A DNA stretch of 64,000 nucleotides, from positions 2,362 to 66,361 of the forward strand of contig PLZO01000022.1 in assembly GCA_003152165.1 (NCBI GenBank), given 5' to 3'. A model generated the notes under the pieces. The model had not been told where the DNA came from. It did not search any database and saw nothing but the letters and a program-made list of their open reading frames with translations. Of this stretch, positions 1 to 64,000 are shown piece by piece (position 1 is the first letter of the stretch; the number at the start of each line of letters is the position of its first letter). A program made the translations under genes and the position numbers. Source of the stretch: Chloroflexota bacterium. Lineage in GTDB: Bacteria; Chloroflexota; Limnocylindria; Limnocylindrales; CSP1-4.

Positions 1-1
1 C

Positions 2-808
2 GCCGACTACGCCTTCGGTGAGGCGACCCGGGTCCTGTACGACGCGGTCTGGAGCGAGCTGTGCGACTGGGGCCTGGAGCTGGCCAAGGTTCGACTGGCC
101 GACGCTTCACTGTCGTCTGGTGCGCGCGAGGCGACCTGGTGGACGCTAGTCGAGGCACTCGACACGAACCTGCGCCTGCTCCATCCGTTCATGCCGTTCC
201 TGACCGAAGCGATCTGGACCGCGACGCCCCACACGCCGGGCGATCCCGAGTTGCTGATCGTCGCCGATTGGCCGGGCCCGGAGGTGGCCATCCGGCACGA
301 CGAGGCCGCTGAGGCTGAGGTAGGGGTCGTGATCGAGCTCGTCCGAGGGATTCGCAATGCGCGCTCGCATGCGCGTCTCGAACCGGCGGCCTGGCTGCCG
401 GTCGACATCGCGGCAGACCCAGCCGTCGCTGTCGCCCTCGAAGCACTTCGGCCGGCGGTCGAGCGTCTTGCCCGGGCTCGTCCGCTGTCGATCCACCCGA
501 CCCGCGACGCGTTCCTGAGCGCGACCCGGGCCGGTGGTCTGTCGGTCATCGGCAGCGGCGTCGAAGCGGTCGTGGGTCGGGCTGCGGGGAGCACCGGAGG
601 CGGCAGCCCCGACGCCGCTGCGCTCGACCGGGAGCGCCTTCGGCGTGAGCTGGCGACAGCCCAAGCGCTGCTCGACGCCGCCCGGGCCCGCCTCGCCAAC
701 GAGGCATTCACGAGGAAGGCGCCGCCGAGCGTGGTCGAGGGCGCCCGCGTCCGGGCGACGGAACTGGCCGACCAGGTCCTCCGGCTCGAGGAGCGCCTGG
801 GCGCCTGA
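2..808 (+). CDS. valS: Valyl-tRNA synthetase, C-terminal part (5' end lies outside the window)
   Basis: Frame-2 translation from nt 2 reads ADYAFGEATRVLYDAVWSELCDWGLELAKVRL...FMPFLTEAIW..., the conserved ValRS anticodon-binding region, followed by a C-terminal coiled-coil tail. The reading frame stays open back to the window edge. Confidence 0.85.
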   Translation, partial: ADYAFGEATRVLYDAVWSELCDWGLELAKVRLADASLSSGAREATWWTLVEALDTNLRLLHPFMPFLTEAIWTATPHTPGDPELLIVADWPGPEVAIRHDEAAEAEVGVVIELVRGIRNARSHARLEPAAWLPVDIAADPAVAVALEALRPAVERLARARPLSIHPTRDAFLSATRAGGLSVIGSGVEAVVGRAAGSTGGGSPDAAALDRERLRRELATAQALLDAARARLANEAFTRKAPPSVVEGARVRATELADQVLRLEERLGA

Positions 809-853
809 GCCGACGGGGCGGGCCGGCCCGCCCCGTCGGCCGTGGTCGGCCCC

Positions 854-1753
854 TCAGCCCTTGACCGAACCGCCTACGATGCCGCGCACGAAGTAGCGCT
901 GCAGAGTGAGGAAGACGGCGAGCGGCAGGGCCATCGAGAGGAATGCCGCCGCGGCCAGGTACCACCAGCCTTGGCCCAGTGAGCCGACCAGGTTGGCCAC
1001 AACGATGGTGAGTGGGGCATTCTGGGGATTGGCTGCGCCCACGTAGATCAACGCCACGAGCAGGTCGTTCCACACGAACAGGAACTGAAAGATCGCCAGG
1101 GCGGCGATCGCGGGCACGGTCATCGGCAGGGCCAGCCGAAGGAACGAGGTCACATGGCTGGCCCCGTCGATCGAGGCGGACTCGAAGACCTCGCGGGGCA
1201 GGCTGCCCATGAAGTTGCGCAGGAGGTAGATCGCAAACGGCAGGCCGTAGCCGGTGTGGGCCAACCACAGGGCCATGAACTGGCCGTTGAGGTGGAAGAC
1301 CGCGAACAGCTGAATGATCGGGATGAACGTCGTCTGGAGCGGTACCACGAGCAAGCCCACGACCACCACGAAGAGGAGGTTCCGCCCGGGAAAGCTCATC
1401 CAGGCAAAGGCATATGCCGCGAATGCGGCGACGAGGATCGGGATGACCGTCGCCGGGATCGTGATGAACAGGCTGTTGATGAAGGCCGGCCAGATCCCGG
1501 CCTGGCCAAGCACGTAGGTGTAGTTCTGAAGGGTGAGTTGCGACGGCTGGAAGATCGCGGTCCACCAGCCGCTTGTTTGGACCGCTGCCTCCGGGCGGAA
1601 TGAGTTGACGAACAGGCCGATCGTGGGGATCAGCCAGATGGCCATGAGCAGAATGACCACGAAGTGGAGGCCCAGGCGGCCGAGCCGGCGACGCACGGGG
1701 CCGGAGCCCGTCGTGGTTGCGGCGGTCGGCGCGGAGGCAGCAAGACTGGTCAT
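854..1753 (-). CDS. Sugar ABC transporter permease (CUT1 family, MalG-like)
   Basis: 299 aa with 6 predicted TM segments and the binding-protein-dependent transport signature region (…ASIDGASHVTSFLRLALPM…). It shares an operon with a second permease and a solute-binding protein. Confidence 0.85.
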   Translation of the reverse strand: MTSLAASAPTAATTTGSGPVRRRLGRLGLHFVVILLMAIWLIPTIGLFVNSFRPEAAVQTSGWWTAIFQPSQLTLQNYTYVLGQAGIWPAFINSLFITIPATVIPILVAAFAAYAFAWMSFPGRNLLFVVVVGLLVVPLQTTFIPIIQLFAVFHLNGQFMALWLAHTGYGLPFAIYLLRNFMGSLPREVFESASIDGASHVTSFLRLALPMTVPAIAALAIFQFLFVWNDLLVALIYVGAANPQNAPLTIVVANLVGSLGQGWWYLAAAAFLSMALPLAVFLTLQRYFVRGIVGGSVKG

Positions 1754-2727
1754 CGAATGGCCTCCTGGGCCTGGAAGCGCTTGATGTTGACGGCCATGAC
1801 CGGGATGATCGCGATCATCAGGACGATGGCGATCGCGCTACCCCGCCCAAAATCGCCGAAGTTGAACATCTCCTGGTACATCGAATTGGCGATGACCTGG
1901 GTGTCGAAGGCCCCGTTGGTCATGACGTACACGATGTCGAACGCCTTGAGGGCGGTGATGATGATCGTGGTCGACACGACGGCCAGGGTTGGGGTGAGCA
2001 GCGGGAAGATGATCCCCTTGAAGACCTGCCACTCGGTGGCGCCGTCTACGCGGGCCGCTTCAAGCAGCTCCGCGTTGATCCCCTTGAGCGCTGCCGAGAT
2101 GATCACCATGCAGAAGCCGGTCCAGGTCCAGGTGGTCACGATCACCAGCAGGATCGTGTTGAAGCTGAAGTTGCTGATCGTGAGGAACGGCAGCGGCCCG
2201 ACGCCGAGCGGGGTGATCGCCGCATTGAGCGTGCCGGTCTGGGCTACTCCAGGCGGCTGGTAGACGAACATGAACAGCCAGATGACGCTGGCCGCCGTCG
2301 CGCTGATCGCCAGGGGCACGAAGATGACCGACTTGGCAAATGACTCGTAGCGGACCCGATCGACGAGGATCGCAATGAGCATCCCCAACCCGACGGTCAG
2401 GACCGTCAGCAGGACGATCCAGATGACGTTGTTCTTGAGGGCTCCCAGCGTGCCGCTGTCACCAAAGAACCAGGCGTAGTTGGCGAGCCCGATGAAATGC
2501 TTGCCGAGTTGGTCCTGGAGGCTCCGGATCAGCGTTCCGACCGTCGGATAGACCAGAAACACGAATAGGAATGCCAGGGCTGGAAACAGCCACAGCCAGG
2601 GTCGAACTCGCGGCTGAGCTCGTTGGGGGAAGACGCGGAGGACCTGCTCCGTCGCCACGATGTATCCAATCAGGACGGCGGGAACGCCGACCACGACGAT
2701 CAGTGCCGTGGTCAAACGAGGATCCAT
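1750..2727 (-). CDS. Sugar ABC transporter permease (CUT1 family, MalF-like)
   Basis: 325 aa polytopic membrane protein with the EAA-like motif (…EAARVDGATEWQVFKGIIFPLL…). It overlaps the downstream permease by 4 nt. Confidence 0.85.
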   Translation of the reverse strand: MDPRLTTALIVVVGVPAVLIGYIVATEQVLRVFPQRAQPRVRPWLWLFPALAFLFVFLVYPTVGTLIRSLQDQLGKHFIGLANYAWFFGDSGTLGALKNNVIWIVLLTVLTVGLGMLIAILVDRVRYESFAKSVIFVPLAISATAASVIWLFMFVYQPPGVAQTGTLNAAITPLGVGPLPFLTISNFSFNTILLVIVTTWTWTGFCMVIISAALKGINAELLEAARVDGATEWQVFKGIIFPLLTPTLAVVSTTIIITALKAFDIVYVMTNGAFDTQVIANSMYQEMFNFGDFGRGSAIAIVLMIAIIPVMAVNIKRFQAQEAIR

Positions 2728-2822
2728 CGGCTTGCCTCCGAGTATTTGGGTGCGCGAGCGGGAGGCACGTGCCGCCCGCTCGCGCGGTTCGCGGAGCTAT
2801 CCGGTTGGTTTCGTCGTGGACC

Positions 2823-4265
2823 CTACGGGGTGTAGGACGAGGCTTGGACGGAGTCGAGATGGGCCAGGAGCGTATCCAGCTGGGTCGGATCCTGGATGTA
2901 CTTCAGGAGATCCTGGTAGAAGGCCGTCTGCATCGGGGCCGGCATCTGGTCCGAGGCGTCGAACACGAATGACGTGGCACCTGACAGGATCGCGCCGAGC
3001 CGCTGGTTCATCGTGTTGGGGTAGTTGGCAACGCCTTTGTTGGCCGACAGGAATTCGCCGTCAGCGACGAACAGCTGCTGGGCCTGGGAGCTGACGAGGT
3101 ACTTCATGAGGGCGGCCGCCTGGGGCGTGTTGTTGAACGCACCGAACAGGTCGCCGGCGCCCTCGACCGCCGCCGCGTACTGCGGGTTGATCGCAGGGAA
3201 CGGGAAGAAGTTGTAGTCGGTCAGCCTCGTCTTGTTGGCGAAGGCCCCGAGCCCGGTGATGAAGCTGGCCTGATGCAGGAAGAGGCAGCCCGGGGGCGAC
3301 GCGAATATCGGGTCCCCGGCGTTGGCGAAGTTCGTGGTCAGGATCCGGGCCGACCCGCCGTAACTCCCGGCCACCATCTGGCCAAGATCCTGGAAGGCGG
3401 TCTTGATCCCGGGGTCCGTCCACTTGGTCTTACCTGTCCACCAGCTGTTGTAGTAGGTGGGGCCGCTGTTACGGAGGACGAAGGATTCGAGCACGTCCGT
3501 AGCCGGCCAGCCGGAGGCGGCGCCGGACTCAACGCTGAAGCACCACGCCGACTGGGCCTTGGCCTTGTCCGCGGTGATCAGGGCAGTGAGGGCGTCCCAG
3601 GTGGCGGGCGGGCTCGTGCTGAGGTCACCCGTGACCTGTGGGTCGTACCAGATCTGGCCCTTGGCCGAGACGTCGAGGAAGACGCCCGACAGCTTGCCAC
3701 CGGTCGTGCCGAGCTGGACGAGCGCTGCTGGTGTCTGGGCTGTATAGGAAGGCACATCCAGCATGGTTGACAGGTCCTGGAGCTTGCCGGCGGCGGCGTA
3801 CTGGATCATCTGGGCGGGCCCCGGCAGGCCGGCGATGTCCGGCAACTGGCCCGACGCGATGCCGGTCGTCAGGACCGCCGGTTCGTCGCGAGTTCCGGTG
3901 TAATTGACGGTGACTCCTGTGGCGTCCTCGAATGGCTTAACCATGTTCAGGAACTGCTGCTGCTCGCTCCCGCCCCAGACGGCCAGGACGCTGACCGAGC
4001 CGCCGATGCTGGTGCCGAGGGTGGCTGCGTAGGTCTTGGCTGCCGCGACCGCCGCCGGGTCGAGCGACGGGAGTGGCGCCAGAGTGGGTGAGGCGGCTGC
4101 AGCCGATGCGGCCGGTGCGCTCGCGCTCGGCACTGCGGCGGCGCTCGGCACCGAGGCCGAGCTGGGAGCCGCCGTTGCGCCGCTGCTGCAGGCGGCGAAG
4201 ACGAGGCCGGCGGTCGCCAGCAATGCTCCTGCGCGCCTGATCCCGAATGTCGATCGATTACTCAC
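2823..4265 (-). CDS. Extracellular solute-binding lipoprotein of a sugar ABC transporter
   Basis: Family-1 SBP-like sequence. I place the start at the GTG at 4265, which has a strong RBS (gaaggagaggag) and is followed by a signal peptide with a lipobox-like LVFAAC-SS. The ORF-track start at 4358 is probably too far upstream. Confidence 0.8.
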   Translation of the reverse strand: MSNRSTFGIRRAGALLATAGLVFAACSSGATAAPSSASVPSAAAVPSASAPAASAAAASPTLAPLPSLDPAAVAAAKTYAATLGTSIGGSVSVLAVWGGSEQQQFLNMVKPFEDATGVTVNYTGTRDEPAVLTTGIASGQLPDIAGLPGPAQMIQYAAAGKLQDLSTMLDVPSYTAQTPAALVQLGTTGGKLSGVFLDVSAKGQIWYDPQVTGDLSTSPPATWDALTALITADKAKAQSAWCFSVESGAASGWPATDVLESFVLRNSGPTYYNSWWTGKTKWTDPGIKTAFQDLGQMVAGSYGGSARILTTNFANAGDPIFASPPGCLFLHQASFITGLGAFANKTRLTDYNFFPFPAINPQYAAAVEGAGDLFGAFNNTPQAAALMKYLVSSQAQQLFVADGEFLSANKGVANYPNTMNQRLGAILSGATSFVFDASDQMPAPMQTAFYQDLLKYIQDPTQLDTLLAHLDSVQASSYTP

Positions 4266-4354
4266 TCGATGTCTCCTCTCCTTCGTGACTGGCACCCTTC
4301 GTTCAGGGCCTGGCCAGCGAAAACGTCCAATGCACTCCTCCTCGCTCAGTTGCC

Positions 4355-5395
4355 TCATCGCCCTCCCGGTCTGGGGGGGACGGCGGTCGAGTCGCGAACG
4401 ATGAGTTGAGTGGGCAGGAGCGTCCGGGCAGGGACCGGCCGCCCCGCGATCCGATCGACGAGCAGGCGACCGGCCGTCTCACCCAGGCCACCGGCCGGCA
4501 GTCGGACGGTCGTCAGGGGCGGGTCCACGTGAGCTGCGATCGGGATGTCGTCGAAGCCGACGACCGAGACGTCAGCCGGGATCCGCAGGCCCACCTTGCG
4601 TAGCCCACGCATGGCGCCGATGGCCACCACATCGCTGGCCACGAACACGGCCGTCGGGCGGGCCCGCCCAAGGAGCTCGGCCATCGCCAGGTGACCGCTG
4701 GCGGCATCGAACCCGCCCTCGATGACGAGACCAGGGTCGTACTCGATCCCGGCCGTGGTCAAGGCAGCGCAATAGCCGTCCAGGCGTTCGGCGGCGGCGG
4801 TGTAGTGGAGGGGAGCGTTGGTGATGCAGCCGATCCGGCGATGGCCCAATTCGAGCAGATGCTCGACAGCGCCCCGGGCGCCGGCCCGGTTGTCGACGTC
4901 GACGCTGGGTGCATCGAGGTCCGCTCGGGAGCCCTGGATCACGATCGGGAACCCATCGCGGACCAGGGCCGCCAGCTCGTCGTCATCGTCGCGCGGTCCC
5001 GAGACGACCAGGCCATCGGCCCGCCGCGAGCGAAGCAGGTCGGCGTAGGTGCCGTCCCCCGGCGCGAGCGGCTCGACCAGCACCCGAAAGCCGCCGGCTC
5101 GTGCCGCCGCGGCCAGGCCCCACAGCGTGTTGGCCAGGTTCATGTCGGCCGCGACCTGCTCGGCCGACTGGCGCATCACCAGCCCGATCGTCAGGCTCGT
5201 CCCGGCGGCCAGCTGGCGAGCCGGGCCATGGGGGTGGTAATCGAGCTCGCGGGCAGCTTCCTCCACCCGTCGCCAGGTCCCGGCTGGAATCTGGACATCG
5301 GATCGACCGTTGATCACGAATGAGACCGTCGTGCGTGACACGCCAGCCCGCGCGGCCACGTCGGCGCTGGTCGGTCGCGGCGGTCGCTCGCGCAC
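4355..5395 (-). CDS. LacI-family transcriptional regulator
   Basis: N-terminal HTH (TSADVAARAGVSRTTVSFVINGR) followed by a periplasmic-binding-protein-like sugar-binding domain. It is transcribed divergently from the GH13 gene. Confidence 0.9.
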   Translation of the reverse strand: MRERPPRPTSADVAARAGVSRTTVSFVINGRSDVQIPAGTWRRVEEAARELDYHPHGPARQLAAGTSLTIGLVMRQSAEQVAADMNLANTLWGLAAAARAGGFRVLVEPLAPGDGTYADLLRSRRADGLVVSGPRDDDDELAALVRDGFPIVIQGSRADLDAPSVDVDNRAGARGAVEHLLELGHRRIGCITNAPLHYTAAAERLDGYCAALTTAGIEYDPGLVIEGGFDAASGHLAMAELLGRARPTAVFVASDVVAIGAMRGLRKVGLRIPADVSVVGFDDIPIAAHVDPPLTTVRLPAGGLGETAGRLLVDRIAGRPVPARTLLPTQLIVRDSTAVPPRPGGR

Positions 5396-5469
5396 CCAGA
5401 TCTCCTTTCTCTCGGTGACCCGATCGTGGTTTGGGCTTGACCGGGCCGTCCGCGTGGCCGAGACTAACT

Positions 5470-5484
5470 CGCGTTAGTAACGCG
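5470..5484. promoter_or_regulatory. 15-bp palindrome cgcgTTAgTAAcgcg in the LacI/GH13 divergent intergenic region; candidate LacI-family operator
   Basis: Perfect inverted repeat around a central base, located between the divergent LacI regulator and the alpha-glucosidase gene. Confidence 0.4.
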
Positions 5485-5564
5485 CATTATCCGCACCTGT
5501 CGTGCCACGTCAAGTGAAATCCGGGATGATCTCCAGCCAGATGGGCGATCGAGACCAGGCCATC

Positions 5565-7229
5565 ATGGATGCGCTGCCAGAAGCTCCCGTCACGCCGGCT
5601 GCAGACGCCCTCGAGGGGTGGCGCAGCGGGGTGGTCTACCAAGTCTATCCGCGCAGCTTCAGCGATACCGACGGTGACGGGGTCGGCGACCTCGCGGGGA
5701 TCCTCGACCATCTTGACTACCTCAATGACGGCAGCCCAGACTCGCTCGGGATCGATGCCATCTGGCTGTCGCCGATCTATCCTTCGGCCGGCTTCGACTC
5801 GGGCTACGACGTCTCCGATTACAGCGCCATCGACCGGATCTTCGGCACTCTTTCGGACTTTGAGCGGCTGGTGGCCGAGGCCCACCGCCGGGGCATCCGG
5901 GTGATCCTGGATCTCGTCCTGAATCACACCAGCCATCTCCACCCGTGGTTCGTCGAGTCGCGCGCCAGCCGGACCGGGCTTCGCAGCGATTGGTACATCT
6001 GGCGCGACCCAGCCGGCTACAGCCCGGCTGGCCGACCTCGCCGCCCGAACAACTGGGTCTCTTTCTTTGGCGGCCCGGCGTGGACCTGGGATGCCACCCG
6101 CGAACAGTTCTACCTGCACACGTTCCTGCCCCAGCAGCCCGACCTGAACTGGCGCAATCCGGCGGTCCGGGCGGCCGTGCTCGAGATCATCCGGACCTGG
6201 CTGGACCGTGGCGTCGACGGCTTTCGGTTCGACGTCTTCAATGCCTTCTTCAAGCACGCCGACCTGCCGTCGAATCCGTATCGGCTGGGCGGTCGGCGCG
6301 CCTACAGTCGGCAGGTTCACCTGTACGACAAGAACCAGCCTGAGCTGGTCGAGCTGCTGGCCGAGATCCGCCAGATCGTCGATGAGCTGCCGGGCCGGAT
6401 GACGGTCGGCGAGTTGTTCGAGGGCTCCGTGCGCCAGGCCGCCGCGTATACGGCGCCGGGCCATCTGATCTTCGACTTCAGCCTGATTCGCCAGCCATGG
6501 AGCGCCCGGGCGTTCGCCCGGGCCATCGCCGAGCGCGAGGCGGCCTTCGGGCCTGGCGGGTGGCCCACGATTGTCCTGTCCAACCACGATCAGTCGCGCT
6601 CCGCCAGTCGCTACGATGACGGCCCTCACGGCGATGCTCGGGTAAAGGTCGCCGCCACCCTCCTCCTGACGCTGCGCGGGACACCGTTCCTGTACTACGG
6701 CGAGGAGATCGGCCTGCGCGACGTGGCCGTTCCGTGGGCCGAGATCCAGGATCCGGCGGCCCGCCGCTCGCGCTTCCTGTCGAGCTGGTGGAACCGCGAC
6801 CAGGCCCGGGCGCCGATGCCCTGGGGTCTGGGTCCGAACGCCGGCTTCAGCACGGCCCGCCCGTGGCTCCGGATGAGCCCCGAGAGCGCAACCCGAAACG
6901 TGGCCAGCCAGACTGCGGATCCAAGGTCCGTCCTGTCGTACTACCGCCGCCTGATCTGGCTGCGCCGGTCGCGGTCCGCCCTGTCCGTCGGCTCCTACGA
7001 GGCGGTCGGGATCGGGGATGCGTCGGTCTTCGCCTACCTCCGCCGCGCGGCGGACCAGGCTGCCCTGGTCGTCCTCGGTTTCGGCCGGCGGGCGGTGACC
7101 GTGGCTCTGCCGGAGTCGCCGTCAGGGCGGCCATGGCGAGCGATCCTGTCGACCCATGATCCACTGCCGCCGGCCGGTGACCGGCTCGAGCTAAGGCCGC
7201 TCGAGGCCGTCATCTTCGTTGACGACTGA
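5565..7229 (+). CDS. GH13 alpha-glucosidase / oligo-1,6-glucosidase-type alpha-amylase-family enzyme
   Basis: VVYQVYPRSFSDTDGDGVGDLAGILDHLDYL, GIRVILDLVLNHTSH and FRFDV motifs of GH13. The start is uncertain: ATG at 5565, ATG at 5541, or GTG at 5502. Confidence 0.85.
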   Translation: MDALPEAPVTPAADALEGWRSGVVYQVYPRSFSDTDGDGVGDLAGILDHLDYLNDGSPDSLGIDAIWLSPIYPSAGFDSGYDVSDYSAIDRIFGTLSDFERLVAEAHRRGIRVILDLVLNHTSHLHPWFVESRASRTGLRSDWYIWRDPAGYSPAGRPRRPNNWVSFFGGPAWTWDATREQFYLHTFLPQQPDLNWRNPAVRAAVLEIIRTWLDRGVDGFRFDVFNAFFKHADLPSNPYRLGGRRAYSRQVHLYDKNQPELVELLAEIRQIVDELPGRMTVGELFEGSVRQAAAYTAPGHLIFDFSLIRQPWSARAFARAIAEREAAFGPGGWPTIVLSNHDQSRSASRYDDGPHGDARVKVAATLLLTLRGTPFLYYGEEIGLRDVAVPWAEIQDPAARRSRFLSSWWNRDQARAPMPWGLGPNAGFSTARPWLRMSPESATRNVASQTADPRSVLSYYRRLIWLRRSRSALSVGSYEAVGIGDASVFAYLRRAADQAALVVLGFGRRAVTVALPESPSGRPWRAILSTHDPLPPAGDRLELRPLEAVIFVDD

Positions 7230-9378
7230 GCGCCGATCCACCCAGCGCGGGTTCCGGCTGCTCAAGCAGAATCGGCTTCGCCTGCTGAGCGATGGAGCCG
7301 GCGCGATCGAGCCGGACGAGCGCGGATACGGGCTGTATGCCGGCGACACCCGCTTCATCTGCCGGCTGGACCTCCGCGTCGCCGGCCGTCGCCCCACCGC
7401 CGGCGCCGGGTCCGAGGCAATGCTCGGGCCGAGCCAGGTCGATCGGATCGACCTGGTCCTCAGTGGTGCTCGTTCCACACTCCAGCTTCGACGCCGGCGA
7501 GAGCTCGGTGCGAGCCTGGCCGAGCGGCTCACGCTGATTCAGGCTGGTCCGCGACAGACGACCGCCGTCGTGCGCCTCACCATCGGCTTCGATGCCGCCG
7601 ACATCTTCGAGATTCGTGGCTATCGGCGGCGCGTTCGCGGAGAGCTCCTGCCTGTCCGGGCCGACGGTTCACGGGTCCGCTTCGGCTACCTCGGCCGCGA
7701 TTCCCGTCTGCGCACGATGGTCATCGATGTCCGACCGCCCCCGAGCGGGCCGATCTCGACAGGGACGGTCCGCCATGGCCGGGAGGTGACCGCCACAATT
7801 CTGTGGCGCGTGCCCGTGGCCAGCGGACTGCCCGTCCGGCTGGCCTGGCTGGTTCAGCCGGCCGAGGATCCCGTCGAGGACCGGGCGACCGCGTTGGCGG
7901 CGATGGCCGCGCCGATCAGGCCCCTGGTTCGGCCACGCAACCCGGGCCAGTGGCCGGCCAGGCAAGCCGAGATTCGCGTGGACGACCCGATGGTTCAGCG
8001 GGTCCTCGACCGGGCCCTGGACGACCTGGGCGTCCTGTCCGAGGACGGTCCAGGACCAGGCGAACGGTTCGAGGCGGCGGGCCTGCCCTGGTTCGCCGCG
8101 CTCTTTGGCCGCGACGCACTGCTGACGGGTTTCGAGGCGATTGCCTTCCGGCCCGACCTGGTCCTCGGCGCGCTCAAGGTGCTGGCGATTCGTCAAGCCA
8201 CCGGTCGCGAAGGACGCTGGGGTGCGGAGCCCGGTCGGATCCTGCACGAGCTCAGGACCGGCGAGATGGCCCGCCTCGGCGAAGTGCCGTTCGGGCCGTC
8301 GTTCGACAGCGTCGACGCGACGCCGCTGTGGCTGATCATGCTCGGCGAGGTGAGCGACTGGATCGGGGATCCGGCGCTGCTTGATGGTCTCTGGCCGAGT
8401 GCGCTCCGAGCGCTCGACTGGATCGACGCGCGCACGGCTGCGGACCCGGACGGCTTCCTGCGCTACCTGGGCCAGCCGGGCGCATTGGCGAACGAGGGCT
8501 GGAAGGACTCGCCCGATGCGACCCGCGATCGCTCTGGAGCCATCGTTCCACCTCCAATCGCCCTGGCCGAGGTCCAGGGGTACGTCCATGACGCCTGGCG
8601 ACGGATGGCCCGAATGGCGCAGGCCCGCGGCGACTCTGCTCTCGCTCAACGGCTGATGGCCCGCGCCCGGCGGCTCCGCCGACGCTTTGATGCTGCGTTC
8701 TGGATCAACGACCGCCAGACGGTCGCTCTTGCCCTCGGTCGGGACGGTCGCGTTGCCGATGCGATCTCCTCGAACGCCGGGCAGTGCCTGTGGACGGGGA
8801 TCCTCAACGTCTCGTCGGCGACAGCTGTGGCCGGCCGGATCCTCGCTCGCGACATGGATTCGGGCTGGGGGATCCGGACGCTCGGCGCATCCGAGCCGGC
8901 ATTCGACCCGTTCGGCTACCACACGGGATCGGTCTGGCCGCACGATACGGCCCTGATTGCCGGGGGCCTCAAGCAGGCCGGCTTTGACGAGGCTGCACAG
9001 GGCATCGCCGACCGATTGCTGGAAGCTGCCGGCGCGCTCCCGGGCGACCGGCTGCCGGAGCTTATCTCGGGCGACGAGCGGCGGCCCGGGCTCGGACCCG
9101 GGCAGGTTCCGAGGGCCTGCCCCGTGCAGGCCTGGGCCTCGGCCGCGCCGCTCCACTTGATCCGGTCGCTGCTCGGTCTCCAGCCAGATGCGGCCCTCGG
9201 GCGGCTGAGCCTGCAACGGCCGGCCCTGCCGACGGCGATCGGCACGATGCGAATTTCGGGGCTGCGCGTTGGAGGCACCACCCTTGACCTGGGGATCTCC
9301 CGGACGCGGCGAGGGATCCGGGTTCGGACGCTCGGCCCGGAGGGACGCATCCGGGTCGTTGTCACAAGGCGCCCCTGA
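7219..9378 (+). CDS. Glycogen debranching enzyme (GDE_N + amylo-alpha-1,6-glucosidase GDE_C domains)
   Basis: N-terminal YGLYAGDTRFI and later GLPWFAALFGRDALLTGFEA; central (alpha/alpha)6 region. The start, probably TTG/GTG, overlaps the GH13 stop. Confidence 0.8.
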   Translation: MTTERRSTQRGFRLLKQNRLRLLSDGAGAIEPDERGYGLYAGDTRFICRLDLRVAGRRPTAGAGSEAMLGPSQVDRIDLVLSGARSTLQLRRRRELGASLAERLTLIQAGPRQTTAVVRLTIGFDAADIFEIRGYRRRVRGELLPVRADGSRVRFGYLGRDSRLRTMVIDVRPPPSGPISTGTVRHGREVTATILWRVPVASGLPVRLAWLVQPAEDPVEDRATALAAMAAPIRPLVRPRNPGQWPARQAEIRVDDPMVQRVLDRALDDLGVLSEDGPGPGERFEAAGLPWFAALFGRDALLTGFEAIAFRPDLVLGALKVLAIRQATGREGRWGAEPGRILHELRTGEMARLGEVPFGPSFDSVDATPLWLIMLGEVSDWIGDPALLDGLWPSALRALDWIDARTAADPDGFLRYLGQPGALANEGWKDSPDATRDRSGAIVPPPIALAEVQGYVHDAWRRMARMAQARGDSALAQRLMARARRLRRRFDAAFWINDRQTVALALGRDGRVADAISSNAGQCLWTGILNVSSATAVAGRILARDMDSGWGIRTLGASEPAFDPFGYHTGSVWPHDTALIAGGLKQAGFDEAAQGIADRLLEAAGALPGDRLPELISGDERRPGLGPGQVPRACPVQAWASAAPLHLIRSLLGLQPDAALGRLSLQRPALPTAIGTMRISGLRVGGTTLDLGISRTRRGIRVRTLGPEGRIRVVVTRRP

Positions 9379-9461
9379 GACTCAACGGTACCGTGGCCAC
9401 GCTGTCCCGGCACGAGGCCCGCGTTATCATCGGTTCGAGGCCACATCACGGGGAGTAGTTC

Positions 9462-10208
9462 GTGTCACCTGAATTCCTGAGACGCAAGAGCTCGGCCGCC
9501 AAGCGCGCCGCGAGCGAGGCCGTTGGGTCGCCACCGTTGTCCGGGGACATCACGGCCCAGGAGTACCAGCTGAAGCTGTACTATGCGGGCAAGAGCAGCG
9601 CGGGAGTCCGGTTCAAGGCGGGCCCACGGACGATCGACGAGATCCCGACGATGCTGGCAGGGATTGCCACCAGCGACGTCGAGCTGGTCGAGCCATTGCC
9701 TCTCGAGTTCAGCCAGGCGACCCCATCGATCGCCCATCCTTCCGAAGCGATGCAATGGCTCAACGCTCACCACGCCAGCTCGCCGATCACCCGGCACGCC
9801 CTCGTCGTGCTCGAGTCGATCGACGCGATCGACCTGGCCTTCGACGCGTTCGCCTGCGGTCTCCTCGCCGGCGAGACGGACACCTCGGGCTATCCGGAGT
9901 ACAGCGCGATCGTTGGCGGCGTTGCCTCGCACTGGGACGAGTCGAACGGCGACCTCGTCCTCCGGGCGGTCGTCGGATGGGGCGGCCGGGGCGTTCGCGG
10001 CGACACAGACCGGACGGGCACCCGGATCCTCGGTGGCCTCCTGACGAACATCCTGGCGAACCAGTTTTCGATGGGCCTCACTGCGCTCGAGCGGCAGCTG
10101 CCGGCAGCCGGCCGGGGTGGCCTGGTTTGCGCCCATTGTGGCTTTGCATCCGCCCATGAGCGCGCCTTCTACTGCCCAAAGTGCGGCATGCGGCTCCTGC
10201 GCGGCTGA
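9462..10208 (+). CDS. Hypothetical protein with a C-terminal zinc ribbon (CAHCG…CPKCG)
   Basis: GTG start with RBS ggggag upstream. 248 aa with no recognisable catalytic domain and a C-terminal CxxC…CxxC. Confidence 0.55.
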   Translation: MSPEFLRRKSSAAKRAASEAVGSPPLSGDITAQEYQLKLYYAGKSSAGVRFKAGPRTIDEIPTMLAGIATSDVELVEPLPLEFSQATPSIAHPSEAMQWLNAHHASSPITRHALVVLESIDAIDLAFDAFACGLLAGETDTSGYPEYSAIVGGVASHWDESNGDLVLRAVVGWGGRGVRGDTDRTGTRILGGLLTNILANQFSMGLTALERQLPAAGRGGLVCAHCGFASAHERAFYCPKCGMRLLRG

Positions 10209-10217
10209 TCTCCACTG

Positions 10218-10601
10218 ATGCCCACCTACGACTACATCTGCTCGAATTGCGGCAAGACGACCGAGGTCATCCATTCGATCAATGGCAGCCCACCGAGCAC
10301 CTGCCCAGCCTGTGGGGTTGAGGGGACCCTGACCAAGGCGTTCAACCCTCCCACCATCCATTTCAAGGGCTCCGGTTGGGCGAAGAAGGATCGCAGCGGG
10401 GGCCGACCGAAGCCGGCCAAGTCGGCCGAGTCGACCGACTCGACCCAGTCCGGGCCAGCCGAGGGCCCCGGCCCGGACGGTGGAAACTCGCCTGATTCGA
10501 ACAATGGGCGGAAGGATGGGCGCGCCGCCGAGGCCAAGCCCGGACCCGTGGCGGCGAAGCCCGACGCGACCGCTTCATCGCCTACGGCCCCGGGCGACTG
10601 A
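10218..10601 (+). CDS. FmdB-family zinc-ribbon protein
   Basis: N-terminus MPTYDYICSNCGKTTEV…CPACG is the FmdB/putative-regulatory zinc-ribbon signature, followed by a low-complexity tail. Confidence 0.75.
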   Translation: MPTYDYICSNCGKTTEVIHSINGSPPSTCPACGVEGTLTKAFNPPTIHFKGSGWAKKDRSGGRPKPAKSAESTDSTQSGPAEGPGPDGGNSPDSNNGRKDGRAAEAKPGPVAAKPDATASSPTAPGD

Positions 10602-10603
10602 TC

Positions 10604-10837
10604 GTGGCTGCGCCATCGGACTGGATCACCCTGGCCGCGGCGGCCGAGATCCTGGCTGCCGCCAACATCCGGTTTCGGCCCGAGACGATCGGTCGCTGGG
10701 CGCGCACGGGACGGCTTCAGAGCATCAAGCTTGGCGGGCGCCGCTTCGTGCGGCGGGGACAGGTCCGAGCGTTGGTGGCGGCGCCTCGCCACGTCCGTGC
10801 CGGAGACCTCCAGCCGGGGCTCTTCGAGGAGCTCTAG
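10604..10837 (+). CDS. Small HTH DNA-binding protein (excisionase/MerR-like HTH_17 type)
   Basis: 77 aa; ITLAAAAEILAAANIRFRPETIGRWARTGRLQSIKLGGRRFV matches the excisionase-family DNA-binding domain. Confidence 0.6.
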   Translation: MAAPSDWITLAAAAEILAAANIRFRPETIGRWARTGRLQSIKLGGRRFVRRGQVRALVAAPRHVRAGDLQPGLFEEL

Positions 10838-10898
10838 GATCAGCCTCCTCTAGCCCGAGGCCCCCGAGGGGCCCGAGCCGCCCGAACGATTTCGCGGG

Positions 10899-11817
10899 TT
10901 GTCGTCTGCATGGAACCGCTTTCTGGAGGGGCGCCTTCCAGACCGGACCACGGCGGTCCTGGATGCCTACGGCCGGATCGGCCGTGGGATCCTGGCCGAC
11001 GGGCTCGCCGACAACGCACTCTTCGCGCTGCTGCCCGCCCTGCTCCTCGTGGTGGCGGTAGGTGGCTTCGTCGTGCACGACCCGGCCCGCTAGGCGCAGA
11101 TCGTGGACGCGATTGCCGCCGATCTCCCGCCGCTCAATGACCTCCTCAGCCGGACGCTTCAGGTGATGGCCGCTGGGGCGGCTGAAGTTTCGATCGTTGG
11201 CCTGGTCACCCTGACCTGGGGCGCGAGTCGATTTGCCCGGGCGCTCGATACCAGCTTTGGCCGGGTGTTCAACCGGACTGCCAGGCGGGGCATCGTCCGC
11301 CGGTCGTTGGTGGGCGTAGCCTCGGTCGTTGTCCTGATCGTGGCCGTCGTGGTCGCGCTGGGACTGGCGTCGATCGCTTCGGTCGTGACCAGCGGCCTCG
11401 GGCGATCCCACGGCCGAAGCCGATCTTGGCCGCCTCGGCTTGCTCAACCCACTGGCAACCGCCCTGCCCGCGTTGGTTGGTGTGGCGGCCGTCTATCGGT
11501 TCGTGCCGGCCCACCATCCACGCTGGCGGGCGATCCGGCTGCCGGCCCTCGTTGTTGGCGTAGCGGCGGCCTTGTTCACCCAGGTGTTTGCGTTCGTCGC
11601 GCCAAGGTTGATCGGGATCGCTGTCCTGTACGGTGCCATCGCAGCCGTGTTTGCTGTGCTCGCCTGGCTGTCGATCGTGGCGCAGCTGCTCCTGATCGGG
11701 CTCGTCTGGGTCCGCTTTCGCGAAGAAGGCTGGCCGGAGCGGGGGCCCAGCCAGGCCGGCCGATCAGCTTTGGCGCGATCCGCACCGGCGGCAGAAGCGG
11801 GCCGTCGCCGACAGTGA
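10899..11817 (+). pseudogene. yihY: YihY/BrkB-family membrane protein gene, disrupted by an in-frame TAG and a frameshift
   Basis: YihY-like sequence runs in frame 3 up to a TAG at 11091-11093, resumes in the same frame (LTWGASRFARALDTSFGRVFN…), then turns to nonsense near 11395. The YihY C-terminal TM region continues in frame 1 (11440-11817). Confidence 0.5.
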
Positions 11818-13155
11818 CAGACCACAGCTGACGCACGACTGGATCCCGCCCTGGACGGCTGTCTGGCCGGGCAAACCCACGACCTCCTGGGCCGAGGCAG
11901 CCCACAGGCCAGCATCCCGGGTCCCGGGGGCGACATCGCCCGACGCCCAGAACGCGGGAATGCTCAGGTCCACGCCCGGCCGGAGTGGTGCGGGCCACTG
12001 CGGAGCCACGCCGGGCGATCGAGCCGACCCGACGATGGCCTGAACCTGGACCGACGGCCCTGGGGCTGACTGGATCGCGGGCGACTGGCTGGCGGGCGGT
12101 GGGACGAGGGGCTGGCCATTCGTGGACGGACGCTGCGGGATCGCCCAGAGCGGTCTCTCGATCCGGTCGGCGGCCGCCTCGCCAGGTTTCGGCTGGGGCA
12201 GGAGCGGCTCGGCCGCCGGCTCGGCGGGTTCGGACGGCTCGGGTTCGGGTGGAGCCGCGGAAATCCTGTCGGCCTCGGCTGGCAGCTCGGGCACCACCTC
12301 GGCGACGGGGGCAGGTCGAGCCTTCGGTCCAGACTCGCCGATCGGTGCCTGGACCCGGAACCGGCCGAGCAGTCGGGTGGTCCGCGCGGCCAGCTCGTCG
12401 GCCCGGGCGTCCAGGGTGGGTTCTGCGATGGACGCCGGTTCGGGGATTGGAGCGTAGCCGGTAAACGGCTGGGTCCAGAAATTGGCTGGGAGGCCGTTTC
12501 CGGGAGCGGTGGCGGCTGGGTCCCCGGCCCGCGACTCGACGGCTGCCTGCGACTGGGGCTCAACGACCGCCTCTGGCTGCCCTTCGACGATCGGTTCGGC
12601 GCGTGGCTCCGGTGTTGGCTCGACGATGGGTTCAGCCCCGGTGGTCCGGAAGAGGTCAATTGTCGGCCAGGCGGAGCCGACCACCGTCGGCGCTGGCTCT
12701 TGCAGCGAGGCGTGGCCGTTGCCGTTCGCAAGCTGGGCCGCGGGCGCGTCCGTGTCGAAGTGCTGACTGATCAATGGCGCCATGCCGCCGCCGGCGAGCA
12801 GGTCGTCGAGGGGCGACCGGAGCGGTCCGGCGCCGGTTGAGAGCGGGGCGCAGCTCAGGCAGCGACCCTTGGCCTCGTTCCAGCAGTTGGAGCAGGTGTA
12901 CTGCCTGCAAGCCATGCAGAATTGGAACGTCTGGTGGAACGCGTCAAGCTGCCCGCCGCTGACCTCGCGCTGTTCACCGGAGCGTGCCTCCGCGAGCGCC
13001 TCGTCAAGCGATGCGTCGTCGCTCAGGACGTAGTTCTTCAGGCCTTTCGAGAGGACCTTGAGCTTGCCGATGCGGCGCTTCTTCCGAATGGCCGCCTCAA
13101 ACGTGTAGCGAGTGCCACACCGTTCACAGAACGACTCGGTCAGGATCTCGGTCAT
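11764..13155 (-). CDS. Proline/alanine-rich protein with two N-terminal zinc ribbons and one C-terminal zinc ribbon
   Basis: I place the start at the ATG at 13155 (MTEILTESFCERCG…CMACRQYTCSNC…CLSC). This is followed by a ~300-aa Pro-rich low-complexity region and a C-terminal CVSCG…CRRCG. Confidence 0.55.
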   Translation of the reverse strand: MTEILTESFCERCGTRYTFEAAIRKKRRIGKLKVLSKGLKNYVLSDDASLDEALAEARSGEQREVSGGQLDAFHQTFQFCMACRQYTCSNCWNEAKGRCLSCAPLSTGAGPLRSPLDDLLAGGGMAPLISQHFDTDAPAAQLANGNGHASLQEPAPTVVGSAWPTIDLFRTTGAEPIVEPTPEPRAEPIVEGQPEAVVEPQSQAAVESRAGDPAATAPGNGLPANFWTQPFTGYAPIPEPASIAEPTLDARADELAARTTRLLGRFRVQAPIGESGPKARPAPVAEVVPELPAEADRISAAPPEPEPSEPAEPAAEPLLPQPKPGEAAADRIERPLWAIPQRPSTNGQPLVPPPASQSPAIQSAPGPSVQVQAIVGSARSPGVAPQWPAPLRPGVDLSIPAFWASGDVAPGTRDAGLWAASAQEVVGLPGQTAVQGGIQSCVSCGLSLSATARFCRRCGSRQS

Positions 13156-13375
13156 GCGACTTCCACGCGTGGGACACGGCCCCGGGGTATCGCGCTCCCG
13201 GAGCGGGGCGGAAGTATAGCGCAGGGGTCCCGCCGGACCTTGAGCCGCTGGTACCGCAGCCAGGCTTCCGATGGTACCCCTGGCCGGCCCGTCCGCACGA
13301 CCAGCCGCCATGGCCCGCTGGATTCAGTGCCTCCGGTTGCCTGCTAGACTCCGGCCGATCATGCAGCCGATCGCC

Positions 13376-14122
13376 ATGGTGGAGCGATTCCTCGAGCGTT
13401 TGCTCGAGCGTCCTACAGCTCGTCTCTTCCGCTCGCCGCTCCAGCCGATCCAGATCCAACGCCGGATCGAGCGAGCGATGGAGAACGAGCGCCATGTGCT
13501 CAACTCGCGGACTCGAGTGCCGGATCGGTATCGGGTGCACCTGGCGCCTGCCGATGTTGCCGCCTTGGGGTCCCGGGCGCCGCAACTCGCCGCGGATCTG
13601 GCCGACGCAGCCCTCGCCTTTGCTCGCAGCCACGGCTACGCCCTCGACCAGGCACCGACGGTTGAGCTGCTGCTCGATCGATCAGCGGCCGCCGGCGAAG
13701 TCCGGGTTGAGGCCGATCGGGTCGACATCCGACCCGGGCCGTCCGAGGAAGGGCATGGTGCGCCCACTGGCCGCAATGAGTTGACCAACACCCAGGCCTT
13801 CGAGATCCAACCCGTTGCTGCTCCCGCGGCCACGCTCCTCGAGCAGCGGTCCGACGGGACCGGGCGGCGGCTGGTACTCGACGGTGGGCCGCTCACGATT
13901 GGGCGGGCCGCCGACAACGACCTCGTCCTTGACGACCGCCGAGTGTCGCGTCACCACGCTCGCCTCCAGGCCCGCAGGGGGATGCTGGTCCTGACCGACC
14001 TCGGCAGCGCCAACGGCTCGAGGGTCAATGGGGTGGCTGTGTCGGAAGCGGCGCTGGGGGCAGGCGATCGAATTGAAATCGGCACGAGCGTCTTCCTGAT
14101 CGAAGCCGTCTTGCCCGGTTGA
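13376..14122 (+). CDS. fhaA: FhaA-like protein (DUF3662 + C-terminal FHA domain)
   Basis: N-terminus MVERFLERLLE…; C-terminal FHA motifs (GRAADNDLVLDD, SRHHARL, ANGSRVNG). It lies immediately upstream of the fhaB-rodA-pbpA genes. Confidence 0.8.
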   Translation: MVERFLERLLERPTARLFRSPLQPIQIQRRIERAMENERHVLNSRTRVPDRYRVHLAPADVAALGSRAPQLAADLADAALAFARSHGYALDQAPTVELLLDRSAAAGEVRVEADRVDIRPGPSEEGHGAPTGRNELTNTQAFEIQPVAAPAATLLEQRSDGTGRRLVLDGGPLTIGRAADNDLVLDDRRVSRHHARLQARRGMLVLTDLGSANGSRVNGVAVSEAALGAGDRIEIGTSVFLIEAVLPG

Positions 14123-14559
14123 TGGATCCGTATGTCGTGGCGATCTGGATCGTCCGGATTGCCTTTCTCGGCGGCCTGTACCTGTTCATGTTCGGCGTCG
14201 CCCGACTGCTGCTGCGCGACCTCCGGGCTGCGGCCCGAGACCCAGGTGGGGCGCTCGCCCGCCTGGTGGTCGTGTGGTCCGATGTCAGTGAGCCCCCCCG
14301 CGGAACCGTGTTCGGCCTGGATGCGGTGGCCACAATCGGCCGGGATGTGAACAACTCGATCGTGGTCGAGGATGACTTTGCCTCGGCGGAGCATGCCGCC
14401 CTCGCTTTTCGCGGCCGGGCCTGGTACGTCGAGGATCTCGGTAGCACAAACGGGACGTTCGTCAACGGGCTGCGCACCGACGGATTGAGCGCCATCACCT
14501 ACGGTGACGAGCTGCAGGTGGGCCGGGTTCGCTTCCGCTTCGAGCGGTCTCGACGATGA
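14119..14559 (+). CDS. fhaB: FhaB/FipA-like membrane-anchored FHA-domain protein
   Basis: N-terminal TM segment, then FHA motifs (TIGRDVNNSIVVED…STNGTFVNG). Confidence 0.8.
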   Translation: MMDPYVVAIWIVRIAFLGGLYLFMFGVARLLLRDLRAAARDPGGALARLVVVWSDVSEPPRGTVFGLDAVATIGRDVNNSIVVEDDFASAEHAALAFRGRAWYVEDLGSTNGTFVNGLRTDGLSAITYGDELQVGRVRFRFERSRR

Positions 14560-16001
14560 CCGCCTCGGCCGGCACCCGGACTCGTCCGGCGGTGGCTGCG
14601 ATCCGACCCCGCGCCCGCCGGCGTGAGTCCGGCCTGCTGATCATCGTTGCCCTGGTGCTCCTCCTCGGGAGCGTGTCACTTGGCGCGACTCAGCGGGAGC
14701 TGGCGGGCCAGAAGGTCACCTGGCTGCCGGCTGACGCGGGTCAGCTCGTCGTCTACCTCACCGCGCTCTTCGGCGCGCACCTCGCCCTGGTCCTGGCCGG
14801 CCGACGCTCCGACCAGGTGCTCCTGCCCACGATCGGGCTGCTCGCGGGCATCAGTCTGCTGTTGATGGAGCGGCTGCCCCAGTCGCTCGTGACCCAATCG
14901 CTGGCCGGGCGCACGTTCGGACTGGCCTCGATCCAGCTCGGCTGGCTGCTGCTGGCGCTGGCCGTGATCACGATCGTCGCGCTCGCCGTCCGCTCCGATG
15001 CCTGGCTGCGGCGTTACAAATACACCTGGGCCGCGGCTGGGATCTCCTTGCTGCTGCTGACTTTCCTGTTCGGCAACGAGGTGAACGGCGCGCTCCTGAC
15101 GATCCAGATCGGACCACTGAGTGGCCAGCCGACCGAGCTGATCAAGGTAATCCTGGTCATCTTCCTGGCCGGCTACCTGTCGGAATTCCGGCCGTTGCTG
15201 GTCGAGGCGAGCATGCGCCTGGGTCCGCTGCAACTGCCGCCCTTGCCCTATCTGCTGCCGATGTTGGCGATGTGGGCGATGGCCCTCGGGATCGTCGTGA
15301 TCCAGCGCGACCTGGGCGCCGCTCTGCTCTTCTTCGCGGTCTTCCTGGCCCTCGTCTATATCGCGACGGCTCGGGCCAGCTACGTCGTCGTCGGCCTGAT
15401 CCTGTTCGCGGCCGGGAGTGTCGTCGCCTACCAGCTCTTCGGCACCGTCCGCGACCGGGTGGACATCTGGATCAATCCGTTCGCGGACGCCAGCGGCAAG
15501 GGTTACCAGGTGGTCCAGTCGCTGTACGCCTTCGCCCGCGGCGGGATCATCGGCACCGGGTTGGGCGCCGGTCTGCCCCTGGTGGGCGGCCGCCTGCCGA
15601 TCCCGGCGATCCACACCGATTTCCCGTTCGCCGCGCTCGGCGAGGAGCTTGGCCTGATCGGCGTGGTCGCGATCCTGGGCCTCTATCTGATCGTGATCGA
15701 GCGGGGCCTGCGGGTTGCCGCCTCAGCGGCCGACGACTTCCGCTCGCTGCTCGCGGCCGGCTTGACCCTGGTCGTAGGTGTCCAGGCGTTCATCATCGCG
15801 GCGGGTAACCTCAAGCTCATCCCGCTGACTGGGGTCACCCTGCCGTTCATCAGCTACGGCGGCTCGTCGCTGCTCGCCAACGGCGTCGTGATCGGCCTGC
15901 TCCTCGCCCTGTCCGATCGCGGGGTGGAGCCCCCACCGCCCGCACCTGCCGGCCGGCGTCGCTTCGCATTCCTGCGTGGATCGCGGCAGGAGGCAGGATG
16001 A
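14556..16001 (+). CDS. rodA: SEDS-family peptidoglycan glycosyltransferase (RodA/FtsW)
   Basis: Polytopic protein with conserved SEDS C-terminal motifs (…DFPFAALGEELG…TLPFISYGGSS…). Confidence 0.85.
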   Translation: MTASAGTRTRPAVAAIRPRARRRESGLLIIVALVLLLGSVSLGATQRELAGQKVTWLPADAGQLVVYLTALFGAHLALVLAGRRSDQVLLPTIGLLAGISLLLMERLPQSLVTQSLAGRTFGLASIQLGWLLLALAVITIVALAVRSDAWLRRYKYTWAAAGISLLLLTFLFGNEVNGALLTIQIGPLSGQPTELIKVILVIFLAGYLSEFRPLLVEASMRLGPLQLPPLPYLLPMLAMWAMALGIVVIQRDLGAALLFFAVFLALVYIATARASYVVVGLILFAAGSVVAYQLFGTVRDRVDIWINPFADASGKGYQVVQSLYAFARGGIIGTGLGAGLPLVGGRLPIPAIHTDFPFAALGEELGLIGVVAILGLYLIVIERGLRVAASAADDFRSLLAAGLTLVVGVQAFIIAAGNLKLIPLTGVTLPFISYGGSSLLANGVVIGLLLALSDRGVEPPPPAPAGRRRFAFLRGSRQEAG

Positions 16002-17491
16002 ACACCCTGGATCGGGCGCCGATTGGACGGGGGATCGCCCGAACTGGCCTGATCCTCAGCGTGCTCTTCGGCCTGATCGCCGTCGGCGCGGGCTACTGGC
16101 AGGTGGTTCGCGCATCCGAGCTCAGCCGGGCGGCCGACAACCCGCTGGTCATCGCCGCGGCCCGGGACGTGGTCCGGGGCACGATCGTCGACCGTTCAGG
16201 GGCGATCCTGGCCAGCAACCGGTACGACGCGAACGGCGAACCCTACCGTGTCTACGCCGATCGCTCGCTCGCGCCGCTCATCGGCTACGCTTCGCCGGTA
16301 TATGGGACGGCCGGCCTTGAGCGCGCCGATAACGCTGAACTCACTGGCCTCGGCAGCAACAACTCCCTCGAGGACCTGCTGTACAAGCTGGCCCCCCAGC
16401 GCCGTCAGGGCGCTGACCTGACCCTGAGCCTCTCACTCAAGCTGCAGGAAGCCGCCGTCAAGGCGCTTGGTGCCTACCGCGGGGCTGTGGTCATGCTTGA
16501 CCCGCGGACCGGGCGCGTCCTGGCCATGGCCTCGACGCCCGTCTTCGACGCAAGCGCGATCGCCAACCCGATTACCGCCCAGGCCGCCTTTGCCCGGACC
16601 TCGGCGGCAGCCGGGCAGCCGTTCCTTAACCGGGCGACGATGGGCCGCTACGTGCCCGGCTCCGTATTCAAGATCGTGACCTCGATTGCGGCTCTCGGCT
16701 CGGGTGCGATCAACGCCTCGACGAGCTATCCGCAACAGCCGGCCGCGGAGCAGACGGGCCTGCTCGTATCCGGCTTTCGGATCCATGACGGACATCACGA
16801 TTTCACCGGTTCGCAGGTGCTCGATTACGACCAGGCGATCGAGGTCTCGTGCAACATCTACTTCGCCCTGACCGGCCTGCGCACGGGCGGCGCCGCCCTG
16901 GCCGACTGGGCCGACCGGCTGGGCTTCGGGGCACCAATCCCATTCGACCTGCCGACTGCGACCAGCCAGGTGACGAACGGGGGCGGTTCATTCGGTGGAG
17001 GCTTCAGCGACGATGTGGAGCTCGCGAATGCCGCTTATGGCCAGGCAGAGACCCTGGTCACACCGCTCCAGATGGCCCTCGTCGCCGCCAGTGTGGCCAA
17101 CGGCGGGGTGCTGATGAAGCCCGAGCTCGTCACCGGGATCAGTGGGCCGGCCGGTAACCAGACGATTGGACCAGCGGCCCTGGGGACCGTGATGACCCCG
17201 GCTGTGGCCGGCACGATCGGCAACGCGATGGAGCTCGCCGTGGAGAGCGATTGGGGTCGGATCTTCACAACCGGCGCCGCAATCCCCGGTATCCTCACCG
17301 CCGGCAAGACCGGCACGGCCGAGATCGGCGGCAGCGCCGAGCCGAACTCGTGGTTCATTGGCTATGCCCCGGCCGACAATCCCGAGGTGGCGATTGCAGT
17401 GATCGTTGAGCAGGGTGGCCACGGCTCGGCCCAGGCGGCGCCGATCGCCGGCTCCCTGATGAGCCTGTGGCTCAAGACGCTTAACCCGTGA
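15998..17491 (+). CDS. pbpA: Penicillin-binding protein 2 (class B transpeptidase)
   Basis: PBP dimerisation and transpeptidase domains (SVFKIV…SCN…KTGTAE motifs), downstream of rodA. Confidence 0.85.
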   Translation: MNTLDRAPIGRGIARTGLILSVLFGLIAVGAGYWQVVRASELSRAADNPLVIAAARDVVRGTIVDRSGAILASNRYDANGEPYRVYADRSLAPLIGYASPVYGTAGLERADNAELTGLGSNNSLEDLLYKLAPQRRQGADLTLSLSLKLQEAAVKALGAYRGAVVMLDPRTGRVLAMASTPVFDASAIANPITAQAAFARTSAAAGQPFLNRATMGRYVPGSVFKIVTSIAALGSGAINASTSYPQQPAAEQTGLLVSGFRIHDGHHDFTGSQVLDYDQAIEVSCNIYFALTGLRTGGAALADWADRLGFGAPIPFDLPTATSQVTNGGGSFGGGFSDDVELANAAYGQAETLVTPLQMALVAASVANGGVLMKPELVTGISGPAGNQTIGPAALGTVMTPAVAGTIGNAMELAVESDWGRIFTTGAAIPGILTAGKTGTAEIGGSAEPNSWFIGYAPADNPEVAIAVIVEQGGHGSAQAAPIAGSLMSLWLKTLNP

Positions 17492-17757
17492 GCGGCGACC
17501 GTGGCGGCGCGAGCGCGTCGGGTGGGTCGGAACCGGAGGCGCCGGAACCGGAGGCCCCGGACCGGGGCGACTCGCCCGAGAAGCGGCCGATCCTCGAGCG
17601 GCTGGGCCTGGCCGTCATCGCGCTCGTCCTGGCCGGGCTGTTCGGCGGGATGGCGGTGGCTGCCTTCATCGGTGGTGACCTGTTTCTCGCGGTGATGGGT
17701 GGGATCGGCTGCGGGATGACCCTGTGGGTGGGTGGGCTGACCCTGGTCCGGGGCTGA
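17488..17757 (+). CDS. Small membrane protein (89 aa, two TM helices)
   Basis: Acidic N-terminus followed by two hydrophobic helices. Its start overlaps the pbpA stop. It sits where pstP/pknA/pknB are found in many actinobacteria. Confidence 0.45.
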   Translation: MSGDRGGASASGGSEPEAPEPEAPDRGDSPEKRPILERLGLAVIALVLAGLFGGMAVAAFIGGDLFLAVMGGIGCGMTLWVGGLTLVRG

Positions 17758-17884
17758 CCTCAGACGCGTCCGCAGGGGGGCCCGGATATTAACGGCTCGA
17801 CCACGGCGGATCCTCGCCCGCTGATCCACCGGCGTGACGCTGGGAGGCAGTCGGTCCGGCTGCGTGGCGTCGGGCCGGCCGTGA

Positions 17885-20620
17885 TCAGGGCTCTAGATCA
17901 GTGCGGCGGCCCGGGCTCCGGTCGGCCCGGCGGCGGCGGGCCGTCTGCTCGAGGAGCTTGGCGACGAGCGCCGTCCAGCCGGTCTGGTGGCTGGCTCCGA
18001 CACCCCGGCCGTTGTCGCCGTCGAAGTATTCGTAGAACGGGATCCGGTCGGCCCAGTTCGGGTCGGGCTGGAGGTGAGCGGTCGATCCCAGGACCGGGCG
18101 CCGGCCCTCGGCATCGCGCAGGAACAGGCCGACCAGCCGGTCGGACAGGTCCCAGGCCAGCTCGTCCAGCTCGCGCAGATTGCCCGAGCCAAACGGCAGC
18201 TCCACCTTGAGTGCACCGCCGTGGTAGTGGTGGAAGGTCAGATAAGCCTCGATCAGCAGGTAGTTGATCGGGAACCAGACTGGCCCCCGCCAGTTCGAGT
18301 TGCCCCCAAACAGCCCTGATCGGGATTCGGCCGGCTCGTAGCCGATCATGTATTGCTGGCCGCCCGGCAGGGTCAGGCTGACCGGGTTGGCAAGGTGCTC
18401 GCGACTCAGTGAGCGGACCCCGTGGGGACTGAGGAACTCGTCAGGATCGACGATCCGCCGGGTGATCTTGTGCAGCCGATCTTCGTGGACGAGCGATAAC
18501 AGCCGCCGTTCCCCCACGCCTGGCTCGGTCCAGCTCGCGACGTGCGCGGCGAGCTCAGGCCGATTGGCCAGGAACCAGCGCATCCGGCGCCGGAAGCCCG
18601 GTAGCGCTGCGATCACCTCGGGCTCGAGGACGTGGACCGCCAGCAGCGGGATCAGCCCGACGAGTGAGCGAATCGGGAGCGGCACCACCTCGCCAGAGTC
18701 GAAGTGGATCACGTCGTAGTAGAAGCTGTCCTTCTCGTTCCACAGGGAGAGCCCGGTCCCGCCGAGGTTGTTGAGGGCGCCCGCGATGTACAGGAAGTGC
18801 TCGAAGAACTTCGTGGCGATGTCCTCGTAGACGATGTCGCCCTGGGCGAGCTCGAGGGCGATCGCCAGCATGTTCAGGCAGAACATGCCCATCCAGGCCG
18901 TTCCATCCGCCTGGCCGAGGTGACCCCCACCCGGAAGGGGAGCGTCCCGGTCGAACAGGCCGATGTTGTCGAGGCCGAGGAAGCCACCCTGGAAGACGTT
19001 CGCGCCGTCGATGTCCTTGCGGTTTACCCACCACGTGAAGTTGAGCAGGAGCTTGTGAAAGACCCGCTCGAGAAAGCCCACGTCGCCCGTCCCGGTCGCC
19101 CGTCGATCGATCTGGTAGACCCGCCAGGCGGCCCATGCATGGACTGGCGGATTGACGTCTCCGAAGCGCCACTCGTAAGCGGGCAGCTGCCCGTTCGGGT
19201 GCATGTACCACTCGCGGGTGAGCAACAGCAGCTGGGCCTTGGCGAAGCTCGGGTCGATGACCGCCAGGGTGACGCAATGGAAGGCAAGGTCCCACGCCGC
19301 GAACCAGGGGTACTCCCAGTTGTCGGGCATCGACAGGATGTCCTTTGTGTTGAGCTCGCGCCAGTCGGCGTTGCGGCCGACCCGACGGGAGGCCGGCGGT
19401 GGTTTGGTCGGGTCGCCGTCGAGCCACTCGTTCACGTCGTAGTGATAGAACTGCTTGCACCAGATCAGCCCGGCGAATGCCTGTCGCTGGACGAGCCGCT
19501 CGTCCTCGGTCAAGGTGTCGCCGCCTAAGCTGGCATGGAACGCGTCGGCCTCGGCGATCCGCGCTTCGAACGTGGCATCGAACAGGCTGAATGGATCGGG
19601 CCCACTGGCGGCCGCCCGGGCGGCGGCGCCGAGGCGGAGGTGCAGCCGAAGGGTCTCGCTCGCACCCGGTGCAACGACCAGCCGGTGATGGCTGGCCGCC
19701 TTCGAACCGCAGGGCTCCGGGTTCGTGGCGGCGGCTTGGCCATCAACGATGGCCCGATGGAAGGCATCCTTGACGTACGGTCCGGCGTTGCGCAAGCCCC
19801 ACAGCCGCTCGGCATTCGACTCGTTCTCCGTGAACAGGAGCTCGCCCCCGCCATCGATGTCGAGCCGGATCTCTCCCAGGCGCGCGTCGTCGCCGACGAT
19901 GCTTGACTGATCCATGCCCGGTGCCGGCGGTCCTGCCTGGAGGCGCGGCCGCGGCTGGTCCCGGCCCCACGACCAGGTGTTGCGGAACCAGAGTGTCGGC
20001 AGCAGCCGGATCGGGGCCGGATCAGGGCCCATATTCGTGACCTGGATCCGGACGAGGATGTCGTCCGGGCCCGCTTTGGCGTATTCGACCACCACGTCGA
20101 ACCAACGTCCGCCGGCAAACGCGCCGGTGTCGACCAGCTCGTACTCGTCGTCGGCCCGGGTCCGCCGGGCATTCTCGGCCACGAGGTCGGCATATGGGAA
20201 CGCAACCTGGGGATAGGCGTAGGCCGCCTTGAGGTAGCTATGACTGGGCGTTGCATCGAGGAACCAGTAGAGCTCCTTGACGTCCTCGCCGTGATTGCCC
20301 TCGGGTCCGGACAAGCCGAACGGTCGCTCCTTGAGGATCGGGTCGTGCTCGTTCCAGAGGGCCAGGGCAAAGCACAGCCGGCCGTGATCGTCGCTGATGC
20401 CGAGCAGGCCGTCCTCGCCCCAGCGATAGGCCCGGGAGCGGGCCTGGTCGTGGGTCAGGTAGGTCCATGGCTCGCCATCGGCCGAGTAATCCTCACGGAC
20501 CGTTCCCCATGCGCGACTCGACAGGTACGGGCCCCAGCGTTCCCACTGGACTGTGTCCGCGTCGCGCTCGGCCAGGCGCCGCCGTTCCGGGTCGGACTCG
20601 TGCTTGGGTCGGGTGCTCAT
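17885..20620 (-). CDS. Large GH63-related (MGH1-like) glycoside hydrolase, putative glucosidase
   Basis: 911 aa. N-terminus [21 protein letters not shown]…AYRWGEDGL; central/C-terminal (alpha/alpha)6-barrel-like region with [16 protein letters not shown]. Family assignment is from memory of motifs only. Confidence 0.5.
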
Positions 20621-20794
20621 CGGGTCTATCGTGGCGCGTCCGCCGATCCCGTGCTGATTTGCCGGCTCGCGTCACGGTGGGAACCGAACGTACGTCACTG
20701 GCGTACGATCTCCCGACACTCTCAACCTGCCGGTCCCCACCGGTCCAGCCCAGCCGGTCGGCTACCGATCGGCACCCGTCACCGAGGGAGCCCG

Positions 20795-21805
20795 ATGACG
20801 AAGATCCAGGAGACCGGCGAGAAGGTCGTCGCCAACGTCGAGCGCGTGATCGTGGGCAAGCACCACGAAGTGCGCCTTGCCCTCGTCGCGCTGATGTGCG
20901 GCGGTCACCTCCTGATCGAGGACGTGCCCGGGACCGGCAAGACCGTCCTGGCCAAAGCGCTTGCCCGAAGCCTCGACTGCACATTCCGGCGGATCCAGTT
21001 CACCCCGGACCTGCTGCCGTCCGACGTGACCGGCCTGTCGATCTACAATCAGAAGACCCAGGAGTTCGAGTTCCGACCCGGGCCGATCATGGCCCAGGTG
21101 GTCCTCGCCGACGAGATCAACCGGGCGACGCCCAAGACCCAGTCGAGCCTCCTCGAGTGCATGGAAGAGCACCAGGCGACGATCGACGGCACGACCTACC
21201 CGATGCCCGATCCGTTTCTCGTGATCGCCACCCAGAACCCGATCGAGTACGAAGGCACGTTTGCGCTGCCCGAGGCGCAACTCGACCGGTTCATGCTCCG
21301 GCTGCGCCTGGGCTATCCTCAGCCGATCGAGGAGATCGTGATCCTCGACGAGCAGAAGCGGACCCATCCCCTCGACGAACTGGCCAAGGTCTGCTCGAAC
21401 AACGAGCTGCGCGAGATGCAGGCCGCGGTTCGCGAGGTGTACGTCGATAGCTCGGTCAGCGAGTACATCGTCCGGCTGGTGAACGGCACGCGCAATCATG
21501 CCGACGTCTATCTGGGTGCTTCGCCCCGCGGCTCGATTGCGCTGTACCGGGCGAGTCAGGCCTACGCCGGGTTGCTTGGCCGCGACTACGTCATTCCGGA
21601 TGACGTCAAGGCCCTGGCCGAGCCCTGCCTTGCCCACCGCCTGATCATCAAGACGAGCGCCACGATCCACGACGTGCTGCCTGCCCAGATCGTTCGGGAG
21701 CTGCTCGACACCCTGCCGGTCGGGGCGCTGTCGCCCACGCTCCACGGTCCGCGCGAGATCCGGGCCACTTCCTGGGACGATCCCGCTGAACGACTGGCTC
21801 GCTGA
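20795..21805 (+). CDS. moxR: MoxR-family AAA+ ATPase
   Basis: Walker A (GVPGTGKT), Walker B (LLADEINRA) and sensor motifs. I place the start at the ATG at 20795 ([10 protein letters not shown]); the longer ORF-track start is unlikely. Confidence 0.85.
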
Positions 21806-21817
21806 GGTCCCGGTTCG

Positions 21818-23026
21818 GTGCTGCGCCGGTTGCCGATCGTCGCACTGGCCGTCCTCCTTGTCCTGGCTGCGTTCTCGTCGGGCCTGCCGTTCCTGTTCTA
21901 CCTGCTCTACCTTGGCATCCTGGTCATCGGCGGGAGCTACGTCCTGACCCGGTTAGGCCTGGCCGACCTCGAGGCGGGTTACGCAGTTGGGCAGGTCACC
22001 GGTCATGTCGGTGAGCAACTCAAGGTCACGTACACCCTGCGCAATGCCGGCCGGATGCCGAAGCCCTGGCTGGAAGTCCATAACCCGACCAGTCTGCCAG
22101 TGGCGATCCCCGGTCGGGCGATCGGGATCGGTTCGCGGGCCGAACGATCGTGGATCGCCAGGGTGCCTCTGACCCGCCGCGGCCACTTCCGGATCGAGCC
22201 CCTCCAGGTCCGGACCGGCGATCCGTTCGGCTTCTTCGAGGCCTCGGCTGTCGTCGGCCAGGCGATCACCCTCGTGGTCTATCCGCGGGTCGATCCGTTG
22301 CCGCTGTGGCGACTCCCATCCGCGAGTATCGAGGGTAGCCACGCTGCGCCCGAGCGAACGATCCAGACCAGCCCGCTCGCCACGAGTGTCCGACCATACG
22401 CCCCGGGCGATGGCTTCAACCGAATCCACTGGAAGTCGACTGCCCGTCAGGGCGAGATCCAGGTCAAGGAGTTCGATCTGGAGCAGACCGCCGACGTATG
22501 GCTCTTCCTTGACCTCGACGGCCGGATCCAGGAGGGCAGTGGCGCGACATCCAGCGTCGAGCTGGCCGTTCGGGCGGCCGCTTCGATCGCCGTCAAGTCA
22601 CTGGGCGAGAACCGCGCCGTCGGCCTGACCGCGTACGGCCACCGAATGGCGGTCCTGCCAGCAGACCGAGGCGGGCGCCAATATCTCAAGGTAATGCAGC
22701 TCCTTGCAGCGGTCGAAGGAGACGGGACGACGGCGCTTGTCGAGGGCCTTTTGTCGGGCCTGCCCCGACTGCGCCGGGGGATGACTGCCGTGTTGATCAC
22801 GCCTTCGCTGGACCGATCCTGGGTGCGTCCACTCGCCAGCCTGCGAGGCCGAGGGATTGCGACGGTGGTCGTAACCGTCCGAGCCGCTGGGGCGAGCGAA
22901 CCAGGCTCGGACGCCGCGATGGCGAACCGGGCGCTCGGTCACGCCCTCGCCGAGTACGAGCTGGCGACATACACGATCAGTCCCGAGCGGACCCTCGGCG
23001 CCCAGCTGGCCCGGGTCCGCCGATGA
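21818..23026 (+). CDS. DUF58-domain protein (vWA-like), MoxR partner
   Basis: N-terminal TM helices, then RIHWKSTARQGEIQVKEFDLE (DUF58 signature). Confidence 0.8.
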   Translation: MLRRLPIVALAVLLVLAAFSSGLPFLFYLLYLGILVIGGSYVLTRLGLADLEAGYAVGQVTGHVGEQLKVTYTLRNAGRMPKPWLEVHNPTSLPVAIPGRAIGIGSRAERSWIARVPLTRRGHFRIEPLQVRTGDPFGFFEASAVVGQAITLVVYPRVDPLPLWRLPSASIEGSHAAPERTIQTSPLATSVRPYAPGDGFNRIHWKSTARQGEIQVKEFDLEQTADVWLFLDLDGRIQEGSGATSSVELAVRAAASIAVKSLGENRAVGLTAYGHRMAVLPADRGGRQYLKVMQLLAAVEGDGTTALVEGLLSGLPRLRRGMTAVLITPSLDRSWVRPLASLRGRGIATVVVTVRAAGASEPGSDAAMANRALGHALAEYELATYTISPERTLGAQLARVRR

Positions 23027-25359
23027 CCTCCCGGCGATCGCGCCAGATCCCGCTGTCGCCGGCCGAGGGCTGGCCGAGCCTGGGGCTGGTCCTGGTCCTC
23101 GCTGGCTGTCTGGCCTGGTCGATCGACGACGCCCGCTGGGTGCTCGGCCGAGCCGAGCTAACGGCATTCCTGCCATATGCGGCGGCCGGCGGGGTGGCCT
23201 GGGGATTCATCTCGGCAAAGGTCGGCTGGCCGCGCTGGCTGGCCCACCTGCTGGGGGCCGTCTTCGCCGCCTTGCTCCTGCCGATTGCGGTTGGCGGCAT
23301 CCTGTTGAACGGCAACTTCAGTCCGGGCCCGGCGTTCGTGGCCACGGCGACATCGAGCGTCGAGGCGTACCTCGATCTCGCCTTCCGCGGCCTTGCCTTC
23401 ACGCAGCAATACGGCCATTTCATGCTCCTCGTGGGCATCCTGTGCTGGGGCACTGGCCAATTCACGAGCTACGCCGTGTTCGGCCACCATCGGCCGTTAA
23501 ACGCGGTGATCGTCGCCGGGGTCGCGTTGGTCCTGGATATGAGCCTGACCCGGGACGAACAGCTCAGCATCCTGATCTGGTTCAGCCTGGCCGCCCTGTT
23601 CCTGTTGATCCGGCTGCACGCTCTCGATGAGAAATCAACCTGGCTGCGCCACCGACTGGGCGACGCCGGCTCGCTGTCGGGGATCTATCTGCGGGCAGGC
23701 ACGGCGTTCATCGGGATCGTCGTTGTCGGTGCGCTCGTCCTCACTGCCACAGCGTCATCGGCGCCCCTGGCCGGCCTGGGCCGGGGCCTGGACGAGAGGC
23801 TGGTCGAGATGACCCATGGACTTGAGGCCGTCTTCCGCGGTGGTGGGCCGGGCTCGCGCATCTCGCCGGTCGATTTCCTGTCGTCGACCCGGATCACCGG
23901 AGAGTGGGTCACCGACAACACGCCCGTTCTCCAGATCAAGGTGCCCGACGCAGGCCACTACTACTGGCGGGCGGTTGCCTACGACAAGTTCGACGGTCGC
24001 GACTGGAGCATCACGAGTCCCCAACAGACGGGAGTCGCAGCCGGTGACTCGCTCCTGACCGGGACCCTCGACGATCCAGGACCGCAGGCCGGCCGGCACC
24101 AGGTGACCTTCAGCGTCCACGAGCTGGACTACACACCGGCGGCAATCTTCGCCCCGGACGCGCCCCTGAAGCTCTCGACCGACGCGACCGTGTCCCTCCT
24201 TGGCACCTCGCCCGAGCGCTCCGTGGGGACCATCACGACCTCCTCGTCGGGTGACTACCAGGTGACCTCGGAAGTGCCGTCCGACTACGCCACGGACCCG
24301 GCCCACGGCCTGACCGCGAACCAGCTGCGTGTCGCCGGCAGGGCCTATCCCTTGGGGATCTCGGCATACTTCCTGCAGCTCGACGCGGCCGTCGCACGAG
24401 GGCCGAACACGGTCAGGCTGCTGGCCGCGATCCTGGCCGCCCACCCCGAGGCAACCAACCCATACGACATCAGCCGGGCAATCGTCAGCTACCTCAAGAA
24501 TGAGGGTGGCTTCACTTACCAGGCCAACGTGTCCGGGGTCGATTGCGGCAATGACGGGGTGGTTGAATGCTTCGCCCGGACGAAGCTCGGCTACTGCGAG
24601 TACTACGCCAGCACAATGGTCGTCCTCCTGCGGATGGAGGGCATTCCGGCCCGTCTTGCCGAGGGCTTCCTGCCGAGCACGCCGGACGCCAACGGGGTCG
24701 AGACGATCGAGCGCAGCGCCTCGCACGCCTGGGTTGAGGTGTATTTCCCGAACTACGGCTGGATCACCTTCGATCCAACTGGCGGCGGCGTCGGCCAGGA
24801 TGAGCTGCTGGCGCAGGGGCCGGTCGTGACACCGCTGCCCTCGGCCAGGCCGTCCCCGGCCGGCTCGGCCGGGGTTGACGCGACGGATGCGCGCCGGACG
24901 GTTCGTCCCGACGGCCAGAACTCGAGCAGCGGCGGGCCACTCACGGGATCCGGGCCGGGCACAGGTGGCTACGTGCTTATCGGGCTCCTCCTCGTGGCGA
25001 TCATGGGCGGCCTGGTCTTCCTTGCCTGGCAACGCGGCCCGAGGACACCTCAGGAACCGGATCGCGTCTACGGTGGGGTCGTTGGGCTCGCCCGCCGGTT
25101 GGGCTTTGGTCCTCGACCGAATCAGACCGTTTACGAGTACGCTGGCGGCCTCGCTGACATCCTGCCTTCCGCCCGGCCTGACCTGCATACGGTGGCGCTG
25201 GCCAAAGTCGAGGTTGCCTACGGCCGGCGGACGCTCGAGCCGACCCGGATCGACGCTCTTCGCCAGGCCCAGCGCCGCCTGCGTTTCGTATTGCTCGGCC
25301 TGGTCTTCCGCCGCGCTGAACGACGCGCCCGCGGGCGTAATCGGCCGCGCAGCAGGTAG
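23023..25359 (+). CDS. Transglutaminase-like (DUF3488/TGase) membrane protein
   Basis: Multi-TM N-terminus; core TGase motif (TKLGYCEYYASTMVVLLRMEGIPARLAEGF). It forms the classic MoxR-DUF58-TGase operon with 4-nt overlaps. Confidence 0.8.
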   Translation: MTSRRSRQIPLSPAEGWPSLGLVLVLAGCLAWSIDDARWVLGRAELTAFLPYAAAGGVAWGFISAKVGWPRWLAHLLGAVFAALLLPIAVGGILLNGNFSPGPAFVATATSSVEAYLDLAFRGLAFTQQYGHFMLLVGILCWGTGQFTSYAVFGHHRPLNAVIVAGVALVLDMSLTRDEQLSILIWFSLAALFLLIRLHALDEKSTWLRHRLGDAGSLSGIYLRAGTAFIGIVVVGALVLTATASSAPLAGLGRGLDERLVEMTHGLEAVFRGGGPGSRISPVDFLSSTRITGEWVTDNTPVLQIKVPDAGHYYWRAVAYDKFDGRDWSITSPQQTGVAAGDSLLTGTLDDPGPQAGRHQVTFSVHELDYTPAAIFAPDAPLKLSTDATVSLLGTSPERSVGTITTSSSGDYQVTSEVPSDYATDPAHGLTANQLRVAGRAYPLGISAYFLQLDAAVARGPNTVRLLAAILAAHPEATNPYDISRAIVSYLKNEGGFTYQANVSGVDCGNDGVVECFARTKLGYCEYYASTMVVLLRMEGIPARLAEGFLPSTPDANGVETIERSASHAWVEVYFPNYGWITFDPTGGGVGQDELLAQGPVVTPLPSARPSPAGSAGVDATDARRTVRPDGQNSSSGGPLTGSGPGTGGYVLIGLLLVAIMGGLVFLAWQRGPRTPQEPDRVYGGVVGLARRLGFGPRPNQTVYEYAGGLADILPSARPDLHTVALAKVEVAYGRRTLEPTRIDALRQAQRRLRFVLLGLVFRRAERRARGRNRPRSR

Positions 25360-25388
25360 TCCGCCGGTCGAAGCTCGGCGGGCGTCGG

Positions 25389-26234
25389 CTAGAGCGCGCC
25401 GCTCGCCCCCTGATCCGGGTTCTCGCCGTCAGCTCCGCCAGCATCCTGGAGCGGCCCGAGGTGATCCATCAGGTTGTGGGCCCGCAGCACCGCCACCCCG
25501 TCGTGGATACCCACGATCGTGATCCCGGTCAGGCCGAACGCGAACGACCAGAATCGCTCGAGTGGCAAGTCGAGCAGGGCGAGCAGGACTACCTTGAAGA
25601 CACCGTCGTGAGCGACCAGCAGCGACCAGGCCGGGCTGCTGCTTGGCGGCGGGTAGCCGGCGGCCGAGGTTCGGGCCGCCTCGGTCGATTGACCGGAAGC
25701 GCGGAGCCGGTCGATGATCCGCGGCAGTGCTGCCCGAACCCGGCGATCGACCTCGACCAGCCGCTCGCCGCCTGGCGCCTGGTGCTGATTCGGCGCCTGT
25801 CGCCAAGCCTCGAGCTCAGCCCCGAAGCGCGCTTCGACGTCAGCCCGGTGGAGTCCCTCCCAGGCGCCCTGGCCCACCTCGAGGAGGCCAACCTCGGGCC
25901 GCGGCGTCGGCACGGCCGCGCCATGGACGGTCCGCAAGGCCCGTTCGGCTGCGAACGCTGTGCCCGTGGTCCGGGCCAGCGGGGAGTGGGCGATCTCGAT
26001 CGGTGCCGTTGCCGGGATGGCGATGTGGGGCCTTCGGTCGGGACGGGCCAGCCGCTCGCCGGCCAAGCGGGCCTGGTCCTCACCAAGCGGACTCAGGGGG
26101 GTGTCGAGGCGGCCCTGGAATCGCTCTTCGGTGATCGCCAGCGACTCGCCGTGGCGGAGCAGGACCAGGCTGGCGTTGAGTCCGGACGGGATGACCAGCC
26201 GAGTCAGTGCTCCGTCCCCAGCCGGATCAACCAC
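25389..26234 (-). CDS. Histidine phosphatase family protein (phosphoglycerate-mutase-like)
   Basis: LVLLRHGES…RLQG motif near the N-terminus. The start may be internal to the listed ORF. Confidence 0.7.
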   Translation of the reverse strand: MVDPAGDGALTRLVIPSGLNASLVLLRHGESLAITEERFQGRLDTPLSPLGEDQARLAGERLARPDRRPHIAIPATAPIEIAHSPLARTTGTAFAAERALRTVHGAAVPTPRPEVGLLEVGQGAWEGLHRADVEARFGAELEAWRQAPNQHQAPGGERLVEVDRRVRAALPRIIDRLRASGQSTEAARTSAAGYPPPSSSPAWSLLVAHDGVFKVVLLALLDLPLERFWSFAFGLTGITIVGIHDGVAVLRAHNLMDHLGPLQDAGGADGENPDQGASGAL

Positions 26235-27799
26235 AGGTCAAGGACCGCCTCCTGGGCGCGAATCGCATCGGCCACCGCCGGTGGCACGTCATCATCGAGG
26301 GCCAGGATCATCAGCGCATCTGCCCGCGGCACGGATCGGGCAAGGTGCATCGCGCTGATGTTGACGTCCGCCGCGCCCAGCATCGATCCGATCCGGCCCA
26401 CCGTGCCCGGCCGATCCTGGTGGCGGGTGACCAGCATGACCGGGCTGGGCGCCAGGTCGGTTGAGTGGTCATTCAGGCGGGTGAGCCGGGCCTCGCCGTT
26501 GGCGACCGTCCCGCCGATCGTGGTCGTGGTTCCGTCGGCTTCCCCGGTCAGGGTCAGGAGCGAGCTGTAGGCGCCTGCATCGGACGACTTGCGCTCGACG
26601 ATCGCGATCCCGCGAGCCCGGGCCAGCGAGGTCGCGTTGACCAGGTTGACCCGCTCGGTGGTCGAGGTTTCGAGCAGGCCCCGCAGGACGGCCGCGGTGA
26701 GCGGCGCCGCATCCTGACCAGCCAGCTCCCGGGCGAGTTCACCACCCACCTCCAGCGTGAGCCGCTGGACGCCCGTCCGGCTGAACTGGGCGAAGAACCG
26801 GCCGAGGATCTCGGCCAAAGGCAGATATGGGGCGATCGCCCGGGCTGTTTCCGGGGTGAGCAGCGGAGCATTGACCGCGTAGCGAGCCGGCCGACCCGCC
26901 AGGACATCGATGATCTGGGCAGCGACCTCCTCGGCCACCAGGACCTGGGCCTCGGCGGTCGACGCGCCGAGGTGCGGGGTCAGGACGGTGTTCGGCGCAG
27001 CCAGCAAGGGCGAGCCGACTGGCGGCTCGTGATCGAAGACGTCGATCCCGGCGCCGCCGAGGTGGCCCGAGTGGAGTGCATCGGCCACGGCCGCCTCATC
27101 GAGGATGCCGCCGCGGGCGGCATTGAGCAGGAAGGCGCCGGCCTTCATCCGGGCAATCTCCGGCGCGCCGATCAGACCACGCGTCTGGCGGGTGAGCGGG
27201 ACGTGGACCGTGATCGCATCGGCGCGCTCGAGCAGTGCGCCGAAGGTCACCAGCTCGACGCCATGGACCGCGGCACTCTCGGTCGAGATGTACGGGTCGA
27301 CCGCGATCACCATCATCTCCATCGCCCGCGCCCGCTTGGCGATCGCCTGGCCGATCTTGCCCAGGCCGATGATCCCGAGGGTCCGACCGCGCAGCTCGAC
27401 ACCGGTGAACTGGCTGCGTTTCCACTCCCCGCGCCGGACCGAGGCATCAGCTGCTGCCACCCGACGAGCCAGGACGTACAAGAGGGCAAGGGTGTGTTCG
27501 GCGGCCGCGATCGTGTTGCCGGTCGGTGCGTTGACCACAGTGATCCCGGCCCGGGTCGCGGCCTCGAGGTCGACATTGTCGACGCCCACGCCCGCCCGCC
27601 CGATCACGACCAGGCGGCGTCCCGCATCGATCAGGTCGGCGTCGACCTGGACCTGGCTCCGGACGACGAGCGCGTCGTATTCCGGCAGCAGGGCCCGGTA
27701 GTCGTCCTTGGTCAGGCCGATTCGCTCGTCGACGTCGTGCTGCTCGCGCAGAAGCTCAAGGCCTTCCGGCGCCACCGACTCGGCGACCAGGATCTTCAC
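26204..27799 (-). CDS. serA: D-3-phosphoglycerate dehydrogenase with C-terminal ACT domain
   Basis: 531 aa; NAD-binding GxGxxG (GIIGLGKIGQ), catalytic His/Glu region, C-terminal ASB/ACT. Confidence 0.85.
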   Translation of the reverse strand: MKILVAESVAPEGLELLREQHDVDERIGLTKDDYRALLPEYDALVVRSQVQVDADLIDAGRRLVVIGRAGVGVDNVDLEAATRAGITVVNAPTGNTIAAAEHTLALLYVLARRVAAADASVRRGEWKRSQFTGVELRGRTLGIIGLGKIGQAIAKRARAMEMMVIAVDPYISTESAAVHGVELVTFGALLERADAITVHVPLTRQTRGLIGAPEIARMKAGAFLLNAARGGILDEAAVADALHSGHLGGAGIDVFDHEPPVGSPLLAAPNTVLTPHLGASTAEAQVLVAEEVAAQIIDVLAGRPARYAVNAPLLTPETARAIAPYLPLAEILGRFFAQFSRTGVQRLTLEVGGELARELAGQDAAPLTAAVLRGLLETSTTERVNLVNATSLARARGIAIVERKSSDAGAYSSLLTLTGEADGTTTTIGGTVANGEARLTRLNDHSTDLAPSPVMLVTRHQDRPGTVGRIGSMLGAADVNISAMHLARSVPRADALMILALDDDVPPAVADAIRAQEAVLDLWLIRLGTEH

Positions 27800-29040
27800 G
27801 CGCCGGCCCCGCCGGTCGCTGCTGCCACAGCCGCTGGGCGGATACCCATCATCTCGAGGGCGGCCGACTGGGCCGCCGCGACCCCGACACCGGGCTGGAC
27901 CCGGCGCTCGAAGCGGATCGACACCTCCTCGAGCACGCCGATCGCATCGAGGATCTCACCGAGGGTGACCGAACCCAGGTGGCCGAGCCGGAAGATCTGG
28001 CCGGCCAGCAGACCCTGGCCACCGGCCAGGATGACGCCTTCACCTTTCACTGCGCCGTTGATCGCTTTCCAGTCGAAGCCAGCCGGCACCCGGACGGCGG
28101 TCACCGTGCGTGAATAGTGGGCCGGATCCGCGAACAACTCGAAGCCGAGCGCCTCGATGCCCGCCCGAGCCGCCGCGGCGCAGGTCTCATGGCGGGCGAA
28201 GATCGCCTCGGCGCCCTCGCTCTCCATCAACTGCAGGCCGGCGTCCACCTGGTAGACGACCGCGATCGCCGGCGTCCAGGGCGTCTCGCCCAGGGCGTGG
28301 GCATCGCGATGCTTGCGCAGGTCGAGGTAGAACCGGGGCATCCGGGCGGTTTCCATCGCTGCCCACGCCCGCTCCGACGCGGCGACCATGGCCAGACCGG
28401 GAGCGGCCATCCACGCCTTCTGGGAGCCCGTCACGACCACGTCCACGCCCCAGGCGTCCATCTGGAAGGGCACAGCGCCAAGGCCCGAGACACTGTCGAC
28501 GATGATCAGGGCGTCGGGCTGGACCGCGCGGATTGCGGCGGCCAGCTCGGCGATCGGGTTCATCACCGCGGTCGACGTTTCGTTGTGGGTGAGCAGAACG
28601 GCCCGATAGCCCGGGTTAGCCTCCAGATGGGCGCGCACCTCGGAGGGGTCGGCGGCCCGGCCCCATTCGATCGACAACTTCGTCACGTCCGCCCCATAGA
28701 CGCCGGCGATCTTGGCGATCCGATCGCCGAACGCGCCAATCGACACCGCCAGGACCCGATCGCCCGGCGAGAGCGTGTTGACGACGGCTGCCTCGAGCCC
28801 GCCCGAACCCGCACACGACAGGATGGCCACGTCGCTGGTCGTCCCGAAGTAGGGCTTCATCCGGGTCAGGATCCGACCCAGCATCGCCGCGAATTCGGGG
28901 CTCCGGTGGTTGATCATCTGGCGGCCGCCCGCTTCCCGGACGCTGGGCGGCAGGGCGGTTGGTCCGGGGATCCGGAGGTTGGGCTCGAAGCGGTTCACGA
29001 ATCGGCTCCTGTGCTGATGCGGATCCCCGGACCGTGCCAT
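27796..29040 (-). CDS. Class-V aminotransferase (phosphoserine aminotransferase SerC-type or Ser/Ala-glyoxylate aminotransferase)
   Basis: IPGPT…MINHRSPEF N-terminus; PLP-lysine region. It lies adjacent to serA, which argues for a SerC role. Confidence 0.75.
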   Translation of the reverse strand: MARSGDPHQHRSRFVNRFEPNLRIPGPTALPPSVREAGGRQMINHRSPEFAAMLGRILTRMKPYFGTTSDVAILSCAGSGGLEAAVVNTLSPGDRVLAVSIGAFGDRIAKIAGVYGADVTKLSIEWGRAADPSEVRAHLEANPGYRAVLLTHNETSTAVMNPIAELAAAIRAVQPDALIIVDSVSGLGAVPFQMDAWGVDVVVTGSQKAWMAAPGLAMVAASERAWAAMETARMPRFYLDLRKHRDAHALGETPWTPAIAVVYQVDAGLQLMESEGAEAIFARHETCAAAARAGIEALGFELFADPAHYSRTVTAVRVPAGFDWKAINGAVKGEGVILAGGQGLLAGQIFRLGHLGSVTLGEILDAIGVLEEVSIRFERRVQPGVGVAAAQSAALEMMGIRPAAVAAATGGAGA

Positions 29041-29112
29041 GGGACCGGGGAGCCCTGGCGACCTTCGACCGCGTCTAATCGCGATCTTAGCCGGACCGGT
29101 GGGCGAGAGAGC

Positions 29113-29619
29113 TTAGCCGGAGGGTCCGGCCTGGGGATCGTCCGGATCTCCGCCCCCGACCCCGCCGCCGGCATCGCGCTTCTCGGTGTCCGCCAGCTTG
29201 CGCCGGTTCGTCTCGCGAGTTCTCAGGATCGAGCCGGCTGCCTTCATCGAGTCAACCGTGGGCGGGGGGTTGGCCGCCCGGCGCTGGCGGCCCAGCTCCC
29301 GAGCGGCCTGCCGGGCCGCGGCCCGGGCGGCCGTGCGTGCCCCGATCGTCGCCTCGTAGCCCTGCTCGCTCGGCTGGTAGTAGCGCCGTTCGGCCAGCGC
29401 TTCGGGCAGGTACAGCTGCGCGATGTCGGAGTCCTCGAAGTCGGGCGGATAGCGATAGCCAACGCCATAGCCATAGTGCTTCATGGCCGGATGCCCCGCG
29501 CTGCGCAGGTGGAGCGGGACCGGCAGCGCCCCACTCGCGTCAAGGTCCGCGACGGCCGCCCAGTAGGCGGTCCCGGATCGGTTCGACTTCGGGGCGGTGG
29601 CCAGGTAGGTCGTAGCTTG
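29113..29619 (-). pseudogene. Displaced 3' remnant of rarA (C-terminal ~170 codons, no 5' part)
   Basis: Translation (…TAPKSNRSGTAYWAAVADL…LPVPLHLRSAGHPAMKHYGYGVGYRYPPDFE…QGYEATI…) is about 60% identical to the C-terminus of the intact RarA at 41287-42795. Codon usage matches the host (GC3-rich). Homology stops at about 29620; the upstream 26 codons are unrelated. Confidence 0.7.
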
Positions 29620-29698
29620 CGCCCATGGACATCGTTCGTCGCGTCGATTATCGTGATCCTGGCGACCCCATTCGACCCCGAACTCGAAGGACCTCACG

Positions 29699-31018
29699 AT
29701 GACAACGATACGGCCCGCTGCCTATGTCAGGAAGAGCCATCGCGACGCCGTCTCGGCGACGGCTCAACTAGCGTCCATCCAGGAGCTTGCCATCCGGCAG
29801 GGTGTCACCGCACCGCTGGCGGTCTATGCCGATGTTGGGGTGTCCGGGCGTGCCGGGAAGAGGGGTGTCAAGTCAGAGTGGGGTCGCCTGCGCGATGACA
29901 TCACCGCGGGCTCCATCACCGTCGTCTACGTGACCGCCCTCGACCGTGCCGGTCGCTCACTCCTCGAATGGCTTCAGTTCGTCGAGCTCTGCGTCGCCAA
30001 GGGGGTCGAGGTCCGTGACCAGTCGGGCGTCGATCGAACGTCGGGTGACGCCGAGGACATCGCCACCATCGAGATGATGATGGCGCAACGTGAGGGGCGC
30101 AAAGCCGTCGAACGATCCGCCCGTGGTCGAGCCACGCAGGCCCGCAGGGGGGATGACGTCTACCAGGGCCACCCACCGTACGGGTGGATGCGCGTCAAGG
30201 ACGCCAACGGGCGCATCACGCAGATCGCCAACCCCGCCGAGCCGCTCCAACCCCTCCTAGAGGCCATCAGAGCCACCAAGGGGAACGTCTTGGCCGCGGC
30301 GCGGTTCCTATCCACCTCGGGAGTTCCGACGCGCTCCGGGCGGCCTTGGGACGCTCGGGTGTTGACCCGCGCTCTCGACCGCCAGGGAGTGATCCGGGCA
30401 CGACGCGAGGGCGCACGCCGACGTCGCGGTCCGTCCGACGCGCCGTTGTCGCGGATCGTCGTGTGCCACTGCGGCGCAACGATGACGCCCGAGCGCGATC
30501 GTCGCAACGGCCAATGGCTCGGCCTCGTGTGCTCGGTCGGGCGCAAGGCGGGTCAAGCGTCGCACGGGCGGTACATCGCACGATCGCGGCACGTCATGGA
30601 GTTGCTCAAAGCGTCAATGCGGGTCACCACCCACCACATCGAGCGATCGTCGCCGACCGACACCGCCGCGCAGCGGACCGACCTCGAGGCGAAGCGTCGC
30701 CGACTCGGCATGGCGTTGGCCGATGACGCGATCGGCGAGGACGACTACCGCGTCCGAATGGAGGCCGTCAAACGCGACCTCGCCGAGCTCGATGAGAGCG
30801 TCGCGGGCGAGGGTGAGTGGATCGGATGGACTCACGGTCCGTTGGTCGACTGGACGGTCGATGACGTCGCGCTCGGCGATCGCCTCCGGTCGCTAGTACG
30901 ATCCGTCACGCTCGACACGGACATGATGCCCGTCGCGGCCGACTACCGCGTCCCGTGGTTGCCCGCTGGCGTGTCGCGCTCGCGCCGCTCTACCGAAGAG
31001 AAGCCTTCCCACGCGTGA
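29699..31018 (+). CDS. Large serine recombinase (serine integrase)
   Basis: N-terminal resolvase-type catalytic domain (AAYVRKSHRD…TAQ…, catalytic Ser context), recombinase domain, zinc ribbon (CHCG…C), C-terminal coiled coil. 439 aa. Confidence 0.85.
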   Translation: MTTIRPAAYVRKSHRDAVSATAQLASIQELAIRQGVTAPLAVYADVGVSGRAGKRGVKSEWGRLRDDITAGSITVVYVTALDRAGRSLLEWLQFVELCVAKGVEVRDQSGVDRTSGDAEDIATIEMMMAQREGRKAVERSARGRATQARRGDDVYQGHPPYGWMRVKDANGRITQIANPAEPLQPLLEAIRATKGNVLAAARFLSTSGVPTRSGRPWDARVLTRALDRQGVIRARREGARRRRGPSDAPLSRIVVCHCGATMTPERDRRNGQWLGLVCSVGRKAGQASHGRYIARSRHVMELLKASMRVTTHHIERSSPTDTAAQRTDLEAKRRRLGMALADDAIGEDDYRVRMEAVKRDLAELDESVAGEGEWIGWTHGPLVDWTVDDVALGDRLRSLVRSVTLDTDMMPVAADYRVPWLPAGVSRSRRSTEEKPSHA

Positions 31019-31486
31019 GTGGGTCGGCCGCTCGCCACGCTTCGCCTCGCAATGGGCTCTGCTCTTCACGCGCGCGTTGCTCTGCGGTAGCGATGCAGTG
31101 GGCGTGTGTCGCAACCTGACGCTGCTCGAACTCGATCGCGCGTGCGGCGAACTCCGCATCCGTCTCCGCGGCGCGCGCGGGGATGACCTTGTCGTCTTCC
31201 CGCCGCTCAGCGCGTGCGGGCCACGGTTCAACGGGACCCCACATCGAGCACCACGAGCAATCGTGCCAGTCGGGAGGAACGTCCATGTCGGGAGTCTCGC
31301 ACCTGCCTCGCGCACGCCTCTACGACCTGAAAGTACCGCCGACGAGCCTTCGACCGAGCACGACGTAGAGAAGCGTCGAAACGCTCCCGGAGAGGGCATA
31401 GCGAGGCTCCACGCACGAATCTCGGGTCGAGAATCTGGCACTTTCACGAGAACGGGTGGAAACACGTCTTTGGGCCGTTCTACGAT

Positions 31487-31527
31487 CTAGCTGCGCCTAG
31501 CGCCTCGCTTAGAGTGGCTCTGGTAGA
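31487..31527. repeat. Cluster of phased TAG-containing repeats (CTAGC, CTAGC, TTAGAG, GTAGAG; 10-13 bp spacing) containing the 12-mer TAGAGTGGCTCT
   Basis: The 12-mer recurs at 37450-37461 inside a second cluster (cgcTAGAGtggctctTAGCGcgctccTAGCGtcc, 37447-37479). CTAG is otherwise rare in this high-GC DNA. Both clusters lie inside the island. Confidence 0.45.
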
Positions 31528-31678
31528 GGCGTCCTCCGCGTCACGCTCCCGTGCCAGGAGCGCCCAACATGGCGGGCAAAGGCCGAACCCACTCGCGGCG
31601 CTTCCGGCCATCCAGCGCGCATCGTGATGCGTCCATGGGCGGAGGCACCGCTCGCACGGCGGCGGGCCCGCGTCGCGC

Positions 31679-32128
31679 TCAGCCGACTCCAGCACCGATC
31701 AGACCGCGCGATCGAACGACTTCCACCACGTCCATGCCGTCGTCGGGTGCTGCGGGCGACGCATCGACCGAGCGGAGCACGCCGTCCTCGTCGATCGGAG
31801 GTGACTCCTTCGCCACCCGCGTCGCCTCGCTGTTCCCGCCGGTGAACGTCGACTCGACCGTGACCGGGCGACGCTCTTTGGGTTCGGCGATCGCGTGGAG
31901 CCGGTGCGACGCGAACGCGGTCGACATGGCCTCGTCGGTCCTGCCGCCGATGACCGTTCCGCATGAGCACACAGCGCGACGTTTCGCGCCGTAGCGGACC
32001 TCCGCCACGACATGGCCGACGGCCATCCGCGAGCGGTTGCCTCCGAGCCGCTGGCCTGAATTCCATGAGGAGTGGCCCCTCACCGCGGCACCATGGCCGC
32101 GACGCACGCCGCGAGGATGAAGAGCCAT
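31679..32128 (-). CDS. Hypothetical protein (last gene of the minus-strand coupled operon); start uncertain (ATG 32128 or ATG 32026)
   Basis: ORF follows the upstream gene stop (32151) after 22 nt. No recognisable domain; contains CSCG. Confidence 0.3.
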   Translation of the reverse strand: MALHPRGVRRGHGAAVRGHSSWNSGQRLGGNRSRMAVGHVVAEVRYGAKRRAVCSCGTVIGGRTDEAMSTAFASHRLHAIAEPKERRPVTVESTFTGGNSEATRVAKESPPIDEDGVLRSVDASPAAPDDGMDVVEVVRSRGLIGAGVG

Positions 32129-32150
32129 ACCACGAAGAAGACGATCGTTC

Positions 32151-32330
32151 TCACCGCGTGGTGTCCGCGACGTTCGCCCTGATGCCGTCCTCGACGGCGG
32201 TCTGGACACGGGCGAGGCGGAGTGCTTCGCGACGCAGCGTGACGGCGTCGATCGCCTCCCGCCGCTGTCGCTCACGCTCCCGCTGCGTCGCGGACTTCGC
32301 GTGCGGAACGGCGGTGGCCATGTGGCCCAT
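32151..32330 (-). CDS. Small hypothetical protein (59 aa, Arg/Glu-rich helical)
   Basis: ATG at 32330 overlaps the upstream stop as ATGA (translational coupling). Sequence MGHMATAVPHAKSATQRERERQRREAIDAV…. Confidence 0.4.
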   Translation of the reverse strand: MGHMATAVPHAKSATQRERERQRREAIDAVTLRREALRLARVQTAVEDGIRANVADTTR

Positions 32331-33175
32331 CACCGGACCGTCCCGTCGGGCCGCGTCGCGGTGATCGTGGACCCGGTGGAGCCACGCTCTGACGACTTGG
32401 CCATCCCGGCGGGTTCGACATACTCCTCGCCGACCGCCCACGCCCCCATGGCCGCGGACATCTTCGCCGCGATCGACGTCTCGGCGCGTACCTTGAGCGA
32501 CGCGGTCACGACCTCGGGTCGGCCCGCAGCGAGGGCGGCATCTTCGATCAACTTGAGGACCTGCGTCTGCGACGCGAGGATCGCGCGCTCGTGTTCGATG
32601 GCCGCGGCTTGAGCGCGCGCCTCAGCCTGGACGAACACGCGACGCGCGGGATCAGCCAGATCGTAGTCCATATCGATGCTCTTGACGATGCTTCCCGCCG
32701 TTGCGTCGCCGAGTTGGCTTGCCGCCTGCGCGAGTACCCGTGCCTGCGAGAGCGCGCCGAGGCCGTAGAGGTTGATCGCCCGCTCGGAGAGCGACGCAAC
32801 GCGGTCCTTGTCCACCGTGCCGTTGGCCGTCTTCGCGTCGCGCACGAGCTGCGCGACTTCCGCCCGATCGGACGCGCGACGCGCCTCCTCGGCGGGTGAC
32901 TGGACGCGATCGCGTTCGGTCGCGAGGCCCTTCCGTGCCTCACGGACGATGTAGCCCGTCAAGCGCGACGTGCGCTCACGCGCCACGGCGGCGGCCGTGT
33001 CGAACGTGCCACGCGCGGTGGCCAAGTCGGCATCGAGCGTCTTCGGGTCGATGAGCACGCCCTGTGTCGCGCGCTCGGTGATGCGGATCGCTTGTGAGTT
33101 GATCTTGAGCACGTCCGCGTTGAACGCATCGGCGACGTCTTTCAACGTGTAGGTGGGTACTTCAGTCGGTGGCAT
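32330..33175 (-). CDS. Hypothetical alpha-helical protein (281 aa)
   Basis: ATG at 33175 preceded by gaaggagg at -5. Non-repetitive helical sequence; possible phage structural, scaffold-like or regulatory protein; no motif recognised. Confidence 0.55.
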   Translation of the reverse strand: MPPTEVPTYTLKDVADAFNADVLKINSQAIRITERATQGVLIDPKTLDADLATARGTFDTAAAVARERTSRLTGYIVREARKGLATERDRVQSPAEEARRASDRAEVAQLVRDAKTANGTVDKDRVASLSERAINLYGLGALSQARVLAQAASQLGDATAGSIVKSIDMDYDLADPARRVFVQAEARAQAAAIEHERAILASQTQVLKLIEDAALAAGRPEVVTASLKVRAETSIAAKMSAAMGAWAVGEEYVEPAGMAKSSERGSTGSTITATRPDGTVR

Positions 33176-33329
33176 GTGGGCCTCCTTCGAGGTTGGTGAT
33201 GATCCGATCGAGTACGTCCCGATCGCGCGTGGTGTCGAGCGCCCAAGCCGCCGCCAGGAGACGGATGAGGATCCGCTCCAGCGGTGTGAAGCTCGGTTCG
33301 GTTACTGATGTGCGACGCTTGCTCTTCAT
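33162..33329 (-). CDS. Small hypothetical protein (55 aa)
   Basis: ATG at 33329 overlaps the upstream stop as ATGA, with an aggagg RBS 5 nt upstream. Its stop overlaps the start region of the next gene. Confidence 0.45.
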   Translation of the reverse strand: MKSKRRTSVTEPSFTPLERILIRLLAAAWALDTTRDRDVLDRIITNLEGGPHATD

Positions 33330-33997
33330 GTGTCCTCCTGTGTCCTTAGGTGCTCCTTCACGTCAGGCGACGCGTTGGCCATGCCCGTAGCGTGGTGTTC
33401 CGTGTGCCGCCGGACCTCCGCCCGCGACGCCTCGATCGCCGCGGTCGGCTCCACGTAGTCGACCCACGGCATGAGCGGTAGGCCCAACGTCGCCCGGAGT
33501 GCGTTGGCCGCGTCGAAGCGGGCCCGTGGGTACGGGAGCAGCGCCGTGAAGAGCTGCGCTTCGAGGCCGCTCTCGACGAAGGCCTCCACGGCGATCGCGC
33601 CGGTGTCGCGCGTGTCCGCCGGCGGGGTGCCGATCCGTGCGAGGTCAGATGCCGCTCGTCTCCGCTCGGCGAGGATGCCCAAGCGCACGCCGGGACCGAC
33701 CGAGTCGAGGGGGATGTCCAGTCCGGCGATCACGCTCCGGAGGAGTTCCTCGGCGGTCAGCGGTAGTTCCTTCGCCTGCGTGGCTTCTGTTCGCCTGGGT
33801 GGCTCTTGCGGGCTACCGGTGACCACCGGAACGACATGCCCATTGCGCTTGTGCCGTGCGATCGCGTCCCGGTGGCAGCCGATCATCCGTGCGATCACGA
33901 CAGCGGGTCGACCGGCCAGGATCATGGAGTCGGCCATGGCCCGCTGCGGATTGCTGCAGACGGTACAGCGGCTCCCGATCACGGGTCCCTTGCTCAT
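33326..33997 (-). CDS. Zinc-ribbon + HTH DNA-binding protein (first gene of operon)
   Basis: I place the start at the ATG at 33997 (RBS ggaga at -7). N-terminus CTVCSNPQRAMADSMILAGRPAVVIARMIGCHRDAIARHKRNGH is a CxxC zinc ribbon plus an HTH, resembling phage small terminase/regulator N-termini. Confidence 0.55.
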   Translation of the reverse strand: MSKGPVIGSRCTVCSNPQRAMADSMILAGRPAVVIARMIGCHRDAIARHKRNGHVVPVVTGSPQEPPRRTEATQAKELPLTAEELLRSVIAGLDIPLDSVGPGVRLGILAERRRAASDLARIGTPPADTRDTGAIAVEAFVESGLEAQLFTALLPYPRARFDAANALRATLGLPLMPWVDYVEPTAAIEASRAEVRRHTEHHATGMANASPDVKEHLRTQEDT

Positions 33998-34088
33998 GGT
34001 CGTGTCTCCGGTCGCGCAGACACGACAGCGGTTGCGGTCCGTGCGCGGTGAACTCCCGGCGTGGTAACTTGCGACCCGGAGGTCGCGA

Positions 34089-34122
34089 GTTCTTCGCGAC
34101 GTGACGTGGACACGCGAAGAAC
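34089..34122. promoter_or_regulatory. Inverted repeat gttcttcgcg-N14-cgcgaagaac upstream of the 33997 operon; candidate operator
   Basis: 10-bp perfect inverted repeat flanking acgtgacgtggaca, about 90-125 bp upstream of the operon start. Embedded TCGCGA hexamers. Confidence 0.35.
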
Positions 34123-34139
34123 GCATCTGCGTACAAGCG

Positions 34140-34840
34140 GGTGAGAAGCCGCCTTCACAAACTGCTCCCCGGAAACGACGCCCGCGGGATACACCCCGGG
34201 GGTTGATACACGCCCCCTAGACGGTTGAGAGCACGTGTAAGAGGCACCGGCGGGGGCCGAGCGGCCGTTGCGTACGTCCGTCACGATGTCGCCCCTCTCA
34301 GTGGCAGTGCAGAGCGTGAATATGTATTTATCACAGCGGGGCATGCGACTCGTGGATATGTATTCACGAACGTACCCAACCGACGGCTATGTGTGTGCAC
34401 ACGTACGTCCACGAGGGATCGACTTCCGACAACGGCACCCGCCACCAACCAACGCTTGTAATGCAACCGCGAGGAATACTCGGAGGAACTGCCCCCGCAT
34501 ATCCACACACCCGCGCATGCAAGCGGCGCACCAAAGCGCCTCGAATACCTCGGTCGGCCGTCCACAACACCCGCGGCCCTCTGCACAACGGCCCCGTCCG
34601 TGCACCGAGCCGACACAAGAGCGGCACTCACACGACTCACCGATGCTTCGTGGGTGTATCCGCGGCCCCGAACCACATCGGCCGTCTGAGGGTGACCGGC
34701 ACGAGAGCGAGCAATATACTCAGTGCCGTTCTTTACATGCCCCGCTAATCGACACACGCCGTTGTACTCAAGCGGCCGCTTCCCGTATACGATAGCAACG
34801 TCATTCCGGAGCACTCCGGAGAACGAACCCGAAGGAGATG
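34140..34840. other. About 700-bp non-coding, comparatively AT-rich region with multiple short direct repeats (iteron-like)
   Basis: No credible ORF in any frame. Repeats: GATACAC(G)CCCC x2 (34188-34216); ATATGTATT(TAT)CAC x2 (34319-34366); CGTACGTCC x2 (34270, 34401); ACACCCGCG x2 (34507, 34567). Runs of CA/ACAC. Confidence 0.5.
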
Positions 34841-34841
34841 C

Positions 34842-35054
34842 ATGTTCCCATACACCATCGACTCGAGCCCCACCAAAGCAACCCCGAAGCGAACCGCTCC
34901 GAAGCGGATCTGGGTCCACTCCACACACGCCGTCATGGCCGCCGCGCGACGTTGGGATATGGAGCACATCCCGGCGATCCGAGCCGCCGAGGAAGCTCAC
35001 CCGAGTGTCGGCTTCGAGCGCGACGAATACGGGCCTCTCATCCTCAACTGGTAG
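34842..35054 (+). CDS. Small hypothetical protein (70 aa)
   Basis: ATG preceded by gaaggaga at -5. Sequence MFPYTIDSSPTKATPKRTAPKRIWVH…; no known motif. Confidence 0.5.
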   Translation: MFPYTIDSSPTKATPKRTAPKRIWVHSTHAVMAAARRWDMEHIPAIRAAEEAHPSVGFERDEYGPLILNW

Positions 35055-35164
35055 CCGACCACGATCGTCGTTGGCAGTGGTCAGTGCTAATGGCAGTGGT
35101 GACCACTTCCCGCCGTTGAGACCGGCATTCCATCCGCGCCTCCACGAACACTGACCACTACCAC

Positions 35165-35210
35165 CCCCCCTATTTATATAGGGGATAGGGGTGGTAGTGG
35201 TAGTGGTGAG
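35165..35210. terminator. Strong hairpin (13-bp perfect stem ccactaccacccc / ggggtggtagtgg, AT-rich loop ccctatttatataggggata) between convergent genes; putative bidirectional terminator
   Basis: Perfect 13-bp inverted repeat with a 20-nt loop, located between the 3' ends of 34842..35054(+) and 35231..35902(-). No U-tract, as is common in high-GC genomes. Confidence 0.45.
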
Positions 35211-35230
35211 GCGTGGTGCCCACAAGTGAC

Positions 35231-35902
35231 TCATACGTCCTCGGGGTCGGCGTCGGGATCGACACGGAAGTACAATCGCTTCTTCGCTCCGCCGACACTT
35301 GTCGCGACGTAGACGACTCGTAGTTTCCCGTCTTCAACGAGTTCCGCGACGCGCTTCCGGACCGTCTCGCGAGACCGCCCACTGACCTCAACGAGCGACG
35401 CCATGTCGAGCCCCTCACCGTCGGTCGGGATCGCGTCGAGGAAGCTCTCCCACTCGTCTTCCGAAGCGACGTTCAACGCCTTCGTGGCAGCGGCCTCGGC
35501 GCGGAAGACGTTGTAGAGGCACGTGTAGACGGCTTCGGTGTACTTGAACCCGCTTTGAGTGAACCGCTCACCGTCGCGTACAACGCACTTGGAGTCATCC
35601 CCGTACGTGTCCGACGGTAAGCCGACACGAGCGAGCTCTTTGGCCGCCCACACGTCGCGAGCGGTACGCGCTTCCTGGTAGGACGGGAACGTGCCGTCCT
35701 GTTTCGACCAACGGTTCTTCCCGTGGATGAGCGGGTCGAATACGTCGCGGAAGTCGTACGCGCTCGTGGCCTTCGGGCGGTCGGGATCATCGAGCGCCGT
35801 GCGAATATCCACGGGAAGCTCTTCGCGACGCAACGGGCGTGGTGGTTGAGGCCGTTGGGCGTAGTGCGTGTCGGTGCGTGCGTTCCAGTCGATGGGGCTC
35901 AC
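35231..35902 (-). CDS. Hypothetical protein with a C-terminal winged-helix-like segment (223 aa)
   Basis: GTG start overlaps the stop of the upstream XRE gene (GTGA). C-terminus …LVEVSGRSRETVRKRVAELVEDGKLRVVYV… is wHTH-like; the N-terminal 150 aa are unassigned. Confidence 0.5.
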   Translation of the reverse strand: MSPIDWNARTDTHYAQRPQPPRPLRREELPVDIRTALDDPDRPKATSAYDFRDVFDPLIHGKNRWSKQDGTFPSYQEARTARDVWAAKELARVGLPSDTYGDDSKCVVRDGERFTQSGFKYTEAVYTCLYNVFRAEAAATKALNVASEDEWESFLDAIPTDGEGLDMASLVEVSGRSRETVRKRVAELVEDGKLRVVYVATSVGGAKKRLYFRVDPDADPEDV

Positions 35903-36330
35903 GACGTCACGCTCTCGGCGACGCGGTCGGCGAGGAACGCGTCTACCTCCGCCACCGAATGGAGGCGATTGTCGTCGTAGGGCGGGTCAAGGAAGATGTC
36001 CCAAGACGCTCCTTCGACAGTACTCTGGCCACCGCCATCAACGCCGATGCCAGCGACGCGGAGTCGGTCTTCTTGGGAGTGTCGCTCCACGAGCGACGCA
36101 TCGACACCGGTCACGCTCTCGGCGATCGCCATCAGCCGCGACGCGCGGCCAGGTTCATTCCGTGGTGACCCGTGTCGTTCGACGATGGCCACGAGTGATT
36201 GTGAGAGTCCACCCAATTGCGCGAGCTCACTTTGGTTCAGTCCCGCCCGTAAGCGGGCCCGACGTAGTGCGACACCTTCGGTTGGGCGTGGTGCGCGTTC
36301 GGTGACGTAGCGTGGTCCTATTCGTGTCAT
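35899..36330 (-). CDS. XRE-family HTH protein with an uncharacterised C-terminal domain (repressor-like)
   Basis: ATG at 36330 with aaggaagg RBS. HTH LRRARLRAGLNQSELAQLGGLSQSLVAIVERHG; C-terminal region contains DIFLDPPYDDN. Divergent from the 36818 gene across a 470-bp region. Confidence 0.6.
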   Translation of the reverse strand: MTRIGPRYVTERAPRPTEGVALRRARLRAGLNQSELAQLGGLSQSLVAIVERHGSPRNEPGRASRLMAIAESVTGVDASLVERHSQEDRLRVAGIGVDGGGQSTVEGASWDIFLDPPYDDNRLHSVAEVDAFLADRVAESVTS

Positions 36331-36493
36331 TCGGTACCTTCCTTTCACTCATTCGTGCGAGTTGGTGGCGTGTAGAGAAGTCGATCGTTCAGTAGTATTC
36401 CCGAATGACAAGGCGGGTTCACGGTGACCCGACGATCACCCATTGGTAGCGGGGTGTTCTCGGGAGTCCAACCCGGTCTTCCGCCATTCTTCC

Positions 36494-36717
36494 GAACGTT
36501 CACGTTCGACTGCTTGGGTGATACGACTATTGTAACGCATGCTCGCCGGCTATGCGCACCTATAACCCACCGGGTGACGTCGCCAGACCACTCAGTGACG
36601 TTGCCCATATGAAGTCGATCGGATACGCGGTGATGTCATCAGCGCGCCTCTCCGTCGTTTCCTAGACGGTGTCGCCTGAATGCGCCATTGAAGTCGGCGA
36701 AGTTGCGTTTCACGTTC
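36494..36717. promoter_or_regulatory. Divergent promoter/operator region with repeated TTCACGTTC motifs
   Basis: gaACGTTCACGTTCgac at 36494-36510 (overlapping palindrome GAACGTTC) and a second TTCACGTTC at 36709-36717; a TTCACGG at about 36416. Lies between the XRE gene and the 36818 gene. Confidence 0.4.
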
Positions 36718-36817
36718 AAGTTGGCTATGGACAATCTGCGCGATCAGCGCGAAGGTTGACGTTGTCGTCGATCGACGATCACCAACGAACGACCGCGAGG
36801 TCGAAAGGGACTTTTCA

Positions 36818-37312
36818 ATGACACGGATCGCAACCGCCAAGGACGCCGCCGCCGCCATCAAGGTCATTCGGGCCCCGAAGGCCGCGAAGGTCGCGCCGAT
36901 CGTCGACACCGCCGCGAAGATCGTCGGCCAGTGCGTTGCATCGCCAACGCGAGCCCCACACATCAAGGTTCGTTGCACGAACCCGATCGGCACCATCAAT
37001 CACGTCCTTTGCGACGAACACGCCGAACTTCTCAAGGCCAACGCGAAGGCCGCCAAGGCGTCCGCGCCAAAGAGCGCGAAGGCGAAGCCCGTCAAGCCGA
37101 AGTCGGCGGGAACGTCAAAGGCTTCCACGAAGGCACCGAAGATCGTCACCGCTCCCGAACTCCCGACGCACGCCGCGAAGGTCGCCCGCACGTCGATCAT
37201 GCAACCCGCGCTCGCTCGCATCCCGCGACCGAGCACGTGGACGCCAACCGTCGAGCAACCCGCCACGTACGTCAACCTCGTGACGCCAGGCGGACCCGAA
37301 CCGACCGAATAG
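36818..37312 (+). CDS. Basic Ala/Lys-rich protein with a Cys/His cluster and a histone-H1/HU-tail-like repeat region
   Basis: RBS gaaaggga. Contains C-x11-C-x10-C-x2-H (CVASPTRAPHIKVRCTNPIGTINHVLCDEH), then KANAKAAKASAPKSAKAKPVKPKSAGTSKASTKAPK. Confidence 0.5.
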   Translation: MTRIATAKDAAAAIKVIRAPKAAKVAPIVDTAAKIVGQCVASPTRAPHIKVRCTNPIGTINHVLCDEHAELLKANAKAAKASAPKSAKAKPVKPKSAGTSKASTKAPKIVTAPELPTHAAKVARTSIMQPALARIPRPSTWTPTVEQPATYVNLVTPGGPEPTE

Positions 37313-37733
37313 TCGTCGATCGACGATCGACCCCCACGAGGCCCGACCAACATCGGGCCTCGTTCCATGTCCGGCGCCGCCACCCGTCCACTCAGAGGCG
37401 ATGCCCAAGCGAAGTCGCGAAACTACCCGACTTCACCGGCTCCGTTCGCTAGAGTGGCTCTTAGCGCGCTCCTAGCGTCCAGGCGCGCGACTCCGAGCAA
37501 ACGCCGCCACCACGGGACTGTACTCACGAAGGAACTCCTCTCCGCAGGCCCGATCTCGGCGTCGTCCGACCAGCGCACTCTGGGGCGTCGCGGTCCCTAT
37601 GTACACGGCGCGCCCGCGCGCGTATCGTGGCCTTGCGCGTTTGCGCAAGGACGCAACCATGGAGGACCACAGTGGATCGCCGCCACCTGGCCCGTGACAG
37701 GCGGGCCGTCACGACGCCCGGCATACTCAGACC

Positions 37734-38768
37734 ATGACCGACGAGCGACCACCTGTTGAGCCAGTCCTACAGACCGAACTCGGGGCGCTCTACGCGGGAG
37801 ACTGCGTCCCGCTCATGCGGGCGCTGCCTGCGGGATCGGTCGACCTTTTCTTCGCCGATCCACCCTTCAACCTCGGCAAGGACTACGGGGTCGCCGCGCC
37901 GGACAACCACACCGAAGACCGCTATCTGAAGTGGTGCTTCGAGTGGCTGTCCGAAGGAGTCCGGCTGCTCAAACCGGGCGGGTCGATGTTCGTCTACAAC
38001 CTCCCGAAGTGGTCGATCCCCATTGGCGAGTTCCTACGGACTCGGTTGACCTTCCGGCACTGGATCACGGTCGAGATCAAGTTCGGGCTTCCGATCACGG
38101 GTCGCCTCTACCCGAGCCACTACGGCTTGCTCTACTTCGTGAAGGGGAAGCGGCCGAACCGCTTCGACCCGCCGCGCCTCGCGATGCCGACCTGCCGGCA
38201 CTGCGGCGGCGAGATCCCGGACTACGGCGGCTACAAGGACAAGATGAACCCGAAGGGGCTCAACCTCTCCGACGTGTGGAGCGACATCGCGCCGGTCCGC
38301 CACTCGCGGTTCAAGAATCGGGAAGCGAACGAACTGTCGCTCAAGCTGATGGATCGAGTCCTCGACATCGGCTCGGCGCCTGGCGACATCGTCCTGGACC
38401 CCTTCGGCGGAGCCGGGACCACCTACGTCGCGGCCGAACTCAAGCACCGCCGCTGGATCGGGATGGAGTTGAGCACCGCTGACGCTATCGTGGATCGGTT
38501 CGCCGACCTCAGCCAGGATCGGGCGAACCTTCGCCGATACCGGTCGGGGATCAACACCCTGTTCACGCCCGAGGCGTTGGCCCTGCGCGCCCGGTCGGGC
38601 ATGGGCAGGAACAACCACCGGTACAACATCGAAGGGGCCGCGCCCGACGCTCGACTCAACGGAGAGGTCCACCAACTCTCGCTCGACACCACCGAGACAG
38701 TCGAGTCGATCGAGGGTGGGCTAACGAAGAGCCCGGCCGTCGGTTCCCTTCCGGATGAGCGGCACTAA
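37734..38768 (+). CDS. DNA methyltransferase, beta-class (N4-cytosine or N6-adenine), Type II R-M
   Basis: Motif IV DLFFADPPFN precedes motif I DPFGGAGTT (circularly permuted beta order). Contains a Cys cluster CRHCGGE. Confidence 0.8.
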   Translation: MTDERPPVEPVLQTELGALYAGDCVPLMRALPAGSVDLFFADPPFNLGKDYGVAAPDNHTEDRYLKWCFEWLSEGVRLLKPGGSMFVYNLPKWSIPIGEFLRTRLTFRHWITVEIKFGLPITGRLYPSHYGLLYFVKGKRPNRFDPPRLAMPTCRHCGGEIPDYGGYKDKMNPKGLNLSDVWSDIAPVRHSRFKNREANELSLKLMDRVLDIGSAPGDIVLDPFGGAGTTYVAAELKHRRWIGMELSTADAIVDRFADLSQDRANLRRYRSGINTLFTPEALALRARSGMGRNNHRYNIEGAAPDARLNGEVHQLSLDTTETVESIEGGLTKSPAVGSLPDERH

Positions 38769-39446
38769 CGGATCGGTCGCGTCGTAGCTGACGACAATCA
38801 CGGCCAAGCGGCCAGGAACGTCGACTCGACCGTAGACCTCGCGGTACAGCGATAGCTCGCGCCAGTTGCCGGTCCGGTCGGTGAGGTAGCGGTAGAGATC
38901 GCCATCGGGGAGGCACAAGACGGCCTGCTGCGCGAGACCACGCATCAAGGCGACGGTCAGTCGGTTGAGTGACCGATGCGAGCTGCTGATATTGCCGGTC
39001 TCCCACTCGACCAACGTGGACCAGGCGCTCGCCAGCGCCTTGCCCGCGTCGAAGCCGCCTCGACGGCCAAAGAGCGGGATCTCCATCGTCCAGCCACGCG
39101 CCTTCAGGTCGAGGGCGAATGCTTGCTTGATCGGCACGACACCGTTGCCTTGTCGCTTCGGGTTGATCGTGAACTTGCCCGATCCGGGCGGCCAGTGGAT
39201 CGTCGGGATGACCAACCTGATCTGGGCGAGGTCGGCGTCGGCAACCGCGATCTCACCGGGGTCAGTGAGTCGATCGAACAGGACGACCTCTTCCGCGATC
39301 AGCACGGACCGAGAGTACAACGCGTCACCCCCAATGGGCCAAACGCGGCGCTCGTCCACGAGACCGTCATGGCGACTGACCCAACAAGTGGTCTGGCTCG
39401 CCTCGCATAGCGGAGAGGATGCCAATTCGGACACCCCCACGTGCAA
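38721..39446 (-). CDS. Putative Type II restriction endonuclease (convergent partner of the MTase)
   Basis: 241 aa, convergent with the MTase and overlapping its 3' end by about 48 nt. Possible PD…(D/E)xK elements (TDPGE … ALDLKA). No family-level match recognisable by eye. Confidence 0.4.
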   Translation of the reverse strand: MHVGVSELASSPLCEASQTTCWVSRHDGLVDERRVWPIGGDALYSRSVLIAEEVVLFDRLTDPGEIAVADADLAQIRLVIPTIHWPPGSGKFTINPKRQGNGVVPIKQAFALDLKARGWTMEIPLFGRRGGFDAGKALASAWSTLVEWETGNISSSHRSLNRLTVALMRGLAQQAVLCLPDGDLYRYLTDRTGNWRELSLYREVYGRVDVPGRLAVIVVSYDATDPLVPLIRKGTDGRALR

Positions 39447-39781
39447 GTGGGCGCCTAATGCCGTGGGAATAAGCGTGCGGAGCTATTTGTCGTAATAGCC
39501 CGATGTCTATTGAGCAACGCACCGGTCGCGTAATCGAGCCGAATCTTGCCACGATCGCGCACAAACATAGGCTTCCATATGTAACGCGGCGCCACGGATG
39601 CCGCATATCCACCTGGCTGGTATGTCGAATGGTGACGGACTCGTTGGCTGGGGGAGATCCGGATACGCGAGCCAGGACGATTGCCGTAACGATGTCATGG
39701 AGACGGACTTGACAGGCCGGGCATTCCGTGCAAACTCAACATCGTCAACTTCGGCAGTCAACGATGGAGGACGGATTAGCG

Positions 39782-40375
39782 ATGAACCCCGACGACGTGA
39801 CCCATATTCTCGCAGGCGCGGTCAAGGCAGTGACCGACGCCAAGGTGCCGCCGGACCTGGCACCGGTTGCCTTCGAAAAGGCGATCGACATGCTCGCCGG
39901 CCCGCGGCCGGTGGCAGCTTCGACAACGGCGACATTGGGGGTGCCAACCTCGGTCGCCGCGCCGACCACGCCCACCGGGTCAGCGATCGACCGCTTGGCG
40001 ACCCGCCTTCATCTTTCGCACGAGGTTGTCGAAGCCGTCTTTACGGAGAACGGAGATGAGCTCGCGATCAGCGTGCCGCCCGATCGGTTGGCGAAGGCCA
40101 AGAGTGCAGGCGCCCGTGAGATCGCCCTGCTCGTCGCGGCCGCGCGCCAGAGCAGCTCGGATGATCCGACAACGACCGACCAGATCAGGCGGGCTGTCGA
40201 GGATTACAACCGATTTGACGGGCCGAATTTCGCCTCGTCTCTTTCGCCGATGAAGGGAACATTCCTCGTCGCCGGTCCCTCGCGCTCGCGAACCTTCAAG
40301 TTGACGAAGCCTGGATGGACGGCTGCCGCCTCGCTGGTCGGCCGGTTGGGCGCCCCTGACAAGTCAGCATCGTGA
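39782..40375 (+). CDS. Hypothetical protein (198 aa), first gene of a 2-gene cassette
   Basis: ATG with ggagga RBS. Helical N-terminus, Ala/Thr/Pro-rich linker, C-terminal domain. Its stop overlaps the next start (ATGA). Confidence 0.5.
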   Translation: MNPDDVTHILAGAVKAVTDAKVPPDLAPVAFEKAIDMLAGPRPVAASTTATLGVPTSVAAPTTPTGSAIDRLATRLHLSHEVVEAVFTENGDELAISVPPDRLAKAKSAGAREIALLVAAARQSSSDDPTTTDQIRRAVEDYNRFDGPNFASSLSPMKGTFLVAGPSRSRTFKLTKPGWTAAASLVGRLGAPDKSAS

Positions 40376-41193
40376 CCACGGGGCGAGCCCGAACGGCCTC
40401 TCACTCGCCGGTCCCAGCTGCGAGCACCGGGGGTCCGGCCGCGGTGCTCGGCGGCCTGCCCCTCGGCATCAGGCAGGAGCTCATCGACGAGTTGAACAAG
40501 ATCGAGCGCCATTTCCGCGAGGGCCGCTGGGAACCTGCGGAACTCGACGGCGGGCGACTGTGCGAGATCGTCTACTCGATCGTCCGCGGCGAACTGGACG
40601 GCAAGATCCCGTCCAAGGCGTCCAAGCCGACCGACCTTGTTGGGGCGATCCGGGCCCTCGAGGGCGTGCCAGCATCGACCGGACCGCGATCGTTCCGGAT
40701 CACGATCCCGCGCGCCCTTCTCGGGATCGTGGACGTCCGGAACGATCGTGACGTTGGCCATATCGGCGGCGAGGTCTCCTCTAACCACATGGATGCCTCC
40801 TATGTCCTTGCCGGTGCCAAGTGGCTGGTCGCCGAGCTTGTCCGCTACTACCACCAGGTCGACACCGCGACCGCCACCACGTTTGTTGAAGCGTTGATCG
40901 AACGGGACACCCCAGCTGTTTGGCAGGTCGCGGGCACGAAGCGACTACTCCTGCATGGCGTCTCGATGCCTGATCGGACCCTCGTGGCCCTCGATTCGAC
41001 CGCCGGACCGGTCCATACCACGGACCTCCGGGAGTGGACGGGCTACTCCAACGCGACGCTGTTCCGGCAGAGCATCCTGGTCGAGCTGCATCGCGCCGAT
41101 CTCATTCACTACGACCGCAAGACTGGCCTTGTGTATATCTCGCCGCTCGGTGCCAAACGTGTCGCCGACCACCTACACCAGTGGGTCGCCTAG
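40372..41193 (+). CDS. Hypothetical protein with a possible HEPN-like R-x6-H motif and a C-terminal winged-helix-like region (273 aa)
   Basis: …ITIPRALLGIVDVRNDRDVGHIGGEVSSNHMDASYVLAGAKWLVAELVRYYH… then …ELHRADLIHYDRKTGLVYISPLGAKRV. Translationally coupled to the upstream gene. Located in the island beside the R-M system. Confidence 0.5.
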   Translation: MTTGRARTASHSPVPAASTGGPAAVLGGLPLGIRQELIDELNKIERHFREGRWEPAELDGGRLCEIVYSIVRGELDGKIPSKASKPTDLVGAIRALEGVPASTGPRSFRITIPRALLGIVDVRNDRDVGHIGGEVSSNHMDASYVLAGAKWLVAELVRYYHQVDTATATTFVEALIERDTPAVWQVAGTKRLLLHGVSMPDRTLVALDSTAGPVHTTDLREWTGYSNATLFRQSILVELHRADLIHYDRKTGLVYISPLGAKRVADHLHQWVA

Positions 41194-41286
41194 ATCTTGG
41201 TCAATACGATCAATTAGGCGTCGATCCCAGGTGACAACGCTGTGGTACTCGGCGCGTTCCTTGCCGCCGGCTCCACGATCCCTCCC

Positions 41287-42795
41287 TCAAGTTCCAGCGT
41301 CGCGCTTCTGCGTCTCCGCGAGCTTCTTGCGGCTCTCGTTGTGGGCGTTCAGCCCGTCGCTCATCGACCCCATCGGGTCGAGGCCCGGCCGATCCTGCTT
41401 CCGACGCTGGCGACCAGCTTCCCGAACAGCTTGCCGAGCACCATCTAATACAGCCATCCGCGCGCGGACCGTCGCTTCGTAGCCCTGGTCGCCCGGCACG
41501 TAGTACCGCTGCTCCACGAGGGCATCGGGAAGGTACTGCTGCGAGATGTCGTCGCCCTCGAACTCGTGGGGGTTGCGGTAGCCGACACCGTCGCCGTATT
41601 GCTTCATGGCCGGATGACCCGCCGTCCGGAGATGCGCCGGGACCGGCAGCGATCCGTACTTCAACACGTCAGCCATCGCCGCGGCATAGGCGCGACCTAC
41701 CGCGTCCGACTTGGGCGACGACGAAATATGGACGGTCGCCTGGGCGAGGGCGTACTGGGCCTCGGGCAGGCCCACGTGGTCAAGGGCCTGGGCCGCGGCC
41801 ACCGCCACCTGGAGCGCCCGGGGATCGGCGTTGCCGACGTCCTCGGAGGCGCTGATGATCAGCCGCCGGACGATGAACCGGGGATCCTCGCCCGCCGCGA
41901 TCATCGTGGCCAGCCAGTACAGCGCGCCATCGGGATCGTTGCCCCGCAGGCTCTTGATGAAAGCGGAGGCCGTGTCGTAATGGCCGTCGCCGGCCCGGTC
42001 GTAGGCAAGGACCCGTTGCTGGGCGGCGGCCTCGACTTCGGCCAGTCGGGGCGCGACCCGACCCTCCAAATCGCGCACGCCGGCCGATTCGGCCAGGGCG
42101 GTGGCGCCTTCAAGCACATTGAGCGCCTGGCGGGCGTCCCCGCCGGCCAGTCCGACGAGGTGGGCGAAAGCGTCGTCCGGCAGGCTCACCCCACCACTAG
42201 GGCCGAGCGCGCCGGCCAGTCCCCGGTCGGGATCATCGATCGCACGGCGGACCACGGTTCGTACGTCACCGTCGGACAGCGGCTCCAGGCGCCAGACCCG
42301 CAGACGCGACAGGAGCGCGCTGTTCAACTCGAAATAGGGGTTCTCGGTCGTGGCCCCGATCAGGATGATCGTGCCGTCCTCGACGTGGGGCAGTAAGCCG
42401 TCCTGCTGGGATTTGTTGAAGCGGTGGATCTCGTCGATGAACAGAACGCTGCGCGCTCCGTTGAGGCTCAGCCGCTCACGCGCCGTCGCCACCGTCGAAC
42501 GGATCTCGGCGACGCCGCTCATCACCGCCGACAGGCTCATGAAGTCAGCCCCGATCGCGTCGGCGAGGAGCCGGGCCAGGCTGGTCTTGCCCGTCCCCGG
42601 CGGGCCCCACAGCAGGATCGACCCGAGGTAGCCGCGTTCGACCGAGCGGCGCAGAGGACCCTCCTCCCCGACGAGTTGAGCCTGGCCCACGTACTCGGCC
42701 AGCGTTCGCGGGCGCATCCGGGCGGCCAGGGGCTGGACGCCCGGCGGGGGCTGAAAGAGGGCGGCCTGGTCTGGAGCGGGACGGCGCGTCGGCAC
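41287..42795 (-). CDS. rarA: Replication-associated recombination protein A (AAA+ ATPase RarA/MgsA); chimeric, with the 3' ~450 nt supplied by the integrated element
   Basis: Walker A GPPGTGKTS, Walker B LFIDEIHRF, MgsA C-terminal domain (…LRTAGHPAMKQYGDGVGYRNPHEF…). Codon usage shifts to AT-ending codons downstream of …LAQAT (about 41735). Confidence 0.85.
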   Translation of the reverse strand: MPTRRPAPDQAALFQPPPGVQPLAARMRPRTLAEYVGQAQLVGEEGPLRRSVERGYLGSILLWGPPGTGKTSLARLLADAIGADFMSLSAVMSGVAEIRSTVATARERLSLNGARSVLFIDEIHRFNKSQQDGLLPHVEDGTIILIGATTENPYFELNSALLSRLRVWRLEPLSDGDVRTVVRRAIDDPDRGLAGALGPSGGVSLPDDAFAHLVGLAGGDARQALNVLEGATALAESAGVRDLEGRVAPRLAEVEAAAQQRVLAYDRAGDGHYDTASAFIKSLRGNDPDGALYWLATMIAAGEDPRFIVRRLIISASEDVGNADPRALQVAVAAAQALDHVGLPEAQYALAQATVHISSSPKSDAVGRAYAAAMADVLKYGSLPVPAHLRTAGHPAMKQYGDGVGYRNPHEFEGDDISQQYLPDALVEQRYYVPGDQGYEATVRARMAVLDGARQAVREAGRQRRKQDRPGLDPMGSMSDGLNAHNESRKKLAETQKRDAGT

Positions 42796-43083
42796 CCGCT
42801 CAGTCTACGACCGGATCACCTCGGCTCGGACCGGGAGAAGGAGCCGGCTACGTTCGAATAGGCTTGCCGCGCAGCTCAGGCCACGCTGCTCTGTGGCGTC
42901 CAGATCTGGCGGAGTGGCCGGCCGTCGCCCGGCAGCGGGGCGTTCTCGGCGGTCTCGAGCGGCTCCGAGCACGACGATGACGACCTTGTCGGTGGTCGCG
43001 GCCACCGTGTTCAGGATCGTCTGAGCTTCGCGGTAGATCTCGAAGACGGCCGGGGTCGTGCCATTGAGTCCGGGGATCGGGAC

Positions 43084-43521
43084 CTATTCCTCGAGGACCT
43101 GAGTGTCGGGCGGGAGACCGGTCGTGGCCGCGTCAGGATCGCTGGCCGAAACGATCGAGGGCGCGACGTCCCCGGTTGCAAAAGCGTCCGTCAGATCATC
43201 GTCCAGACCGCGGTTCTCGCCGCGTAGCCCGACCAGGTTGCTGTACAGGATCGTCTCGTCAGGCGCGAAGATCTTGACGTGCAGGATTCCCTTGGCGCGG
43301 ATGATCAGAGTCTTCAACTCGCCCTGGATCTCGTCCACCCGGGCCTGCGAGACGCCAGTGAGCGACAGGTCGGCGGCCGGCAGGTCGGTCGCGACGAGCA
43401 CGCTCACGATGGACTGAACCGCCGTGTCCGACCCGACCATCGCGGCCGTCTTGACGCTGTCGCTCCCCACCGCCACGAGGGCGACGGCAGTCGCGGCGAC
43501 GAGGAGCAGGCTGGCGCCCAA
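43084..43521 (-). CDS. Hypothetical secreted/membrane protein (145 aa)
   Basis: Hydrophobic N-terminus (signal/TM) then a soluble domain. No motif recognised. Confidence 0.35.
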   Translation of the reverse strand: MGASLLLVAATAVALVAVGSDSVKTAAMVGSDTAVQSIVSVLVATDLPAADLSLTGVSQARVDEIQGELKTLIIRAKGILHVKIFAPDETILYSNLVGLRGENRGLDDDLTDAFATGDVAPSIVSASDPDAATTGLPPDTQVLEE

Positions 43522-43708
43522 GACCAGGAGCAGGAGCCTGGAGCGGCGCTGCGGCCCGCTCCGAATGGATACTCAACAACGAGAAAGCTCGCCTAGGGAT
43601 TCCCGGAGCCCGACCGTAGGTGGCGGCGATTGGCCTGTCGATAGGCCGTATCGGGAGATGCCCGGGTGGCCGTCCGAGGATGTCCCGGCGTCAGCCGCCC
43701 GGGTGGGG

Positions 43709-44122
43709 TCAGCTCCGGGCAACTCCCATGAGCTCGAGCACGGCATACAGAACAGCCAGGATCCCGAACATCGAACCGCCGATGATGGCAATCCGGCGAA
43801 CGTCGCGAGCGACATAGCGGTATTCCTCGGCGGCCTCCAGCGCGAGGCGGCCCGAGCCGGCCGCGCGGCGCGGCGACAAGGTAGATTCGTCGGGCGCCCC
43901 GGCCCGCTCCTGCTGCGCTCGCCGGCCGGCGGGCGCTTGTTCCGCGCGCTCCGAGGCGAGCAGCGCTGCCTCGAGCTCCGCCGCGCGGGCGACTTCGGCA
44001 TCGGACAGGCCATCTGGCGGCGGTATGACCAGCGGCGTGCCGGGCACGGCCCGCGCTGTGCGCTGGATGGGGCGGCGCTGGCCGGGTCGAGTCGTCCCAC
44101 GGGCGCGCTTGGCCATCGGCAC
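43709..44122 (-). CDS. Hypothetical protein with a C-terminal TM anchor (137 aa)
   Basis: Basic N-terminus, Ala/Glu-rich helix, C-terminal hydrophobic helix (IAIIGGSMFGILAVLYAVLEL). Divergent from the DUF4446 gene. Confidence 0.4.
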   Translation of the reverse strand: MPMAKRARGTTRPGQRRPIQRTARAVPGTPLVIPPPDGLSDAEVARAAELEAALLASERAEQAPAGRRAQQERAGAPDESTLSPRRAAGSGRLALEAAEEYRYVARDVRRIAIIGGSMFGILAVLYAVLELMGVARS

Positions 44123-44198
44123 CTTGGTCCTCCTGTCGATTCCGGCGGCGGTCCGCCGACGGCAGAGGATAGCACCCGGCCCTGCTAGACTCGGCGGC

Positions 44199-44741
44199 GT
44201 GCCCGACCCGGCGACGTTGACGCCCGTCCTGATCGTTGCGCTGGGTGTCTGCCTGGTGGGCCTCGCGCTCGTCTGGCGGCGACTCGGGACGCTCCAGGGC
44301 AGGCTCGACGGGGTAACCCGGGGCGAGGATGGCCAGAGCCTTCAGGGGGTGCTCGAGACGCATCTGGGGCGGGTCGTCGAGATGCAATCGGAGGTCGTCG
44401 GCCTCGGCCGTCGGACCGATCGGCTCGAGGTGGATGGCCGGCGGGCATTTCAGCGGATCGGCCTCGTCCGGTTCAATCCGTTCGAGGACACCGGCGGCAA
44501 CCAGAGCTTCGCTCTCGCCCTGCTCGACGCCGAGGAGGACGGGGTCGTGATCTCGAGCCTCCACTCCAGGGGGTCGACCAGGATCTATGCCAAGGCCATC
44601 GCGGCCGGTCGGCCCGAGGCGGCGCTGTCGGACGAGGAGACGGAGGCGCTGGGCCTCGCCCGGGACGCGACTGGTGGGCGAGTGGCGATCCGTGGGCGGG
44701 CCGCCGCCGGGCTGCCGGCCGGCAGCCGTGGAGGCCGGTGA
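44199..44741 (+). CDS. DUF4446-family protein
   Basis: GTG start. N-terminal TM then FQRIGLVRFNPFEDTGGNQSFALALLDAEEDGVVISSLHSR, the conserved DUF4446 core. Confidence 0.65.
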   Translation: MPDPATLTPVLIVALGVCLVGLALVWRRLGTLQGRLDGVTRGEDGQSLQGVLETHLGRVVEMQSEVVGLGRRTDRLEVDGRRAFQRIGLVRFNPFEDTGGNQSFALALLDAEEDGVVISSLHSRGSTRIYAKAIAAGRPEAALSDEETEALGLARDATGGRVAIRGRAAAGLPAGSRGGR

Positions 44742-44778
44742 CGCCCGAGCTGTCACGGGGCTCGGCGATCATCGAGGT

Positions 44779-47700
44779 ATGCCCCCGACCACGATGACTC
44801 GAGCGCGACCCGCAACCCGCCGCCGGGCGCGCGGACTGCGCCGCCCGCTCGAGCAGGTGCCGATGTGGCACGGGCTCCCTCCGGCCGCGGCGAAGACGAC
44901 CCCGGCCCCGCTCGGCCCAACCGGCGGGCTCGACGGACTCCTGGACGGGTTGAACGCGGAGCAGCGCCGGGCGGTTGTCCACGGAACTGGTCCGCTCCTC
45001 GTGGTGGCTGGTGCCGGGACCGGCAAGACCCAGGTCATCACTCGCCGGATCGCCTGGCTGATCGCCTCGCGGACGGCCCGACCCTCCGAGATCCTGGCCC
45101 TCACCTTTACCGATAAGGCGGCGGCCGAGATGCAGGTCAGGGTGGATCAACTCGTGCCATACGGCTACGCGGATACCACGATCGCCACCTTCCATTCCTT
45201 CGGTGATCGGCTGATCCGTGAGTTCGCTCTCGAGCTCGGCCTGCCCTCCGACGCCCGGGTCCTGTCGCGGCCGGAGGCCGTGATCTTCATGCGAGAGCGT
45301 TTGTTCGACTTCGAGCTCGACGTCTACCGCCCGCTGGGCGATCCGACCCGTTTCCTGGGCGCCCTGGCCGGCCACTTCAGCCGGTGTAAGGACGAGGACA
45401 TCAGCCCCGCGGCCTATCTCGCCTGCGCCGATCGGCAGGTTGGCATGGCCCACAAGCTGGCGCTGGCTGCCGGCCGGCCGGCAGCCAGCGACGCCGAGCG
45501 CCTTGCGTCTGCGGCCGCCACGGATGCGGCTGCCCGGCAGCTCGAGCTCGCCCGGGCGTATGCGCGCTATCAGGCGCTCCTCGGCGAGGCCGGCCTGATC
45601 GACTTCGGTGACCAGGTGAGCCTGGCGCTCCGATTGCTCCGCGAATCGCCCGCCGCCCGGCTCGAGCTCCAGCAGCGCTACCGCTACATCCTGGTCGACG
45701 AGTTCCAGGACACCAACCGGGCCCAGGCGGAGCTGGTGGCACTGCTGGCCGAAGGCCATCGTAATGTCACGGTTGTGGGCGACGACGACCAGTCGATCTA
45801 TCGCTTCCGTGGGGCTGCAGCCAGTAATATCCTCGAGTTCCGCCAGCGCTACCGGCGGTCCCGCTTGGTCGTGCTCCGCCGGAACTACCGGTCGCGGGCG
45901 GAGATCCTAGCCGCCAGCCATCGGCTCGTCCGGTTCAATGACCCGGATCGGCTCGAGGTCCGGGCCGGTATCTCGAAGCGCTTGCGAGCCGAGCGGGCGG
46001 AGCCGGCGGGCCGGCGCAAGACACCCGCGGTGCGCCACGAGTCATTCGTAACTGGCTCCGAGGAGGCGGATTGGATCGCCGCCGAGATCACGGCCAGGGT
46101 CGCGGCAGGGGCGCGACCGCGCGACCATGCCGTGCTGGTCCGGACGAATGCCGGCGCCGATCCCATCCTGCGCAGCCTGAACATGGTTGGAATGCCGTGG
46201 CGCTTCAGCGGCACATCGGGGCTGTATGCGCGACCTGAGATCCGGCTCCTGCTCGCTTTCCTGCGCTCGATCGCGGACCTTTCATCGAGCGTTGACACGT
46301 ATGGGCTGGCCGCCAGTGAGGTCTATGGTCTTCATGGGCCAGACCTGACCGAGATCATGAACGTGGCCCGGCGTCGCAGCCGATCGCTCTGGGAGATCCT
46401 CGAGGAGCTGGACCGGCAGCCCGGGATTCTGCGGCTGTCGCCCGAGTCGCGGGCGACCGCTACCCGATTCGTGGCCGATCTGCGCGCCTACAGCGAGCTT
46501 GCCCACGAGCGCCCGGCAGGAGAGGTCCTGTACGCGTTTCTCAAGGGCTCGGGATTGCTCGCCCGGCTGGCCGCGGCCGACACGGTTGCCGGCGAGGAAG
46601 CCCTCCAGAACATTGCCCGATTTTTCGAGATCGTGCGCGGCCAGTCGGCGCTGCTGCCCGACGACCGTACCGTCTTCGTTGCGCGCCATCTTCAGACCCT
46701 GATCGAGGCGGGCGACGATCCGCCGACCGCCGAGCGCGACGCCGAAGCGGACGCGGTCGCAGTGCTGACGGTCCACAAGGCCAAAGGCCTCGAATTCCCG
46801 ACCGTCTTCCTGGCCGGCCTTGTCCAGGGCCGCTTCCCGGCCAGCGCTCGCCGGGACGGCCTCCAGATCCCGGACGAGCTGCTCAGTGAGGCGCTCGCAG
46901 AGGGCGATCACCACATGCAGGAGGAACGCCGCCTGTTCTATGTCGGGATGACCCGGGCTCGTGACCAGCTGATCCTCAGCCACGCGGCGGACTACGGCGG
47001 GCGCCGAGCCCGACGAGTCTCGCCGTTCGTGCTCGAGGCACTCGACCTGCCGATCGCCCCCGCGCCGTTCGGCACGGGGGAGCAGACTGCGCCGCTCGAA
47101 CGCCTGGCGGCGTTTGCCGCAGCCGGCGCCCCGGCTGAGGCCGGGGTGGGCGCCTTTGAACGCGCGACGGGCGAGCCGCTCTCGCTCAGCTTCTACCAGG
47201 TCGACGATTACCTCACCTGTCCGCTCAAGTACAAGTTTGTGCACGTCCTGCGGGTGCCGATCGCGCCGCACCATTCGATCGTGTACGGGGCCGCCCTGCA
47301 TCGGGCTGTCCAGGAGTTTCACAAGCGCCACGCCCACGGCGAGGTGATGTCGGAAATGGAGCTCTTCGCCTCGTTCGAGGCCGCCTGGTCGAACGAAGGA
47401 TTCCTGAACCGGGATCACGAGACGGCACGACTCGAGGCCGGCCGGGCGGCCCTTAGCCGGTTCCGACTCGAACAGCTCGAGCCCGAGGCTGTGATTCCGG
47501 CCTACGTCGAGCGGGATTTCGCATTTACCCTGAACGGAGACCGGATCCGTGGCCGGTGGGACCGCGTGGACGTCCAACCCTGTCGCGATAACGATGGCCA
47601 GATCGTCGATGCGATGGGTGCTGCCGATGGGGGACTGCCGGCTGATGGAAGCTTCCTGCCCGATGTTGTCGAACCGACACTGGCGCTCATGCCCCGCGAG

Positions 47701-48030
47701 GTGGTCACGATCACGGATTACAAGTCGAGCGATGTGCGCGACCCGGCGAAGGCTCGGCAACGGGCCCGCGATTCGCTCCAGCTGACGATCTATGCGATGG
47801 GTTGGCAGGCAATGACCGGCCGCCTTCCCGACGCCGTCCAGCTCAGCTTCCTCGGGTCCGGGCTGGTTGGCCGGGCAGGCGTGGACGAGCGGCGCCTCGC
47901 CCGGGGCCGAGCTCAGATCGAGGCAGCAGCGACCGGGATCCGGGCTCGTGACTTCGCCGCCAAGCCGGATCTCCTAGCCTGCTCATACTGCGCATTCCGT
48001 GAGATCTGCCCGGCCAGTGTTGCGCGCTGA
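44779..48030 (+). CDS. UvrD/PcrA-family helicase fused to a C-terminal RecB/Cas4-like PD-(D/E)XK nuclease domain with a cysteine cluster
   Basis: Start ATG 44779. Helicase motifs (LLVVAGAGTGKT, LVDEFQDTN, TVHKAKGLEF). C-terminus YQVDDYLTCPLKYKF…TDYKSS…CSYCAFREICP (nuclease + 4 Cys). Confidence 0.8.
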   Translation: MPPTTMTRARPATRRRARGLRRPLEQVPMWHGLPPAAAKTTPAPLGPTGGLDGLLDGLNAEQRRAVVHGTGPLLVVAGAGTGKTQVITRRIAWLIASRTARPSEILALTFTDKAAAEMQVRVDQLVPYGYADTTIATFHSFGDRLIREFALELGLPSDARVLSRPEAVIFMRERLFDFELDVYRPLGDPTRFLGALAGHFSRCKDEDISPAAYLACADRQVGMAHKLALAAGRPAASDAERLASAAATDAAARQLELARAYARYQALLGEAGLIDFGDQVSLALRLLRESPAARLELQQRYRYILVDEFQDTNRAQAELVALLAEGHRNVTVVGDDDQSIYRFRGAAASNILEFRQRYRRSRLVVLRRNYRSRAEILAASHRLVRFNDPDRLEVRAGISKRLRAERAEPAGRRKTPAVRHESFVTGSEEADWIAAEITARVAAGARPRDHAVLVRTNAGADPILRSLNMVGMPWRFSGTSGLYARPEIRLLLAFLRSIADLSSSVDTYGLAASEVYGLHGPDLTEIMNVARRRSRSLWEILEELDRQPGILRLSPESRATATRFVADLRAYSELAHERPAGEVLYAFLKGSGLLARLAAADTVAGEEALQNIARFFEIVRGQSALLPDDRTVFVARHLQTLIEAGDDPPTAERDAEADAVAVLTVHKAKGLEFPTVFLAGLVQGRFPASARRDGLQIPDELLSEALAEGDHHMQEERRLFYVGMTRARDQLILSHAADYGGRRARRVSPFVLEALDLPIAPAPFGTGEQTAPLERLAAFAAAGAPAEAGVGAFERATGEPLSLSFYQVDDYLTCPLKYKFVHVLRVPIAPHHSIVYGAALHRAVQEFHKRHAHGEVMSEMELFASFEAAWSNEGFLNRDHETARLEAGRAALSRFRLEQLEPEAVIPAYVERDFAFTLNGDRIRGRWDRVDVQPCRDNDGQIVDAMGAADGGLPADGSFLPDVVEPTLALMPREVVTITDYKSSDVRDPAKARQRARDSLQLTIYAMGWQAMTGRLPDAVQLSFLGSGLVGRAGVDERRLARGRAQIEAAATGIRARDFAAKPDLLACSYCAFREICPASVAR

Positions 48031-48832
48031 AGCACCGCTAGCGGGCTCTCGCCGCTTCCCGGACCTGTGCGCAATCAGTTTTGACTTCGGGAACACGCTT
48101 GTGCCGGTCAGCCGAGCCGATCTGGAGACCGTCGTCGAACGGATGACGGCGGCCGTGGTCGAGCGGTGCGGCGGCCTCGATCCGGACGCCTTCCGAGCGG
48201 CCTGGGCCGAGGAGCGCGAGCGCCAGTTTGCTGAGGAAGTACCAAGGCTGCGCGAGGTTGACCTTGACCGGCGGGTCGTCCGTGTCCTTGCCCGGCTCCG
48301 GGGGATGCCCCCGCCGCCACGGACCAGGTCGTGGGACGACGATGCTGCTGCCCGGCGGTCCACGCCGATCGAGGTCGCCTTCGCGGTCGACACGTACAGC
48401 CGGGCCTTCGTGGCGGTGGTCCCGCCGCCGGCCGAGGTCGGCCGGCTGCTCCAGCGGCTGGCGGAGCGGTTCAGTCTGGCCGTGCTGTCGAACTGGCCCC
48501 TGGCATCCACGATCGATGCGTACGTCGAGGCAGCCGGCTGGCAGCCGTTCCTTCGTGCTGTCATTGTCTCCCAGCGGGTCGGCACGATCAAGCCGGATCC
48601 GCGGATCTTCCGGGCCGCCGAGGCGGCGCTTGGCAGCGAGGGCCAGGCCATCCTCCACGTCGGCGATGACTGGGCCGCCGACATCGTCGGCGCGAAACGG
48701 GCCGGCTGGCGGGCCGCCTACTTCCGCCACCGACAGGTCGAGTCGCCGCTGCCGGCCTCGAAGCCGGACGGGTCGGTGAAACCGGATCTCGAGATCGACT
48801 CGCTCGAGGCGCTCGAATCAGCGCTGGCCTGA
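48017..48832 (+). CDS. HAD-superfamily hydrolase
   Basis: Motif I ISFDFGNTL, motif IV HVGDDWAADI. The start is uncertain (GTG 48017 or GTG 47999, which overlaps the helicase end). Confidence 0.7.
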   Translation: MLRAEAPLAGSRRFPDLCAISFDFGNTLVPVSRADLETVVERMTAAVVERCGGLDPDAFRAAWAEERERQFAEEVPRLREVDLDRRVVRVLARLRGMPPPPRTRSWDDDAAARRSTPIEVAFAVDTYSRAFVAVVPPPAEVGRLLQRLAERFSLAVLSNWPLASTIDAYVEAAGWQPFLRAVIVSQRVGTIKPDPRIFRAAEAALGSEGQAILHVGDDWAADIVGAKRAGWRAAYFRHRQVESPLPASKPDGSVKPDLEIDSLEALESALA

Positions 48833-48867
48833 GCCGCGCTGCGGCTCGCCGGTAGACTCGCCACAGC

Positions 48868-49242
48868 ATGGAGCCCCGGGACCGCCTGATCAACATCGCG
48901 ACCTTGCTGGCCGCCCTCGTGGCCTGGATCGCCGTGTTCATCATCGTGACCACCCAGGATCCCCGGACGAGCAGCCAGGCTGCGTTCACCGGCGCCATCC
49001 TCATTGGGGCGGCGGTCGGCCTGACCACGGTCCCGCTGCTGTGGCTGGCCGTCTTCAGCCGGCACGCCCGGATCGCCTACCGGGGCGACTGGATCCGGGC
49101 GTTGCGACGAGGAGTGTGGGTGGCTTTCGTGATCACCTTGTTTGTCGTGCTTCGTCTCGAGAACGCGTTCAGCCTGCCGATCGCCCTCTTCGTGCTCGTG
49201 ATCGTTGGCGTGGCCGAGGCCACCCTGTCGGTCGACCGTTGA
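48868..49242 (+). CDS. Small integral membrane protein (124 aa, 3-4 TM)
   Basis: Entirely hydrophobic helices separated by short basic loops. Confidence 0.5.
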   Translation: MEPRDRLINIATLLAALVAWIAVFIIVTTQDPRTSSQAAFTGAILIGAAVGLTTVPLLWLAVFSRHARIAYRGDWIRALRRGVWVAFVITLFVVLRLENAFSLPIALFVLVIVGVAEATLSVDR

Positions 49243-49282
49243 GGGTCCGGCTCGTCTCCTCCGCAGCACAAGGTAGACCCAG

Positions 49283-50575
49283 ATGACCCACCAATCGGCA
49301 AACGCAGGACCAGTCCCAGCGGCCACGGAGCCCGCAGCGCGGCCGGAGCCGAGTCCGATCCTGCCCCTGGTCGGAACCCAGCCGGCCGGGCCGTTCGCGG
49401 GGGCCAAGGCCCGGATCGCCGCCGTGGTCGACGCGAATCGCACCGAGATCCTGGCCCTCAGCCACCGAATTCATGCCAACCCGGAGCCGGCCTTTGAGGA
49501 GGTCCAGGCAGCGGGCTGGGTCGCCGAAGCGATCCGTGCCCGGGGCTTTGCGGTCGAGCACCCAGCCGGCAGCCTGGCAACCGCCGTGCGTGGCCGGCTC
49601 CGTGGCGGGCGGGCTGTCGAGCCGGGCGGCGAGGGGCCCAGGATCGGGATCCTTGCCGAGTACGATGCGCTGCCCGGTCTCGGTCACGGCTGCGGCCACA
49701 ACACCATGGCGGCGTCGGGGGTTGGTGCGGCGATCGCGTTAGCGGGCGTCGCCCCCGAACTCCCCGGTGAGATTGTCTTCCTGGGAACCCCCGCCGAGGA
49801 GCGCGGCTCGGGTAAGGCCGTAATGCTCGACGATGGACTGTTCGAAGGACTTGATGCAGTCCTTCTGTACCACCCATCGGATGCCACCCACGTCACCTGC
49901 GGGCTGCTCGTCAGCGAGGACGTCCACGTGACGTTCCACGGCTTCCAGGCTCACGCCGCGTCCGACCCGTGGGAAGGGCGCAATGCCCTCGACGCGATGA
50001 TCCTGCTGTTCAGCTCGGTCGGGTTGTGGCGCCAGCAGCTTCGGCCCGATGCCCGCATCCACGGGATCATCGTGGAGGGCGGCACAGCGGCGAACATCAT
50101 TCCGGAGCGGACCCTCGCCTGGTTCATGGTCCGTTCGCCGGATGAGGCCGAGTATGAGCGCATGCGGGTCCGCTTCGAGGATCTCTGCCGGGCCGCGGCA
50201 CTGGCCACCGGCTGTACGGTCGAGGTCGTCTTCAGCGGGCGGGCGTCCACGATGCGCAACAACATGGTCCTGGCCGATCGGTTCGGCGCGAACCTGGCCG
50301 CCTACGGCGTGATCGCCGGGCCGCGGCCCGACAACCTGGGCAGCTCCGATATGGGCAACGTCAGCCAGGTCGTGCCCACGATCCACCCGTGCGTGGCGAT
50401 CTGTCCGGCCGGAGTCGCCAGTCACTCGATTGAGTTTCGCGATGCCGCCGGCCTGCCCTATGCCGACGACGTCACCCTACTGGTGGCCACCGTCGTGGCT
50501 CAGACTGCCTACGAGCTGTTCGCCGATCCGGCGCTGGTCAAGGCGGCGTGGCAGGAATTCCGGGCGGGCGCCTGA
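49283..50575 (+). CDS. M20-family amidohydrolase/peptidase (M20D, AbgB/hippurate-hydrolase-like)
   Basis: Metal-binding motifs GCGHNTM and …HPSD…; dimerisation-domain insert. Confidence 0.8.
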   Translation: MTHQSANAGPVPAATEPAARPEPSPILPLVGTQPAGPFAGAKARIAAVVDANRTEILALSHRIHANPEPAFEEVQAAGWVAEAIRARGFAVEHPAGSLATAVRGRLRGGRAVEPGGEGPRIGILAEYDALPGLGHGCGHNTMAASGVGAAIALAGVAPELPGEIVFLGTPAEERGSGKAVMLDDGLFEGLDAVLLYHPSDATHVTCGLLVSEDVHVTFHGFQAHAASDPWEGRNALDAMILLFSSVGLWRQQLRPDARIHGIIVEGGTAANIIPERTLAWFMVRSPDEAEYERMRVRFEDLCRAAALATGCTVEVVFSGRASTMRNNMVLADRFGANLAAYGVIAGPRPDNLGSSDMGNVSQVVPTIHPCVAICPAGVASHSIEFRDAAGLPYADDVTLLVATVVAQTAYELFADPALVKAAWQEFRAGA

Positions 50576-50761
50576 GGGCTGGGTCTCACCCCGGCGCGCC
50601 GGGGGCAGCGGGCCGAAGCCGGCGGTTTGGGCAGTGCTAGGATGGCCGCGGCGCCCCGCTGGACGGTCGATGCGAACCGGCGGCGTCCCCAGAAGACGCG
50701 ATCAGCTGGCGGCATCGGGCGCCCTTGCCAGACCTCGTTGACCCGTCTCCCGGAGGTCCCG

Positions 50762-51829
50762 ATGGCCCAGCGCCCTGACCCCGCCCCGGTCGACAGCTTC
50801 GCCGTGGCCAACGGTTGGAACCGCGACTACGAGGCATATTCCGACTTCGACCTGCCCACGTACGTCGGCCCAACCACGTTCATGAACCTGCCCTGGGTCA
50901 CGGACCCGACCGTCCTGCGCGCCCGTCGGGCGGATGTCGCGATCATCGGCGCGCCGTTCGACGACGCTGTGAGCCACCGGTCGGGCGCGCGGTTCGGTCC
51001 CCGCGCGATCCGCGAGGCCCAGTACACGTCGGGATCGATCAACTCGCTCCAGCTCGGCGTCGAGCCATTCGAGGTGCTCGATGTGGTTGATGCGGGTGAC
51101 GCCAACGTCGTACCGGCCTGGACCGAGCGCGCCCACGCGATGATCTATCGCAAGGTTCGCGAGGTCGCTGAGACCGGTGCGATCCCGATTGTCCTCGGGG
51201 GAGACCATTCGATCACCTGGCCAGCAGCCACGGCGATTGCCGAAGTCCGCCGACCGGGCTCGATCGGGATCGTCCATTTCGACGCCCACGCCGACACAGC
51301 CAACGATGACTGGGGTGTGCTGGCCGGCCATGGCACCCCGATGCGCCGGCTGATCGAATCGGGCGCCGTCAAGGGCTCCAACTTCGTGCAGGTCGGCCTG
51401 CGTGGCTACTGGCCACCAGTCGATGTCTTCGAGTGGATGCGGGCGCACGGGCTGCGCTACCACCTCATGCGCGAGATCGAGGACCGCGGAGCCGAGGCAG
51501 TCGTAGCCGACGCGATCGCTGAGGCGCTCGACGGGCCGGACTATGTCTACCTGAGCATCGACATCGACGTGATCGATCCGGGCCTGGCGCCGGGCACCGG
51601 GACGCCGGAACCGGGCGGCATGCTCACCCGGGAGGTCCTCCGGGCGATCCGCCAGATCGTCGCTGCAGTGGAGCTCTGCGGGATGGATATTGTCGAGGTC
51701 GCGCCGCCGTACGACCACGCCGAGACGACGGCGATGGCCGCCAACCGGGCGGCGCTCGAGGCGATCAGTGCGCTGGCCGTCAAGAAACGGGCGGGGACCA
51801 CCATCCGCTGGGAGCCGCCCGTCGCGTGA
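50762..51829 (+). CDS. Arginase/agmatinase-family ureohydrolase (agmatinase or guanidino-acid hydrolase)
   Basis: Mn-binding motifs GGDHS, DAHAD, SIDIDVIDP. Start ATG 50762 (MAQRPDPAP). Confidence 0.8.
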   Translation: MAQRPDPAPVDSFAVANGWNRDYEAYSDFDLPTYVGPTTFMNLPWVTDPTVLRARRADVAIIGAPFDDAVSHRSGARFGPRAIREAQYTSGSINSLQLGVEPFEVLDVVDAGDANVVPAWTERAHAMIYRKVREVAETGAIPIVLGGDHSITWPAATAIAEVRRPGSIGIVHFDAHADTANDDWGVLAGHGTPMRRLIESGAVKGSNFVQVGLRGYWPPVDVFEWMRAHGLRYHLMREIEDRGAEAVVADAIAEALDGPDYVYLSIDIDVIDPGLAPGTGTPEPGGMLTREVLRAIRQIVAAVELCGMDIVEVAPPYDHAETTAMAANRAALEAISALAVKKRAGTTIRWEPPVA

Positions 51830-52590
51830 CCGGCGCCGACCCTCGTGCCGACGCTCTGGCCCGGCTGTACGACCTGGACCTGGCCGAGGATTCAGGCGAT
51901 GACATTGGGCTCTACCTCGCCTTGGCCGCGCGGACCGGTGGCCCGATCCTCGAGCTGGCGGCGGGCACCGGCCGAATCGTCCGGCCGCTCGCCACGGCCG
52001 GCTACGAGGTCACGGCCGTTGACTTCGACCCGGCGATGCTCACCCGCCTAATCGCCACCGAGCCGGGCAGGGTCACGACGGTCCTGGCCGATCTGACGAC
52101 ATGGCGACCGTCCGAACCGACCTACCACCTGGCGATCCTGGGCTTCAACGCGCTCTTCCTCATGGCCGGCCGGCACGAGCAGCGGGCGGCCATCGAGTCC
52201 CTGGCCGCGGCGCTCGTCCCGGGCGGCCTGGCGGTCGTGGATATCTGGCTGCCGGACGCGGCCGACCTGGCTCGCTACGACCAGCGCCTCCTGCTCGACT
52301 ACGTCCGGATCGATCCGGAGACCGGCCGGACCGTGACGAAGACGGTCTCGGCGCTCCACGATGCGGCGACTGCCACGGTCCTGCTCAGTGCGATCTACGA
52401 GGAGGGGCTGCCCGGGGAGCCGGCGCTGCGCTGGATCCGCCGCGACACGCTTCGCCTGATCGGCGCCGGCGAGCTTGTCGACCTGGCTGGAGCAGCCGGC
52501 CTGGAGGTGGAGGTGCTGGCCGGCGACTACGGCCTCGAACCGCTCGGGCCCGGCAGCGAGCGCGCGATCCTCGTGGCCAGGCGTCCATAG
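51826..52590 (+). CDS. Class I SAM-dependent methyltransferase
   Basis: Motif I ILELAAGTGRIV and motif II VTAVDFD. Confidence 0.75.
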   Translation: MTGADPRADALARLYDLDLAEDSGDDIGLYLALAARTGGPILELAAGTGRIVRPLATAGYEVTAVDFDPAMLTRLIATEPGRVTTVLADLTTWRPSEPTYHLAILGFNALFLMAGRHEQRAAIESLAAALVPGGLAVVDIWLPDAADLARYDQRLLLDYVRIDPETGRTVTKTVSALHDAATATVLLSAIYEEGLPGEPALRWIRRDTLRLIGAGELVDLAGAAGLEVEVLAGDYGLEPLGPGSERAILVARRP

Positions 52591-52662
52591 CCTCGATGGC
52601 AGTGCCGACAATGGCCCGATCGGTGGGGTAGCCGGGCATCGCCCGCATGGTATCGTCGAACG

Positions 52663-53808
52663 ATGGGCAAGGACCAGATCCGGCTCCTGATCGTTGAAGA
52701 CGTGCCGCAAGTGGCCCAGTACATCCGCGGCCTCCTCAACTCGCAGAGCGCGATCAGTCTGCTGGACGTCCTGACGGATGGCTCAAAGGCCGTCGGCCAG
52801 ATCAGCCAGCTCCGGCCCGATGTCCTGGTCGTGGACGCCCTGCTCCAGGGCCGGGTCAAGGGCCTCCAGCTCGTCGATCAGCTCCATAGCGGTGGGATCG
52901 GCGTGCCGATCATCGTGCTCACGGTCCCCCAGCACCCGATCGAGCCCGACCCGGAGCGCGGCATCCAGGCGGTCCTGATGATGCCGTTCTCGGGCTTCGA
53001 TCTGATGAACAAGGTGTCGGGCGTCCACCGCTCGTTTCAGGCGAGCGAGGAGGCGGCCGGATCGCGGGTCCTGACCGTCTTCGCCCCGAAGGGCGGCGTG
53101 GGCAAGACGACCGTGGCGTTCAACCTGGCCGTGGCCATGGCCCAGGCTGGCAGGAGCACGGCCCTGATCGACGGCAACCTCCAGTTCGGCGACCTGCGCT
53201 CATTGCTGAAGGTTCCGCCGGACGCGCCATCAATCCTCGACCTGCCCACCGACCGGGTCCAGGAGTCGGACCTGGCCGACGTCATGTGGCGCGACCCTTC
53301 AGGGGTGGACATCCTCCTCGCTCCGCCCCGGATCGAGCAGGCCGAGATGGTCACGGTGCGCGACGTGGACAAGATCCTGTCGCTCCTGCGGCGCGTCTAC
53401 GCGGTCGTCGTGATCGATACGCCGGCCGCCCTGACCGACACAACCCTGAGCTTCCTCGATGCGTGTGACACGATCATCGAGATTGTCACGTTCGACTCGA
53501 CGACCATCCACAACACGCTGGCCATGGCCGATACCTTCCGTTCAATCGGCTACTCGCCGAGCAAGGTCCGCTACCTGGTCAATCGGGCCGACTCGTCGGG
53601 CGGGATGGACCTCAACGAGCTGGCCAAGGCAATCGGCCGGGTGCCCGAGCACTTCGTCGTGTCCGATGGCCGGCTGGTGATCGAGGCGAACAACGGGGGG
53701 GTGCCCTTCGTCCTGACCGAGCCGGGGGCTCAGGTCAGCCTGGACATCATTCGGGTGGCATCCGAGCTTCTCGTCGGCGACAGGGTCCCGGTCGGGGCGC
53801 GGCGCTAG
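52663..53808 (+). CDS. Response-regulator receiver domain fused to a MinD/ParA-type ATPase (CpaE/TadZ-like)
   Basis: N-terminal REC (LLIVEDV…VLVVDALL) then a deviant Walker A KGGVGKTT and a MinD-like fold. No tad/pilus genes nearby. Confidence 0.7.
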   Translation: MGKDQIRLLIVEDVPQVAQYIRGLLNSQSAISLLDVLTDGSKAVGQISQLRPDVLVVDALLQGRVKGLQLVDQLHSGGIGVPIIVLTVPQHPIEPDPERGIQAVLMMPFSGFDLMNKVSGVHRSFQASEEAAGSRVLTVFAPKGGVGKTTVAFNLAVAMAQAGRSTALIDGNLQFGDLRSLLKVPPDAPSILDLPTDRVQESDLADVMWRDPSGVDILLAPPRIEQAEMVTVRDVDKILSLLRRVYAVVVIDTPAALTDTTLSFLDACDTIIEIVTFDSTTIHNTLAMADTFRSIGYSPSKVRYLVNRADSSGGMDLNELAKAIGRVPEHFVVSDGRLVIEANNGGVPFVLTEPGAQVSLDIIRVASELLVGDRVPVGARR

Positions 53809-53813
53809 GTCCG

Positions 53814-54731
53814 GTGTCCGACCCGCGTCCGATCGGCGTCTTCGACTCCGGCGTGGGCGGCCTGACGGTCCTCCGGGAGATCCTCCGGCGGCTCCCTCGG
53901 GAATCAACGATCTACCTGGGCGACAGCGCCCGTGCGCCGTACGGCCCGCGATCGGATGAGGAGGTCCTCGCGTTCAGCCGGCAGGCAATCGAGCGCTTGG
54001 CCGAGCGGGACGTCAAGGCGATCGTGATCGCCTGCAACACGTCGACGGCGATCGCCCTCGCTGACCTGCGCCGGCGACACCACCTGCCAATCCTGGGCGT
54101 GATCCGGCCCGGTGCCGTGACCGCGGCCCTATCGACCCGTAACCGACGGGTCGGGGTGATCGCGACGTCGGCCACCGTCCGTTCCCATGCCTACTTCCAG
54201 GCGATCAAGGAAGAGAACCCGGCGATCGAGATCTACGAGTATGCGACGCCCGCCCTGGTGCCACTTGTCGAGTCCGGCCGGCTGGCTGGCCCCGAGGTTG
54301 AAGCGATCGTCCGCGAGTCGCTCGCGGGGTTGCTCGGCCGGCGCACCCCCGATGGCGCCCCGAGCGGGCCGCAGCCCGCGTCGGCCGGAATCGACACGCT
54401 CCTCCTGGGCTGTACCCACTACCCGCTGATCGAGCCAGCGATCCGAGCCGTCAGCGGCGAGCGGATTGCGCTGGTCGACTCGGCCACGGCTACTGCCGGG
54501 GCGCTCGGCGACCTCCTCGCGATCAATGGGCTCGAGGCGCCAGGCTCGACGCGCGGGACCGCGGCCGATCCGGGCCGCAATGGCCACGACCGGCCCACGA
54601 CCACGATCCGACCAATTGTCCATCGCCAGCTGACGACCGGATCGGTGGACTCATTCCAAGATCTGGCCGGCCGCTTGTTCGCCGGCGGCTTCCTGGACGT
54701 CGAGGCGATCGAACTCGGGGTTCCTGTCTGA
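53814..54731 (+). CDS. murI: Glutamate racemase
   Basis: IGVFDSGVGGLTVL, ACNTST and GCTHYP motifs. Confidence 0.9.
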   Translation: MSDPRPIGVFDSGVGGLTVLREILRRLPRESTIYLGDSARAPYGPRSDEEVLAFSRQAIERLAERDVKAIVIACNTSTAIALADLRRRHHLPILGVIRPGAVTAALSTRNRRVGVIATSATVRSHAYFQAIKEENPAIEIYEYATPALVPLVESGRLAGPEVEAIVRESLAGLLGRRTPDGAPSGPQPASAGIDTLLLGCTHYPLIEPAIRAVSGERIALVDSATATAGALGDLLAINGLEAPGSTRGTAADPGRNGHDRPTTTIRPIVHRQLTTGSVDSFQDLAGRLFAGGFLDVEAIELGVPV

Positions 54732-55924
54732 TGACCAACCCGCGCCGCGACGACCGGCTGTGGCAGGCCGGATTCCTGGTGGGATCGGCCCTCGGCGCCG
54801 CCGTGACCGTGCTGGGCCGACGGGTCGAGCGCTCGGCCCGTCGGGGCCTGGTTGACTGGACCCAGGCCGAAGCCGTCGCGGTTGGCAGGCTGCGCAAGGC
54901 GCCCGGCGGCCTCGACGCCGCCGAGCTCCGGCGATCCGAGCCGGCCTACGCCGCGGCGATGGCCCTGGTCGTGCCCCGTCTGGCCGACGCCCTGGGGACC
55001 GAGCTACCGGGCATCGTTGATCGGGTCGGAGTCGTCGACCGGGCCGGCTGGGTACGGGCCAACGCGGCGAGCTTCGCCGACCTGATCGGCCGGCTCGAGG
55101 GCCAACTCCTCGACCAGGTCGTACCGACCGGCGGTGGGCTCGTCCCGGCGACCCTGGCAATCGCCAACCGCTGGGTCACGACCCACCAGATTGGTTATCT
55201 CCTGGGGTTCATGGGTGGCCGCGTGCTGGGTCAGTACGACCTGGCTCTCCTAACGGCCGAGACGACGCCGGGCCGACTCCTCTTCGTCGAAGAGAACATC
55301 CGCCAGACGGCCAAGCTGCTCGATATCCCGCTCGATCCCTTTCGGATCTGGATCGCGCTGCATGAGACGACCCACGCCTTTGAGTTCGAGGCCCACCCCT
55401 GGCTGCGACCCTATCTCGCCGAGCGACTCGAGCGCCAGCTGACGGGCTTCTCGAACGGGGCAGCCTTGCTCCGTCGGGACGGCCTGAAGCGCCTCGGCCG
55501 GTCGCTTCGGGGCGAGGCCGGTGCCGAGCACTGGATGGAGCGGCTGATGGACGGCGAACAGCGTCGGCTGTTCCGGGAGACCCAGGCGGTGATGAGCCTG
55601 CTCGAGGGCTTCAGTGACTACGTCATGGATGAGTACGGTCGTGACCTCGTGCCCGGCCTCGACCGGATCAGCGAGCGCTTCCATGCCCGGCGTGACCAGA
55701 AGAGGACGGGCGTCGAGCGGGCGATGATGCGGCTGATCGGGATGGACCTGAAAATGGAGCAGTACCGCAAGGGCGAACGGTTCGTCGCGGCGATCGCCCT
55801 GGCCGGCGGCTCGACCGCCCTCAACCGGCTCTGGGATGGGCCGGAGAGCCTGCCCCGCGACGGTGAGATCGACGCCCCCGAGCGCTGGCTGGCGCGGGTC
55901 ATCGCGTCAAGGGGCAACGCTTGA
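54731..55924 (+). CDS. Zinc-dependent metalloprotease (DUF2342 family)
   Basis: HETTHAFEF zinc-binding HExxH context within the actinobacterial DUF2342 architecture. Confidence 0.7.
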   Translation: MTNPRRDDRLWQAGFLVGSALGAAVTVLGRRVERSARRGLVDWTQAEAVAVGRLRKAPGGLDAAELRRSEPAYAAAMALVVPRLADALGTELPGIVDRVGVVDRAGWVRANAASFADLIGRLEGQLLDQVVPTGGGLVPATLAIANRWVTTHQIGYLLGFMGGRVLGQYDLALLTAETTPGRLLFVEENIRQTAKLLDIPLDPFRIWIALHETTHAFEFEAHPWLRPYLAERLERQLTGFSNGAALLRRDGLKRLGRSLRGEAGAEHWMERLMDGEQRRLFRETQAVMSLLEGFSDYVMDEYGRDLVPGLDRISERFHARRDQKRTGVERAMMRLIGMDLKMEQYRKGERFVAAIALAGGSTALNRLWDGPESLPRDGEIDAPERWLARVIASRGNA

Positions 55925-57009
55925 GCGAGAGCAGCCGGGTGGTCGGTCCAGGCCGTGGGCCGCACGGCGTGCCCGCCGCGATCGCCCTCAGTCCGATCCT
56001 CTCGGCTCGCTACCGCTCGCGGGACCTCGAGCGGATCCGAGCCGCTGCGCCCGGCTCACGCCTGGTCATGATCTCGTTCGAAGGGCTGGCCGATGGCCCG
56101 GTCGATGATGTCGAGGTCCTGCTGTGCGGCTTTCTGGGCGCCGATGCCTTCGACCGCTTCCTGGCTCGAGCTCCTCGGCTGGCCTGGGTCCACTCGGCGA
56201 CGGCCGGCGTCGAGCGGGTCCTGACCCCCGGCAGCCGCCAGCGCGACCTGCTGATCACGAACGCCCGGGGTGTCTTCTCCCGGCCGATCGCGGAGTACGT
56301 GCTGATGATGATCCTGGCGGTCAGCCGGCGCCTGCCACAGCTCCTTGAGCTCCAGCGCGAGCGGACATGGCAGCCGCTCGAGGGCGCCGAGCTGAGCGAC
56401 GTGACGGTGGGGATCGTTGGCCTGGGTTCGATCGGGCGGGCGGTGGCGACGCTCGCGACGGCGTTCGGCTGCCGGGTGATCGCAACCCGCCGCCGGTCGG
56501 AGGCCGGGGCGGCTGCAGCTCCGCATGGCGAGCCGCCGCAGGATGAGGCCCGCCCCGGCGCAGGCTCGACCGGCGAGGGGCTCGTTCTCGACCAGGTCCT
56601 CGGTCCGGACGGCCTGACCGCGCTGCTGGCGGAGTCCGACTTCGTCGTCCTCGCAGCGCCGCTAACGCCAACGACCGAGGGCCTGATCGACGGCCCGGCA
56701 CTCGAGGCGATGAAGCCGGGTGCGTGGCTGATCAACGTGGCTCGAGGTCGACTCGTCGACGAGCGAGCTCTATTGCGCGCCCTGCGCGAGGGTCACATCG
56801 GTGGGGCGATTCTCGACACGTTCCGGGATGAGCCGCTGCCGCCGAGCTCGCCGTTCTACGACATGGACAACGTGATCGTCACGCCCCACACCTCGTGGTC
56901 CAGTGGACGCGTTCTCGATCGCTCGGTCGAGCTGTTCTGCGCGAACCTGCGCCGCTACGCCGCGGGCCAGCCCCTCGTGAACGTGGTCGACCCCGCCGCC
57001 GGGTACTGA
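55921..57009 (+). CDS. D-isomer-specific 2-hydroxyacid dehydrogenase (NAD-binding)
   Basis: GIVGLGSIGRAV Rossmann motif; catalytic R…E…H pattern (NVARG…PHTS). The N-terminal extension may not be translated. Confidence 0.75.
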   Translation: MSESSRVVGPGRGPHGVPAAIALSPILSARYRSRDLERIRAAAPGSRLVMISFEGLADGPVDDVEVLLCGFLGADAFDRFLARAPRLAWVHSATAGVERVLTPGSRQRDLLITNARGVFSRPIAEYVLMMILAVSRRLPQLLELQRERTWQPLEGAELSDVTVGIVGLGSIGRAVATLATAFGCRVIATRRRSEAGAAAAPHGEPPQDEARPGAGSTGEGLVLDQVLGPDGLTALLAESDFVVLAAPLTPTTEGLIDGPALEAMKPGAWLINVARGRLVDERALLRALREGHIGGAILDTFRDEPLPPSSPFYDMDNVIVTPHTSWSSGRVLDRSVELFCANLRRYAAGQPLVNVVDPAAGY

Positions 57010-57048
57010 CCGAACGTCGACCGCCGTGATCGGCGACAATCGGGCCGC

Positions 57049-58152
57049 ATGCAGATCGCGATCGTCGGGCTTGCCGGAGCGGGTAAGACCACCGTCTTCA
57101 ACACCCTGACCCGGGGCCACGCCGAGACCGGCGGATTCGGTGGGATGCAGCTGAACGTCGGGGTGGTCAAGGTGCCCGACGTCCGGCTCGACCGGCTCGC
57201 GGCCATCTTCAAACCCAAGAAGATCGTCCAGGCGGACGTCACCTACGCCGACCTGCCGGCGTCTCCGGCATCCTCCGACGGCCGGATCGGAACCGAAGAG
57301 CTGCCGGCCGAGCACCTCGCCCGGCTGCGCGACGCGGATGCCCTGCTCCACGTGGTCCGCGCGTTCGAAGACCCATCGGCGCCACATCCCGAGGGTTCGG
57401 TCGATCCTTGGCGTGACCTCGAGCGGCTCGACCTCGAATTTATCCTGGCCGACCTGACGGTCACCGAGCGCCGCCTCGAGCGACTCCGGGCACCCGGGCG
57501 CCACGGTACCCCGGCCGAGCGCGAGTCGAACGAGCGCGAGGAGGTGATCCTGGCCCGGCTCTACGCCGGACTCGTGGAGGGTGCGCCGATCCGCGACGTC
57601 GAGCTGAGCAGCGACGAAGAAAAGGCCCTGCGTGGCTTCCGGTTCCTCACCCAGAAACCGGTCCTCGTCGTCCTGAACGTCGGCGAGGCCGATATCGTCC
57701 GGGAGGCGGAGATCGTGACCGGGATCGCCGAGCGCTACGAGCACCGCGGGGCAATCGTCGACGCACTCAGCGCCAGGATCGAGATGGAGCTGGGCGAGCT
57801 CGACGCGGACGAGGCCGCGGCCTTCATGGCGGAACTGGGGATCCACGGCTCCAGCCTTGACCGGGTCATCGCCCTGTCCTACCGGTTGCTCGGGCTGGTC
57901 AGCTTCCTGACCGCCGGTCCGGACGAGGTCCGGGCCTGGCCGATCCCGGCCGGTTCCACAGCGGTCGATGCGGCCGGAGCGATCCACACCGACCTCGCCC
58001 GGGGCTTCATCCGGGCCGAGACGGTGGCCTATGCAGACCTCCTTGAGCTCGGCTCAATGGCCGAGGCCCGCAAGCACGGCCGGCTGCGCTCCGAGGGCAA
58101 GACCTACCTCGTCCGCGATGGGGACGTGGTCGAGATCCTGTTCAGCAAGTAG
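57049..58152 (+). CDS. ychF: Ribosome-binding ATPase YchF
   Basis: MQIAIVGLAGAGKTTVFN G1 motif, C-terminal TGS domain (…GFIRAEVV…). Confidence 0.9.
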   Translation: MQIAIVGLAGAGKTTVFNTLTRGHAETGGFGGMQLNVGVVKVPDVRLDRLAAIFKPKKIVQADVTYADLPASPASSDGRIGTEELPAEHLARLRDADALLHVVRAFEDPSAPHPEGSVDPWRDLERLDLEFILADLTVTERRLERLRAPGRHGTPAERESNEREEVILARLYAGLVEGAPIRDVELSSDEEKALRGFRFLTQKPVLVVLNVGEADIVREAEIVTGIAERYEHRGAIVDALSARIEMELGELDADEAAAFMAELGIHGSSLDRVIALSYRLLGLVSFLTAGPDEVRAWPIPAGSTAVDAAGAIHTDLARGFIRAETVAYADLLELGSMAEARKHGRLRSEGKTYLVRDGDVVEILFSK

Positions 58153-58192
58153 CGGGGTCGTCGGGCGGCCCGCGGCGCGTCGACCGGGCTTC

Positions 58193-58594
58193 CTAGTTGA
58201 GCTGCGAGTCGCCCTTGGGGCGGAGCTCGGCGATGACTGCCCGGTAGTCGGGCAGGTCGTCCTCGTCGATGTCGTTCTCGTCGATGTCCTCATCGCCCCA
58301 GTCAGGACCCTGGTCGGCGACCTCGATCGCGGTGAGTTGCGTCTCTTCCTCGCTCTGGCTGACCAGCACGGAGGCGGTCAGGCGATCGTCGCTGACCGGG
58401 GTGAAGCCCTGCTCCTCCTCAAGCACCCGGGCGACCGCCTCGATCAGCGTATTCTCATCGAACGAGTCGCGAACTCGCCGGCTGGCCGCCCGCACGAGCT
58501 CGACGAATTCGTCCGGCTCGAACCGCTCTTCGTGGACCAGGATGAGGTCCGAGAAGATGTCGCCGTCGCCCTCGTGGAGTTCGTAGAAGTACAT
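58193..58594 (-). CDS. Acidic hypothetical protein (about 133 aa)
   Basis: I place the start at the ATG at 58594 (MYFYELHEGDGDIF…). Highly acidic C-terminus (DEDIDENDIDEDD). Divergent from and overlapping the start of the PfkB gene. Confidence 0.5.
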   Translation of the reverse strand: MYFYELHEGDGDIFSDLILVHEERFEPDEFVELVRAASRRVRDSFDENTLIEAVARVLEEEQGFTPVSDDRLTASVLVSQSEEETQLTAIEVADQGPDWGDEDIDENDIDEDDLPDYRAVIAELRPKGDSQLN

Positions 58595-59531
58595 GGCGTC
58601 ACGATACCCCGAGCGGGGGGAGTTCGACGTCGTCCACGTCGGCAATGTCTGTCGCGACGTGACGAGGGATGATCCGCGCGGCTGGCGACTGGGCGGTGGA
58701 GTCGCCTATGCGGCTCTCACGACTGCTCGTCTGGGCCTGCGGGCGGCGGCCGTGGTTGGTGCCGACGGGATCGCCGCGGGAGCCGCTGAATTCGAGCTGC
58801 TCCGCGCCGCCGGGGTGGCCGTCCAGGTCATGCCCCTGGCCCAGGGCCCGATCTTCGAGAATGTCGAGACCCCCTCCGGCCGCGTCCAGACGTACGTCGA
58901 ACCCGGCGATCCGTTGCCGGTCGTCGCGATTCTGCCGGCCTGGGCGCGCGCACCCTCGTGGCTCGTCGTCCCGGTGTCCGACGAGATCCTGCCGGAATGG
59001 GCAGCCGTCGTGCCCGAGCAAGCTCGCCTGACCCTTGGCTGGCAAGGCCTGCTGCGAGTGCTCGTTGCCGGCCAGCGGACCGGGCGCAAGGCGCCCGTTC
59101 GCAGCGCGCTGCTGAGCCGGGCCGACATCGTGGGCGTGAGCGGCGAGGACCTCGGTCCGGAGACCTCGCTCGAGGCCGCTGGGGTCTGCCTGACGCACGG
59201 TTCCCGGCTCGTCGTGACGGAGGGGGATGCCGGCGGCGTGATCATTACTGCGGGGGATCGCGCCGCTGGGTCGCACCTGTGGTACCGGGCCCTCGCCGCT
59301 CGCCAGGTCGATCTGACTGGCGCGGGCGATGTCTTCCTCGCCGCGCTTGCCGCGGCACCGACGATTCGAAACCAGCCGGCGACGCGCGACGCCGGCCTGA
59401 CCCCAGACGACGCGCGCTGGGCCGCGGCCGCCGGCGCGCTGGCGGTCGAGGGTATCGGCCTTTCGGCAGTCCCGGACCGGGCAGCGATCGAGTCCCGGCT
59501 GGCTGGCGAGGCGCGACGCCGCACCGTTTGA
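58593..59531 (+). CDS. PfkB-family carbohydrate/nucleoside kinase
   Basis: C-terminal DLTGAGDVFLAALAA (PfkB signature 2), N-terminal GG motif region. Confidence 0.75.
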   Translation: MASRYPERGEFDVVHVGNVCRDVTRDDPRGWRLGGGVAYAALTTARLGLRAAAVVGADGIAAGAAEFELLRAAGVAVQVMPLAQGPIFENVETPSGRVQTYVEPGDPLPVVAILPAWARAPSWLVVPVSDEILPEWAAVVPEQARLTLGWQGLLRVLVAGQRTGRKAPVRSALLSRADIVGVSGEDLGPETSLEAAGVCLTHGSRLVVTEGDAGGVIITAGDRAAGSHLWYRALAARQVDLTGAGDVFLAALAAAPTIRNQPATRDAGLTPDDARWAAAAGALAVEGIGLSAVPDRAAIESRLAGEARRRTV

Positions 59532-59628
59532 GGATTCGCGTGCGCCCGAGAGCGCCGACGTCAGCCGAGACGGCGCACGATCTGGACATCGGTTTCGACA
59601 TCGTCTGCCGAGCAATAGCAGGTGATCT

Positions 59629-61026
59629 TTAGCCAATCGCAAAGGGAACCGGGGCGACGCCGATCGCCTTGGCACCAGGCTCCATGCGCCCGTCCGGGTG
59701 CCCATGGACCCGCTTGGCCAGGCGGACCCGGCGCCGGGCAAGGTCGGCTTCGACGGTCCGTAGCGGGCGACCCAGGAACCGGGCGCGCTGGGCCAGCCGG
59801 TCGGCGGCAGCACAGGCGCCCAGGGCACCGACCGGGTCGTGCTCGCGGTGTTCCAGGACCTTGGCGACCTCGATCCAGGCGAACGCGGCGTCCGGCCCGC
59901 CGCCATGGGCCACGTCCCGCCAGGCCTCGAGTGCTTCGCGATGCCGGCCGAGTCGCCGCAACAGGCGAGCCCGCTCGACGATCATCTCGAGCCGGACCGG
60001 ACTGGCCACTTCCGGTCCGGTTGCGTCTGCCCGCTGGGTCAGGATCGTCGACCACGACCGTCCGGCTCGGTCCGGCCCGACGCTCGACCCGGAACGGGGC
60101 GGGCCCTCGAGGGCGGCATCGAGGCAATCGAGCGCGTCGTCATCGCGGCGATTCCGTCGGTAGGCACGGGCGAGCCCGAACAGGTCCCCGGTGGGGGCCG
60201 ACCGGCGATCCGTGGTCGCCCCGAGATGCCGTTCCGCGTGGGCCATCAGGCGGGCGAGCGAGCGAACATCCGCGTGGTTGTGGCGAACCACCTCGCCGAT
60301 CGGTTCGACCGGGCCGCCCCGGAGCATCTCGAGGTAGCGGCCGGGGATCTCCCAGCCCTCGATATCGTGTTGACGTCGTGCGCCGAGCAGCTCCGACTCG
60401 ACCGTCTTGAGCCTGGCATCGGTCAGCCGGTGGCGGTAGACGCGTCGAACGAACGGCAGCAGGTCCAAGTGGCCGGCAAGAGTTGGCGGCGGTCGTCGGT
60501 TGAACCGGAACCGGGCAACGAGCAGCGGCCAGTCGAAACTCCTGCCGTTGTAGGTGACCAGCCAGCCGGCCGGCGGCAGGAGGCCGGCCAGGGCATCGAG
60601 GAGTCCGCCCTCGCCCGCCTCGTCCGGCAGGAGGAGCTGGACCTGGCGGAACGTGGAGCCGGTCCACCAGCCGAGTCCGACGAGGAACGCCAGGGTTCCC
60701 GCGCCGGTGGCCAGGCCGGTCGTCTCGGTGTCGAGGCAGACCAGGGGAACATCTGGTCCGGGATGGTCGGGTAGCGCGGCGACCCGATCCCGGTCGATTG
60801 GAAGCTCGATCGGTTCGGGTTCGATCCGCACGTGGCCTCCGCCCGGACCCTGGACCCAGGTTCCATCGAGGGATGTCGCGAGTCGCTCCGCGCGGGATTC
60901 GGCTGAGCGCGCCAGTGCCGCCCACGGGGCCGCGGGAGCTCGCCGGTCGGCCGGCCGCTGCAGGGCGGCATCGCGCTCCAGCCGAAGACGGTCGAGCCGC
61001 CGCTCGAGGATCGCGCTCTCGCTCAT
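59629..61026 (-). CDS. mrfB: RNase-H-like exonuclease with TPR repeats (YprB/MrfB family)
   Basis: DTETTGL exonuclease motif, …YNGRSFDWPLL…, C-terminal TPR-like helical repeats. It lies immediately downstream of the DEXH helicase. Confidence 0.7.
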   Translation of the reverse strand: MSESAILERRLDRLRLERDAALQRPADRRAPAAPWAALARSAESRAERLATSLDGTWVQGPGGGHVRIEPEPIELPIDRDRVAALPDHPGPDVPLVCLDTETTGLATGAGTLAFLVGLGWWTGSTFRQVQLLLPDEAGEGGLLDALAGLLPPAGWLVTYNGRSFDWPLLVARFRFNRRPPPTLAGHLDLLPFVRRVYRHRLTDARLKTVESELLGARRQHDIEGWEIPGRYLEMLRGGPVEPIGEVVRHNHADVRSLARLMAHAERHLGATTDRRSAPTGDLFGLARAYRRNRRDDDALDCLDAALEGPPRSGSSVGPDRAGRSWSTILTQRADATGPEVASPVRLEMIVERARLLRRLGRHREALEAWRDVAHGGGPDAAFAWIEVAKVLEHREHDPVGALGACAAADRLAQRARFLGRPLRTVEADLARRRVRLAKRVHGHPDGRMEPGAKAIGVAPVPFAIG

Positions 61027-61048
61027 GGGTGCGCGAGGCCTGCGGCGG

Positions 61049-63388
<2,340 letters not shown>

Positions 63389-63510
63389 GGGTACGAAATA
63401 TGTGGCAGTCTAGCAGGCACCATCGCGCACCTGTGCGTCAGCTCTCCTGTCACAGCGAGACCCCCCCCGCGGTTTGACACCTCAGCTGCCGGTAGCTACG
63501 CTGCAACGCA

Positions 63511-64000
63511 ATGACCGGCAGGCAGGATGATCAGCGCGAGCTCCTCGACGATCCGCTCGGCGCTCCTGCCGAGAGTCTCGACAGCGGCCTTGGGATCCTC
63601 GCCCGCGGTCGTGATCTGGCCGGCCTGTCGGTCGCGGGGATCACTCGTCGGCGCATTGCGATCCTGCTGGCCGCCGTCCTGTCGGCCTGGATCGTGCTTG
63701 CCCTGTCGCGCCAGGTGGGTGACGCGGCCGAGGCCGCCAACCGGGCAGGCCAGCTGACCCGGGACAACCAGGCACTCAGCGCCCAGATCCAGACGCTGAC
63801 CGCGGAACGGACCCTGATCCAGCAACAGGCCTATATCGAGATCGAGGCCCGGGCCCACGGCCTGGGAGGTCGCCAGGAGCACCCCTTTAGCCTGGCCGCA
63901 GATGTGCCGACGCTCCCGCCAGATGCCCCCGGCAGTGCGTCGAGCGCGCTCGGCGCGACCACCACCCGGACCGCGCCGGTCGACGCCTGGCTGGACCTCC
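63511..64000 (+). CDS. FtsB/DivIC-like septum-formation initiator (3'-truncated by the window edge)
   Basis: ATG at 63511 follows an in-frame TAG. TM helix (IAILLAAVLSAWIVLAL) then coiled coil (QLTRDNQALSAQIQTLTAERTLIQQQAYIEIEAR). The ORF is open to the window end. Confidence 0.6.
   Translation, partial: MTGRQDDQRELLDDPLGAPAESLDSGLGILARGRDLAGLSVAGITRRRIAILLAAVLSAWIVLALSRQVGDAAEAANRAGQLTRDNQALSAQIQTLTAERTLIQQQAYIEIEARAHGLGGRQEHPFSLAADVPTLPPDAPGSASSALGATTTRTAPVDAWLDL

Follow-up and report, generated by a model that had tools for sequence, protein, structure and literature searches.

The rarA gene of an uncultured Chloroflexota bacterium (class Limnocylindria) was found to be interrupted by a 12.1-kb island at positions 29620-41740 of the window (the whole stretch of 64,000 nucleotides that was analysed), and it is very probable that this island was inserted by a serine integrase and restored the interrupted gene with a 3' fragment of its own. 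A preliminary description of the region had proposed a serine-integrase element in an internal rarA site, bringing its own rarA 3' end, and every check that was run agreed with it. The parts of the arrangement are as follows:

27796-29040, minus strand: host serC-like class-V aminotransferase (PF00266), immediately 3' of rarA in the empty-site contigs L007 and L008
29113-29619, minus strand: rarA 3' end displaced from the host gene, 168 codons and a stop, beginning with a CAA Gln codon and with no 5' part; MgsA_C
29588-29649, minus strand: integrase-proximal junction (P arm - CA - B' arm), from the three-way empty-site alignment and arm extraction
29620-41740, no strand assigned: integrative island, recognised by its absence from L007 and L008, the direct-repeat spacing and GC
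29699-31018, plus strand: compact large serine recombinase (integrase), 439 aa, from PF00239, phrog_95 and the predicted fold
41287-41742, minus strand: rarA 3' end supplied by the element as a replacement, 151 codons and a stop, joined in frame to the host part at the core
41711-41772, minus strand: rarA-proximal junction (B arm - CA - P' arm), core at 41742-41741, from the three-way alignment and arm extraction
41743-42795, minus strand: 5' part of rarA from the host, 351 codons long when read from the GTG at 42795; as DNA, 98-100% identical to L007 as far as the core

Contigs from other metagenomes, L007 (ERZ1756581) and L008 (ERZ27262750), were used as empty-site references; every sequence compared here comes from a metagenome assembly. 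Both contained an uninterrupted rarA followed by the serC-like aminotransferase gene and then by PGDH, with no island, which is the arrangement that the preliminary description had suggested looking for in relatives, and the sequences flanking the island in the window were 95.4-99.4% identical to them on both sides. The island and its junction recurred in a second sample (L002), where 4,769 bp contained a single mismatch, indicating that the occupied arrangement is not an assembly artefact. No tRNA, tmRNA or RNA gene was found when both junctions were searched. The GC content of the island was 65.2%, as compared with 68.6% and 69.6% in the flanks, with the lowest values (57-63%) at 34.2-37.0 kb, and the element-borne part of rarA had a GC3 of 0.78, below that of the displaced part (0.85) and of the host 5' part (0.86). 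Thus, the visibly lower GC between the rarA copies and the A/T-ending codons first described for the rarA 3' part were real in direction, both GC and GC3 falling within the island, but the GC contrast was modest and the codon bias weaker than described.

A base-by-base three-way alignment of the two junctions and the empty site bounded the crossover to one dinucleotide, CA, corresponding to bases 1-2 of the Gln352 codon and located at 41742-41741 and 29619-29618, inside the intervals (41730-41750 and 29610-29640) where the junctions had been placed at first. Junction A, on the rarA side, matched attB through ...GCCCTCGCC-CA and departed from it at +1; junction B, on the integrase side, departed from attB at -1 and matched it from CA onward. 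The reconstructed attB 42-mer, which sits within rarA in a conserved stretch coding for PEAQYALAQATTYLATAPK, had an exact match in both L007 and L008. The integrase-proximal junction is made up of the P arm (29649-29620), the core CA (29619-29618, rarA-sense strand) and the B' arm (29617-29588). Its P arm aligned with those of the related elements L003, L004, L005 and L015 (see below), the last of which contained a complete palindromic attP-like site, and the P' arm GGCGACYGTCCATATTTCGTCRTCGCCCAAG of the other junction recurred in L020. In the rarA-sense orientation, attP reads ...CGCGACGAACGATGTCCATGGGCG-CA-GGCGACCGTCCATATTTCGTCGTCGCCC....

The two arms of attP, which both have CGACGAA at -22 to -16, matched at 14 of 30 positions (a count reached by 263 of 20,000 shuffles), and those of attB at 16 of 30 (12 of 20,000 shuffles). 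The sites are short, differ from each other, are imperfectly dyad-symmetric and have their crossover at a central dinucleotide, as serine-integrase sites do, and the short shared core with imperfect inverted flanks that had been anticipated was found as a 2-bp core between partially dyad-symmetric flanks. A crossover in the hexamer GTCCAT, which occurs near both junctions, was also considered; it would leave the rebuilt rarA out of frame and was excluded by the empty-site alignment. The 5-bp shift of the outer motif between attP and attB, an expected signature of the zinc-ribbon domain that was suspected by eye, found no clear support in a systematic comparison of the arms.

As previously described, the stretch between the rarA copies opens with a large serine recombinase gene at 29699. 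The protein contained a resolvase-type catalytic domain (PF00239, 1.4e-19, residues 7-152) and matched the phrog_95 integrase (3e-42). Its YxRKS motif includes the catalytic R11 and S13, invariant among 22 homologues, in which C256, C258 and C278 of a zinc-type motif (CxC...C...H) were also invariant and H289 nearly so. The AF2 model (pLDDT 84) had two long helices spanning 322-369 and matched, in Foldseek, full-length serine integrases over ~500 aligned columns (9dxf, Bxb1 9iu2 and PhiC31 9rah; 5e-14 to 1e-11) and, at 8e-6, the DNA complex of the LI integrase C-terminal domain (4kis). The Pfam Recombinase (PF07508) and zinc-ribbon (PF13408) domains were not detected at E<0.01, and the C-terminal half was therefore assigned from its predicted fold, which by itself suggests a large DNA-binding region with recombinase, zinc-ribbon and coiled-coil parts. 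The best NCBIfam match was XisF, in the catalytic domain only and far below the cut-off, and matches to CcrA/CcrB were also far below theirs. The nearest phage integrases were only ~27% identical, and the clade was small, with 41 clusters at E<=1e-30 in a set of 1.84 billion representatives. No second recombinase was found in the island with Pfam, PHROGs, PADLOC or NCBIfam.

Fragments of rarA adjoined homologues of the integrase in L004 (62% identity), L005 (58%) and L012 (42%), beginning in all three at the same Gln codon (CAG/CAA), ~80 bp upstream of int. L005 contained a complete 4.4-kb element with rarA on its far side; the chimeric rarA of L005 was frameshifted by one extra base right at the core, owing either to an indel error in the MAG or to a failed restoration of rarA. 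Elsewhere in the family, L003, L006, L013 and L015 were not adjacent to rarA, indicating that the specificity for rarA is not family-wide. The elements had in common only the int-attP-rarA' module and differed in cargo; besides int and rarA', the genes shared between them were one small motif ORF and one ORF of 281 aa.

Decayed relics were present elsewhere, namely a partial attL-type copy (L020) and a 475-bp pseudogene fragment (L016/L017). Together with the island itself, where no directionality factor, relaxase, replication, transfer or packaging gene was recognised with Pfam, PHROGs, PADLOC, NCBIfam or PDB searches, they would fit an island inserted as described and now immobile, a fossil with no excision function left. 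We consider this rather doubtful, because the integrase ORF is intact and keeps all its invariant residues, neither junction has any mutation relative to attB within 30 bp, and near-identical copies occur in separate samples while close strains have the empty site. The island may still be excisable, for which it would need a directionality factor, and would presumably move from cell to cell.

The following further ORFs of the island were distinguished:

31679-32026, minus strand: small ORF, 115 aa, with a ~40-aa Cys/His motif common to ORFs in the L003 and L015 elements
35899-36348, minus strand: HTH (XRE-type) regulator, 149 aa; HTH_31 and HTH_3 at ~8e-4, under the Pfam cut-off
37734-38768, plus strand: N4/N6 DNA methyltransferase; PF01555 2e-35, phrog_67 2e-38
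38721-39446, minus strand: BamHI-family restriction endonuclease; PF02923 5.9e-35

The adjacent endonuclease and methyltransferase genes, which are convergent and overlap by 48 bp, are predicted to form a BamHI-like type II restriction-modification pair. The HTH regulator had weak padloc matches to capH and to a control protein. The small Cys/His ORF belonged to no Pfam family and matched the ORFs of L003 and L015 in tblastn (4e-8 and 2e-7); as a speculation, it could be an accessory or directionality factor. About a dozen ORFs make up the remaining cargo, without recognised function, since nothing beyond the restriction-modification pair and the HTH regulator was recovered by Pfam, PHROGs, PADLOC, NCBIfam or PDB sequence searches. 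No relaxase, coupling protein, T4SS gene or oriT of an ICE or mobilizable element was found with Pfam, NCBIfam or PHROG, and a divergent relaxase could be present among the many ORFs to which no function was assigned.

Relatives with the same integrase family carried phage-type modules (large terminase, endonuclease VII, AAA_25 and Prim-Pol in L003; AAA_25 in L006), and the 281-aa ORF at 32330-33175 was 33% identical to an ORF of the L003 element, as would be expected if the island were a phage satellite or a degraded prophage, mobilised by hijacking a helper phage. This seems unlikely: Pfam and PHROGs searches of 20 ORFs revealed no virion structural, packaging or lysis gene in the island, with capsid, terminase, portal and tail genes all missing; 12 kb is too small for a prophage; IMG/VR had no close match; and even the closest phage integrases are as distant as stated above.

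The reading of the island as a target-restoring element was examined further in the rarA pieces. The ORF at 29113-29697 (minus strand) encoded part of an MgsA_C domain (positions 63-164 of the 167 in the Pfam profile, 2.7e-26) and could be aligned over 164 aa with the C-terminus of the intact RarA (41287-42795, minus strand), to which it was 54% identical (E=7e-53), bearing out the diverged 3' copy reported 12 kb from the intact gene; the rarA homology stopped at 29619 and the extension of the ORF to 29697 is due to chance. The two 3' ends also aligned as DNA, as a 199-nt direct repeat with 77% identity and a spacing of 12,123 bp, which is the repeat unit with one core copy counted, the island between the core copies being 12,121 bp. 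The number of displaced codons, first given as ~170, is precisely 168, with 151 replacing them. At the protein level, the displaced end was 98.8% identical to the C-terminus of P0028, an uninterrupted RarA, and from the core on its DNA matched that of L007 apart from scattered mismatches. In the intact gene, the core bases 41742-41741 were common to the host 5' part and the replacement, and DNA identity to the empty-site allele dropped at the core from 98-100% (host part) to 53-80% (replacement), the replacement 3' copy being 56% identical to the native allele. When the host RarA was rebuilt from the 5' part and the displaced 3' part, 490 of 493 residues were identical to P0028; the gene-caller start of the empty allele corresponds to codon 27 of the window rarA.

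The chimeric RarA was a full-length in-frame ORF of 502 aa with the Pfam domains AAA, AAA_assoc_2 and MgsA_C. It scored 201.9 bits against MgsA_C over profile positions 1-164, compared with 207.5 for the native allele, and retained 56 of the 58 columns conserved at >=90% in 120 RarA homologues, so that the chimera looks intact and may well be functional. Restoration of the target is thus indicated by an in-frame full-length gene with its conserved domain, an empty attB in relatives and a matching displaced fragment. These results make very improbable a regulated gene-integrity switch like skin/sigK, SPbeta/spsM or A118/comK, with rarA off when the island is integrated and restored on excision: the enzyme family is the same and XisF was the best, if sub-threshold, NCBIfam match, but rarA is not inactivated, and the native/chimeric domain-score ratio of 1.03 is below the 1.1 used for 'disrupted without restoration' (PMC7192596). 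A host segmental duplication followed by divergence of the rarA 3' ends, with unrelated DNA accumulating between them, would explain the existence of two copies and nothing more, and is refuted by the contrasting identities of the displaced and in-gene copies to the native allele, the empty-site flanks and the clean 2-bp crossover at the break; the recurrence of the architecture with diverged integrases in other hosts also speaks against it.

Two further sets of candidates were discarded. P0027/L009 had a C-terminus nearer to the element type, without the P' arm motif, in a contig too short to decide whether it is a second chimera. Short MgsA_C-only proteins were not usable as a census of displaced fragments; L021 and L022 are long-read assemblies with fragmented genes, and their ORFs look like frameshift artefacts.

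According to the target-restoring model, a circular form of the island would have entered the chromosome by means of the large serine recombinase that it encodes, which would pair an attP of ~50-60 bp with the attB inside rarA, cut both sites at the central CA, exchange the half-sites and religate them. The P' side of attP would open a promoter-less 151-codon rarA 3' fragment, so that integration fuses the 351 host codons to it in frame; full-length RarA would be kept under the host promoter, and the native last 168 codons left 12 kb away beside the integrase gene. The int-attP-rarA' unit is the sole conserved module of the family, and the cargo is interchangeable.

Phage 21 and e14 in icd of E. 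coli are the classical target-restoring cases; they use tyrosine integrases and a longer identical core, whereas the rarA island uses a serine integrase and an obligatory identity of 2 bp. Its replacement fragment is also long, since 151 codons make up 30% of the protein, and shares only 54% identity with the part that it replaces. Ccr serine recombinases insert SCCmec elements into rlmH (orfX), at the 3' end of the gene. These are likewise serine-recombinase islands in a housekeeping coding sequence that is not inactivated, but they affect few codons at its extreme 3' end, as against the 151 codons replaced in rarA. An attP-borne gene fragment that restores a protein-coding target is typical of integrative elements (Mageeney et al. 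2020, PMC7192596), so the supposed rarity of such insertions relative to tRNA targeting was overstated. Like the rarA island, attP-fragment elements insert inside a conserved coding sequence, carry the 3' portion of the target and yield a recombinant full-length gene, with the displaced native fragment marking the far end and int adjoining att. None of the names searched for rarA appeared in the supplementary target lists of that study.

Bxb1 (groEL1), PhiC31, A118/LI (comK), SPbeta SprA (spsM) and SpoIVCA (sigK) appear similar to the rarA-island integrase in modelled fold and domain order, and the characterised large serine integrases also act on a short attP and attB that differ from each other and are partly dyad-symmetric, with the crossover at 2 non-palindromic bp. 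Unlike them, the rarA-island enzyme is compact, lacks Pfam Recombinase and zinc-ribbon matches and has <=~27% identity to any phage integrase. These examples truncate or inactivate their target without repair, in keeping with the introduction of PMC7192596.

We found no literature on rarA as a serine-integrase or prophage att site besides the clostridial cassette, the 24-kb type E neurotoxin cassette inserted in rarA of Clostridium botulinum and C. butyricum (PMC4824171, PMC2764570). As in the rarA island, this insert brings rarA sequence of another lineage, a functional copy remains, and other strains have intact rarA alleles (PMC4824171, PMC2764570). In contrast, the cassette carries a complete second rarA (414 aa, 69-70% identical) and is flanked by the 6-bp TTCATC (PMC4824171), neither of which was found in the rarA island, which has a 151-codon 3' fragment fused in frame and ends sharing only CA. 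No dedicated recombinase has been identified for the cassette, which also inserts in a plasmid helicase gene (PMC4824171, PMC2764570).

The repair strategy is already known; the integrase clade and the target gene rarA are new, which adds rarA to the conserved genes serving as landing sites. The enzyme, attP, attB, attL, attR and the base-exact crossover were obtained from sequence alone, in the poorly known Chloroflexota. Genome engineering seeks compact serine integrases with known site pairs, and the integrase, whose 439 aa compare with about 500 in Bxb1 and about 605 in PhiC31, is a candidate tool. An identity of 2 bp suffices, yet a long diverged repair fragment is carried, which argues that the fragment is kept by selection for host fitness and not by recombination chemistry. 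It is conceivable, at long odds, that the rarA' fragment acts as a functional module swap, beyond a repair patch. If so, each element of the clade would install a foreign version of the RarA C-terminal third, which comprises the variable tail and the end of the tetramerisation/MgsA_C domain, the behaviour of RarA at stalled forks or in recombination could shift toward maintenance of the island, and the relics L020 and L016/L017 would record repeated swaps, with rarA as a long-term landing pad in Limnocylindria.

The window is GC-rich (~69-70% overall) and carries two copies of the 3' part of rarA, separated by an island of 12 kb whose recognised genes are listed below with both copies.

Features of the rarA region (window coordinates)
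41287-42795, minus strand: intact RarA/MgsA ORF, full length, with AAA, AAA_assoc_2 and MgsA_C
29113-29697, minus strand: displaced rarA ORF, second half of MgsA_C only (profile 63-164, 2.7e-26)
29699-31018, plus strand: serine recombinase (int), first gene between the rarA copies (PF00239, 1.4e-19; phrog_95 'integrase', 3e-42)
35899-36348: HTH protein
37734-38768: methyltransferase (PF01555, 2e-35)
38721-39446: BamHI-family endonuclease (PF02923, 5.9e-35)

MgsA_C was matched in the intact ORF over profile positions 1-164 of 167 (Pfam, 8.3e-60). The displaced ORF was 54% identical to the last third of intact RarA (164 aa, E=7e-53), and a direct-repeat scan of the DNA recovered both copies as 199 nt of 77% identity spaced by 12,123 bp. 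Both the diverged 3' copy lying 12 kb from rarA and the large serine recombinase gene opening the intervening stretch, which the preliminary description had reported from the sequence, were therefore recovered by alignment and by domain matches, respectively. The contrast in composition that it had also described was real but only modest, the island having 65.2% GC vs 68.6% and 69.6% in its flanks. The final 456 nt of intact rarA have a GC3 of 0.78, compared with 0.86 for its first 1,053 nt and 0.85 for the displaced copy.

Searching with the intact RarA, we found a protein (P0028) whose C-terminus shared 98.8% identity with the displaced copy and only 56% with the one at present joined to rarA. 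It is encoded by two metagenome contigs, L007 (ERZ1756581) and L008 (ERZ27262750), in which rarA is followed directly by a serC-like aminotransferase and PGDH genes with no island, this order being that of the window flanks minus the island; the uninterrupted serC-rarA arrangement sought in related genomes is present in both. In blastn comparisons, L007 was 97.3% identical to window 46959-41467 and 98.9% identical to window 29619-25547, the corresponding values for L008 being 95.4% and 99.4%. The junctions were set by a base-by-base three-way comparison of attB and both junctions, in rarA-sense orientation:

attB: ...CAGTACGCCCTCGCC-CA-AGCTACGACCTACCTGG...
rarA-proximal junction: ...CAGTACGCCCTCGCC-CA-GGCGACCGTCCATATTTCG...
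integrase-proximal junction: ...CGATGTCCATGGGCG-CA-AGCTACGACCTACCTGG...

One junction departed from attB at -1 and the other at +1, so the exchange must lie within CA, at window 41742-41741 and 29619-29618; this dinucleotide forms bases 1-2 of the Gln352 codon. The rebuilt attB 42-mer was matched exactly in L007 and L008, and the rebuilt host RarA was identical to P0028 at 490/493 residues. A second sample (L002, ERZ27254121) has the same island and junction, differing at a single position over 4,769 bp, so the structure is not an assembly artefact; ERZ19977982 is occupied as well. The short shared core that had been looked for at the junctions is thus CA, with partially dyad-symmetric flanks, and the proposal of a serine-integrase element that occupies an internal rarA site and carries its own rarA 3' end was upheld as observation and as interpretation.

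The host 5' part of rarA and the element-borne 3' end (rarA') are joined in frame, and this chimera scored 201.9 bits against MgsA_C vs 207.5 for the native allele, with an equal profile span. Among the 58 columns that were at least 90% conserved in 120 close RarA homologues, 56 were retained by rarA' and 51 by the displaced native part. The in-frame fusion, the MgsA_C score and the 56/58 columns argue for purifying selection on rarA' and for a rarA that would again be functional. At a related locus, L005 (GCA_032128175.1, JAQBHC010000034.1), the chimeric rarA has one extra base directly after the core (L005:5150-5160, CA-A-GGCC...) which places the element-borne C-terminus out of frame; this could be a genuine repair failure or inactivation, or an indel of the MAG assembly.

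The 22 integrase homologues aligned end to end, with R11, S13 (YxRKS), C256, C258 and C278 invariant and H289 almost invariant. Pfam detected the catalytic domain alone. When an AlphaFold2 model built from the 22-homologue alignment (mean pLDDT 84) was compared with the PDB using Foldseek, the top matches were full-length large serine integrases:

9dxf: serine integrase-RDF complex on attL, 5.5e-14
9iu2: Bxb1, 7.8e-14
9rah: PhiC31, 9e-12
4kis: LI integrase C-terminal domain-DNA complex, 7.7e-6

The match to small resolvases was limited to the first ~140 residues. The closest integrases of cultured phages (Streptomyces phiHau3 and relatives) were ~27% identical. When 1.84 billion cluster representatives were searched exhaustively, only 41 clusters reached E<=1e-30 and 252 reached E<=1e-10, the majority being 400-450 aa long and aligned over the whole length; the species-representative genome collection contained 4 integrase loci, all in Chloroflexota MAGs, and the RarA database matches gave Candidatus Limnocylindrales/Limnocylindria as the host group.

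The arrangement recurs in relatives. The integrases of L004, L005 and L012 (62%, 58% and 42% identity) each lie ~80 bp from an opposite-strand rarA fragment in which RarA homology starts at query residue 347-350, and the host part opens with CAG GCN..., encoding QA(T/A)(T/A)Y(I/V)A..APKSN. The complete element of L005 is only 4.4 kb long and runs from the displaced fragment through int and 4 small ORFs to rarA. The elements compared have almost nothing in common besides int and rarA': what they conserve is the integration module, and their cargo varies freely. Homologues at L003 (49%), L015 (50%), L006 (46%) and L013 (35%) do not adjoin rarA, so target specificity has changed in the course of the family's history. 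In L003, approximately the last 155 codons of a non-rarA ORF (9456-9935, minus strand; …HGDNYWAASGYPNVDSAIL…) adjoin the integrase at a CA core, and the same gene-repair strategy may operate there at another target; genes for terminase, endonuclease VII, AAA_25 and Prim-Pol are found in this element (L003:11324-21332).

In the island itself, the methyltransferase and the endonuclease form a convergent restriction-modification pair. Pfam, PHROGs, PADLOC and NCBIfam gave no family for the remaining ORFs, and no match in the island pointed to a phage, a conjugative element or a directionality factor; four family-less ORFs gave nothing credible against PDB sequences, and no tRNA genes or Rfam families were found at or near the junctions. 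Within window 34200-37000 the GC is lower still (57-63%) and ORFs 34281-35234, 35899-36348, 36345-36608 and 36592-36999 have a GC3 of 0.57-0.65, which suggests either that later or foreign DNA was inserted into the island, or that ORFs were miscalled in non-coding DNA. Small ORFs without Pfam match in the window (31679-32026), L003 (13819-14169) and L015 (3945-4220), all on the minus strand, share a motif of ~40 aa, H(L/V)VA(E/D)V.(Y/F)G.(K/D)R.V.C..C…GG.(S/T)D.AM..(A/N)F..H, and are candidates for an accessory or directionality factor.

Sites of serine integrases are defined by a 2-bp non-palindromic core, short and unlike partners, and partial dyad symmetry. The arms of the predicted attP (AATCGACGCGACGAACGATGTCCATGGGCG-CA-GGCGACCGTCCATATTTCGTCGTCGCCCAA, rarA-sense) agree at 14/30 positions, with CGACGAA in each arm at -22 to -16, a level reached by 263/20,000 shuffles; those of attB agree at 16/30 (12/20,000 shuffles). 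The P arms of 5 family members followed, gap-free outward from the core, the pattern G[AC][CG][GT][AT]AC-N3-GT[CA]CA-N3-[GT]CG, then core. A full palindromic site, GAGCGCGCGTAACTT-N26-AAGTTACGCGCGGTC (L015:1727-1782), lies ~60 bp upstream of the L015 integrase gene (50% identical; no rarA nearby), with 15-nt arms that are 93% complementary and 26 nt apart, and with TG instead of CA as central dinucleotide. It has the look that an unrecombined attP should have; the L015 element may be unintegrated, or may use a different target. In window 29626-29654 (plus strand) there is a -35-like TGGACA, the reverse complement of the P-arm GTCCA; TGGACA followed after 17-18 nt by TAnnnT (TATCGT, TACGGT, TAGCGT, TAGGAT, TACGAT) is kept upstream of 5/5 integrase genes (window, L003, L004, L005 and L015), each of them with a GGA-rich ribosome-binding site. 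A scan for promoters of this type gave a count not above chance (2 found vs 1.6 expected). The integrase promoter may overlap the putative binding site of the integrase itself.

Remnants of rarA were also observed elsewhere. L020:6962-12431 (ENA ERZ25039478 contig_15297, 316 kb; host ~75% identical to the window in nucleotides) has an intact native-type rarA (6962-8485) and, 1.5 kb downstream, a 5'-truncated copy whose 50 nt before the core are identical to the first copy and in which CA is followed by an element-type P' arm (GGCGACTGTCCATATTTCGTCATCGCCCAAG) and C-terminus; two more short C-terminal tail remnants are close by. The order of copies differs from the outcome of simple integration, and the locus looks like a rearranged fossil of at least one rarA integration. 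L016 and L017, the latter from the same sample as L002, contain at 9909-10383 a frameshifted copy of 475 bp that shares 94.7% identity with window 41698-41227 (rarA') and is truncated 44 bp inside the core, within an unrelated island (tyrosine integrase, Shedu (SduA_C), GmrSD, EcoRI-type methylase and another N6_N4 methylase); other mobile DNA thus seems to be a place where the repair fragment can travel or decay. Short 'MgsA_C-only' database proteins were considered as displaced rarA fragments and rejected; many came from the long-read assemblies L021 (ENA ERZ25039547) and L022 (ERZ25039550), where several neighbouring genes were split too, so that these ORFs look like frameshift artefacts.

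The well-studied serine integrases (Bxb1/groEL1, A118/comK, SPbeta/spsM and skin/sigK) truncate or inactivate their targets (see also PMC7192596). As described by Mageeney et al. (PMC7192596), an attP-borne gene fragment that restores a protein-coding target is typical of integrative elements, so the rarA case belongs to a known kind; the 3'-end replacement in a protein gene, described beforehand as uncommon, is confirmed here, but its rarity was overstated. Under the names searched, rarA was not in the supplementary lists of that paper, nor was it mentioned among the LSR targets in Durrant et al. (PMC10083194). The only literature precedent found for this target was the 24 kb type E botulinum neurotoxin cassette, which splits rarA and brings along a complete second rarA; it has a TTCATC repeat of 6 bp, and no recombinase has been identified for it (PMC4824171); the island resembles it in target and in compensation logic but differs in architecture. 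What is new is the divergent, compact, Chloroflexota-restricted serine-integrase clade, rarA as its target, the unusually long and diverged repair fragment, and a crossover resolved to the base. The value of the island lies chiefly in a ready-made integrase with its pair of sites, and also in the example that it provides from an uncultured lineage.

Follow-up and report, generated by a model that had tools for sequence, protein, structure and literature searches.

A divergent non-coding region and a neighbouring iteron array in a rarA-integrated element of Chloroflexota

In SaPI/PICI origins, the initiator ORF is followed directly at its 3' side by 6-12 short iterons, which lie in opposite orientation on both sides of an AT-rich centre; the initiator itself is a self-loading helicase that has an ATPase domain and a C-terminal winged helix, with a primase nearby (PMC9371898). 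Iteron theta plasmids of the Rep_3/RepA type have origins made of 17-22-bp units in direct orientation and at regular spacing (PMC4980987). Temperate phages and integrative elements offer another close comparison, their divergent promoter/operator regions, of which the lysogeny switch is the type. Here we describe an 844-bp divergent intergenic region (the gap) and the repeats beside it, in a Limnocylindria-like Chloroflexota chromosome; the window is the whole 64-kb stretch of DNA that was analysed. A first-pass annotation had proposed that the gap was an iteron-type replication origin, a complex operator region or a noncoding RNA. We conclude that it probably holds the regulatory and leader sequences of two divergent transcription units in a small integrative element that has inserted into rarA, and is neither an origin nor an iteron array.

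Like regions of the lysogeny-switch type, the gap lies between divergent genes that head two transcription units of a mobile element, is next to the gene of a helix-turn-helix protein (o223a), contains a few short inverted and direct repeats and a local GC minimum, and keeps its position in related elements. It differs in its length (classic switches span ~100-350 bp), in the absence of a recognisable set of repeated operators, and in that no sequence conservation was detected among three elements. In addition, o223a is not of the CI/Cro type, since it combines a CxxC...HxxxxH motif with a helix-turn-helix, and its likeness is to an archaeal virus protein whose gene is close to that of the large terminase. 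The features of theta plasmid origins are all missing from the 34.0-34.84-kb gap.

The integrative element and its relatives

The element is an integrative element with a large serine recombinase and rarA as its target, as seen from the recombinase at one end, the split target gene and an empty site (Table 1). The empty site is found in L004, in which the aminotransferase and serA genes come straight after rarA. The recombinase has a Resolvase domain (1.4e-19) and matches the phrog_95 integrase family (3e-42), and homologues with 47-62% identity also adjoin a rarA (MgsA_C) fragment in L083, L084, L086, and L090. The displaced 3' end of rarA has 54% amino-acid identity to the current 3' end. 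ATGGAC was considered as an attL/attR core and rejected, since the rarA reconstructed with it is out of frame. Together, these loci outline a rarA-targeting family of elements of 4 to 12+ kb in Limnocylindria-type Chloroflexota, which encode a serine recombinase and bring a replacement rarA 3' end; a literature search on rarA-targeting serine integrases returned nothing relevant. The window's element contains no AAA or primase gene, while relatives carry AAA_25 (L085 and L091) and, in L085, also Prim-Pol. Contigs with an identical integrase are 100% and 99.99% identical to the window and so offer no variation to compare.

Table 1. Coordinates of the element, the gap, and their features (window positions)
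Feature	Position	Strand	Remarks
Integrated element, ~12.1 kb	~29620..41745		Ends approximate; holds gap, array, o223a, o223b
Displaced original 3' end of rarA	29113..29620	-	MgsA_C positions 63-164
Large serine recombinase (integrase)	29699..31018	+	Left end of element
o223a, 223 aa, N-terminal CxxC...HxxxxH and helix-turn-helix	33326..33997	-	Heads leftward operon
Non-coding divergent intergenic region (gap)	33998..34841		Between o223a (leftward) and 70-codon ORF (rightward); 844 bp
Hairpin in o223a leader	33999..34026	-	3' arm CGGAGACACGAC holds GGAG ribosome-binding site, one base before ATG
Perfect 10-bp inverted repeat GTTCTTCGCG-N14-CGCGAAGAAC	34089..34122		92-125 nt upstream of o223a start
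AT-rich pair CGTG(A/G)ATATGTATT	34315..34368		Copies at 34,315 and 34,351, 13/14 identical, 36 nt apart
Sigma-70-like promoter GTGACC-17-TATACT	34692..34720	+	~120 nt upstream of 70-codon ORF; sole match
70-codon ORF	34842..35054	+	GAAGGAG as ribosome-binding site; same position as the L089 and L094 small ORFs
Iteron array	35055..35230		~215 bp right of gap, between 70-codon ORF and o223b stop
o223b, 223 aa, C-terminal winged helix	35231..35902	-	Stop codon abuts iteron array
o149, weak XRE-type HTH regulator-like ORF	35899..36348	-	Directly upstream of o223b, same operon
Replacement 3' end of rarA, element-borne	41287..41745	-	Keeps rarA full length

The order o223a-like gene, gap, small ORF, iterons, o223b-like gene recurs in L089/L090 and L094/L097, whose proteins have only 27-33% identity to those of the window. 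Comparisons of the gap and of the array thus cover three independent elements, those of the window, L089, and L094. The equivalent gaps are 335 bp in L089 and 530 bp in L094, a 2.5-fold range with the window's, and neither can be aligned with the window gap or shares k-mers with it beyond chance. The position of the gap is therefore conserved and its sequence is not; by the refuting condition that the first-pass annotation set, the repeats fail to be kept in these relatives. A distant-mode blastn search of 33,300-35,300 against plasmids and phages gave no match, and no second copy of the gap occurs in the window or in 100 loci. An 11-bp inverted repeat (34,335/34,736) had raised the idea that the gap is a MITE, which was dropped for want of such a second copy.

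The gap is non-coding and its direct repeats are at chance level

The gap is bounded on the left by the ATG of the minus-strand o223a, a start supported by the CxxC at residues 11-14, which is kept in homologues, and on the right by the ATG of the 70-codon ORF at 34,842. Homologues of o223a are found in L089, L094, and L091, and they retain C11, C14, H49, and H54. The protein matches phrog_664 'DNA binding protein' (E 0.0047) and HTH_29 (E 0.044), and PDB profile and Pfam scans of the family gave weak helix-turn-helix hints only. Gp04 of Methanoculleus virus L4768, encoded near that virus's large terminase, is 35% identical to it. The sole match in a homology search was an identical protein on short JGI contigs that come from the same population, and no relatives were found in genome contigs. 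The 70-codon ORF has a GC content of 0.60/0.52/0.73 by codon position. L089 and L094 have small ORFs that are mutual homologues (40% identity, E 3e-14); the window's ORF was tried as a further homologue and rejected, having no detectable homology to them.

Between these two starts the DNA is non-coding, as the first-pass annotation had stated. The third-position GC periodicity of the flanking genes is absent in all frames of 33,998-34,841, the long ORFs that cross it match no Pfam or PHROG family, and tblastn with 1,238 ORFs from seven related loci, as well as with the L089 and L094 small ORFs, produced noise only and nothing believable. The low GC content reported earlier holds in a milder form: the gap has 0.622, the element 0.652 and the host DNA outside it 0.691, and within the gap the value falls to 0.52 at 34,301-34,400. 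The right half (34,401-34,841) is CA-rich, with a GC skew of -0.19 and an AT skew of +0.25, the sign of the strand skew changing at ~34,300-34,400. This skew of C over G and A over T resembles that of the element's plus-strand genes and is not present in the gaps of relatives.

Several of these properties could mean that the gap is largely decayed coding DNA, the remains of one or more lost genes of the element, with function left only in short stretches beside the flanking genes. Stop codons are mildly depleted (14 and 15 versus 21±3.3), and stretches of 184 and 186 codons are open, on both strands (p≈0.08). The gene-like skew of the right half, the 2.5-fold variation in gap length among syntenic elements and an element coding density of only ~78% (by ORF tally) also fit such a history, as does L086, in which two extra genes lie at the corresponding place, between an ORF of 174 aa, assigned to the o223a position by position only, and the rightward genes. 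However, the stop depletion amounts to just ~2 sd, residual codon periodicity is absent, and neither the tblastn comparison nor the domain searches recovered a trace of a gene. We regard decay as unlikely to account for most of the gap, while the stop depletion, the open stretches and the CA skew give a hint of something other than plain spacer, either decayed coding DNA or a specific RNA.

The specific RNA would be a regulatory one, either a rightward CA-rich transcript of ~450 nt or a short RNA around the hairpin at 34,315-34,368, with the small ORF, the origin module or o223a as its target. A strong strand-specific CA bias over 34,401-34,841, a long non-coding stretch within a compact element and the fold of that plus-strand hairpin (-23.6 kcal/mol, z -3.2) speak for such an RNA. 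Against this, the z-score of the hairpin comes from a hand-picked window, whereas sliding 120-nt windows over the gap never give a fold z-score under -2.6; no intrinsic terminator was found; and the gaps of relatives conserve neither sequence nor skew. Rfam has no match at gathering score in the whole window, and at E≤1 the gap has a single match, to a miRNA model at a chance-level E of 0.56. The earlier suggestion of a noncoding RNA in the gap thus has no positive support, and we consider this explanation distinctly improbable.

The direct repeats of the gap, which had been taken as iteron-like, are no more than chance gives. All those listed at first pass are present in the sequence. Each family has two copies, never more, and when compared with dinucleotide-preserving shuffles the gap contains 5 repeated exact 9-mers versus 2.8±2.1 (p≈0.19), a longest exact direct repeat of 9 nt where 9.5 is expected, and a top 7-mer count of 3 versus 2.9. 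Tandem Repeats Finder reports nothing in 33,998-34,841. Inverted 9-mers exceed the shuffles more clearly (11 versus 4.2±2.7, p≈0.02).

We consider it very unlikely that the gap is the element's replication origin or a part of it. What could speak for an origin is a DnaA-box-like site, ATATCCACA at 34,499, which matches at 8/9 positions and has a partial inverted copy at 34,352, together with three GATACAC sites, read likewise as DnaA-box-like, a putative AT-rich unwinding patch, TGAATATGTATTTATCAC, and the lowest-GC 40-mers (0.43-0.45), at ~34,295. The ATATCCACA site is the sole one in the gap, however, and the window has 2 matches to the DnaA box with 1 mismatch, against an expectation of 2.2. 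GATACAC is found three times in the 64 kb, each time in the gap, but this motif was chosen by eye and its count is within the local 7-mer expectation. The AT patch is single and only ~16 nt long, and the polarity of the GC skew is that of the divergent genes and not of an origin. With no multi-copy iteron family, repeats at chance level, and nothing kept in relatives, the proposal of an iteron-type origin at 34,000-34,840 is not supported, and a far better origin candidate lies 215 bp away.

Candidate control sites and proposed transcription from the gap

As a divergent control region, the gap would be an operator region in the ordinary sense only: the divergent position is kept in three elements and a few candidate sites are present, and the multi-copy repeats of the complex region first envisaged are not. 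The AT-rich pair CGTG(A/G)ATATGTATT is a candidate core of divergent promoters or operators. It sits in the lowest-GC part of the gap, at the change of skew sign, and its outer ends are palindromic (CGTGAATA/TATTCACG); its occurrence is marginal relative to shuffles (p≈0.03). The inverted repeat GTTCTTCGCG-N14-CGCGAAGAAC is a candidate operator or leader hairpin, with a fold z-score of only -0.9 to -1.1, and is likewise marginal: a hairpin-type inverted repeat this good arises in 8% of shuffles (p≈0.08). The hairpin over the ribosome-binding site of o223a has a predicted energy of -20.4 kcal/mol (z -2.3). In L094 a comparable hairpin (-22.9 kcal/mol, z -2.3) lies over GAGGG, and L089 has no counterpart. 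The single sigma-70-like site in the gap compares with 0.5 expected and is a weak one, by promoter rules that are poorly known for Chloroflexota.

These sites suggest how the region may work. Leftward and rightward transcription would both start within the gap, from putative promoters most likely located in the AT-richest patch at 34,300-34,400, which holds both the CGTG(A/G)ATATGTATT pair and the change in skew. A leader of ~300 nt would precede o223a on the leftward transcript and end in the hairpin that is predicted to sequester the ribosome-binding site. The rightward transcript would run through a CA-rich leader of up to ~450 nt into the 70-codon ORF, or of ~120 nt if the GTGACC-17-TATACT promoter is used. 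The rest of the gap may be mostly poorly constrained spacer, possibly former coding DNA, and the functional repeat site of the element would be the array at 35,055-35,230. The gap would then be an ordinary long control region, of little importance by itself.

At 844 bp the gap is long for the control region of a 12-kb element, and the ~300-500 bp by which it exceeds the gaps of relatives are unexplained.

The iteron array beside o223b

The suggestion of origin-like iterons does not hold within 34,000-34,840 and does hold just outside it, where a real and conserved array occupies 35,055-35,230. Six copies of GG(C/T/A)AGTGGT (35,073+, 35,092+, 35,102-, 35,154-, 35,193+, and 35,199+) surround the palindrome ACCACTACCACCCC...TATTTATATA...GGGGTGGTAGTGGT. 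The array contains 5 repeated 9-mers versus 0.11 in shuffles and 9 inverted 9-mers versus 0.34, its fold z-scores range from -3.4 to -6.0, and 5/6 exact matches to the iteron motif in the 64 kb fall inside it. Arrays with the same position and architecture, in both orientations around a central palindrome, are present in L089 and L094, where all iteron copies of the locus lie within the array. The core TGGC-N0-1-AGTGGT is common to the three elements: the window has 6 copies, L094 has 7, and L089 has 10. The array is thus highly non-random and conserved in its neighbouring position. The gaps of the window, L089, and L094 contain no iteron copies at ≤1 mismatch; the idea that copies there serve as auto-regulatory sites was dropped on this account.

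The array is a candidate origin or protein-binding array, and its architecture is most consistent with an origin of the SaPI type, with iterons directly 3' of a putative initiator gene and flanking an AT-rich centre. As in SaPI/PICI origins (PMC9371898), six to ten short iterons lie directly downstream of the ORF of a predicted winged-helix protein, on both sides of an AT-rich or palindromic centre (TATTTATATA in the window), with the innermost copies opposed. These innermost copies are 35,154(-) and 35,193(+) in the window, where they flank TATTTATATA, 2,044(-) and 2,102(+) in L094, where they flank a palindrome with 16-bp arms, and 5,240(-) and 5,276(+) in L089. Only in the window is the centre of the array clearly AT-rich. 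The likeness extends to the setting, a small integrative element with relatives in which Prim-Pol and AAA_25 genes occur. The differences are that o223b has only 223 aa and lacks an ATPase/helicase or primase domain, that the iteron core is 9-11 nt here and 5-6 nt in SaPI, and that the host is a Chloroflexota and the integrase a serine recombinase; a packaging or helper-phage link is not part of the likeness. With theta plasmid origins (PMC4980987), the array shares multi-copy short repeats beside the gene of a predicted winged-helix DNA-binding protein. It differs from them in having copies in both orientations around a palindrome and no DnaA-box cluster, and domain searches detected neither Rep_3, RepA_N nor any other Rep domain.

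The protein o223b is presumed to bind the iterons. Its AlphaFold model has a mean pLDDT of 78.5, rising to >90 over residues ~151-220, which show an H-H-strand-strand topology, and Foldseek matches it solely to winged-helix domains and regulators, with probabilities of ~1.0 and all E>0.01. It has no Pfam, NCBIfam, PHROG or PDB match and none among plasmid and phage translations, and relatives of o223b, o281, and the integrase were not found in viral contigs. The family is rare, with 19 matches among 1.84 billion representatives, and keeps the motifs LDDPxRP and RGGKPKKVY. A profile search with the family yielded 3 proteins only, all on short contigs. A degenerate DNA pattern for RAMLDDPxRP identified 7 loci, among which L094/L097 are the only true relatives; four of the others resemble AraC-type regulators by sequence and one is a chance match.

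The module that recurs in the three elements is therefore an array of TGGC-N0-1-AGTGGT iterons that directly adjoins the gene for a very rare winged-helix protein, a SaPI-like layout with a protein that lacks a helicase. If the array is an origin, o223b would represent a new type of initiator in a phylum whose mobile-element biology has hardly been characterised, and the module would be a candidate replicon for genetic tools. A more far-reaching possibility is that o223a, the long gap, the small ORF, the array, and o223b form the core for replication or packaging in a hitherto undescribed family of small Limnocylindria elements (rarA-targeting, with a serine integrase), possibly phage satellites; the unusually long, CA-rich gap of the present member would then encode a leader or regulatory RNA that couples induction to the firing of a helicase-less SaPI-like origin. 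We offer this as speculation and think it improbable.

The ORF o149, which precedes o223b, resembles PADLOC capH/Control_protein (E 1e-4 to 3e-3) and PHROG transcriptional regulators or repressors (E 1.5e-3 to 3.6e-3).

An element inserted in rarA

The window (68% GC) carries ordinary chromosomal genes (those for FtsW, a PBP, a MoxR-type ATPase, a transglutaminase-like protein, SerA and a UvrD-type helicase), and its RarA is 71-75% identical to the RarA of Chloroflexota and Candidatus Limnocylindrales MAGs. The rarA gene is split, with a full-length copy and a separate C-terminal fragment. In L004, a contig of a related MAG, the aminotransferase and serA genes come straight after rarA; in the window they lie to the left of 29,100, and about 12.1 kb of it (approximately 29,620-41,745) is therefore an insertion. 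The large serine recombinase at its left end is the enzyme that integrated this element into rarA. Four other contigs (L083, L084, L086 and L090) each have a homologue of this recombinase, at 47-62% identity, next to a fragment of rarA, which establishes rarA-targeting elements as a family in Chloroflexota. Its members are 4 to over 12 kb long and supply their own replacement rarA 3' end, which in the window shares 54% protein identity and about 75% DNA identity with the end that was displaced. The non-coding gap between o223a and a 70-codon ORF is an ordinary feature, and the element that holds it is a new representative of an already known type of mobile element.

The cargo includes a restriction-modification pair whose genes overlap at their 3' ends, while no family assignment was found for the remaining ORFs of the element. 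The relatives L089 and L091 carry different methyltransferases, and L091 also has a PvuII-like enzyme. AAA_25 is encoded by the related elements L085 and L091. The L085 element, which is not adjacent to rarA, additionally contains Prim-Pol, Endonuclease_7 and terminase-N genes as well as weak homologues of o281 and o198; such content suggests that the window's element has phage-like or satellite-like relatives. In L086, repeated palindromes TGAAACGCGTTTCA occur at 8,728-8,805, within or near a minus-strand ORF of that rarA-targeting element.

Coordinates of features in the window (unless another contig is named) and in related elements
Feature	Position	Strand	Remarks
rarA C-terminal fragment	29,113-29,697	minus	MgsA_C positions 63-164
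Large serine recombinase	29,699-31,018		left end of insertion
o223a	33,326-33,997	minus	left border of gap; start at 33,997
Gap	33,998-34,841		844 bp
12-bp-arm hairpin	33,999-34,026	minus	directly upstream of o223a start; -20.4 kcal/mol, z -2.3
Perfect inverted repeat GTTCTTCGCG-N14-CGCGAAGAAC	34,089-34,122		marginal, p≈0.08
317-aa ORF (public gene caller, ENA contig L092)	34,281-35,234	minus	
CGTG(A/G)ATATGTATT pair	34,315 and 34,351		marginal, p≈0.03
Sigma-70-like site GTGACC-17-TATACT	34,692-34,720		~120 nt upstream of small ORF; weak evidence
70-codon ORF	34,842-35,054		right border of gap; GAAGGAG precedes start
Iteron array, window	35,055-35,230		six copies GG(C/T/A)AGTGGT, both orientations
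Iteron array, L094	1,982-2,185		seven copies TGGC(A/G)AGTGGT about perfect palindrome, 16-bp arms
Iteron array, L089	5,190-5,400		ten copies TGGCCAGTG(G/C)T
N4/N6 DNA methyltransferase and BamHI-family (BamHI-like) endonuclease	37,734-39,446	plus (methyltransferase), minus (endonuclease)	cargo restriction-modification pair
rarA, full-length copy	41,287-42,795	minus	
L085 element	ERZ25039495 contig_2514, 10,001-21,332		headed by related integrase, 49% identity

Coding status and repeats of the gap

The left border is fixed by the start of o223a, since its homologues share the CxxC motif at residues 11-14. The first-pass annotation had described the gap as non-coding, low in GC and CA-rich in places, and all three descriptions hold. 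No frame shows the third-position GC enrichment typical of the adjacent genes, and the long ORFs crossing the gap have no match in Pfam or PHROG. The antisense ORF of 317 codons, which extends from within the gap across the 70-codon ORF and the iteron array, is probably spurious because it has neither a codon-position GC signal nor a domain match. GC is 0.622 in the gap versus 0.652 in the element and 0.691 in the host, with a minimum per 100 nt of 0.52 at 34,301-34,400, and the right half is rich in C and A on the plus strand.

The direct and inverted repeats reported earlier are all present, but they stand at chance level when compared with dinucleotide-preserving shuffles. Repeated exact 9-mers number 5 versus 2.8±2.1, the longest exact direct repeat is 9 nt versus 9.5 expected, the highest 7-mer count is 3 versus 2.9, inverted 9-mers number 11 versus 4.2±2.7 (p≈0.02), and Tandem Repeats Finder reported no repeat in the gap. 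The proposal that the gap is a replication origin is not supported: the gap has no multi-copy repeat, and its single DnaA-box-like site represents a frequency equal to chance. A noncoding RNA, also proposed, finds no support either: Rfam returned nothing at the gathering score, and at E≤1 its only matches were generic miRNA (hairpin) models lying on a palindrome beyond the gap, apart from one chance-level match inside it. Windows of 120 nt slid along both strands of the gap gave no fold below z = -2.6.

Two relatives that are independent and very distant, L089/L090 (two GenBank assemblies) and L094/L097 (JGI metagenome contigs), serve for comparison, with protein identities of 27-33%. Both keep the gene order of the window: the o223a-like gene, the gap, a small ORF behind a strong ribosome-binding site, the repeat array and the o223b-like gene. 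Their gaps measure 335 and 530 bp, versus 844 bp in the window. The gaps of the window, L089 and L094 are not alignable and share no more k-mers than chance. By the criterion that the first-pass annotation had itself proposed, none of the repeats noted in the window's gap is conserved in the other two.

The iteron array and o223b

Origin-like iterons do exist in the element, only not where they had been placed: they lie outside the gap, in the interval bounded by the stop codons of the small ORF and the o223b-like gene. The motif TGGC-N0-1-AGTGGT occurs there in 6-10 copies in both orientations about a central palindrome (window, L089 and L094), and the centre of each of the three arrays has a minus-oriented copy to its left and a plus-oriented one to its right. 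The window's copies surround ACCACTACCACCCC-(TATTTATATA-containing spacer)-GGGGTGGTAGTGGT. Every motif copy in the L089 and L094 loci is within the array, and the 64-kb window has 6 exact matches, 5 of them in its array; the three gaps contain none. The window's array departs strongly from chance, with 5 repeated 9-mers (0.11 in shuffles), 9 inverted 9-mers (0.34 in shuffles) and fold z-scores of -3.4 to -6.0.

SaPI origins have 6-12 iterons immediately downstream of the ORF whose protein recognises them through a C-terminal winged helix, with an AT-rich centre and at least 2 iterons per side pointing in opposite directions (PMC9371898). The window's array matches this description. It departs from SaPI origins in one defining feature: o223b is small and lacks an ATPase/helicase part, and the window's element has no primase. 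For this reason we call the array "origin-like, SaPI-style layout" and do not assign it to the SaPI origin family; a centromere, a packaging site or an operator are also possible roles.

The o223b family is very rare, with 19 matches among 1.84 billion cluster representatives, and has conserved LDDPxRP (N-terminal) and RGGKPKKVY (C-terminal) motifs. In the AlphaFold model (mean pLDDT 78.5) the C-terminal winged helix is confident, and Foldseek matched only generic winged-helix DNA binders. An ORF with a weak XRE-type HTH (o149) lies upstream in the same operon. We regard the array and o223b module as moderately interesting.

Probable role of the gap

With the origin and RNA proposals set aside, only the generic part of the earlier interpretation, an operator or promoter region, survives, and the gap is most likely a divergent control and leader region. 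At ~34,300-34,400, where GC is lowest and the AT-rich repeat pair lies, the sign of the strand skew flips, and we regard this stretch as the probable zone of the divergent promoters. The hairpin predicted upstream of o223a buries its GGAG ribosome-binding site, and an analogous hairpin in L094 (1,201-1,229) covers GAGGG, so that such a structure is seen in 2 of 3 related elements (none in L089). The rest of the gap's length appears unconstrained. Stop codons are mildly depleted in the gap, and the CA skew of its right half is not common to the relatives' gaps; both observations would allow for decayed coding DNA or a lineage-specific RNA beside the control and leader region that we favour.

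The N-terminus of o223a, the protein encoded on the left of the gap, combines CxxC...HxxxxH with an HTH. This N-terminus shares 35% identity with gp04 of Methanoculleus virus L4768/Blf4 (NC_074642.1 685-1,245), an unexpected link between a bacterial element and an archaeal virus. The gp04 gene closely precedes those for a methylase and the large terminase, the latter three genes away, and this is no more than a hint that o223a may have a packaging-related DNA-binding role.

A second long divergent non-coding gap (36,349-36,817, 469 bp) separates the XRE-like o149/o223b operon from the rightward o164 gene. It has the lowest GC of the element (0.56) and holds several 11-nt repeats, for example GAAGTCGATCG in 2-3 copies, and the real regulatory switch of the element may lie here.

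Follow-up and report, generated by a model that had tools for sequence, protein, structure and literature searches.

Results

The window, i.e. the whole stretch of 64,000 nucleotides that was analysed, contains two overlapping genes on the minus strand (Table 1). The upstream gene codes for a 143-amino acid (aa) protein with an XRE-type helix-turn-helix (HTH), and its stop codon overlaps the start of a gene for a 223-aa protein as GTGA. The coordinates of both ORFs confirm the sizes and the GTGA overlap that a preliminary description of this DNA had reported. The XRE ORF extends at most to an alternative GTG at 36348 (35899-36348, minus strand, 149 aa); the ENA gene call on the same DNA also gives 143 aa, and the JGI call gives shorter products of 77 and 200 aa. 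The GTG start of the 223-aa gene is correct, because distant homologues have MSGVDWN, MSGIDWK and MKRIDWA opposite its N-terminal MSPIDWN.

Table 1. Positions and supporting details of the features at the locus, in the numbering of the window.
Feature	Position	Strand	Evidence or remark
Left copy of the duplicated rarA 3′ segment	29402-29528		Left boundary; in the displaced native 3′ end (29113-29528)
Large serine recombinase gene	29699-31018	+	Pfam Resolvase, E = 1.4e-19; 48% identity to the L007 recombinase
70-aa ORF, convergent with the 223-aa gene	34842-35054	+	GC3 0.79; Shine-Dalgarno sequence (SD) AAGGAG; gene in the ENA call
Long perfect hairpin	35128-35223		-59.7 kcal/mol, z = -5.3
223-aa gene	35231-35902	-	GTG start
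MarR/Lrp-like winged HTH (wHTH), predicted, residues ~151-214	35261-35452	-	Profile and model
N-terminal family motif ELPVDIRTALDDPDRPK, residues 28-44	35771-35821	-	Family alignment
XRE-type HTH gene, 143 aa	35899-36330	-	ATG at 36330, SD AAGGAAGG 7 nt 5′ of it; HTH at ~residues 19-53 (36172-36276)
54-aa C-terminal module of the XRE protein, residues 80-133	35932-36093	-	Contains WDIFLDPPY; 74% identity to P0002 residues 25-78
Divergent control region, 487 bp	36331-36817		GC 0.56; lacks a coding signal; many direct repeats
GAAGTCGATCG	36377-36387		47-57 nt upstream of the XRE ATG; second exact copy at 36611-36621
GAACGTTCACGTTCGA (GAACGT-TC-ACGTTC)	36494-36509		Site of the preliminary description; holds TTCACGTTC copy 1 (36499-36507)
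CCACTCAG	36588-36595	+	Copy of the family-wide intergenic motif; within a 21-bp-spaced direct repeat (36567-36605)
CGCGGTGATGTCATCAGCGCG, 21-bp near-palindrome	36626-36646		15-nt exact inverted copy at 29894-29908, within the recombinase gene
TTCACGTTC copy 2	36709-36717		
GTCGTCGATCGACGATC, 17-mer with perfect 14-bp palindrome TCGTCGATCGACGA	36764-36780		38-54 nt upstream of the Ala/Lys-rich gene
Divergent Ala/Lys-rich gene, 164 aa	36818-37312	+	Invariant C-x11-C-x2-H core; homologues in L005, L007 and L009
GTCGTCGATCGACGATC, second exact copy	37312-37328		At the stop of the Ala/Lys-rich gene
Right copy of the duplicated rarA segment	41525-41651		Right boundary

Downstream of the pair, the hairpin that separates the 223-aa gene from the convergent 70-aa ORF is probably a bidirectional terminator that closes the two-gene operon; matches of Rfam microRNA models to it were far under threshold and were discarded as spurious. 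The 70-aa ORF occupies the place of a small Cys-rich gene of other islands, to which it is not homologous; that Cys-rich gene, which follows the pair in all other loci, was absent from the window in an HMM search. A 317-aa ORF (34281-35234, minus strand) was rejected as non-coding because of its flat GC by codon position.

Against Pfam, the XRE protein scored 20.2 bits with HTH_31 (gathering cut-off 27) and 19.8 bits with HTH_3 (cut-off 23), both at E = 7-8e-4 and under the cut-off. Its nearest solved structures are 434-repressor-like (PDB matches at E = 0.03-0.2), and LRRARLRAGLNQSELAQLGGLSQSLVAIVE fits the HTH pattern. From its sequence, the protein is likely a member of the XRE/HTH_3-HTH_31 class, though under the curated threshold. 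It lacks an S24/LexA-type cleavage domain, and a word-indexed homologue search with the single protein gave one partial match.

As had been noted, the C-terminal region contains DIFLDPPYDDN (DPPY is residues 115-118, at 35977-35988). This stretch belongs to the 54-aa module that the XRE protein has in common with protein P0002, the flanks of which are unrelated in the two proteins. The codon differences within the module are 16 synonymous and 14 non-synonymous; it is under purifying selection and is shared with one otherwise unrelated protein. No Pfam match at E <= 1 was found for the 77-aa C-terminal part of the XRE protein. N6/N4 methyltransferases (MTases) carry motif IV, (D/N/S)PP(Y/F), within a SAM-binding Rossmann fold, together with motif I. 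The resemblance to motif IV that had been remarked upon is one of the tetrapeptide only, in a module of just 54 aa that has no Pfam match, and a methyltransferase remnant was rejected. The genuine MTase of the locus (37734-38768) scores 123 bits.

The family of the 223-aa protein had no match in Pfam, NCBIfam, PHROGs or PADLOC, and literature searches found no description of it. It is rare, with 19 representatives at E < 1e-3 among 1.84 billion proteins; the alignments are full-length, and the ORF is conserved, a point on which the preliminary description had made its reading depend. The signature motifs of the family are ELPxDVRAMLDDPxRPR, in the N-terminal part, and VPSxRGGKPKKVYxRV. A word-indexed search with the single sequence returned itself alone, and a profile search with the family alignment recovered four clusters. 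A scan with a degenerate form of one family motif gave zero matches in 185,579 reference genomes. With tblastn, the 223-aa protein had no match in plasmid records, and neither it nor the XRE protein, P0006, the 281-aa core protein or the recombinase had a match in 50,697 phage records.

The C-terminal winged helix that had been proposed from the sequence received support from the family profile and from structure prediction. Searched against PDB, the profile matched a MarR structure (3zpl, E = 0.0015) as well as Lrp and GntR structures; with the single sequence, HTH_24 gave E = 0.046 and every Pfam HTH model was below threshold. AlphaFold2 on the single sequence was unusable (pLDDT 43). With the family alignment it gave a model of pLDDT 79, in which residues 149-213 adopt an H-H-H-beta-beta fold and residues 151-210 exceed pLDDT 90. 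Foldseek matched only the wHTH part of the model, with a probability of 1.0 but E > 0.01, and the structural neighbours include Orc1, TubR and the C-terminal domains of phage primase-helicases. A likeness of the family profile to the ECF sigma factor SigJ (E = 0.023) was set aside, since the C-terminal domain has a beta-hairpin wing and fits Lrp/MarR better. The predicted wing and the profile similarity place the protein among the MarR-like winged helices. As modelled, it consists of a new helical N-domain of ~150 aa, for which no sequence or structure neighbour was found, and a MarR-like winged helix at the C-terminus. Its last ~65 residues thus align with MarR, Lrp and GntR proteins and are modelled as H-H-H-wing; unlike in those proteins, the wHTH is C-terminal, behind the helical domain, and the family has signature motifs of its own. 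By profile and model, this is a conserved, uncharacterised protein family of DNA-binding type.

The pair lies within a low-GC island of ~12.1 kb (~29.53-41.65 kb; GC 0.60-0.66 versus ~0.69 outside) in the 3′ end of rarA. Here rarA is present once complete and once more as a C-terminal fragment, and the boundary repeat spans 127 nt with 79% identity at a spacing of 12123 bp. The recombinase gene is at the island's far end and is convergent with the core operon. A terminal recombinase, duplicated target ends and atypical composition together mark the segment as a putative serine-recombinase integrative island. It carries a BamHI-like restriction-modification (R-M) system (Pfam BamHI, E = 6e-35; N6_N4_Mtase, E = 2e-35), the R and M genes of which are convergent and lie 2.4 and 1.4 kb, respectively, from the XRE gene. 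A scan of genome contigs with the recombinase gave no relative, and a metagenome scan gave one distant locus, with no gene of the 223-aa family within its 5 kb.

The overlap of the two genes recurs elsewhere. In eight other metagenomic loci (L005/L006, L007, L009, L012, L014, L015 and L016) the start codon of the family gene lies within a 4-nt overlap (ATGA/GTGA) with a small ORF upstream. The type of the upstream partner varies: four partners, the window's among them, are HTH_31-like, those of L014 and L015 are acidic, and that of L016 resembles a Zn ribbon. Since the partner is not always an HTH protein, a repressor role is not universal in the family. A serine recombinase is present in L005, L007, L009 and L014, and the first three also have in common two further core genes and a small gene adjoining the recombinase. 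Profile searches of PHROG and PDB with the two other core proteins returned nothing usable. Wherever the contigs are long enough, the family gene occupies a fixed position of a similar serine-recombinase island in which the cargo differs (an MTase-REase fusion, an MTase plus AbiTii, an HSDR_N-like protein or a secreted protein). These islands are known from metagenomes alone. Because the same arrangement recurs in similar islands with different cargo, the XRE gene and the 223-aa gene are an island core module. The two overlapping genes are real, and they probably form the conserved control operon of a mobile island in the host rarA.

The XRE gene and the Ala/Lys-rich gene diverge, as had been described, but the gap between their start codons is 487 bp and not 470 bp. 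Several palindromes lie in this region, upstream of the XRE gene, and the two sites named earlier, GAACGTTCACGTTCGA and a second TTCACGTTC, are both present. TTCACGTTC occurs just twice (36499 and 36709) in the whole 64 kb; alone it is not significant, because ~0.75 repeated 9-mers are expected by chance in 487 bp. The region as a whole, where 0.75 repeated 9-mer pairs are expected, has 8 of them (0/1000 shuffles), and two 11-mers recur in it (P = 0.008). Five independent GTCGATCG sites fall in 36380-37331, versus ~0.5 per kb across the window. CCACT[CG]AG occurs 9 times in 13.7 kb of intergenic island DNA (1.0 expected) and twice in coding DNA (3.3 expected), with the qualification that it was found post hoc and that just 5 of the 9 intergenic sites lie outside its discovery regions. 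Promoter prediction, a check suggested earlier, found no promoter in a sigma-70 consensus scan of the region. Palindromic GTCGATCG-core sites and CCACT[CG]AG are better candidate operators than TTCACGTTC, which is one among several words repeated in the region. The motifs could also belong to other DNA-binding candidates, namely the Ala/Lys-rich protein, a Zn-ribbon-HTH core protein or the recombinase.

Discussion

We put at slightly better than even the reading that the pair is a two-gene control operon of the ~12.1-kb serine-recombinase island in the rarA 3′ end, composed of an XRE regulator and a conserved wHTH factor. We infer the assignment of sites to proteins and the direction of regulation as follows. 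The XRE protein would be the variable, island-specific regulator and, as a dimer, would attach to palindromes within the 487-bp region. Foremost among the candidate sites are those with a GTCGATCG core, located ~40-55 nt 5′ of each of the two divergent start codons; the perfect 14-bp palindrome is one of them. Occupation of these sites would make the operon autoregulatory and repress divergent transcription, which covers the Ala/Lys-rich gene and possibly runs on into the cargo. Through the GTGA overlap, the 223-aa protein would be made in a fixed ratio with the XRE protein. As the presumed family-wide DNA-binding factor, it may recognise intergenic CCACT[CG]AG and thus control the island core operon; the genes that separate its own from the recombinase gene would be activated or co-regulated by it.

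The preliminary description had proposed a cI/cro-type control module. A control-type module of a mobile element is what we find, given the island with its duplicated rarA ends, the serine recombinase and the recurrent synteny. A cI/cro switch is not supported, since it requires two divergent HTH regulators, whereas here the divergent gene has no detectable HTH and the second DNA-binding protein is co-transcribed. Lambda cI/Cro, SaPI Stl/Str, ICEBs1 ImmR-ImmA and SXT SetR/SetCD are immunity or regulation modules of integrative elements. As in these, an XRE-type regulator gene borders a long divergent control region within an integrated element, the regulator differs from one related element to the next, and the logic would be that of a repressor and a separate conserved factor; as in immR-immA, the second gene is translationally coupled to the regulator. 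Unlike in these modules, the partner is a predicted MarR-like wHTH protein with a new N-domain and not Cro, an ImmA-type metalloprotease or SetCD, the divergent gene codes for an Ala/Lys-rich Cys/His protein, the regulator has no S24 cleavage domain, and the recombinase is distant and convergent.

The pair could be regulatory and the 223-aa protein nonetheless a DNA-transaction factor expressed under XRE control, be it one that initiates replication or binds the origin, one for partition, or a directionality factor for the serine recombinase. We consider this unlikely, but not negligibly so. No recognisable replication or excision protein was found in the window's island, the wHTH neighbours Orc1, TubR and the primase-helicase C-termini act as pointers in this direction, direct repeats, of which two are spaced by 21 bp, occur in the control region, and CCACT[CG]AG copies lie near the end of the recombinase operon in L005, L007 and L009. 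Against it, iteron arrays of three or more copies were not found, the structural matches are all generic wHTH with E > 1e-3 in PDB, L014 encodes a Prim-Pol/DUF3987 replicase of its own alongside the family gene, and a different small conserved gene, beside the recombinase, is the positional candidate for a directionality factor.

The preliminary description had also entertained a toxin-antitoxin role, in which the XRE protein would be antitoxin and auto-repressor of a type II system and the 223-aa protein a toxin that stabilises the island. The locus shares with HipBA, HigBA and Xre-RES its bicistronic order with the HTH gene first, the 4-nt overlap and a variable upstream partner; a conserved downstream gene with unrelated upstream partners, some of them small and acidic, recalls mix-and-match toxin-antitoxin families, and the HTH has a weak NCBIfam match to a HipB-like antitoxin model (23 bits versus a cut-off of 71.65). 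We nevertheless hold this role to be improbable. The best-conserved part of the downstream protein is a MarR-like DNA-binding domain, searches of Pfam, NCBIfam, PADLOC and PHROG gave it no toxin or defence match, and on contigs long enough its gene keeps one fixed position in one island family and is not scattered. The 54-aa module of the XRE protein recurs in a protein with an unrelated downstream partner, which argues against a partner-specific neutralising domain. Highly improbable is the idea, also raised earlier, that the XRE protein acts as a controller (C) protein and sets the timing of R-M gene expression. The classical BamHI system does have a C gene, and here, as with C.BamHI, C.AhdI and C.BclI, a small XRE-type HTH gene lies near a BamHI-like R-M system; the HTH has weak matches to the PADLOC 'Control_protein' (E = 0.003) and to C.BclI and C.AhdI (E = 0.1-0.5), and a copy of the GTCGTCGATCGACGATC palindrome and another CCACTCAG motif are located between the Ala/Lys-rich gene and the MTase gene. 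These HTH matches are all generic and below thresholds, however, and the protein is 143 aa long with an extra module, not 70-100 aa. Its gene is not adjacent to R or M, points away from them with another gene between, and no C gene lies between the convergent R and M genes. The XRE gene moreover has its own conserved partner gene, and the pair is independent of R-M cargo: non-R-M cargo stands beside the homologous pair in L007, L009 and L012.

A bolder version of the control-operon reading, which we advance tentatively and think unlikely as a whole, is that the pair is the master control unit of an undescribed family of serine-recombinase islands, ~10-12 kb in size, which carry anti-phage genes as cargo and are maybe phage satellites. 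The wHTH protein would be the family-wide activator, acting via CCACT[CG]AG, and the variable partner an interchangeable sensor for the on-switch, in this island the XRE protein, whose 54-aa DPPY module would be portable. A satellite nature is suggested by two core proteins: a Zn-ribbon-HTH protein, the N-terminus of which is similar to the product of a gene located close to an archaeal virus's large terminase gene, and an Ala-rich helical protein in a scaffold-like position. The Actinobacteria harbour small serine-integrase islands of this kind, phiRv1 among them. Others are the EPIPs, which are small serine-integrase satellites or prophage-like islands, also of Actinobacteria (PMC12822802). 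Compared by description, the island resembles these elements in its size of ~11-12 kb, its serine integrase, its HTH regulator and the two core proteins just named; it differs in that no capsid, terminase, adaptor, tape-measure or primase gene was detectable in the window's island and its core genes had no match in the 50,697 phage records.

Small defence-carrying integrative islands are common, though what is understood of their control comes mostly from a few model systems. The present locus defines a conserved family of predicted DNA-binding proteins, its obligatory 4-nt coupling to an exchangeable small partner and a candidate family-wide motif, and it is a tractable entry point into how one island family is switched on. 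If the islands are satellites, the variable partner would be where the helper signal is sensed; if they are not, the pair would be an ordinary mobile-element regulator with an orphan partner. The cargo that would count as anti-phage comprises the BamHI-like R-M system, the MTase-REase fusion, the MTase plus AbiTii and the HSDR_N-like protein.

The winged-helix protein and its family

The GTGA overlap that couples the XRE gene to the gene for the 223-aa protein was confirmed. The GTG start is correct, and the 200-aa JGI call truncated, because the N-terminus MSPIDWN aligns with MSGVDWN, MSGIDWK and MKRIDWA in distant homologues; codon-position GC (0.67/0.47/0.77) also favours coding. A word-indexed homologue search with the 223-aa protein returned the protein itself only. 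Searched exhaustively with HMMER, 1.84 billion representatives gave 19 proteins at E < 1e-3; most are 190-240 aa long and align end to end, so the ORF is conserved and its product belongs to a real but rare family.

Two parts of the family alignment are conserved: a motif in the N-terminal part, ELPxDVRAMLDDPxRPR, and a block at the C-terminus that can be aligned to winged helices of the MarR, GntR and Lrp types. With this alignment, AlphaFold2 predicted (pLDDT 79) a helical N-domain, a long helix and a confident H-H-H-beta-beta domain, in agreement with the C-terminal winged helix first read from the sequence. In Foldseek (PDB and viral models) this domain alone found matches. Pfam gave a weak HTH_24 match alone (E = 0.046), and nothing matched in NCBIfam, PHROGs or PADLOC. 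Neither tblastn of the 223-aa protein against phage and plasmid records nor tblastn of P0006, a further query, against phage records revealed a relative, and a scan of 185,579 reference genomes with one degenerate family motif gave no match.

Coordinates of features in the window and in related metagenomic loci (L numbers)
Feature	Position	Strand	Remark
Displaced, diverged rarA 3' fragment	29113..29697	minus	last two-thirds of MgsA_C domain only
Serine recombinase	29699..31018	+	Resolvase domain, E = 1.4e-19; start directly adjoins rarA fragment
HVxAEVRYG-type gene	31679-32020	minus	
HVxAEVRYG-type gene, relatives	L005 12566-12910; L007 6047-6391		
CCACT[CG]AG	34297-34304	minus	upstream of core operon
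223-aa ORF	35231..35902	minus	GTG start overlaps XRE stop as GTGA
XRE ORF	35899..36348	minus	ORF call; 149 aa from GTG
GAACGTTCACGTTCGA	36494-36509		control region
CCACT[CG]AG	36588-36595	+	inside divergent control region
Near-palindrome CGCGGTGATGTCATCAGCGCG	36626-36646		21 bp; control region
17-mer GTCGTCGATCGACGATC, copy 1	36764-36780		38-54 nt upstream of Ala/Lys-rich gene
Ala/Lys-rich gene	36818..37312	+	ORF call; divergent from pair
17-mer GTCGTCGATCGACGATC, copy 2	37312-37328		on stop codon of Ala/Lys-rich gene
CCACT[CG]AG	37388-37395	+	upstream of MTase gene
Complete RarA/MgsA ATPase	41287..42795	minus	domain match
Ala/Lys-rich homologues	L005 7381-7869; L007 859-1335; L009 10493-10864	minus	
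Small Cys-rich gene	L005 9442-9696; L007 2705-2911; L009 7522-7734; L012 2928-3185; L014 10945-11166; L016 1131-1352		
CCACT[CG]AG, relatives	L005 12917; L007 6458; L009 7964/8026/10402; L012 3273		

The XRE protein and its DPPY segment

The 143-aa XRE protein described earlier starts at an ATG at 36330, with AAGGAAGG 7 nt upstream, and one public gene call on identical DNA likewise gives 143 aa; the JGI call covers just the final 77 aa of the ORF. Its N-terminal part, previously assigned as an HTH, matches Pfam HTH_31 and HTH_3 at E about 8e-4, under the Pfam cut-offs, and weakly matches 434-repressor-type structures. Codon-position GC favours coding for the C-terminal half of the ORF, less so for the HTH half.

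The segment DIFLDPPYDDN is present as reported. Its comparison with methyltransferase motif IV was rejected: the likeness is that of one tetrapeptide, and the segment has no match in Pfam, N6_N4_Mtase included. XRE residues 80-133 and residues 25-78 of P0002 share 74% identity; P0002 is a 209-aa metagenomic protein that has no HTH and whose flanks are unrelated to those of the XRE protein in DNA and in protein. Since it is common to proteins with unrelated flanks and matches nothing in Pfam, the DPPY segment is a small portable protein module. The 54 codons common to both genes carry 16 synonymous and 14 non-synonymous differences, which indicates purifying selection on the module's reading frame. 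The P0002 gene is itself the upstream member of a pair overlapping by 4 nt (locus L002, 332-1512; also L003 and L004). Its downstream partner, a 183-aa Zn-ribbon protein, is unrelated to the 223-aa winged-helix family, which speaks against a neutralising domain specific to one partner.

The gene pair in related islands

Contigs were retrieved for six members of the 223-aa family. At every locus that holds the 5' end of the family gene, the TGA of a small upstream ORF overlaps its ATG or GTG. This upstream ORF is HTH_31-like in the window, L005, L009 and L012, winged-helix-like in L007, short and acidic in L014 and L015, and Cys-rich in L016; in L014 a separate 47-aa HTH-like ORF directly precedes the acidic one. 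The long contigs have the plan of the window's island: cargo, coupled pair, small convergent gene, second intergenic region, Zn-ribbon-HTH gene, Ala-rich gene of 240-360 aa, small genes including one with an HVxAEVRYG...C.C motif, and convergent serine recombinase. Homologues of the window proteins 33326-33997, 32330-33175 and 31679-32020, and of the window's recombinase, occupy the corresponding positions in these loci. The cargo is a BamHI-like R-M system in the window, a MTase-REase fusion in L005, a MTase plus AbiTii in L009, a HSDR_N-like protein in L012 and a secreted protein in L007.

The Ala/Lys-rich gene is divergent from the pair in the window, L005 and L007, and adjoins the recombinase in L009; its family has an invariant C-x11-C-x2-H core (LCxxHExE) and matched no known domain. 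In every other locus whose sequence runs past the 3' end of the winged-helix gene, a small Cys-rich protein (MLATYP...C..G...G.C.CW...HPEFAR) is encoded convergently just 3' of that gene. This C..C.CW protein is absent from the window's island, where a non-homologous 70-aa ORF (34842-35054; good Shine-Dalgarno sequence, GC3 0.79) occupies its place. Between this ORF and the 223-aa gene lies a very stable hairpin (-59.7 kcal/mol, z = -5.3), so the pair is a discrete two-gene operon.

Repeats and palindromes in the control region

The start codons of the XRE and Ala/Lys-rich genes are 487 bp apart (36331-36817); the preliminary description had the divergent gene right and the gap, at 470 bp, too short. 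The repeats it noticed are present, namely GAACGTTCACGTTCGA, and TTCACGTTC at 36499 and 36709 with no other copy in 64 kb. Alone, TTCACGTTC proves nothing, because about 0.75 exact 9-mer repeats are expected by chance in 487 bp. The region is repeat-rich as a whole: it holds eight repeated 9-mer pairs (none of 1000 dinucleotide shuffles has as many) as well as two repeated 11-mers, GAAGTCGATCG and CGACGATCACC (P = 0.008). Stronger features than the motif first singled out are the exact 17-mer, which holds a perfect 14-bp palindrome, the 21-bp near-palindrome, and the GTCGATCG core, with five independent sites in 36380-37331 against about 0.5 per kb across the window, one of them 47-57 nt upstream of the XRE ATG. 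Nucleotides 36626-36640 of the near-palindrome have an exact 15-nt inverted match in the 5' part of the recombinase gene (29894-29908), which could be a second operator tying recombinase expression to the control region, or chance (roughly 1-3%). Promoter prediction had been proposed for the divergent transcripts; a consensus scan for sigma-70-type promoters found none.

A tentative motif common to intergenic regions of the islands

The sequence GAGCCACTC occurs in the second intergenic regions of 4 of the 5 islands compared (the same in 2 of 100 shuffles). The pattern CCACT[CG]AG, derived from it post hoc, has 9 intergenic matches in 13.7 kb from six islands against 1.0 expected (0 of 2000 shuffles), while coding DNA (46.6 kb) has 2 against 3.3 expected. 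Of the nine intergenic sites, five fall outside the discovery regions, for which we estimate an expectation of about 0.8. Several sites share the longer form C[CT]CAGAnCCACTCAGA. Besides the three window copies in the table, just three CCACT[CG]AG sites lie in the 52 kb of host DNA. The proteins of these islands are only about 30% identical, and a motif that persists at such divergence calls for a binding protein that is conserved too. CCACT[CG]AG is, tentatively, a candidate target of such an island DNA-binding protein, for which we infer the 223-aa winged-helix family to be the obvious candidate.

Upstream of the island core operon, a ~700-bp stretch without coding signal (34127-34841) holds two ATATGTATT(T/C)A..CAC copies about 50 nt apart. 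It is probably a second control region.

Function of the pair

The best supported of the readings weighed, and one towards which we lean, is that the pair is the control operon of the island. A variable XRE-type regulator would act on the palindromic sites of the divergent region and would be translationally coupled to the conserved winged-helix factor, which would act on island promoters. In a close rival, though an unlikely one, the pair is still regulatory, but the winged-helix protein would serve in replication, partition or excision. A toxin-antitoxin pair would agree with the order of the genes and with the exchangeability of the upstream partner; we regard it as rather improbable given that the downstream protein is of DNA-binding nature, is fixed in position and lacks any toxin signature. 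Position, orientation, size and co-inheritance all speak against the XRE protein as controller of the R-M system, a role that the preliminary description had allowed and that is very improbable.

Functionally, the control operon that we favour resembles the immunity/regulation modules of prophages, SaPIs and ICEs. The pair had been taken for a cI/cro-type control module of an element; the element is borne out by the 12.1-kb island and the recurring pair, but judged by the features tested the pair lies outside the cI/Cro, ImmR/ImmA and C-protein families. The circuit itself would be of an ordinary type; its conserved protein is uncharacterised, and the island family that carries it is undescribed. 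In size and some gene types the island is like the small serine-integrase satellites that were recently reported from Mycobacteriaceae (PMC12822802), but no structural or packaging gene is detectable in the window's island. The only hint, a weak one, of a small-terminase-like or packaging role is that over 100 aa the N-terminus of the Zn-ribbon-HTH protein (33326-33997, minus strand) shares 35% identity with gp04 of the Methanoculleus viruses L4768 and Blf4 (NC_074642.1 685-1245), which is encoded three genes upstream of the large terminase gene.

Probable entry and spread of the island

GC content is 0.60-0.66 from about 34 to 42 kb; elsewhere it is about 0.69. The ~12.1-kb island (about 29.53-41.65 kb) sits within the 3' end of rarA/mgsA. 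The 3' region of rarA is present in two homologous, diverged copies, with a 127-nt core that is 79% identical between them and 12123 bp apart (29402-29528 and 41525-41651), so the simplest reading is that the element entered rarA, bringing its own replacement 3' end. Its genes also include a convergent N6_N4 MTase and BamHI-family endonuclease, plus several orphan genes.

Island DNA was found in several metagenome assemblies. One of these, L021, compared with window 29734-46768, has 0 differences in 11.9 kb of island and 13 in the adjacent 4.6 kb of chromosome, which points to a recent transfer or sweep of the island. The BamHI site GGATCC occurs once in the 12.1-kb island (33269) against about 8 copies expected from the window density, and is undepleted in host DNA (42 sites, 41.7 expected), a pattern suggestive of site avoidance by an element with a BamHI-like R-M system that the host acquired recently. 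The shared assemblies, the identical island in L021 and the scarcity of GGATCC are consistent with a mobile, recently acquired element.

In three islands the gene immediately before the convergent recombinase encodes the small conserved HVxAEVRYG...C.C....TD.AM..AFxSH protein, a positional candidate for a recombination directionality factor. An exact 18-nt direct repeat, GAACGTCGACTCGACCGT, lies at 31844-31861 and 38816-38833, with an 83% copy at 40566-40583; the exact copies fall within two unrelated island genes, that of the BamHI-like endonuclease and the small one next to the recombinase.

Follow-up and report, generated by a model that had tools for sequence, protein, structure and literature searches.

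A probable BamHI/OkrAI-family restriction-modification pair carried by a serine-recombinase element in rarA of a Limnocylindria-like Chloroflexota

The features of the locus were compiled within the window, meaning the whole 64-kb stretch of DNA that was analysed (Table 1). The host is a high-G+C, Limnocylindria-like member of the Chloroflexota from an uncultured lineage. At the centre of the locus lie two convergent genes, one for a methyltransferase and one for a restriction endonuclease, with the C-terminal tail of the methylase encoded antisense to the conserved C-terminal arm of the endonuclease. It was noted that both genes fall within a segment that separates two copies of the rarA 3' end, and that a further two-gene operon is found on the same segment. 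The initial annotation had proposed an island-borne Type II restriction-modification pair made up of a beta-class methyltransferase and a convergent cognate endonuclease, a proposal that the family matches, the related loci and the insertion described below support.

Table 1. Positions of the restriction-modification genes, their motifs and the features of the carrying element within the window.
Feature	Position	Strand	Remarks
Displaced original rarA 3' end	29116..29658	-	Pfam MgsA_C positions 63-164
Integrated mobile element carrying the pair	29660..41780		~12.1 kb; each end to ~+/-40 bp
Serine recombinase, 439 aa	29699..31018	+	Left end of element; Pfam PF00239 Resolvase, 1.4e-19
-10-like hexamer CATACT	37722..37727	+	6 nt before methylase ATG; putative leaderless promoter
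Methyltransferase gene, 344 aa	37734..38768	+	ATG start; beta-class N4C/N6A amino-methyltransferase, short form
Motif IV DPPF of methyltransferase	37857..37868	+	aa 42-45
Motif I FGGAGTT of methyltransferase	38403..38423	+	aa 224-230; AdoMet-binding loop
3' overlap of methylase and endonuclease genes	38721..38768		48 bp
Restriction endonuclease gene, 194 aa	38721..39305	-	GTG start 39305; stop codon 38721-38723
Base-contacting codons, endonuclease	38733..38993	-	N 38991-38993; R 38973-38975; D-R 38874-38879; C-terminal arm D-G-R 38733-38741
Four catalytic acidic codons, endonuclease	39000..39083	-	E 39081-39083; D 39048-39050; E 39006-39008; E 39000-39002
-10-like hexamer TACTCT	39312..39317	-	6 nt before endonuclease GTG; putative leaderless promoter
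Two-gene operon of unknown function	39728..41193	+	Same element; divergent from endonuclease gene
Full-length rarA, 502 aa	41287..42795	-	3' third (41287 to ~41780) supplied by element

The methylase was found to carry motif IV N-terminal to motif I, as had been read in the initial annotation, and this beta order together with a match to Pfam PF01555 (N6_N4_Mtase; 2e-35) places it in the beta class. A match to the PADLOC profile MTase_II (PDLC03238; 7.5e-113) covers profile positions 115-425 of 428. The protein has no N-terminal HTH domain and is short, with ~100 N-terminal residues fewer than the ~415-aa methylases encoded on plasmids, while its long-form homologues bear HTH_3 or HTH_31. Over 285 aa it shares 52% identity with methylases that adjoin annotated BamHI endonucleases (plasmids NZ_CP020032.1 and NC_020305.1), and one of its homologues is named 'BamHI-like'.

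The convergent ORF, reported earlier as 241 aa, does exist at that length when counted from its first TTG (38721..39446, minus strand), and it overlaps the methylase gene at the 3' ends, but its coding part was found to be shorter. Homologues measure 189-199 aa and their N-termini align to V48 of the 241-aa ORF, which corresponds to the GTG start; a TTG at 39320 is a second possible start. The stretch 39306-39446 is probably non-coding 5' flank. Whether the ORF might be antisense noise was also considered, and 3498 homologues were recovered, with a third-position G+C that is high in both reading frames (0.86 and 0.79), far beyond chance. An identical 194-aa protein (P0001) has been called on 4 metagenome contigs. 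The methylase is likewise no orphan, as a BamHI-family endonuclease gene is adjacent to it.

No recognisable family had been assigned to this ORF, and here the initial annotation has to be revised, since by its sequence matches the protein is clearly a BamHI/OkrAI-family endonuclease. It matches Pfam PF02923 (BamHI) at 5.9e-35, with 120.8 bits against a cutoff of 22.8, and this is the sole family matched; further matches were obtained to PADLOC REase_II (7.7e-39), to the OkrAI structure 3ODH (3odh_A; 9.2e-40, 43% identity) and to BamHI (1bam_A; 3.2e-18, 40% identity). The PD...DxK elements suggested earlier gave way to a variant of the PD-(D/E)XK site in which Glu replaces Lys, the BamHI-type E...D...ExE arrangement. 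In the HMMER alignments, the four catalytic residues (E122, D133, E147 and E149 in the numbering of the 241-aa ORF) correspond to E71/D86/E99/E101 of OkrAI and to E77/D94/E111/E113 of BamHI. The base-contacting residues N104, R110, D142, R143, D189, G190 and R191 of OkrAI are identical at 7/7 positions, including the short C-terminal arm D-G-R. All 11 of the functional residues named for OkrAI, whose roles were taken from the structure paper (PMC3025578), are therefore present in the window endonuclease, and the same 11/11 are invariant across 8 homologues of 46-77% identity.

The comparison with the two characterized enzymes brought out further likenesses and differences. OkrAI, from Oceanospirillum kriegii, has the same length of 194 aa and aligns end to end with the window endonuclease, with a 4-residue deletion before the catalytic Asp; however, its host belongs to the Proteobacteria and not to the Chloroflexota, and 57% of the residues differ. 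BamHI, from Bacillus amyloliquefaciens H (1BAM/1BHM), shares PF02923, the active site and the major-groove contacts, and its partner is a PF01555 amino-methyltransferase as in the window, whereas at 213 aa it is longer than the window endonuclease and carries extra N- and C-terminal helices (PMC3025578).

Because the catalytic and base-contacting residues of OkrAI are all conserved, the predicted recognition site is most likely GGATCC. A functional BamHI-fold pair that reads a different but related site (a BstYI-like RGATCY, a BglII-like AGATCT or a novel one) appears improbable to us. The protein shares no more than 40-43% identity with OkrAI and BamHI, many homologues give weak precomputed matches to the BglII family PF09195, and the notable star activity of OkrAI (PMC3025578) could be counted in the same direction. 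However, the window protein itself matches PF02923 only, its Asn, Arg, Asp-Arg and Asp-Gly-Arg contacts are identical to those of OkrAI and BamHI and invariant across the clade, and its partner methylase is orthologous to the methylases of annotated BamHI systems. The occurrence of GGATCC was examined as a further line of evidence and set aside. We counted 42 sites in the 64-kb window against 42-50 expected, a lack of depletion that fits either recent acquisition or a fully protecting methylase and gives no positive support for the specificity. Within the element, 1 site was observed against 4.3-5.2 expected, a value that is not significant (P = 0.034 uncorrected; 6th most depleted of 64 palindromes).

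For the chemistry of the methylase, its 52% identity to methylases that accompany annotated BamHI endonucleases makes an N4-cytosine enzyme the most likely reading. M.BamHI, which belongs to PF01555 as well, makes N4mC (PMC2890505, PMC8885841). That the window methylase might instead modify adenine at N6 is suggested by the DPPF form of motif IV, which is common in m6A enzymes, by the name 'adenine-specific' that JGI gives to homologues, and by the best NCBIfam match and several PDB matches, which are adenine methylases. We nevertheless regard an adenine enzyme as unlikely, given the orthology to BamHI-type methylases, the product of M.BamHI, and NCBIfam adenine-methylase scores that lie far below their cutoffs. 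Since BamHI still cuts GGATCC whose adenine carries Dam methylation, DNA modified by an m6A enzyme would be expected to stay open to a nuclease with BamHI contacts.

We then compared the pair with related loci. Adjacent restriction and modification genes were present in L001-L010, L095, L096 and L097, with unrelated flanking genes, and the convergent arrangement recurs in at least 7 other loci, again with unrelated flanks. Because the two genes are adjacent in every related locus examined despite the differing flanks, the view that methylase and endonuclease form a cognate pair is supported. Convergent relatives that lack a controller (C) gene were seen in metagenomes and MAGs, namely L005-L010 of the same clade, L095 from Roseiflexaceae, and L097. 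These share the gene order and orientation of the window as well as its short methylase (294-341 aa), and several of them sit on serine-recombinase or phage-like elements. The 3' overlap is 48 bp in L005, L007 and L008, falls to 4 bp in L009 and L095, and is absent from L097.

This arrangement differs from that of the plasmid BamHI-type loci, in which a ~415-aa methylase is transcribed divergently from a C(HTH)-R operon; the window instead has a 344-aa methylase and convergent genes that overlap by 48 bp, and neither the C gene nor the long methylase of the classical C-controlled layout is present. In the search for a C gene, no HTH ORF was found adjoining either gene of the pair, and two small minus-strand ORFs that precede the endonuclease gene (39507..39761 and 39367..39612) gave no HTH or other Pfam match, while the plasmid controllers used as positive controls scored HTH_3 at 6e-17 and 2.5e-13. 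A C gene is also absent from the related loci examined. One HTH protein (35899..36348) was considered as a candidate C protein and rejected, as it lies 1.4 kb off, beyond another gene, and has sub-threshold HTH matches only.

Expression signals around the pair were then examined. A sigma-70 consensus scan found no promoter, a terminator scan found none between the two genes, inverted repeats near both genes were short and unremarkable, and no Shine-Dalgarno sequence was seen directly upstream of the endonuclease gene. Each start codon is preceded at 6 nt by a -10-like hexamer, and a TAnnCT motif 6-7 nt ahead of the endonuclease start codon also occurs in L005, L007 and L009. These short motifs suggest leaderless promoters. 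The GTG start and the missing Shine-Dalgarno sequence, together with the lack of a controller protein and of GGATCC avoidance in host DNA, could also be read to mean that the endonuclease gene is silent or inactive, the locus then being a solitary methyltransferase beside a decaying nuclease gene. We consider this very unlikely. The gene has an unbroken frame of the full length seen in the family, none of the catalytic residues has been lost, the identical protein was recovered from four independent metagenome contigs, and the GTG and leaderless-like start layout is conserved in relatives, which argues for a normal mode of expression.

Taken together, the locus is best explained as a Type IIP restriction-modification system that is complete and belongs to the BamHI/OkrAI family, a reading to which we assign a probability of roughly 85%. 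In this system, the endonuclease would act as a homodimer that binds GGATCC through Asn, Arg and Asp-Arg contacts in the major groove and through the Asp-Gly-Arg C-terminal arm, as in OkrAI, and would cut the DNA at an active site of the two-metal E-D-E-E type. The methylase would protect the GGATCC sites of the host by N4-methylating a cytosine, in the manner of M.BamHI. With no C protein and no HTH domain in the methylase, we infer that the balance of expression may come from the convergent and apparently leaderless genes, from an ATG start for the methylase against a GTG start for the endonuclease, and from antisense control, in which transcripts would collide across the 48-bp overlap where no terminator intervenes. 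The whole cassette would be cargo of the element integrated in rarA.

The insertion itself was confirmed by comparison with a related genome (L012), in which uvrD-like, rarA, aminotransferase and PGDH genes are contiguous; the same block is interrupted in the window, and this break in synteny shows that ~12 kb (~29.66-41.78 kb) has split rarA and supplied a replacement 3' end, with the serine recombinase at one end of the insertion. The displaced 3' end has 54% amino acid identity to RarA residues 339-501, with clear homology from ~29622, and lies directly upstream of the aminotransferase gene as it does in relatives. The identity of both 3' copies to relatives does not by itself show which of them is native, and it is the adjoining aminotransferase gene that marks the displaced copy as the native one. 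G+C falls to 0.60-0.66 at 34-41 kb. The junctions were narrowed to ~29622-29698 and ~41745-41781, and a DNA alignment of the two junction regions gave no clear shared att core. Searches for tRNA genes across the window and for Rfam families in the element came back empty, which indicates that the element is not tRNA-targeted.

With a resolvase domain at its end, an insertion relative to related genomes and a duplicated target segment, the segment has the features of a serine-recombinase integrative element. Serine-recombinase elements and prophages that insert in a host gene and restore its frame likewise carry the resolvase at one end and duplicate the 3' end of the target, one copy being displaced and the other joined in frame to the 5' part. 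In the window recombinase the catalytic resolvase domain is the only domain detected, and within the 12-kb element no genes for phage structure, conjugation or replication could be recognised.

The pair is an ordinary two-gene bacterial defence system of a well-known kind, and it neither opens nor settles a long-standing question. The endonuclease is a probable isoschizomer of BamHI from a high-G+C lineage of uncultured Chloroflexota and, having the same length as OkrAI, the minimal enzyme, enlarges by one the set of natural sequences in which the reading of GGATCC can be compared. The locus is also a further case of a restriction-modification cassette that travels on a small serine-recombinase element, one that enters a housekeeping gene and repairs it.

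Of slightly more interest as leads are the apparent absence of a dedicated regulator and a LexA-box-like operator at the methylase promoter of relatives. Within the same clade, the four relatives that are non-identical (L005/L006, L007, L008 and L009/L010) carry a TACAAT -10 box and a CGAAC-N4-GTTCG palindrome before the methylase gene, as well as a methylase leader with a Shine-Dalgarno sequence. In contrast, the methylase start in the window consists of CATACT, 6 nt and the ATG, with no such palindrome. We take CGAAC-N4-GTTCG to be a LexA box of the kind found in Gram-positive bacteria and Chloroflexota; a literature search on the Chloroflexi LexA box returned nothing usable, and the window has a single perfect GAAC-N4-GTTC, at 61223, which falls inside a gene and says nothing about the LexA box of the host. 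A wider reading is put forward tentatively and is rather doubtful: that the convergent BamHI-type pair without C gene or HTH domain is a distinct regulatory variant, that the methylase is under LexA-type control in the relatives, and that the neighbouring two-gene operon is a new defence or abortive-infection module. If it were so, transcriptional collision or antisense RNA across the overlap would give the two leaderless genes control over each other, methylase expression in the relatives would follow either the SOS response or the induction of the element that carries the pair, and the window copy would be a derivative that has lost the LexA-type control.

The unannotated two-gene module is an additional side lead. 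Its genes have a 4-bp start/stop overlap and encode proteins of 215 aa and then 273 aa (or 252 aa from 40435). PADLOC gave nothing consistent for the module. For the 273-aa protein, a single-sequence AlphaFold model was of no use (pLDDT 39) and an alignment-based model was good (pLDDT 89). The protein has a helical domain with an RNxxxxxH motif (RNDRDVGH) and a C-terminal winged helix, and a Foldseek search against PDB and BFVD matched the winged helix only. A HEPN/Abi_C identity was considered from the RNxxxxxH motif and from weak Abi_C matches in 5/56 members, and is tentative at best. Should the module nonetheless be a defence or abortive-infection system, it would be a new one that travels with the restriction-modification pair.

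The convergent open reading frame beside the methylase gene was found to encode a textbook endonuclease of the BamHI/OkrAI family, and the pair is carried on a small integrative element. In the initial annotation, made from the sequence alone, this frame had no recognisable family and only possible PD...DxK elements. It was noted that the frame matches Pfam PF02923 (restriction endonuclease BamHI) at 5.9e-35 (120.8 bits; cutoff 22.8) and PADLOC REase_II at 7.7e-39. Among solved structures it matches OkrAI, a minimal BamHI isoschizomer (3ODH), at 9.2e-40 and BamHI (1BAM) at 3.2e-18, with identities over aligned columns of 43% and 40%, respectively. The catalytic residues E71, D86, E99 and E101 of OkrAI correspond to E77, D94, E111 and E113 of BamHI, and OkrAI makes its base contacts in the major groove with N104, R110, D142 and R143 and from its C-terminal arm with D189, G190 and R191 (PMC3025578). 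When mapped through HMMER alignments, all 11 of these residues were identical in the window endonuclease, and none of them varied when seven homologues (46-77% identity) were aligned with it. Because the functional residues are all identical, the active site follows the BamHI type, an E...D...ExE version of the PD-(D/E)XK fold rather than PD...DxK, and the same conservation leads to GGATCC as the predicted recognition site.

We found that the endonuclease gene is shorter than the 241 aa read from the first TTG. The large protein collection contained 3498 homologues, nearly all of 189-212 aa, and four metagenome contigs carry an identical 194-aa protein whose first residue is encoded by the GTG at 39305. 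Homologue N-termini (MRIVEEVVLFD...) align with VLIAEEVVLFD of the window at this same position. The gene is therefore 194 aa long, exactly the length of OkrAI, and the first 47 codons of the longer frame are most likely 5' flank. A TTG at 39320, with GGGGGT just before it, is a candidate alternative start. The homologues, together with third-position G+C of 0.86 and 0.79 in the two frames of the pair (the excess typical of this genome's real genes), argue against antisense noise, and both frames lie exactly at the coordinates of the initial annotation.

Positions of the restriction-modification pair and associated features (window coordinates unless a locus is named)
Feature	Position	Strand	Remark
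Methylase gene	37734..38768	+	344 aa
Convergent frame	38721..39446	-	241 aa from first TTG
Endonuclease gene	38721..39305	-	194 aa
Overlap of 3' ends	38721-38768		48 bp
-10-like hexamer CATACT	37722-37727	+	6 nt before methylase ATG
-10-like hexamer TACTCT	39317-39312	-	6 nt before endonuclease GTG
CGAAC-N4-GTTCG at methylase promoter	L005 9576-9587
CGAAC-N4-GTTCG at methylase promoter	L007 9598-9609
CGAAC-N4-GTTCG at methylase promoter	L008 5454-5465
CGAAC-N4-GTTCG at methylase promoter	L009 9557-9568
CGAAC-N4-GTTCG, further copies	L009 3567-3578, 3617-3628, 3860-3871		divergent intergenic region
Element	about 29.66-41.78 kb		integrated inside rarA
Junction regions	about 29622-29698 and 41745-41781
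Partial second rarA copy	29116..29721	-	Pfam MgsA_C, only positions 63-164
Serine recombinase gene	29699..31018	+	439 aa, resolvase domain; directly beside partial rarA copy
Full-length rarA/mgsA	41287..42795	-	Pfam
Operon gene 1	39728..40375		215 aa; between endonuclease gene and rarA
Operon gene 2	40372..41193		273 aa, probably 252 aa from 40435
Segment of lowest coding signal	34130-35230		~1.1 kb; 317-aa minus-strand ORF
Ala/Lys/Pro-repeat ORF	36818-37312		164 aa; just upstream of methylase gene
Hairpin	37336-37363		perfect, 11 bp

The methylase carries DPPF at aa 42-45 and FGGAGTT at aa 224-230; motif IV thus precedes motif I, in agreement with the beta-class assignment proposed initially. 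It matches PF01555 (N6_N4_Mtase) at 2e-35 and one PADLOC model for Type II methyltransferases at 7.5e-113, the latter match covering only positions 115-425 of a 428-position profile. Its homologues form two size classes, of 290-340 aa and 410-435 aa, the longer with an N-terminal HTH_3/HTH_31 domain, and the window methylase is the short form. Adenine methylation of GGATCC by Dam is not known to block BamHI. Since the endonuclease is predicted to make the same base contacts as BamHI, protection of the host would need cytosine methylation, and from a PF01555 methylase the product would be N4-methylcytosine, by analogy with M.BamHI, which makes this base (PMC2890505; PMC8885841).

In every homologue locus looked up, a PF01555 methylase gene adjoins the endonuclease gene, while the surrounding genes vary. 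Four loci (L001-L004) carry the same element as the window. The convergent arrangement with a 48-bp overlap recurs in L005/L006, L007 and L008; the overlap is 4 bp in L009/L010 and in L095, a Roseiflexaceae MAG, and absent from the convergent pair of L097, and L096 is divergent with a 403-aa methylase. Because adjacency is conserved across such unrelated contexts, the two enzymes are a cognate pair, and this, with membership of the BamHI family, upholds the proposal of a Type II restriction-modification system with the convergent frame as its endonuclease. Genes annotated as 'restriction endonuclease BamHI' were also found on plasmids NC_020305.1 (Desulfocapsa) and NZ_CP020032.1 (Geobacillus pGeo12b), and the window methylase shares 52% identity over 285 aa with the methylase of each. 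Judged by sequence, the two window genes are orthologues of the endonuclease and methylase genes of BamHI-type systems.

Both plasmids have the classical layout, in which a methylase of ~415 aa is encoded divergently from a small HTH controller (C) gene with the endonuclease gene behind it. The window pair differs in having no controller gene and in its short-form methylase. No HTH or other Pfam match was detected in the small ORFs upstream of the window endonuclease gene; the plasmid C genes gave HTH_3 at 6e-17 and 2.5e-13 in the same test. The C-less convergent layout with a short methylase extends beyond the window, throughout the close clade and to more distant members, and it is an ordinary and already widespread variant of the family, not a new one.

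The abundance of GGATCC was then compared with expectation. The window contains 42 sites against 42-50 expected, showing no avoidance. The element contains one site against 4.3-5.2 expected (P=0.034, uncorrected; sixth among the 64 six-base palindromes), a depletion that is not significant once all 64 are considered, and an 8.6-kb stretch over most of it (33270-41881) has none against 2.9-3.8 expected. These counts are neutral on the predicted specificity, neither supporting nor contradicting it.

No promoter was found at the pair by a sigma-70 consensus scan, and no intrinsic terminator between its two genes. A -10-like hexamer stands close before each start codon, with no Shine-Dalgarno sequence before either (37722-37733, 39306-39317). 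TAnnCT was also noted 6-7 nt before the endonuclease start codons of L005, L007 and L009, and the window methylase promoter (GGCATACTCAGACC-ATG) is nearly identical to the endonuclease promoter of L009 (GGCATACTCAGCCG-ATG). The hexamer-to-start spacing and the lack of a Shine-Dalgarno sequence suggest that this Chloroflexota lineage uses leaderless mRNAs. The pair would then yield two convergent leaderless transcripts, each reading into the other, with the better start codon on the methylase side (ATG versus GTG), and methylation may be kept ahead of restriction in this way instead of by a C protein.

The methylase promoters of close relatives are built differently. In four of four non-identical close relatives, a perfect CGAAC-N4-GTTCG palindrome lies upstream of the methylase gene, directly after a TACAAT or TACGAT -10 box; a short leader follows, with a Shine-Dalgarno sequence of the AGGA type, and the gene starts at TTG or GTG. 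This palindrome is LexA-box-like (LexA/Cheo-box), of the type reportedly found in Gram-positive bacteria and Dehalococcoides. Three further copies in L009 occupy a divergent intergenic region that looks like the switch region of its element. In contrast, the window methylase has CATACT, 6 nt and ATG; the palindrome has been lost, and none was found in 37300-37733 with one mismatch allowed.

The pair had been described as island-borne, and synteny bears this out. The closest genomes for the rarA 5' part are Chloroflexota/Candidatus Limnocylindrales MAGs (79% amino-acid identity), which makes the host a Limnocylindria-like Chloroflexota and not an actinobacterium. One of these MAGs (L012) has its uvrD-like, rarA, aminotransferase and phosphoglycerate dehydrogenase genes in one uninterrupted block, whereas in the window, which has the same genes, the rarA 5' part and a partial 3' copy adjoining the aminotransferase gene stand ~12 kb apart; the intervening segment, with its serine recombinase, is thus an element integrated inside rarA. 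The partial copy shows 54% protein identity to RarA residues 339-501 (DNA, 75% over 252 bp). The element supplies its own diverged replacement 3' end, keeping rarA full length, and the partial copy is the displaced original. The G+C content, about 0.69 in the window, falls to 0.60-0.66 at 34-41 kb. The two junction regions yielded no att core; no tRNA gene was found in the window, and no Rfam family within the element, including its segment of lowest coding signal. Relatives likewise carry the cassette on elements of the serine-recombinase or phage-like kind: in L007 a resolvase gene adjoins the methylase gene, another is present on L009, and L005 has a terminase gene.

Two further genes of the element form an operon. 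The 273-aa product of the second has 808 homologues in the representative protein library but belongs to no Pfam family. Among the 36 aligned sequences, none departs from the R, N, R and H of the family motif RNxRGVGH. In a confident structural model (pLDDT 89), the protein is helical in its N-terminal domain and ends in a winged helix, the only part that fold searches recognised. It may be a HEPN-like nuclease of an abortive-infection or toxin module, to judge by weak Abi_C matches in 5 of 56 family members and by the Rx6H spacing. A small partner gene, with little sequence similarity, is conserved in position upstream of the homologue in three other loci, in one of which the two-gene module again lies directly at the rarA 3' end.

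The 317-aa ORF in the segment of lowest coding signal does not show the third-position G+C bias that marks real genes. The 164-aa ORF, rich in Ala/Lys/Pro repeats (AKAAKASAPKSAKAKPVKPK...), had no Pfam or PHROG match; its composition resembles histone H1-type or other basic DNA-binding tails, and its stop codon is followed by the perfect hairpin.
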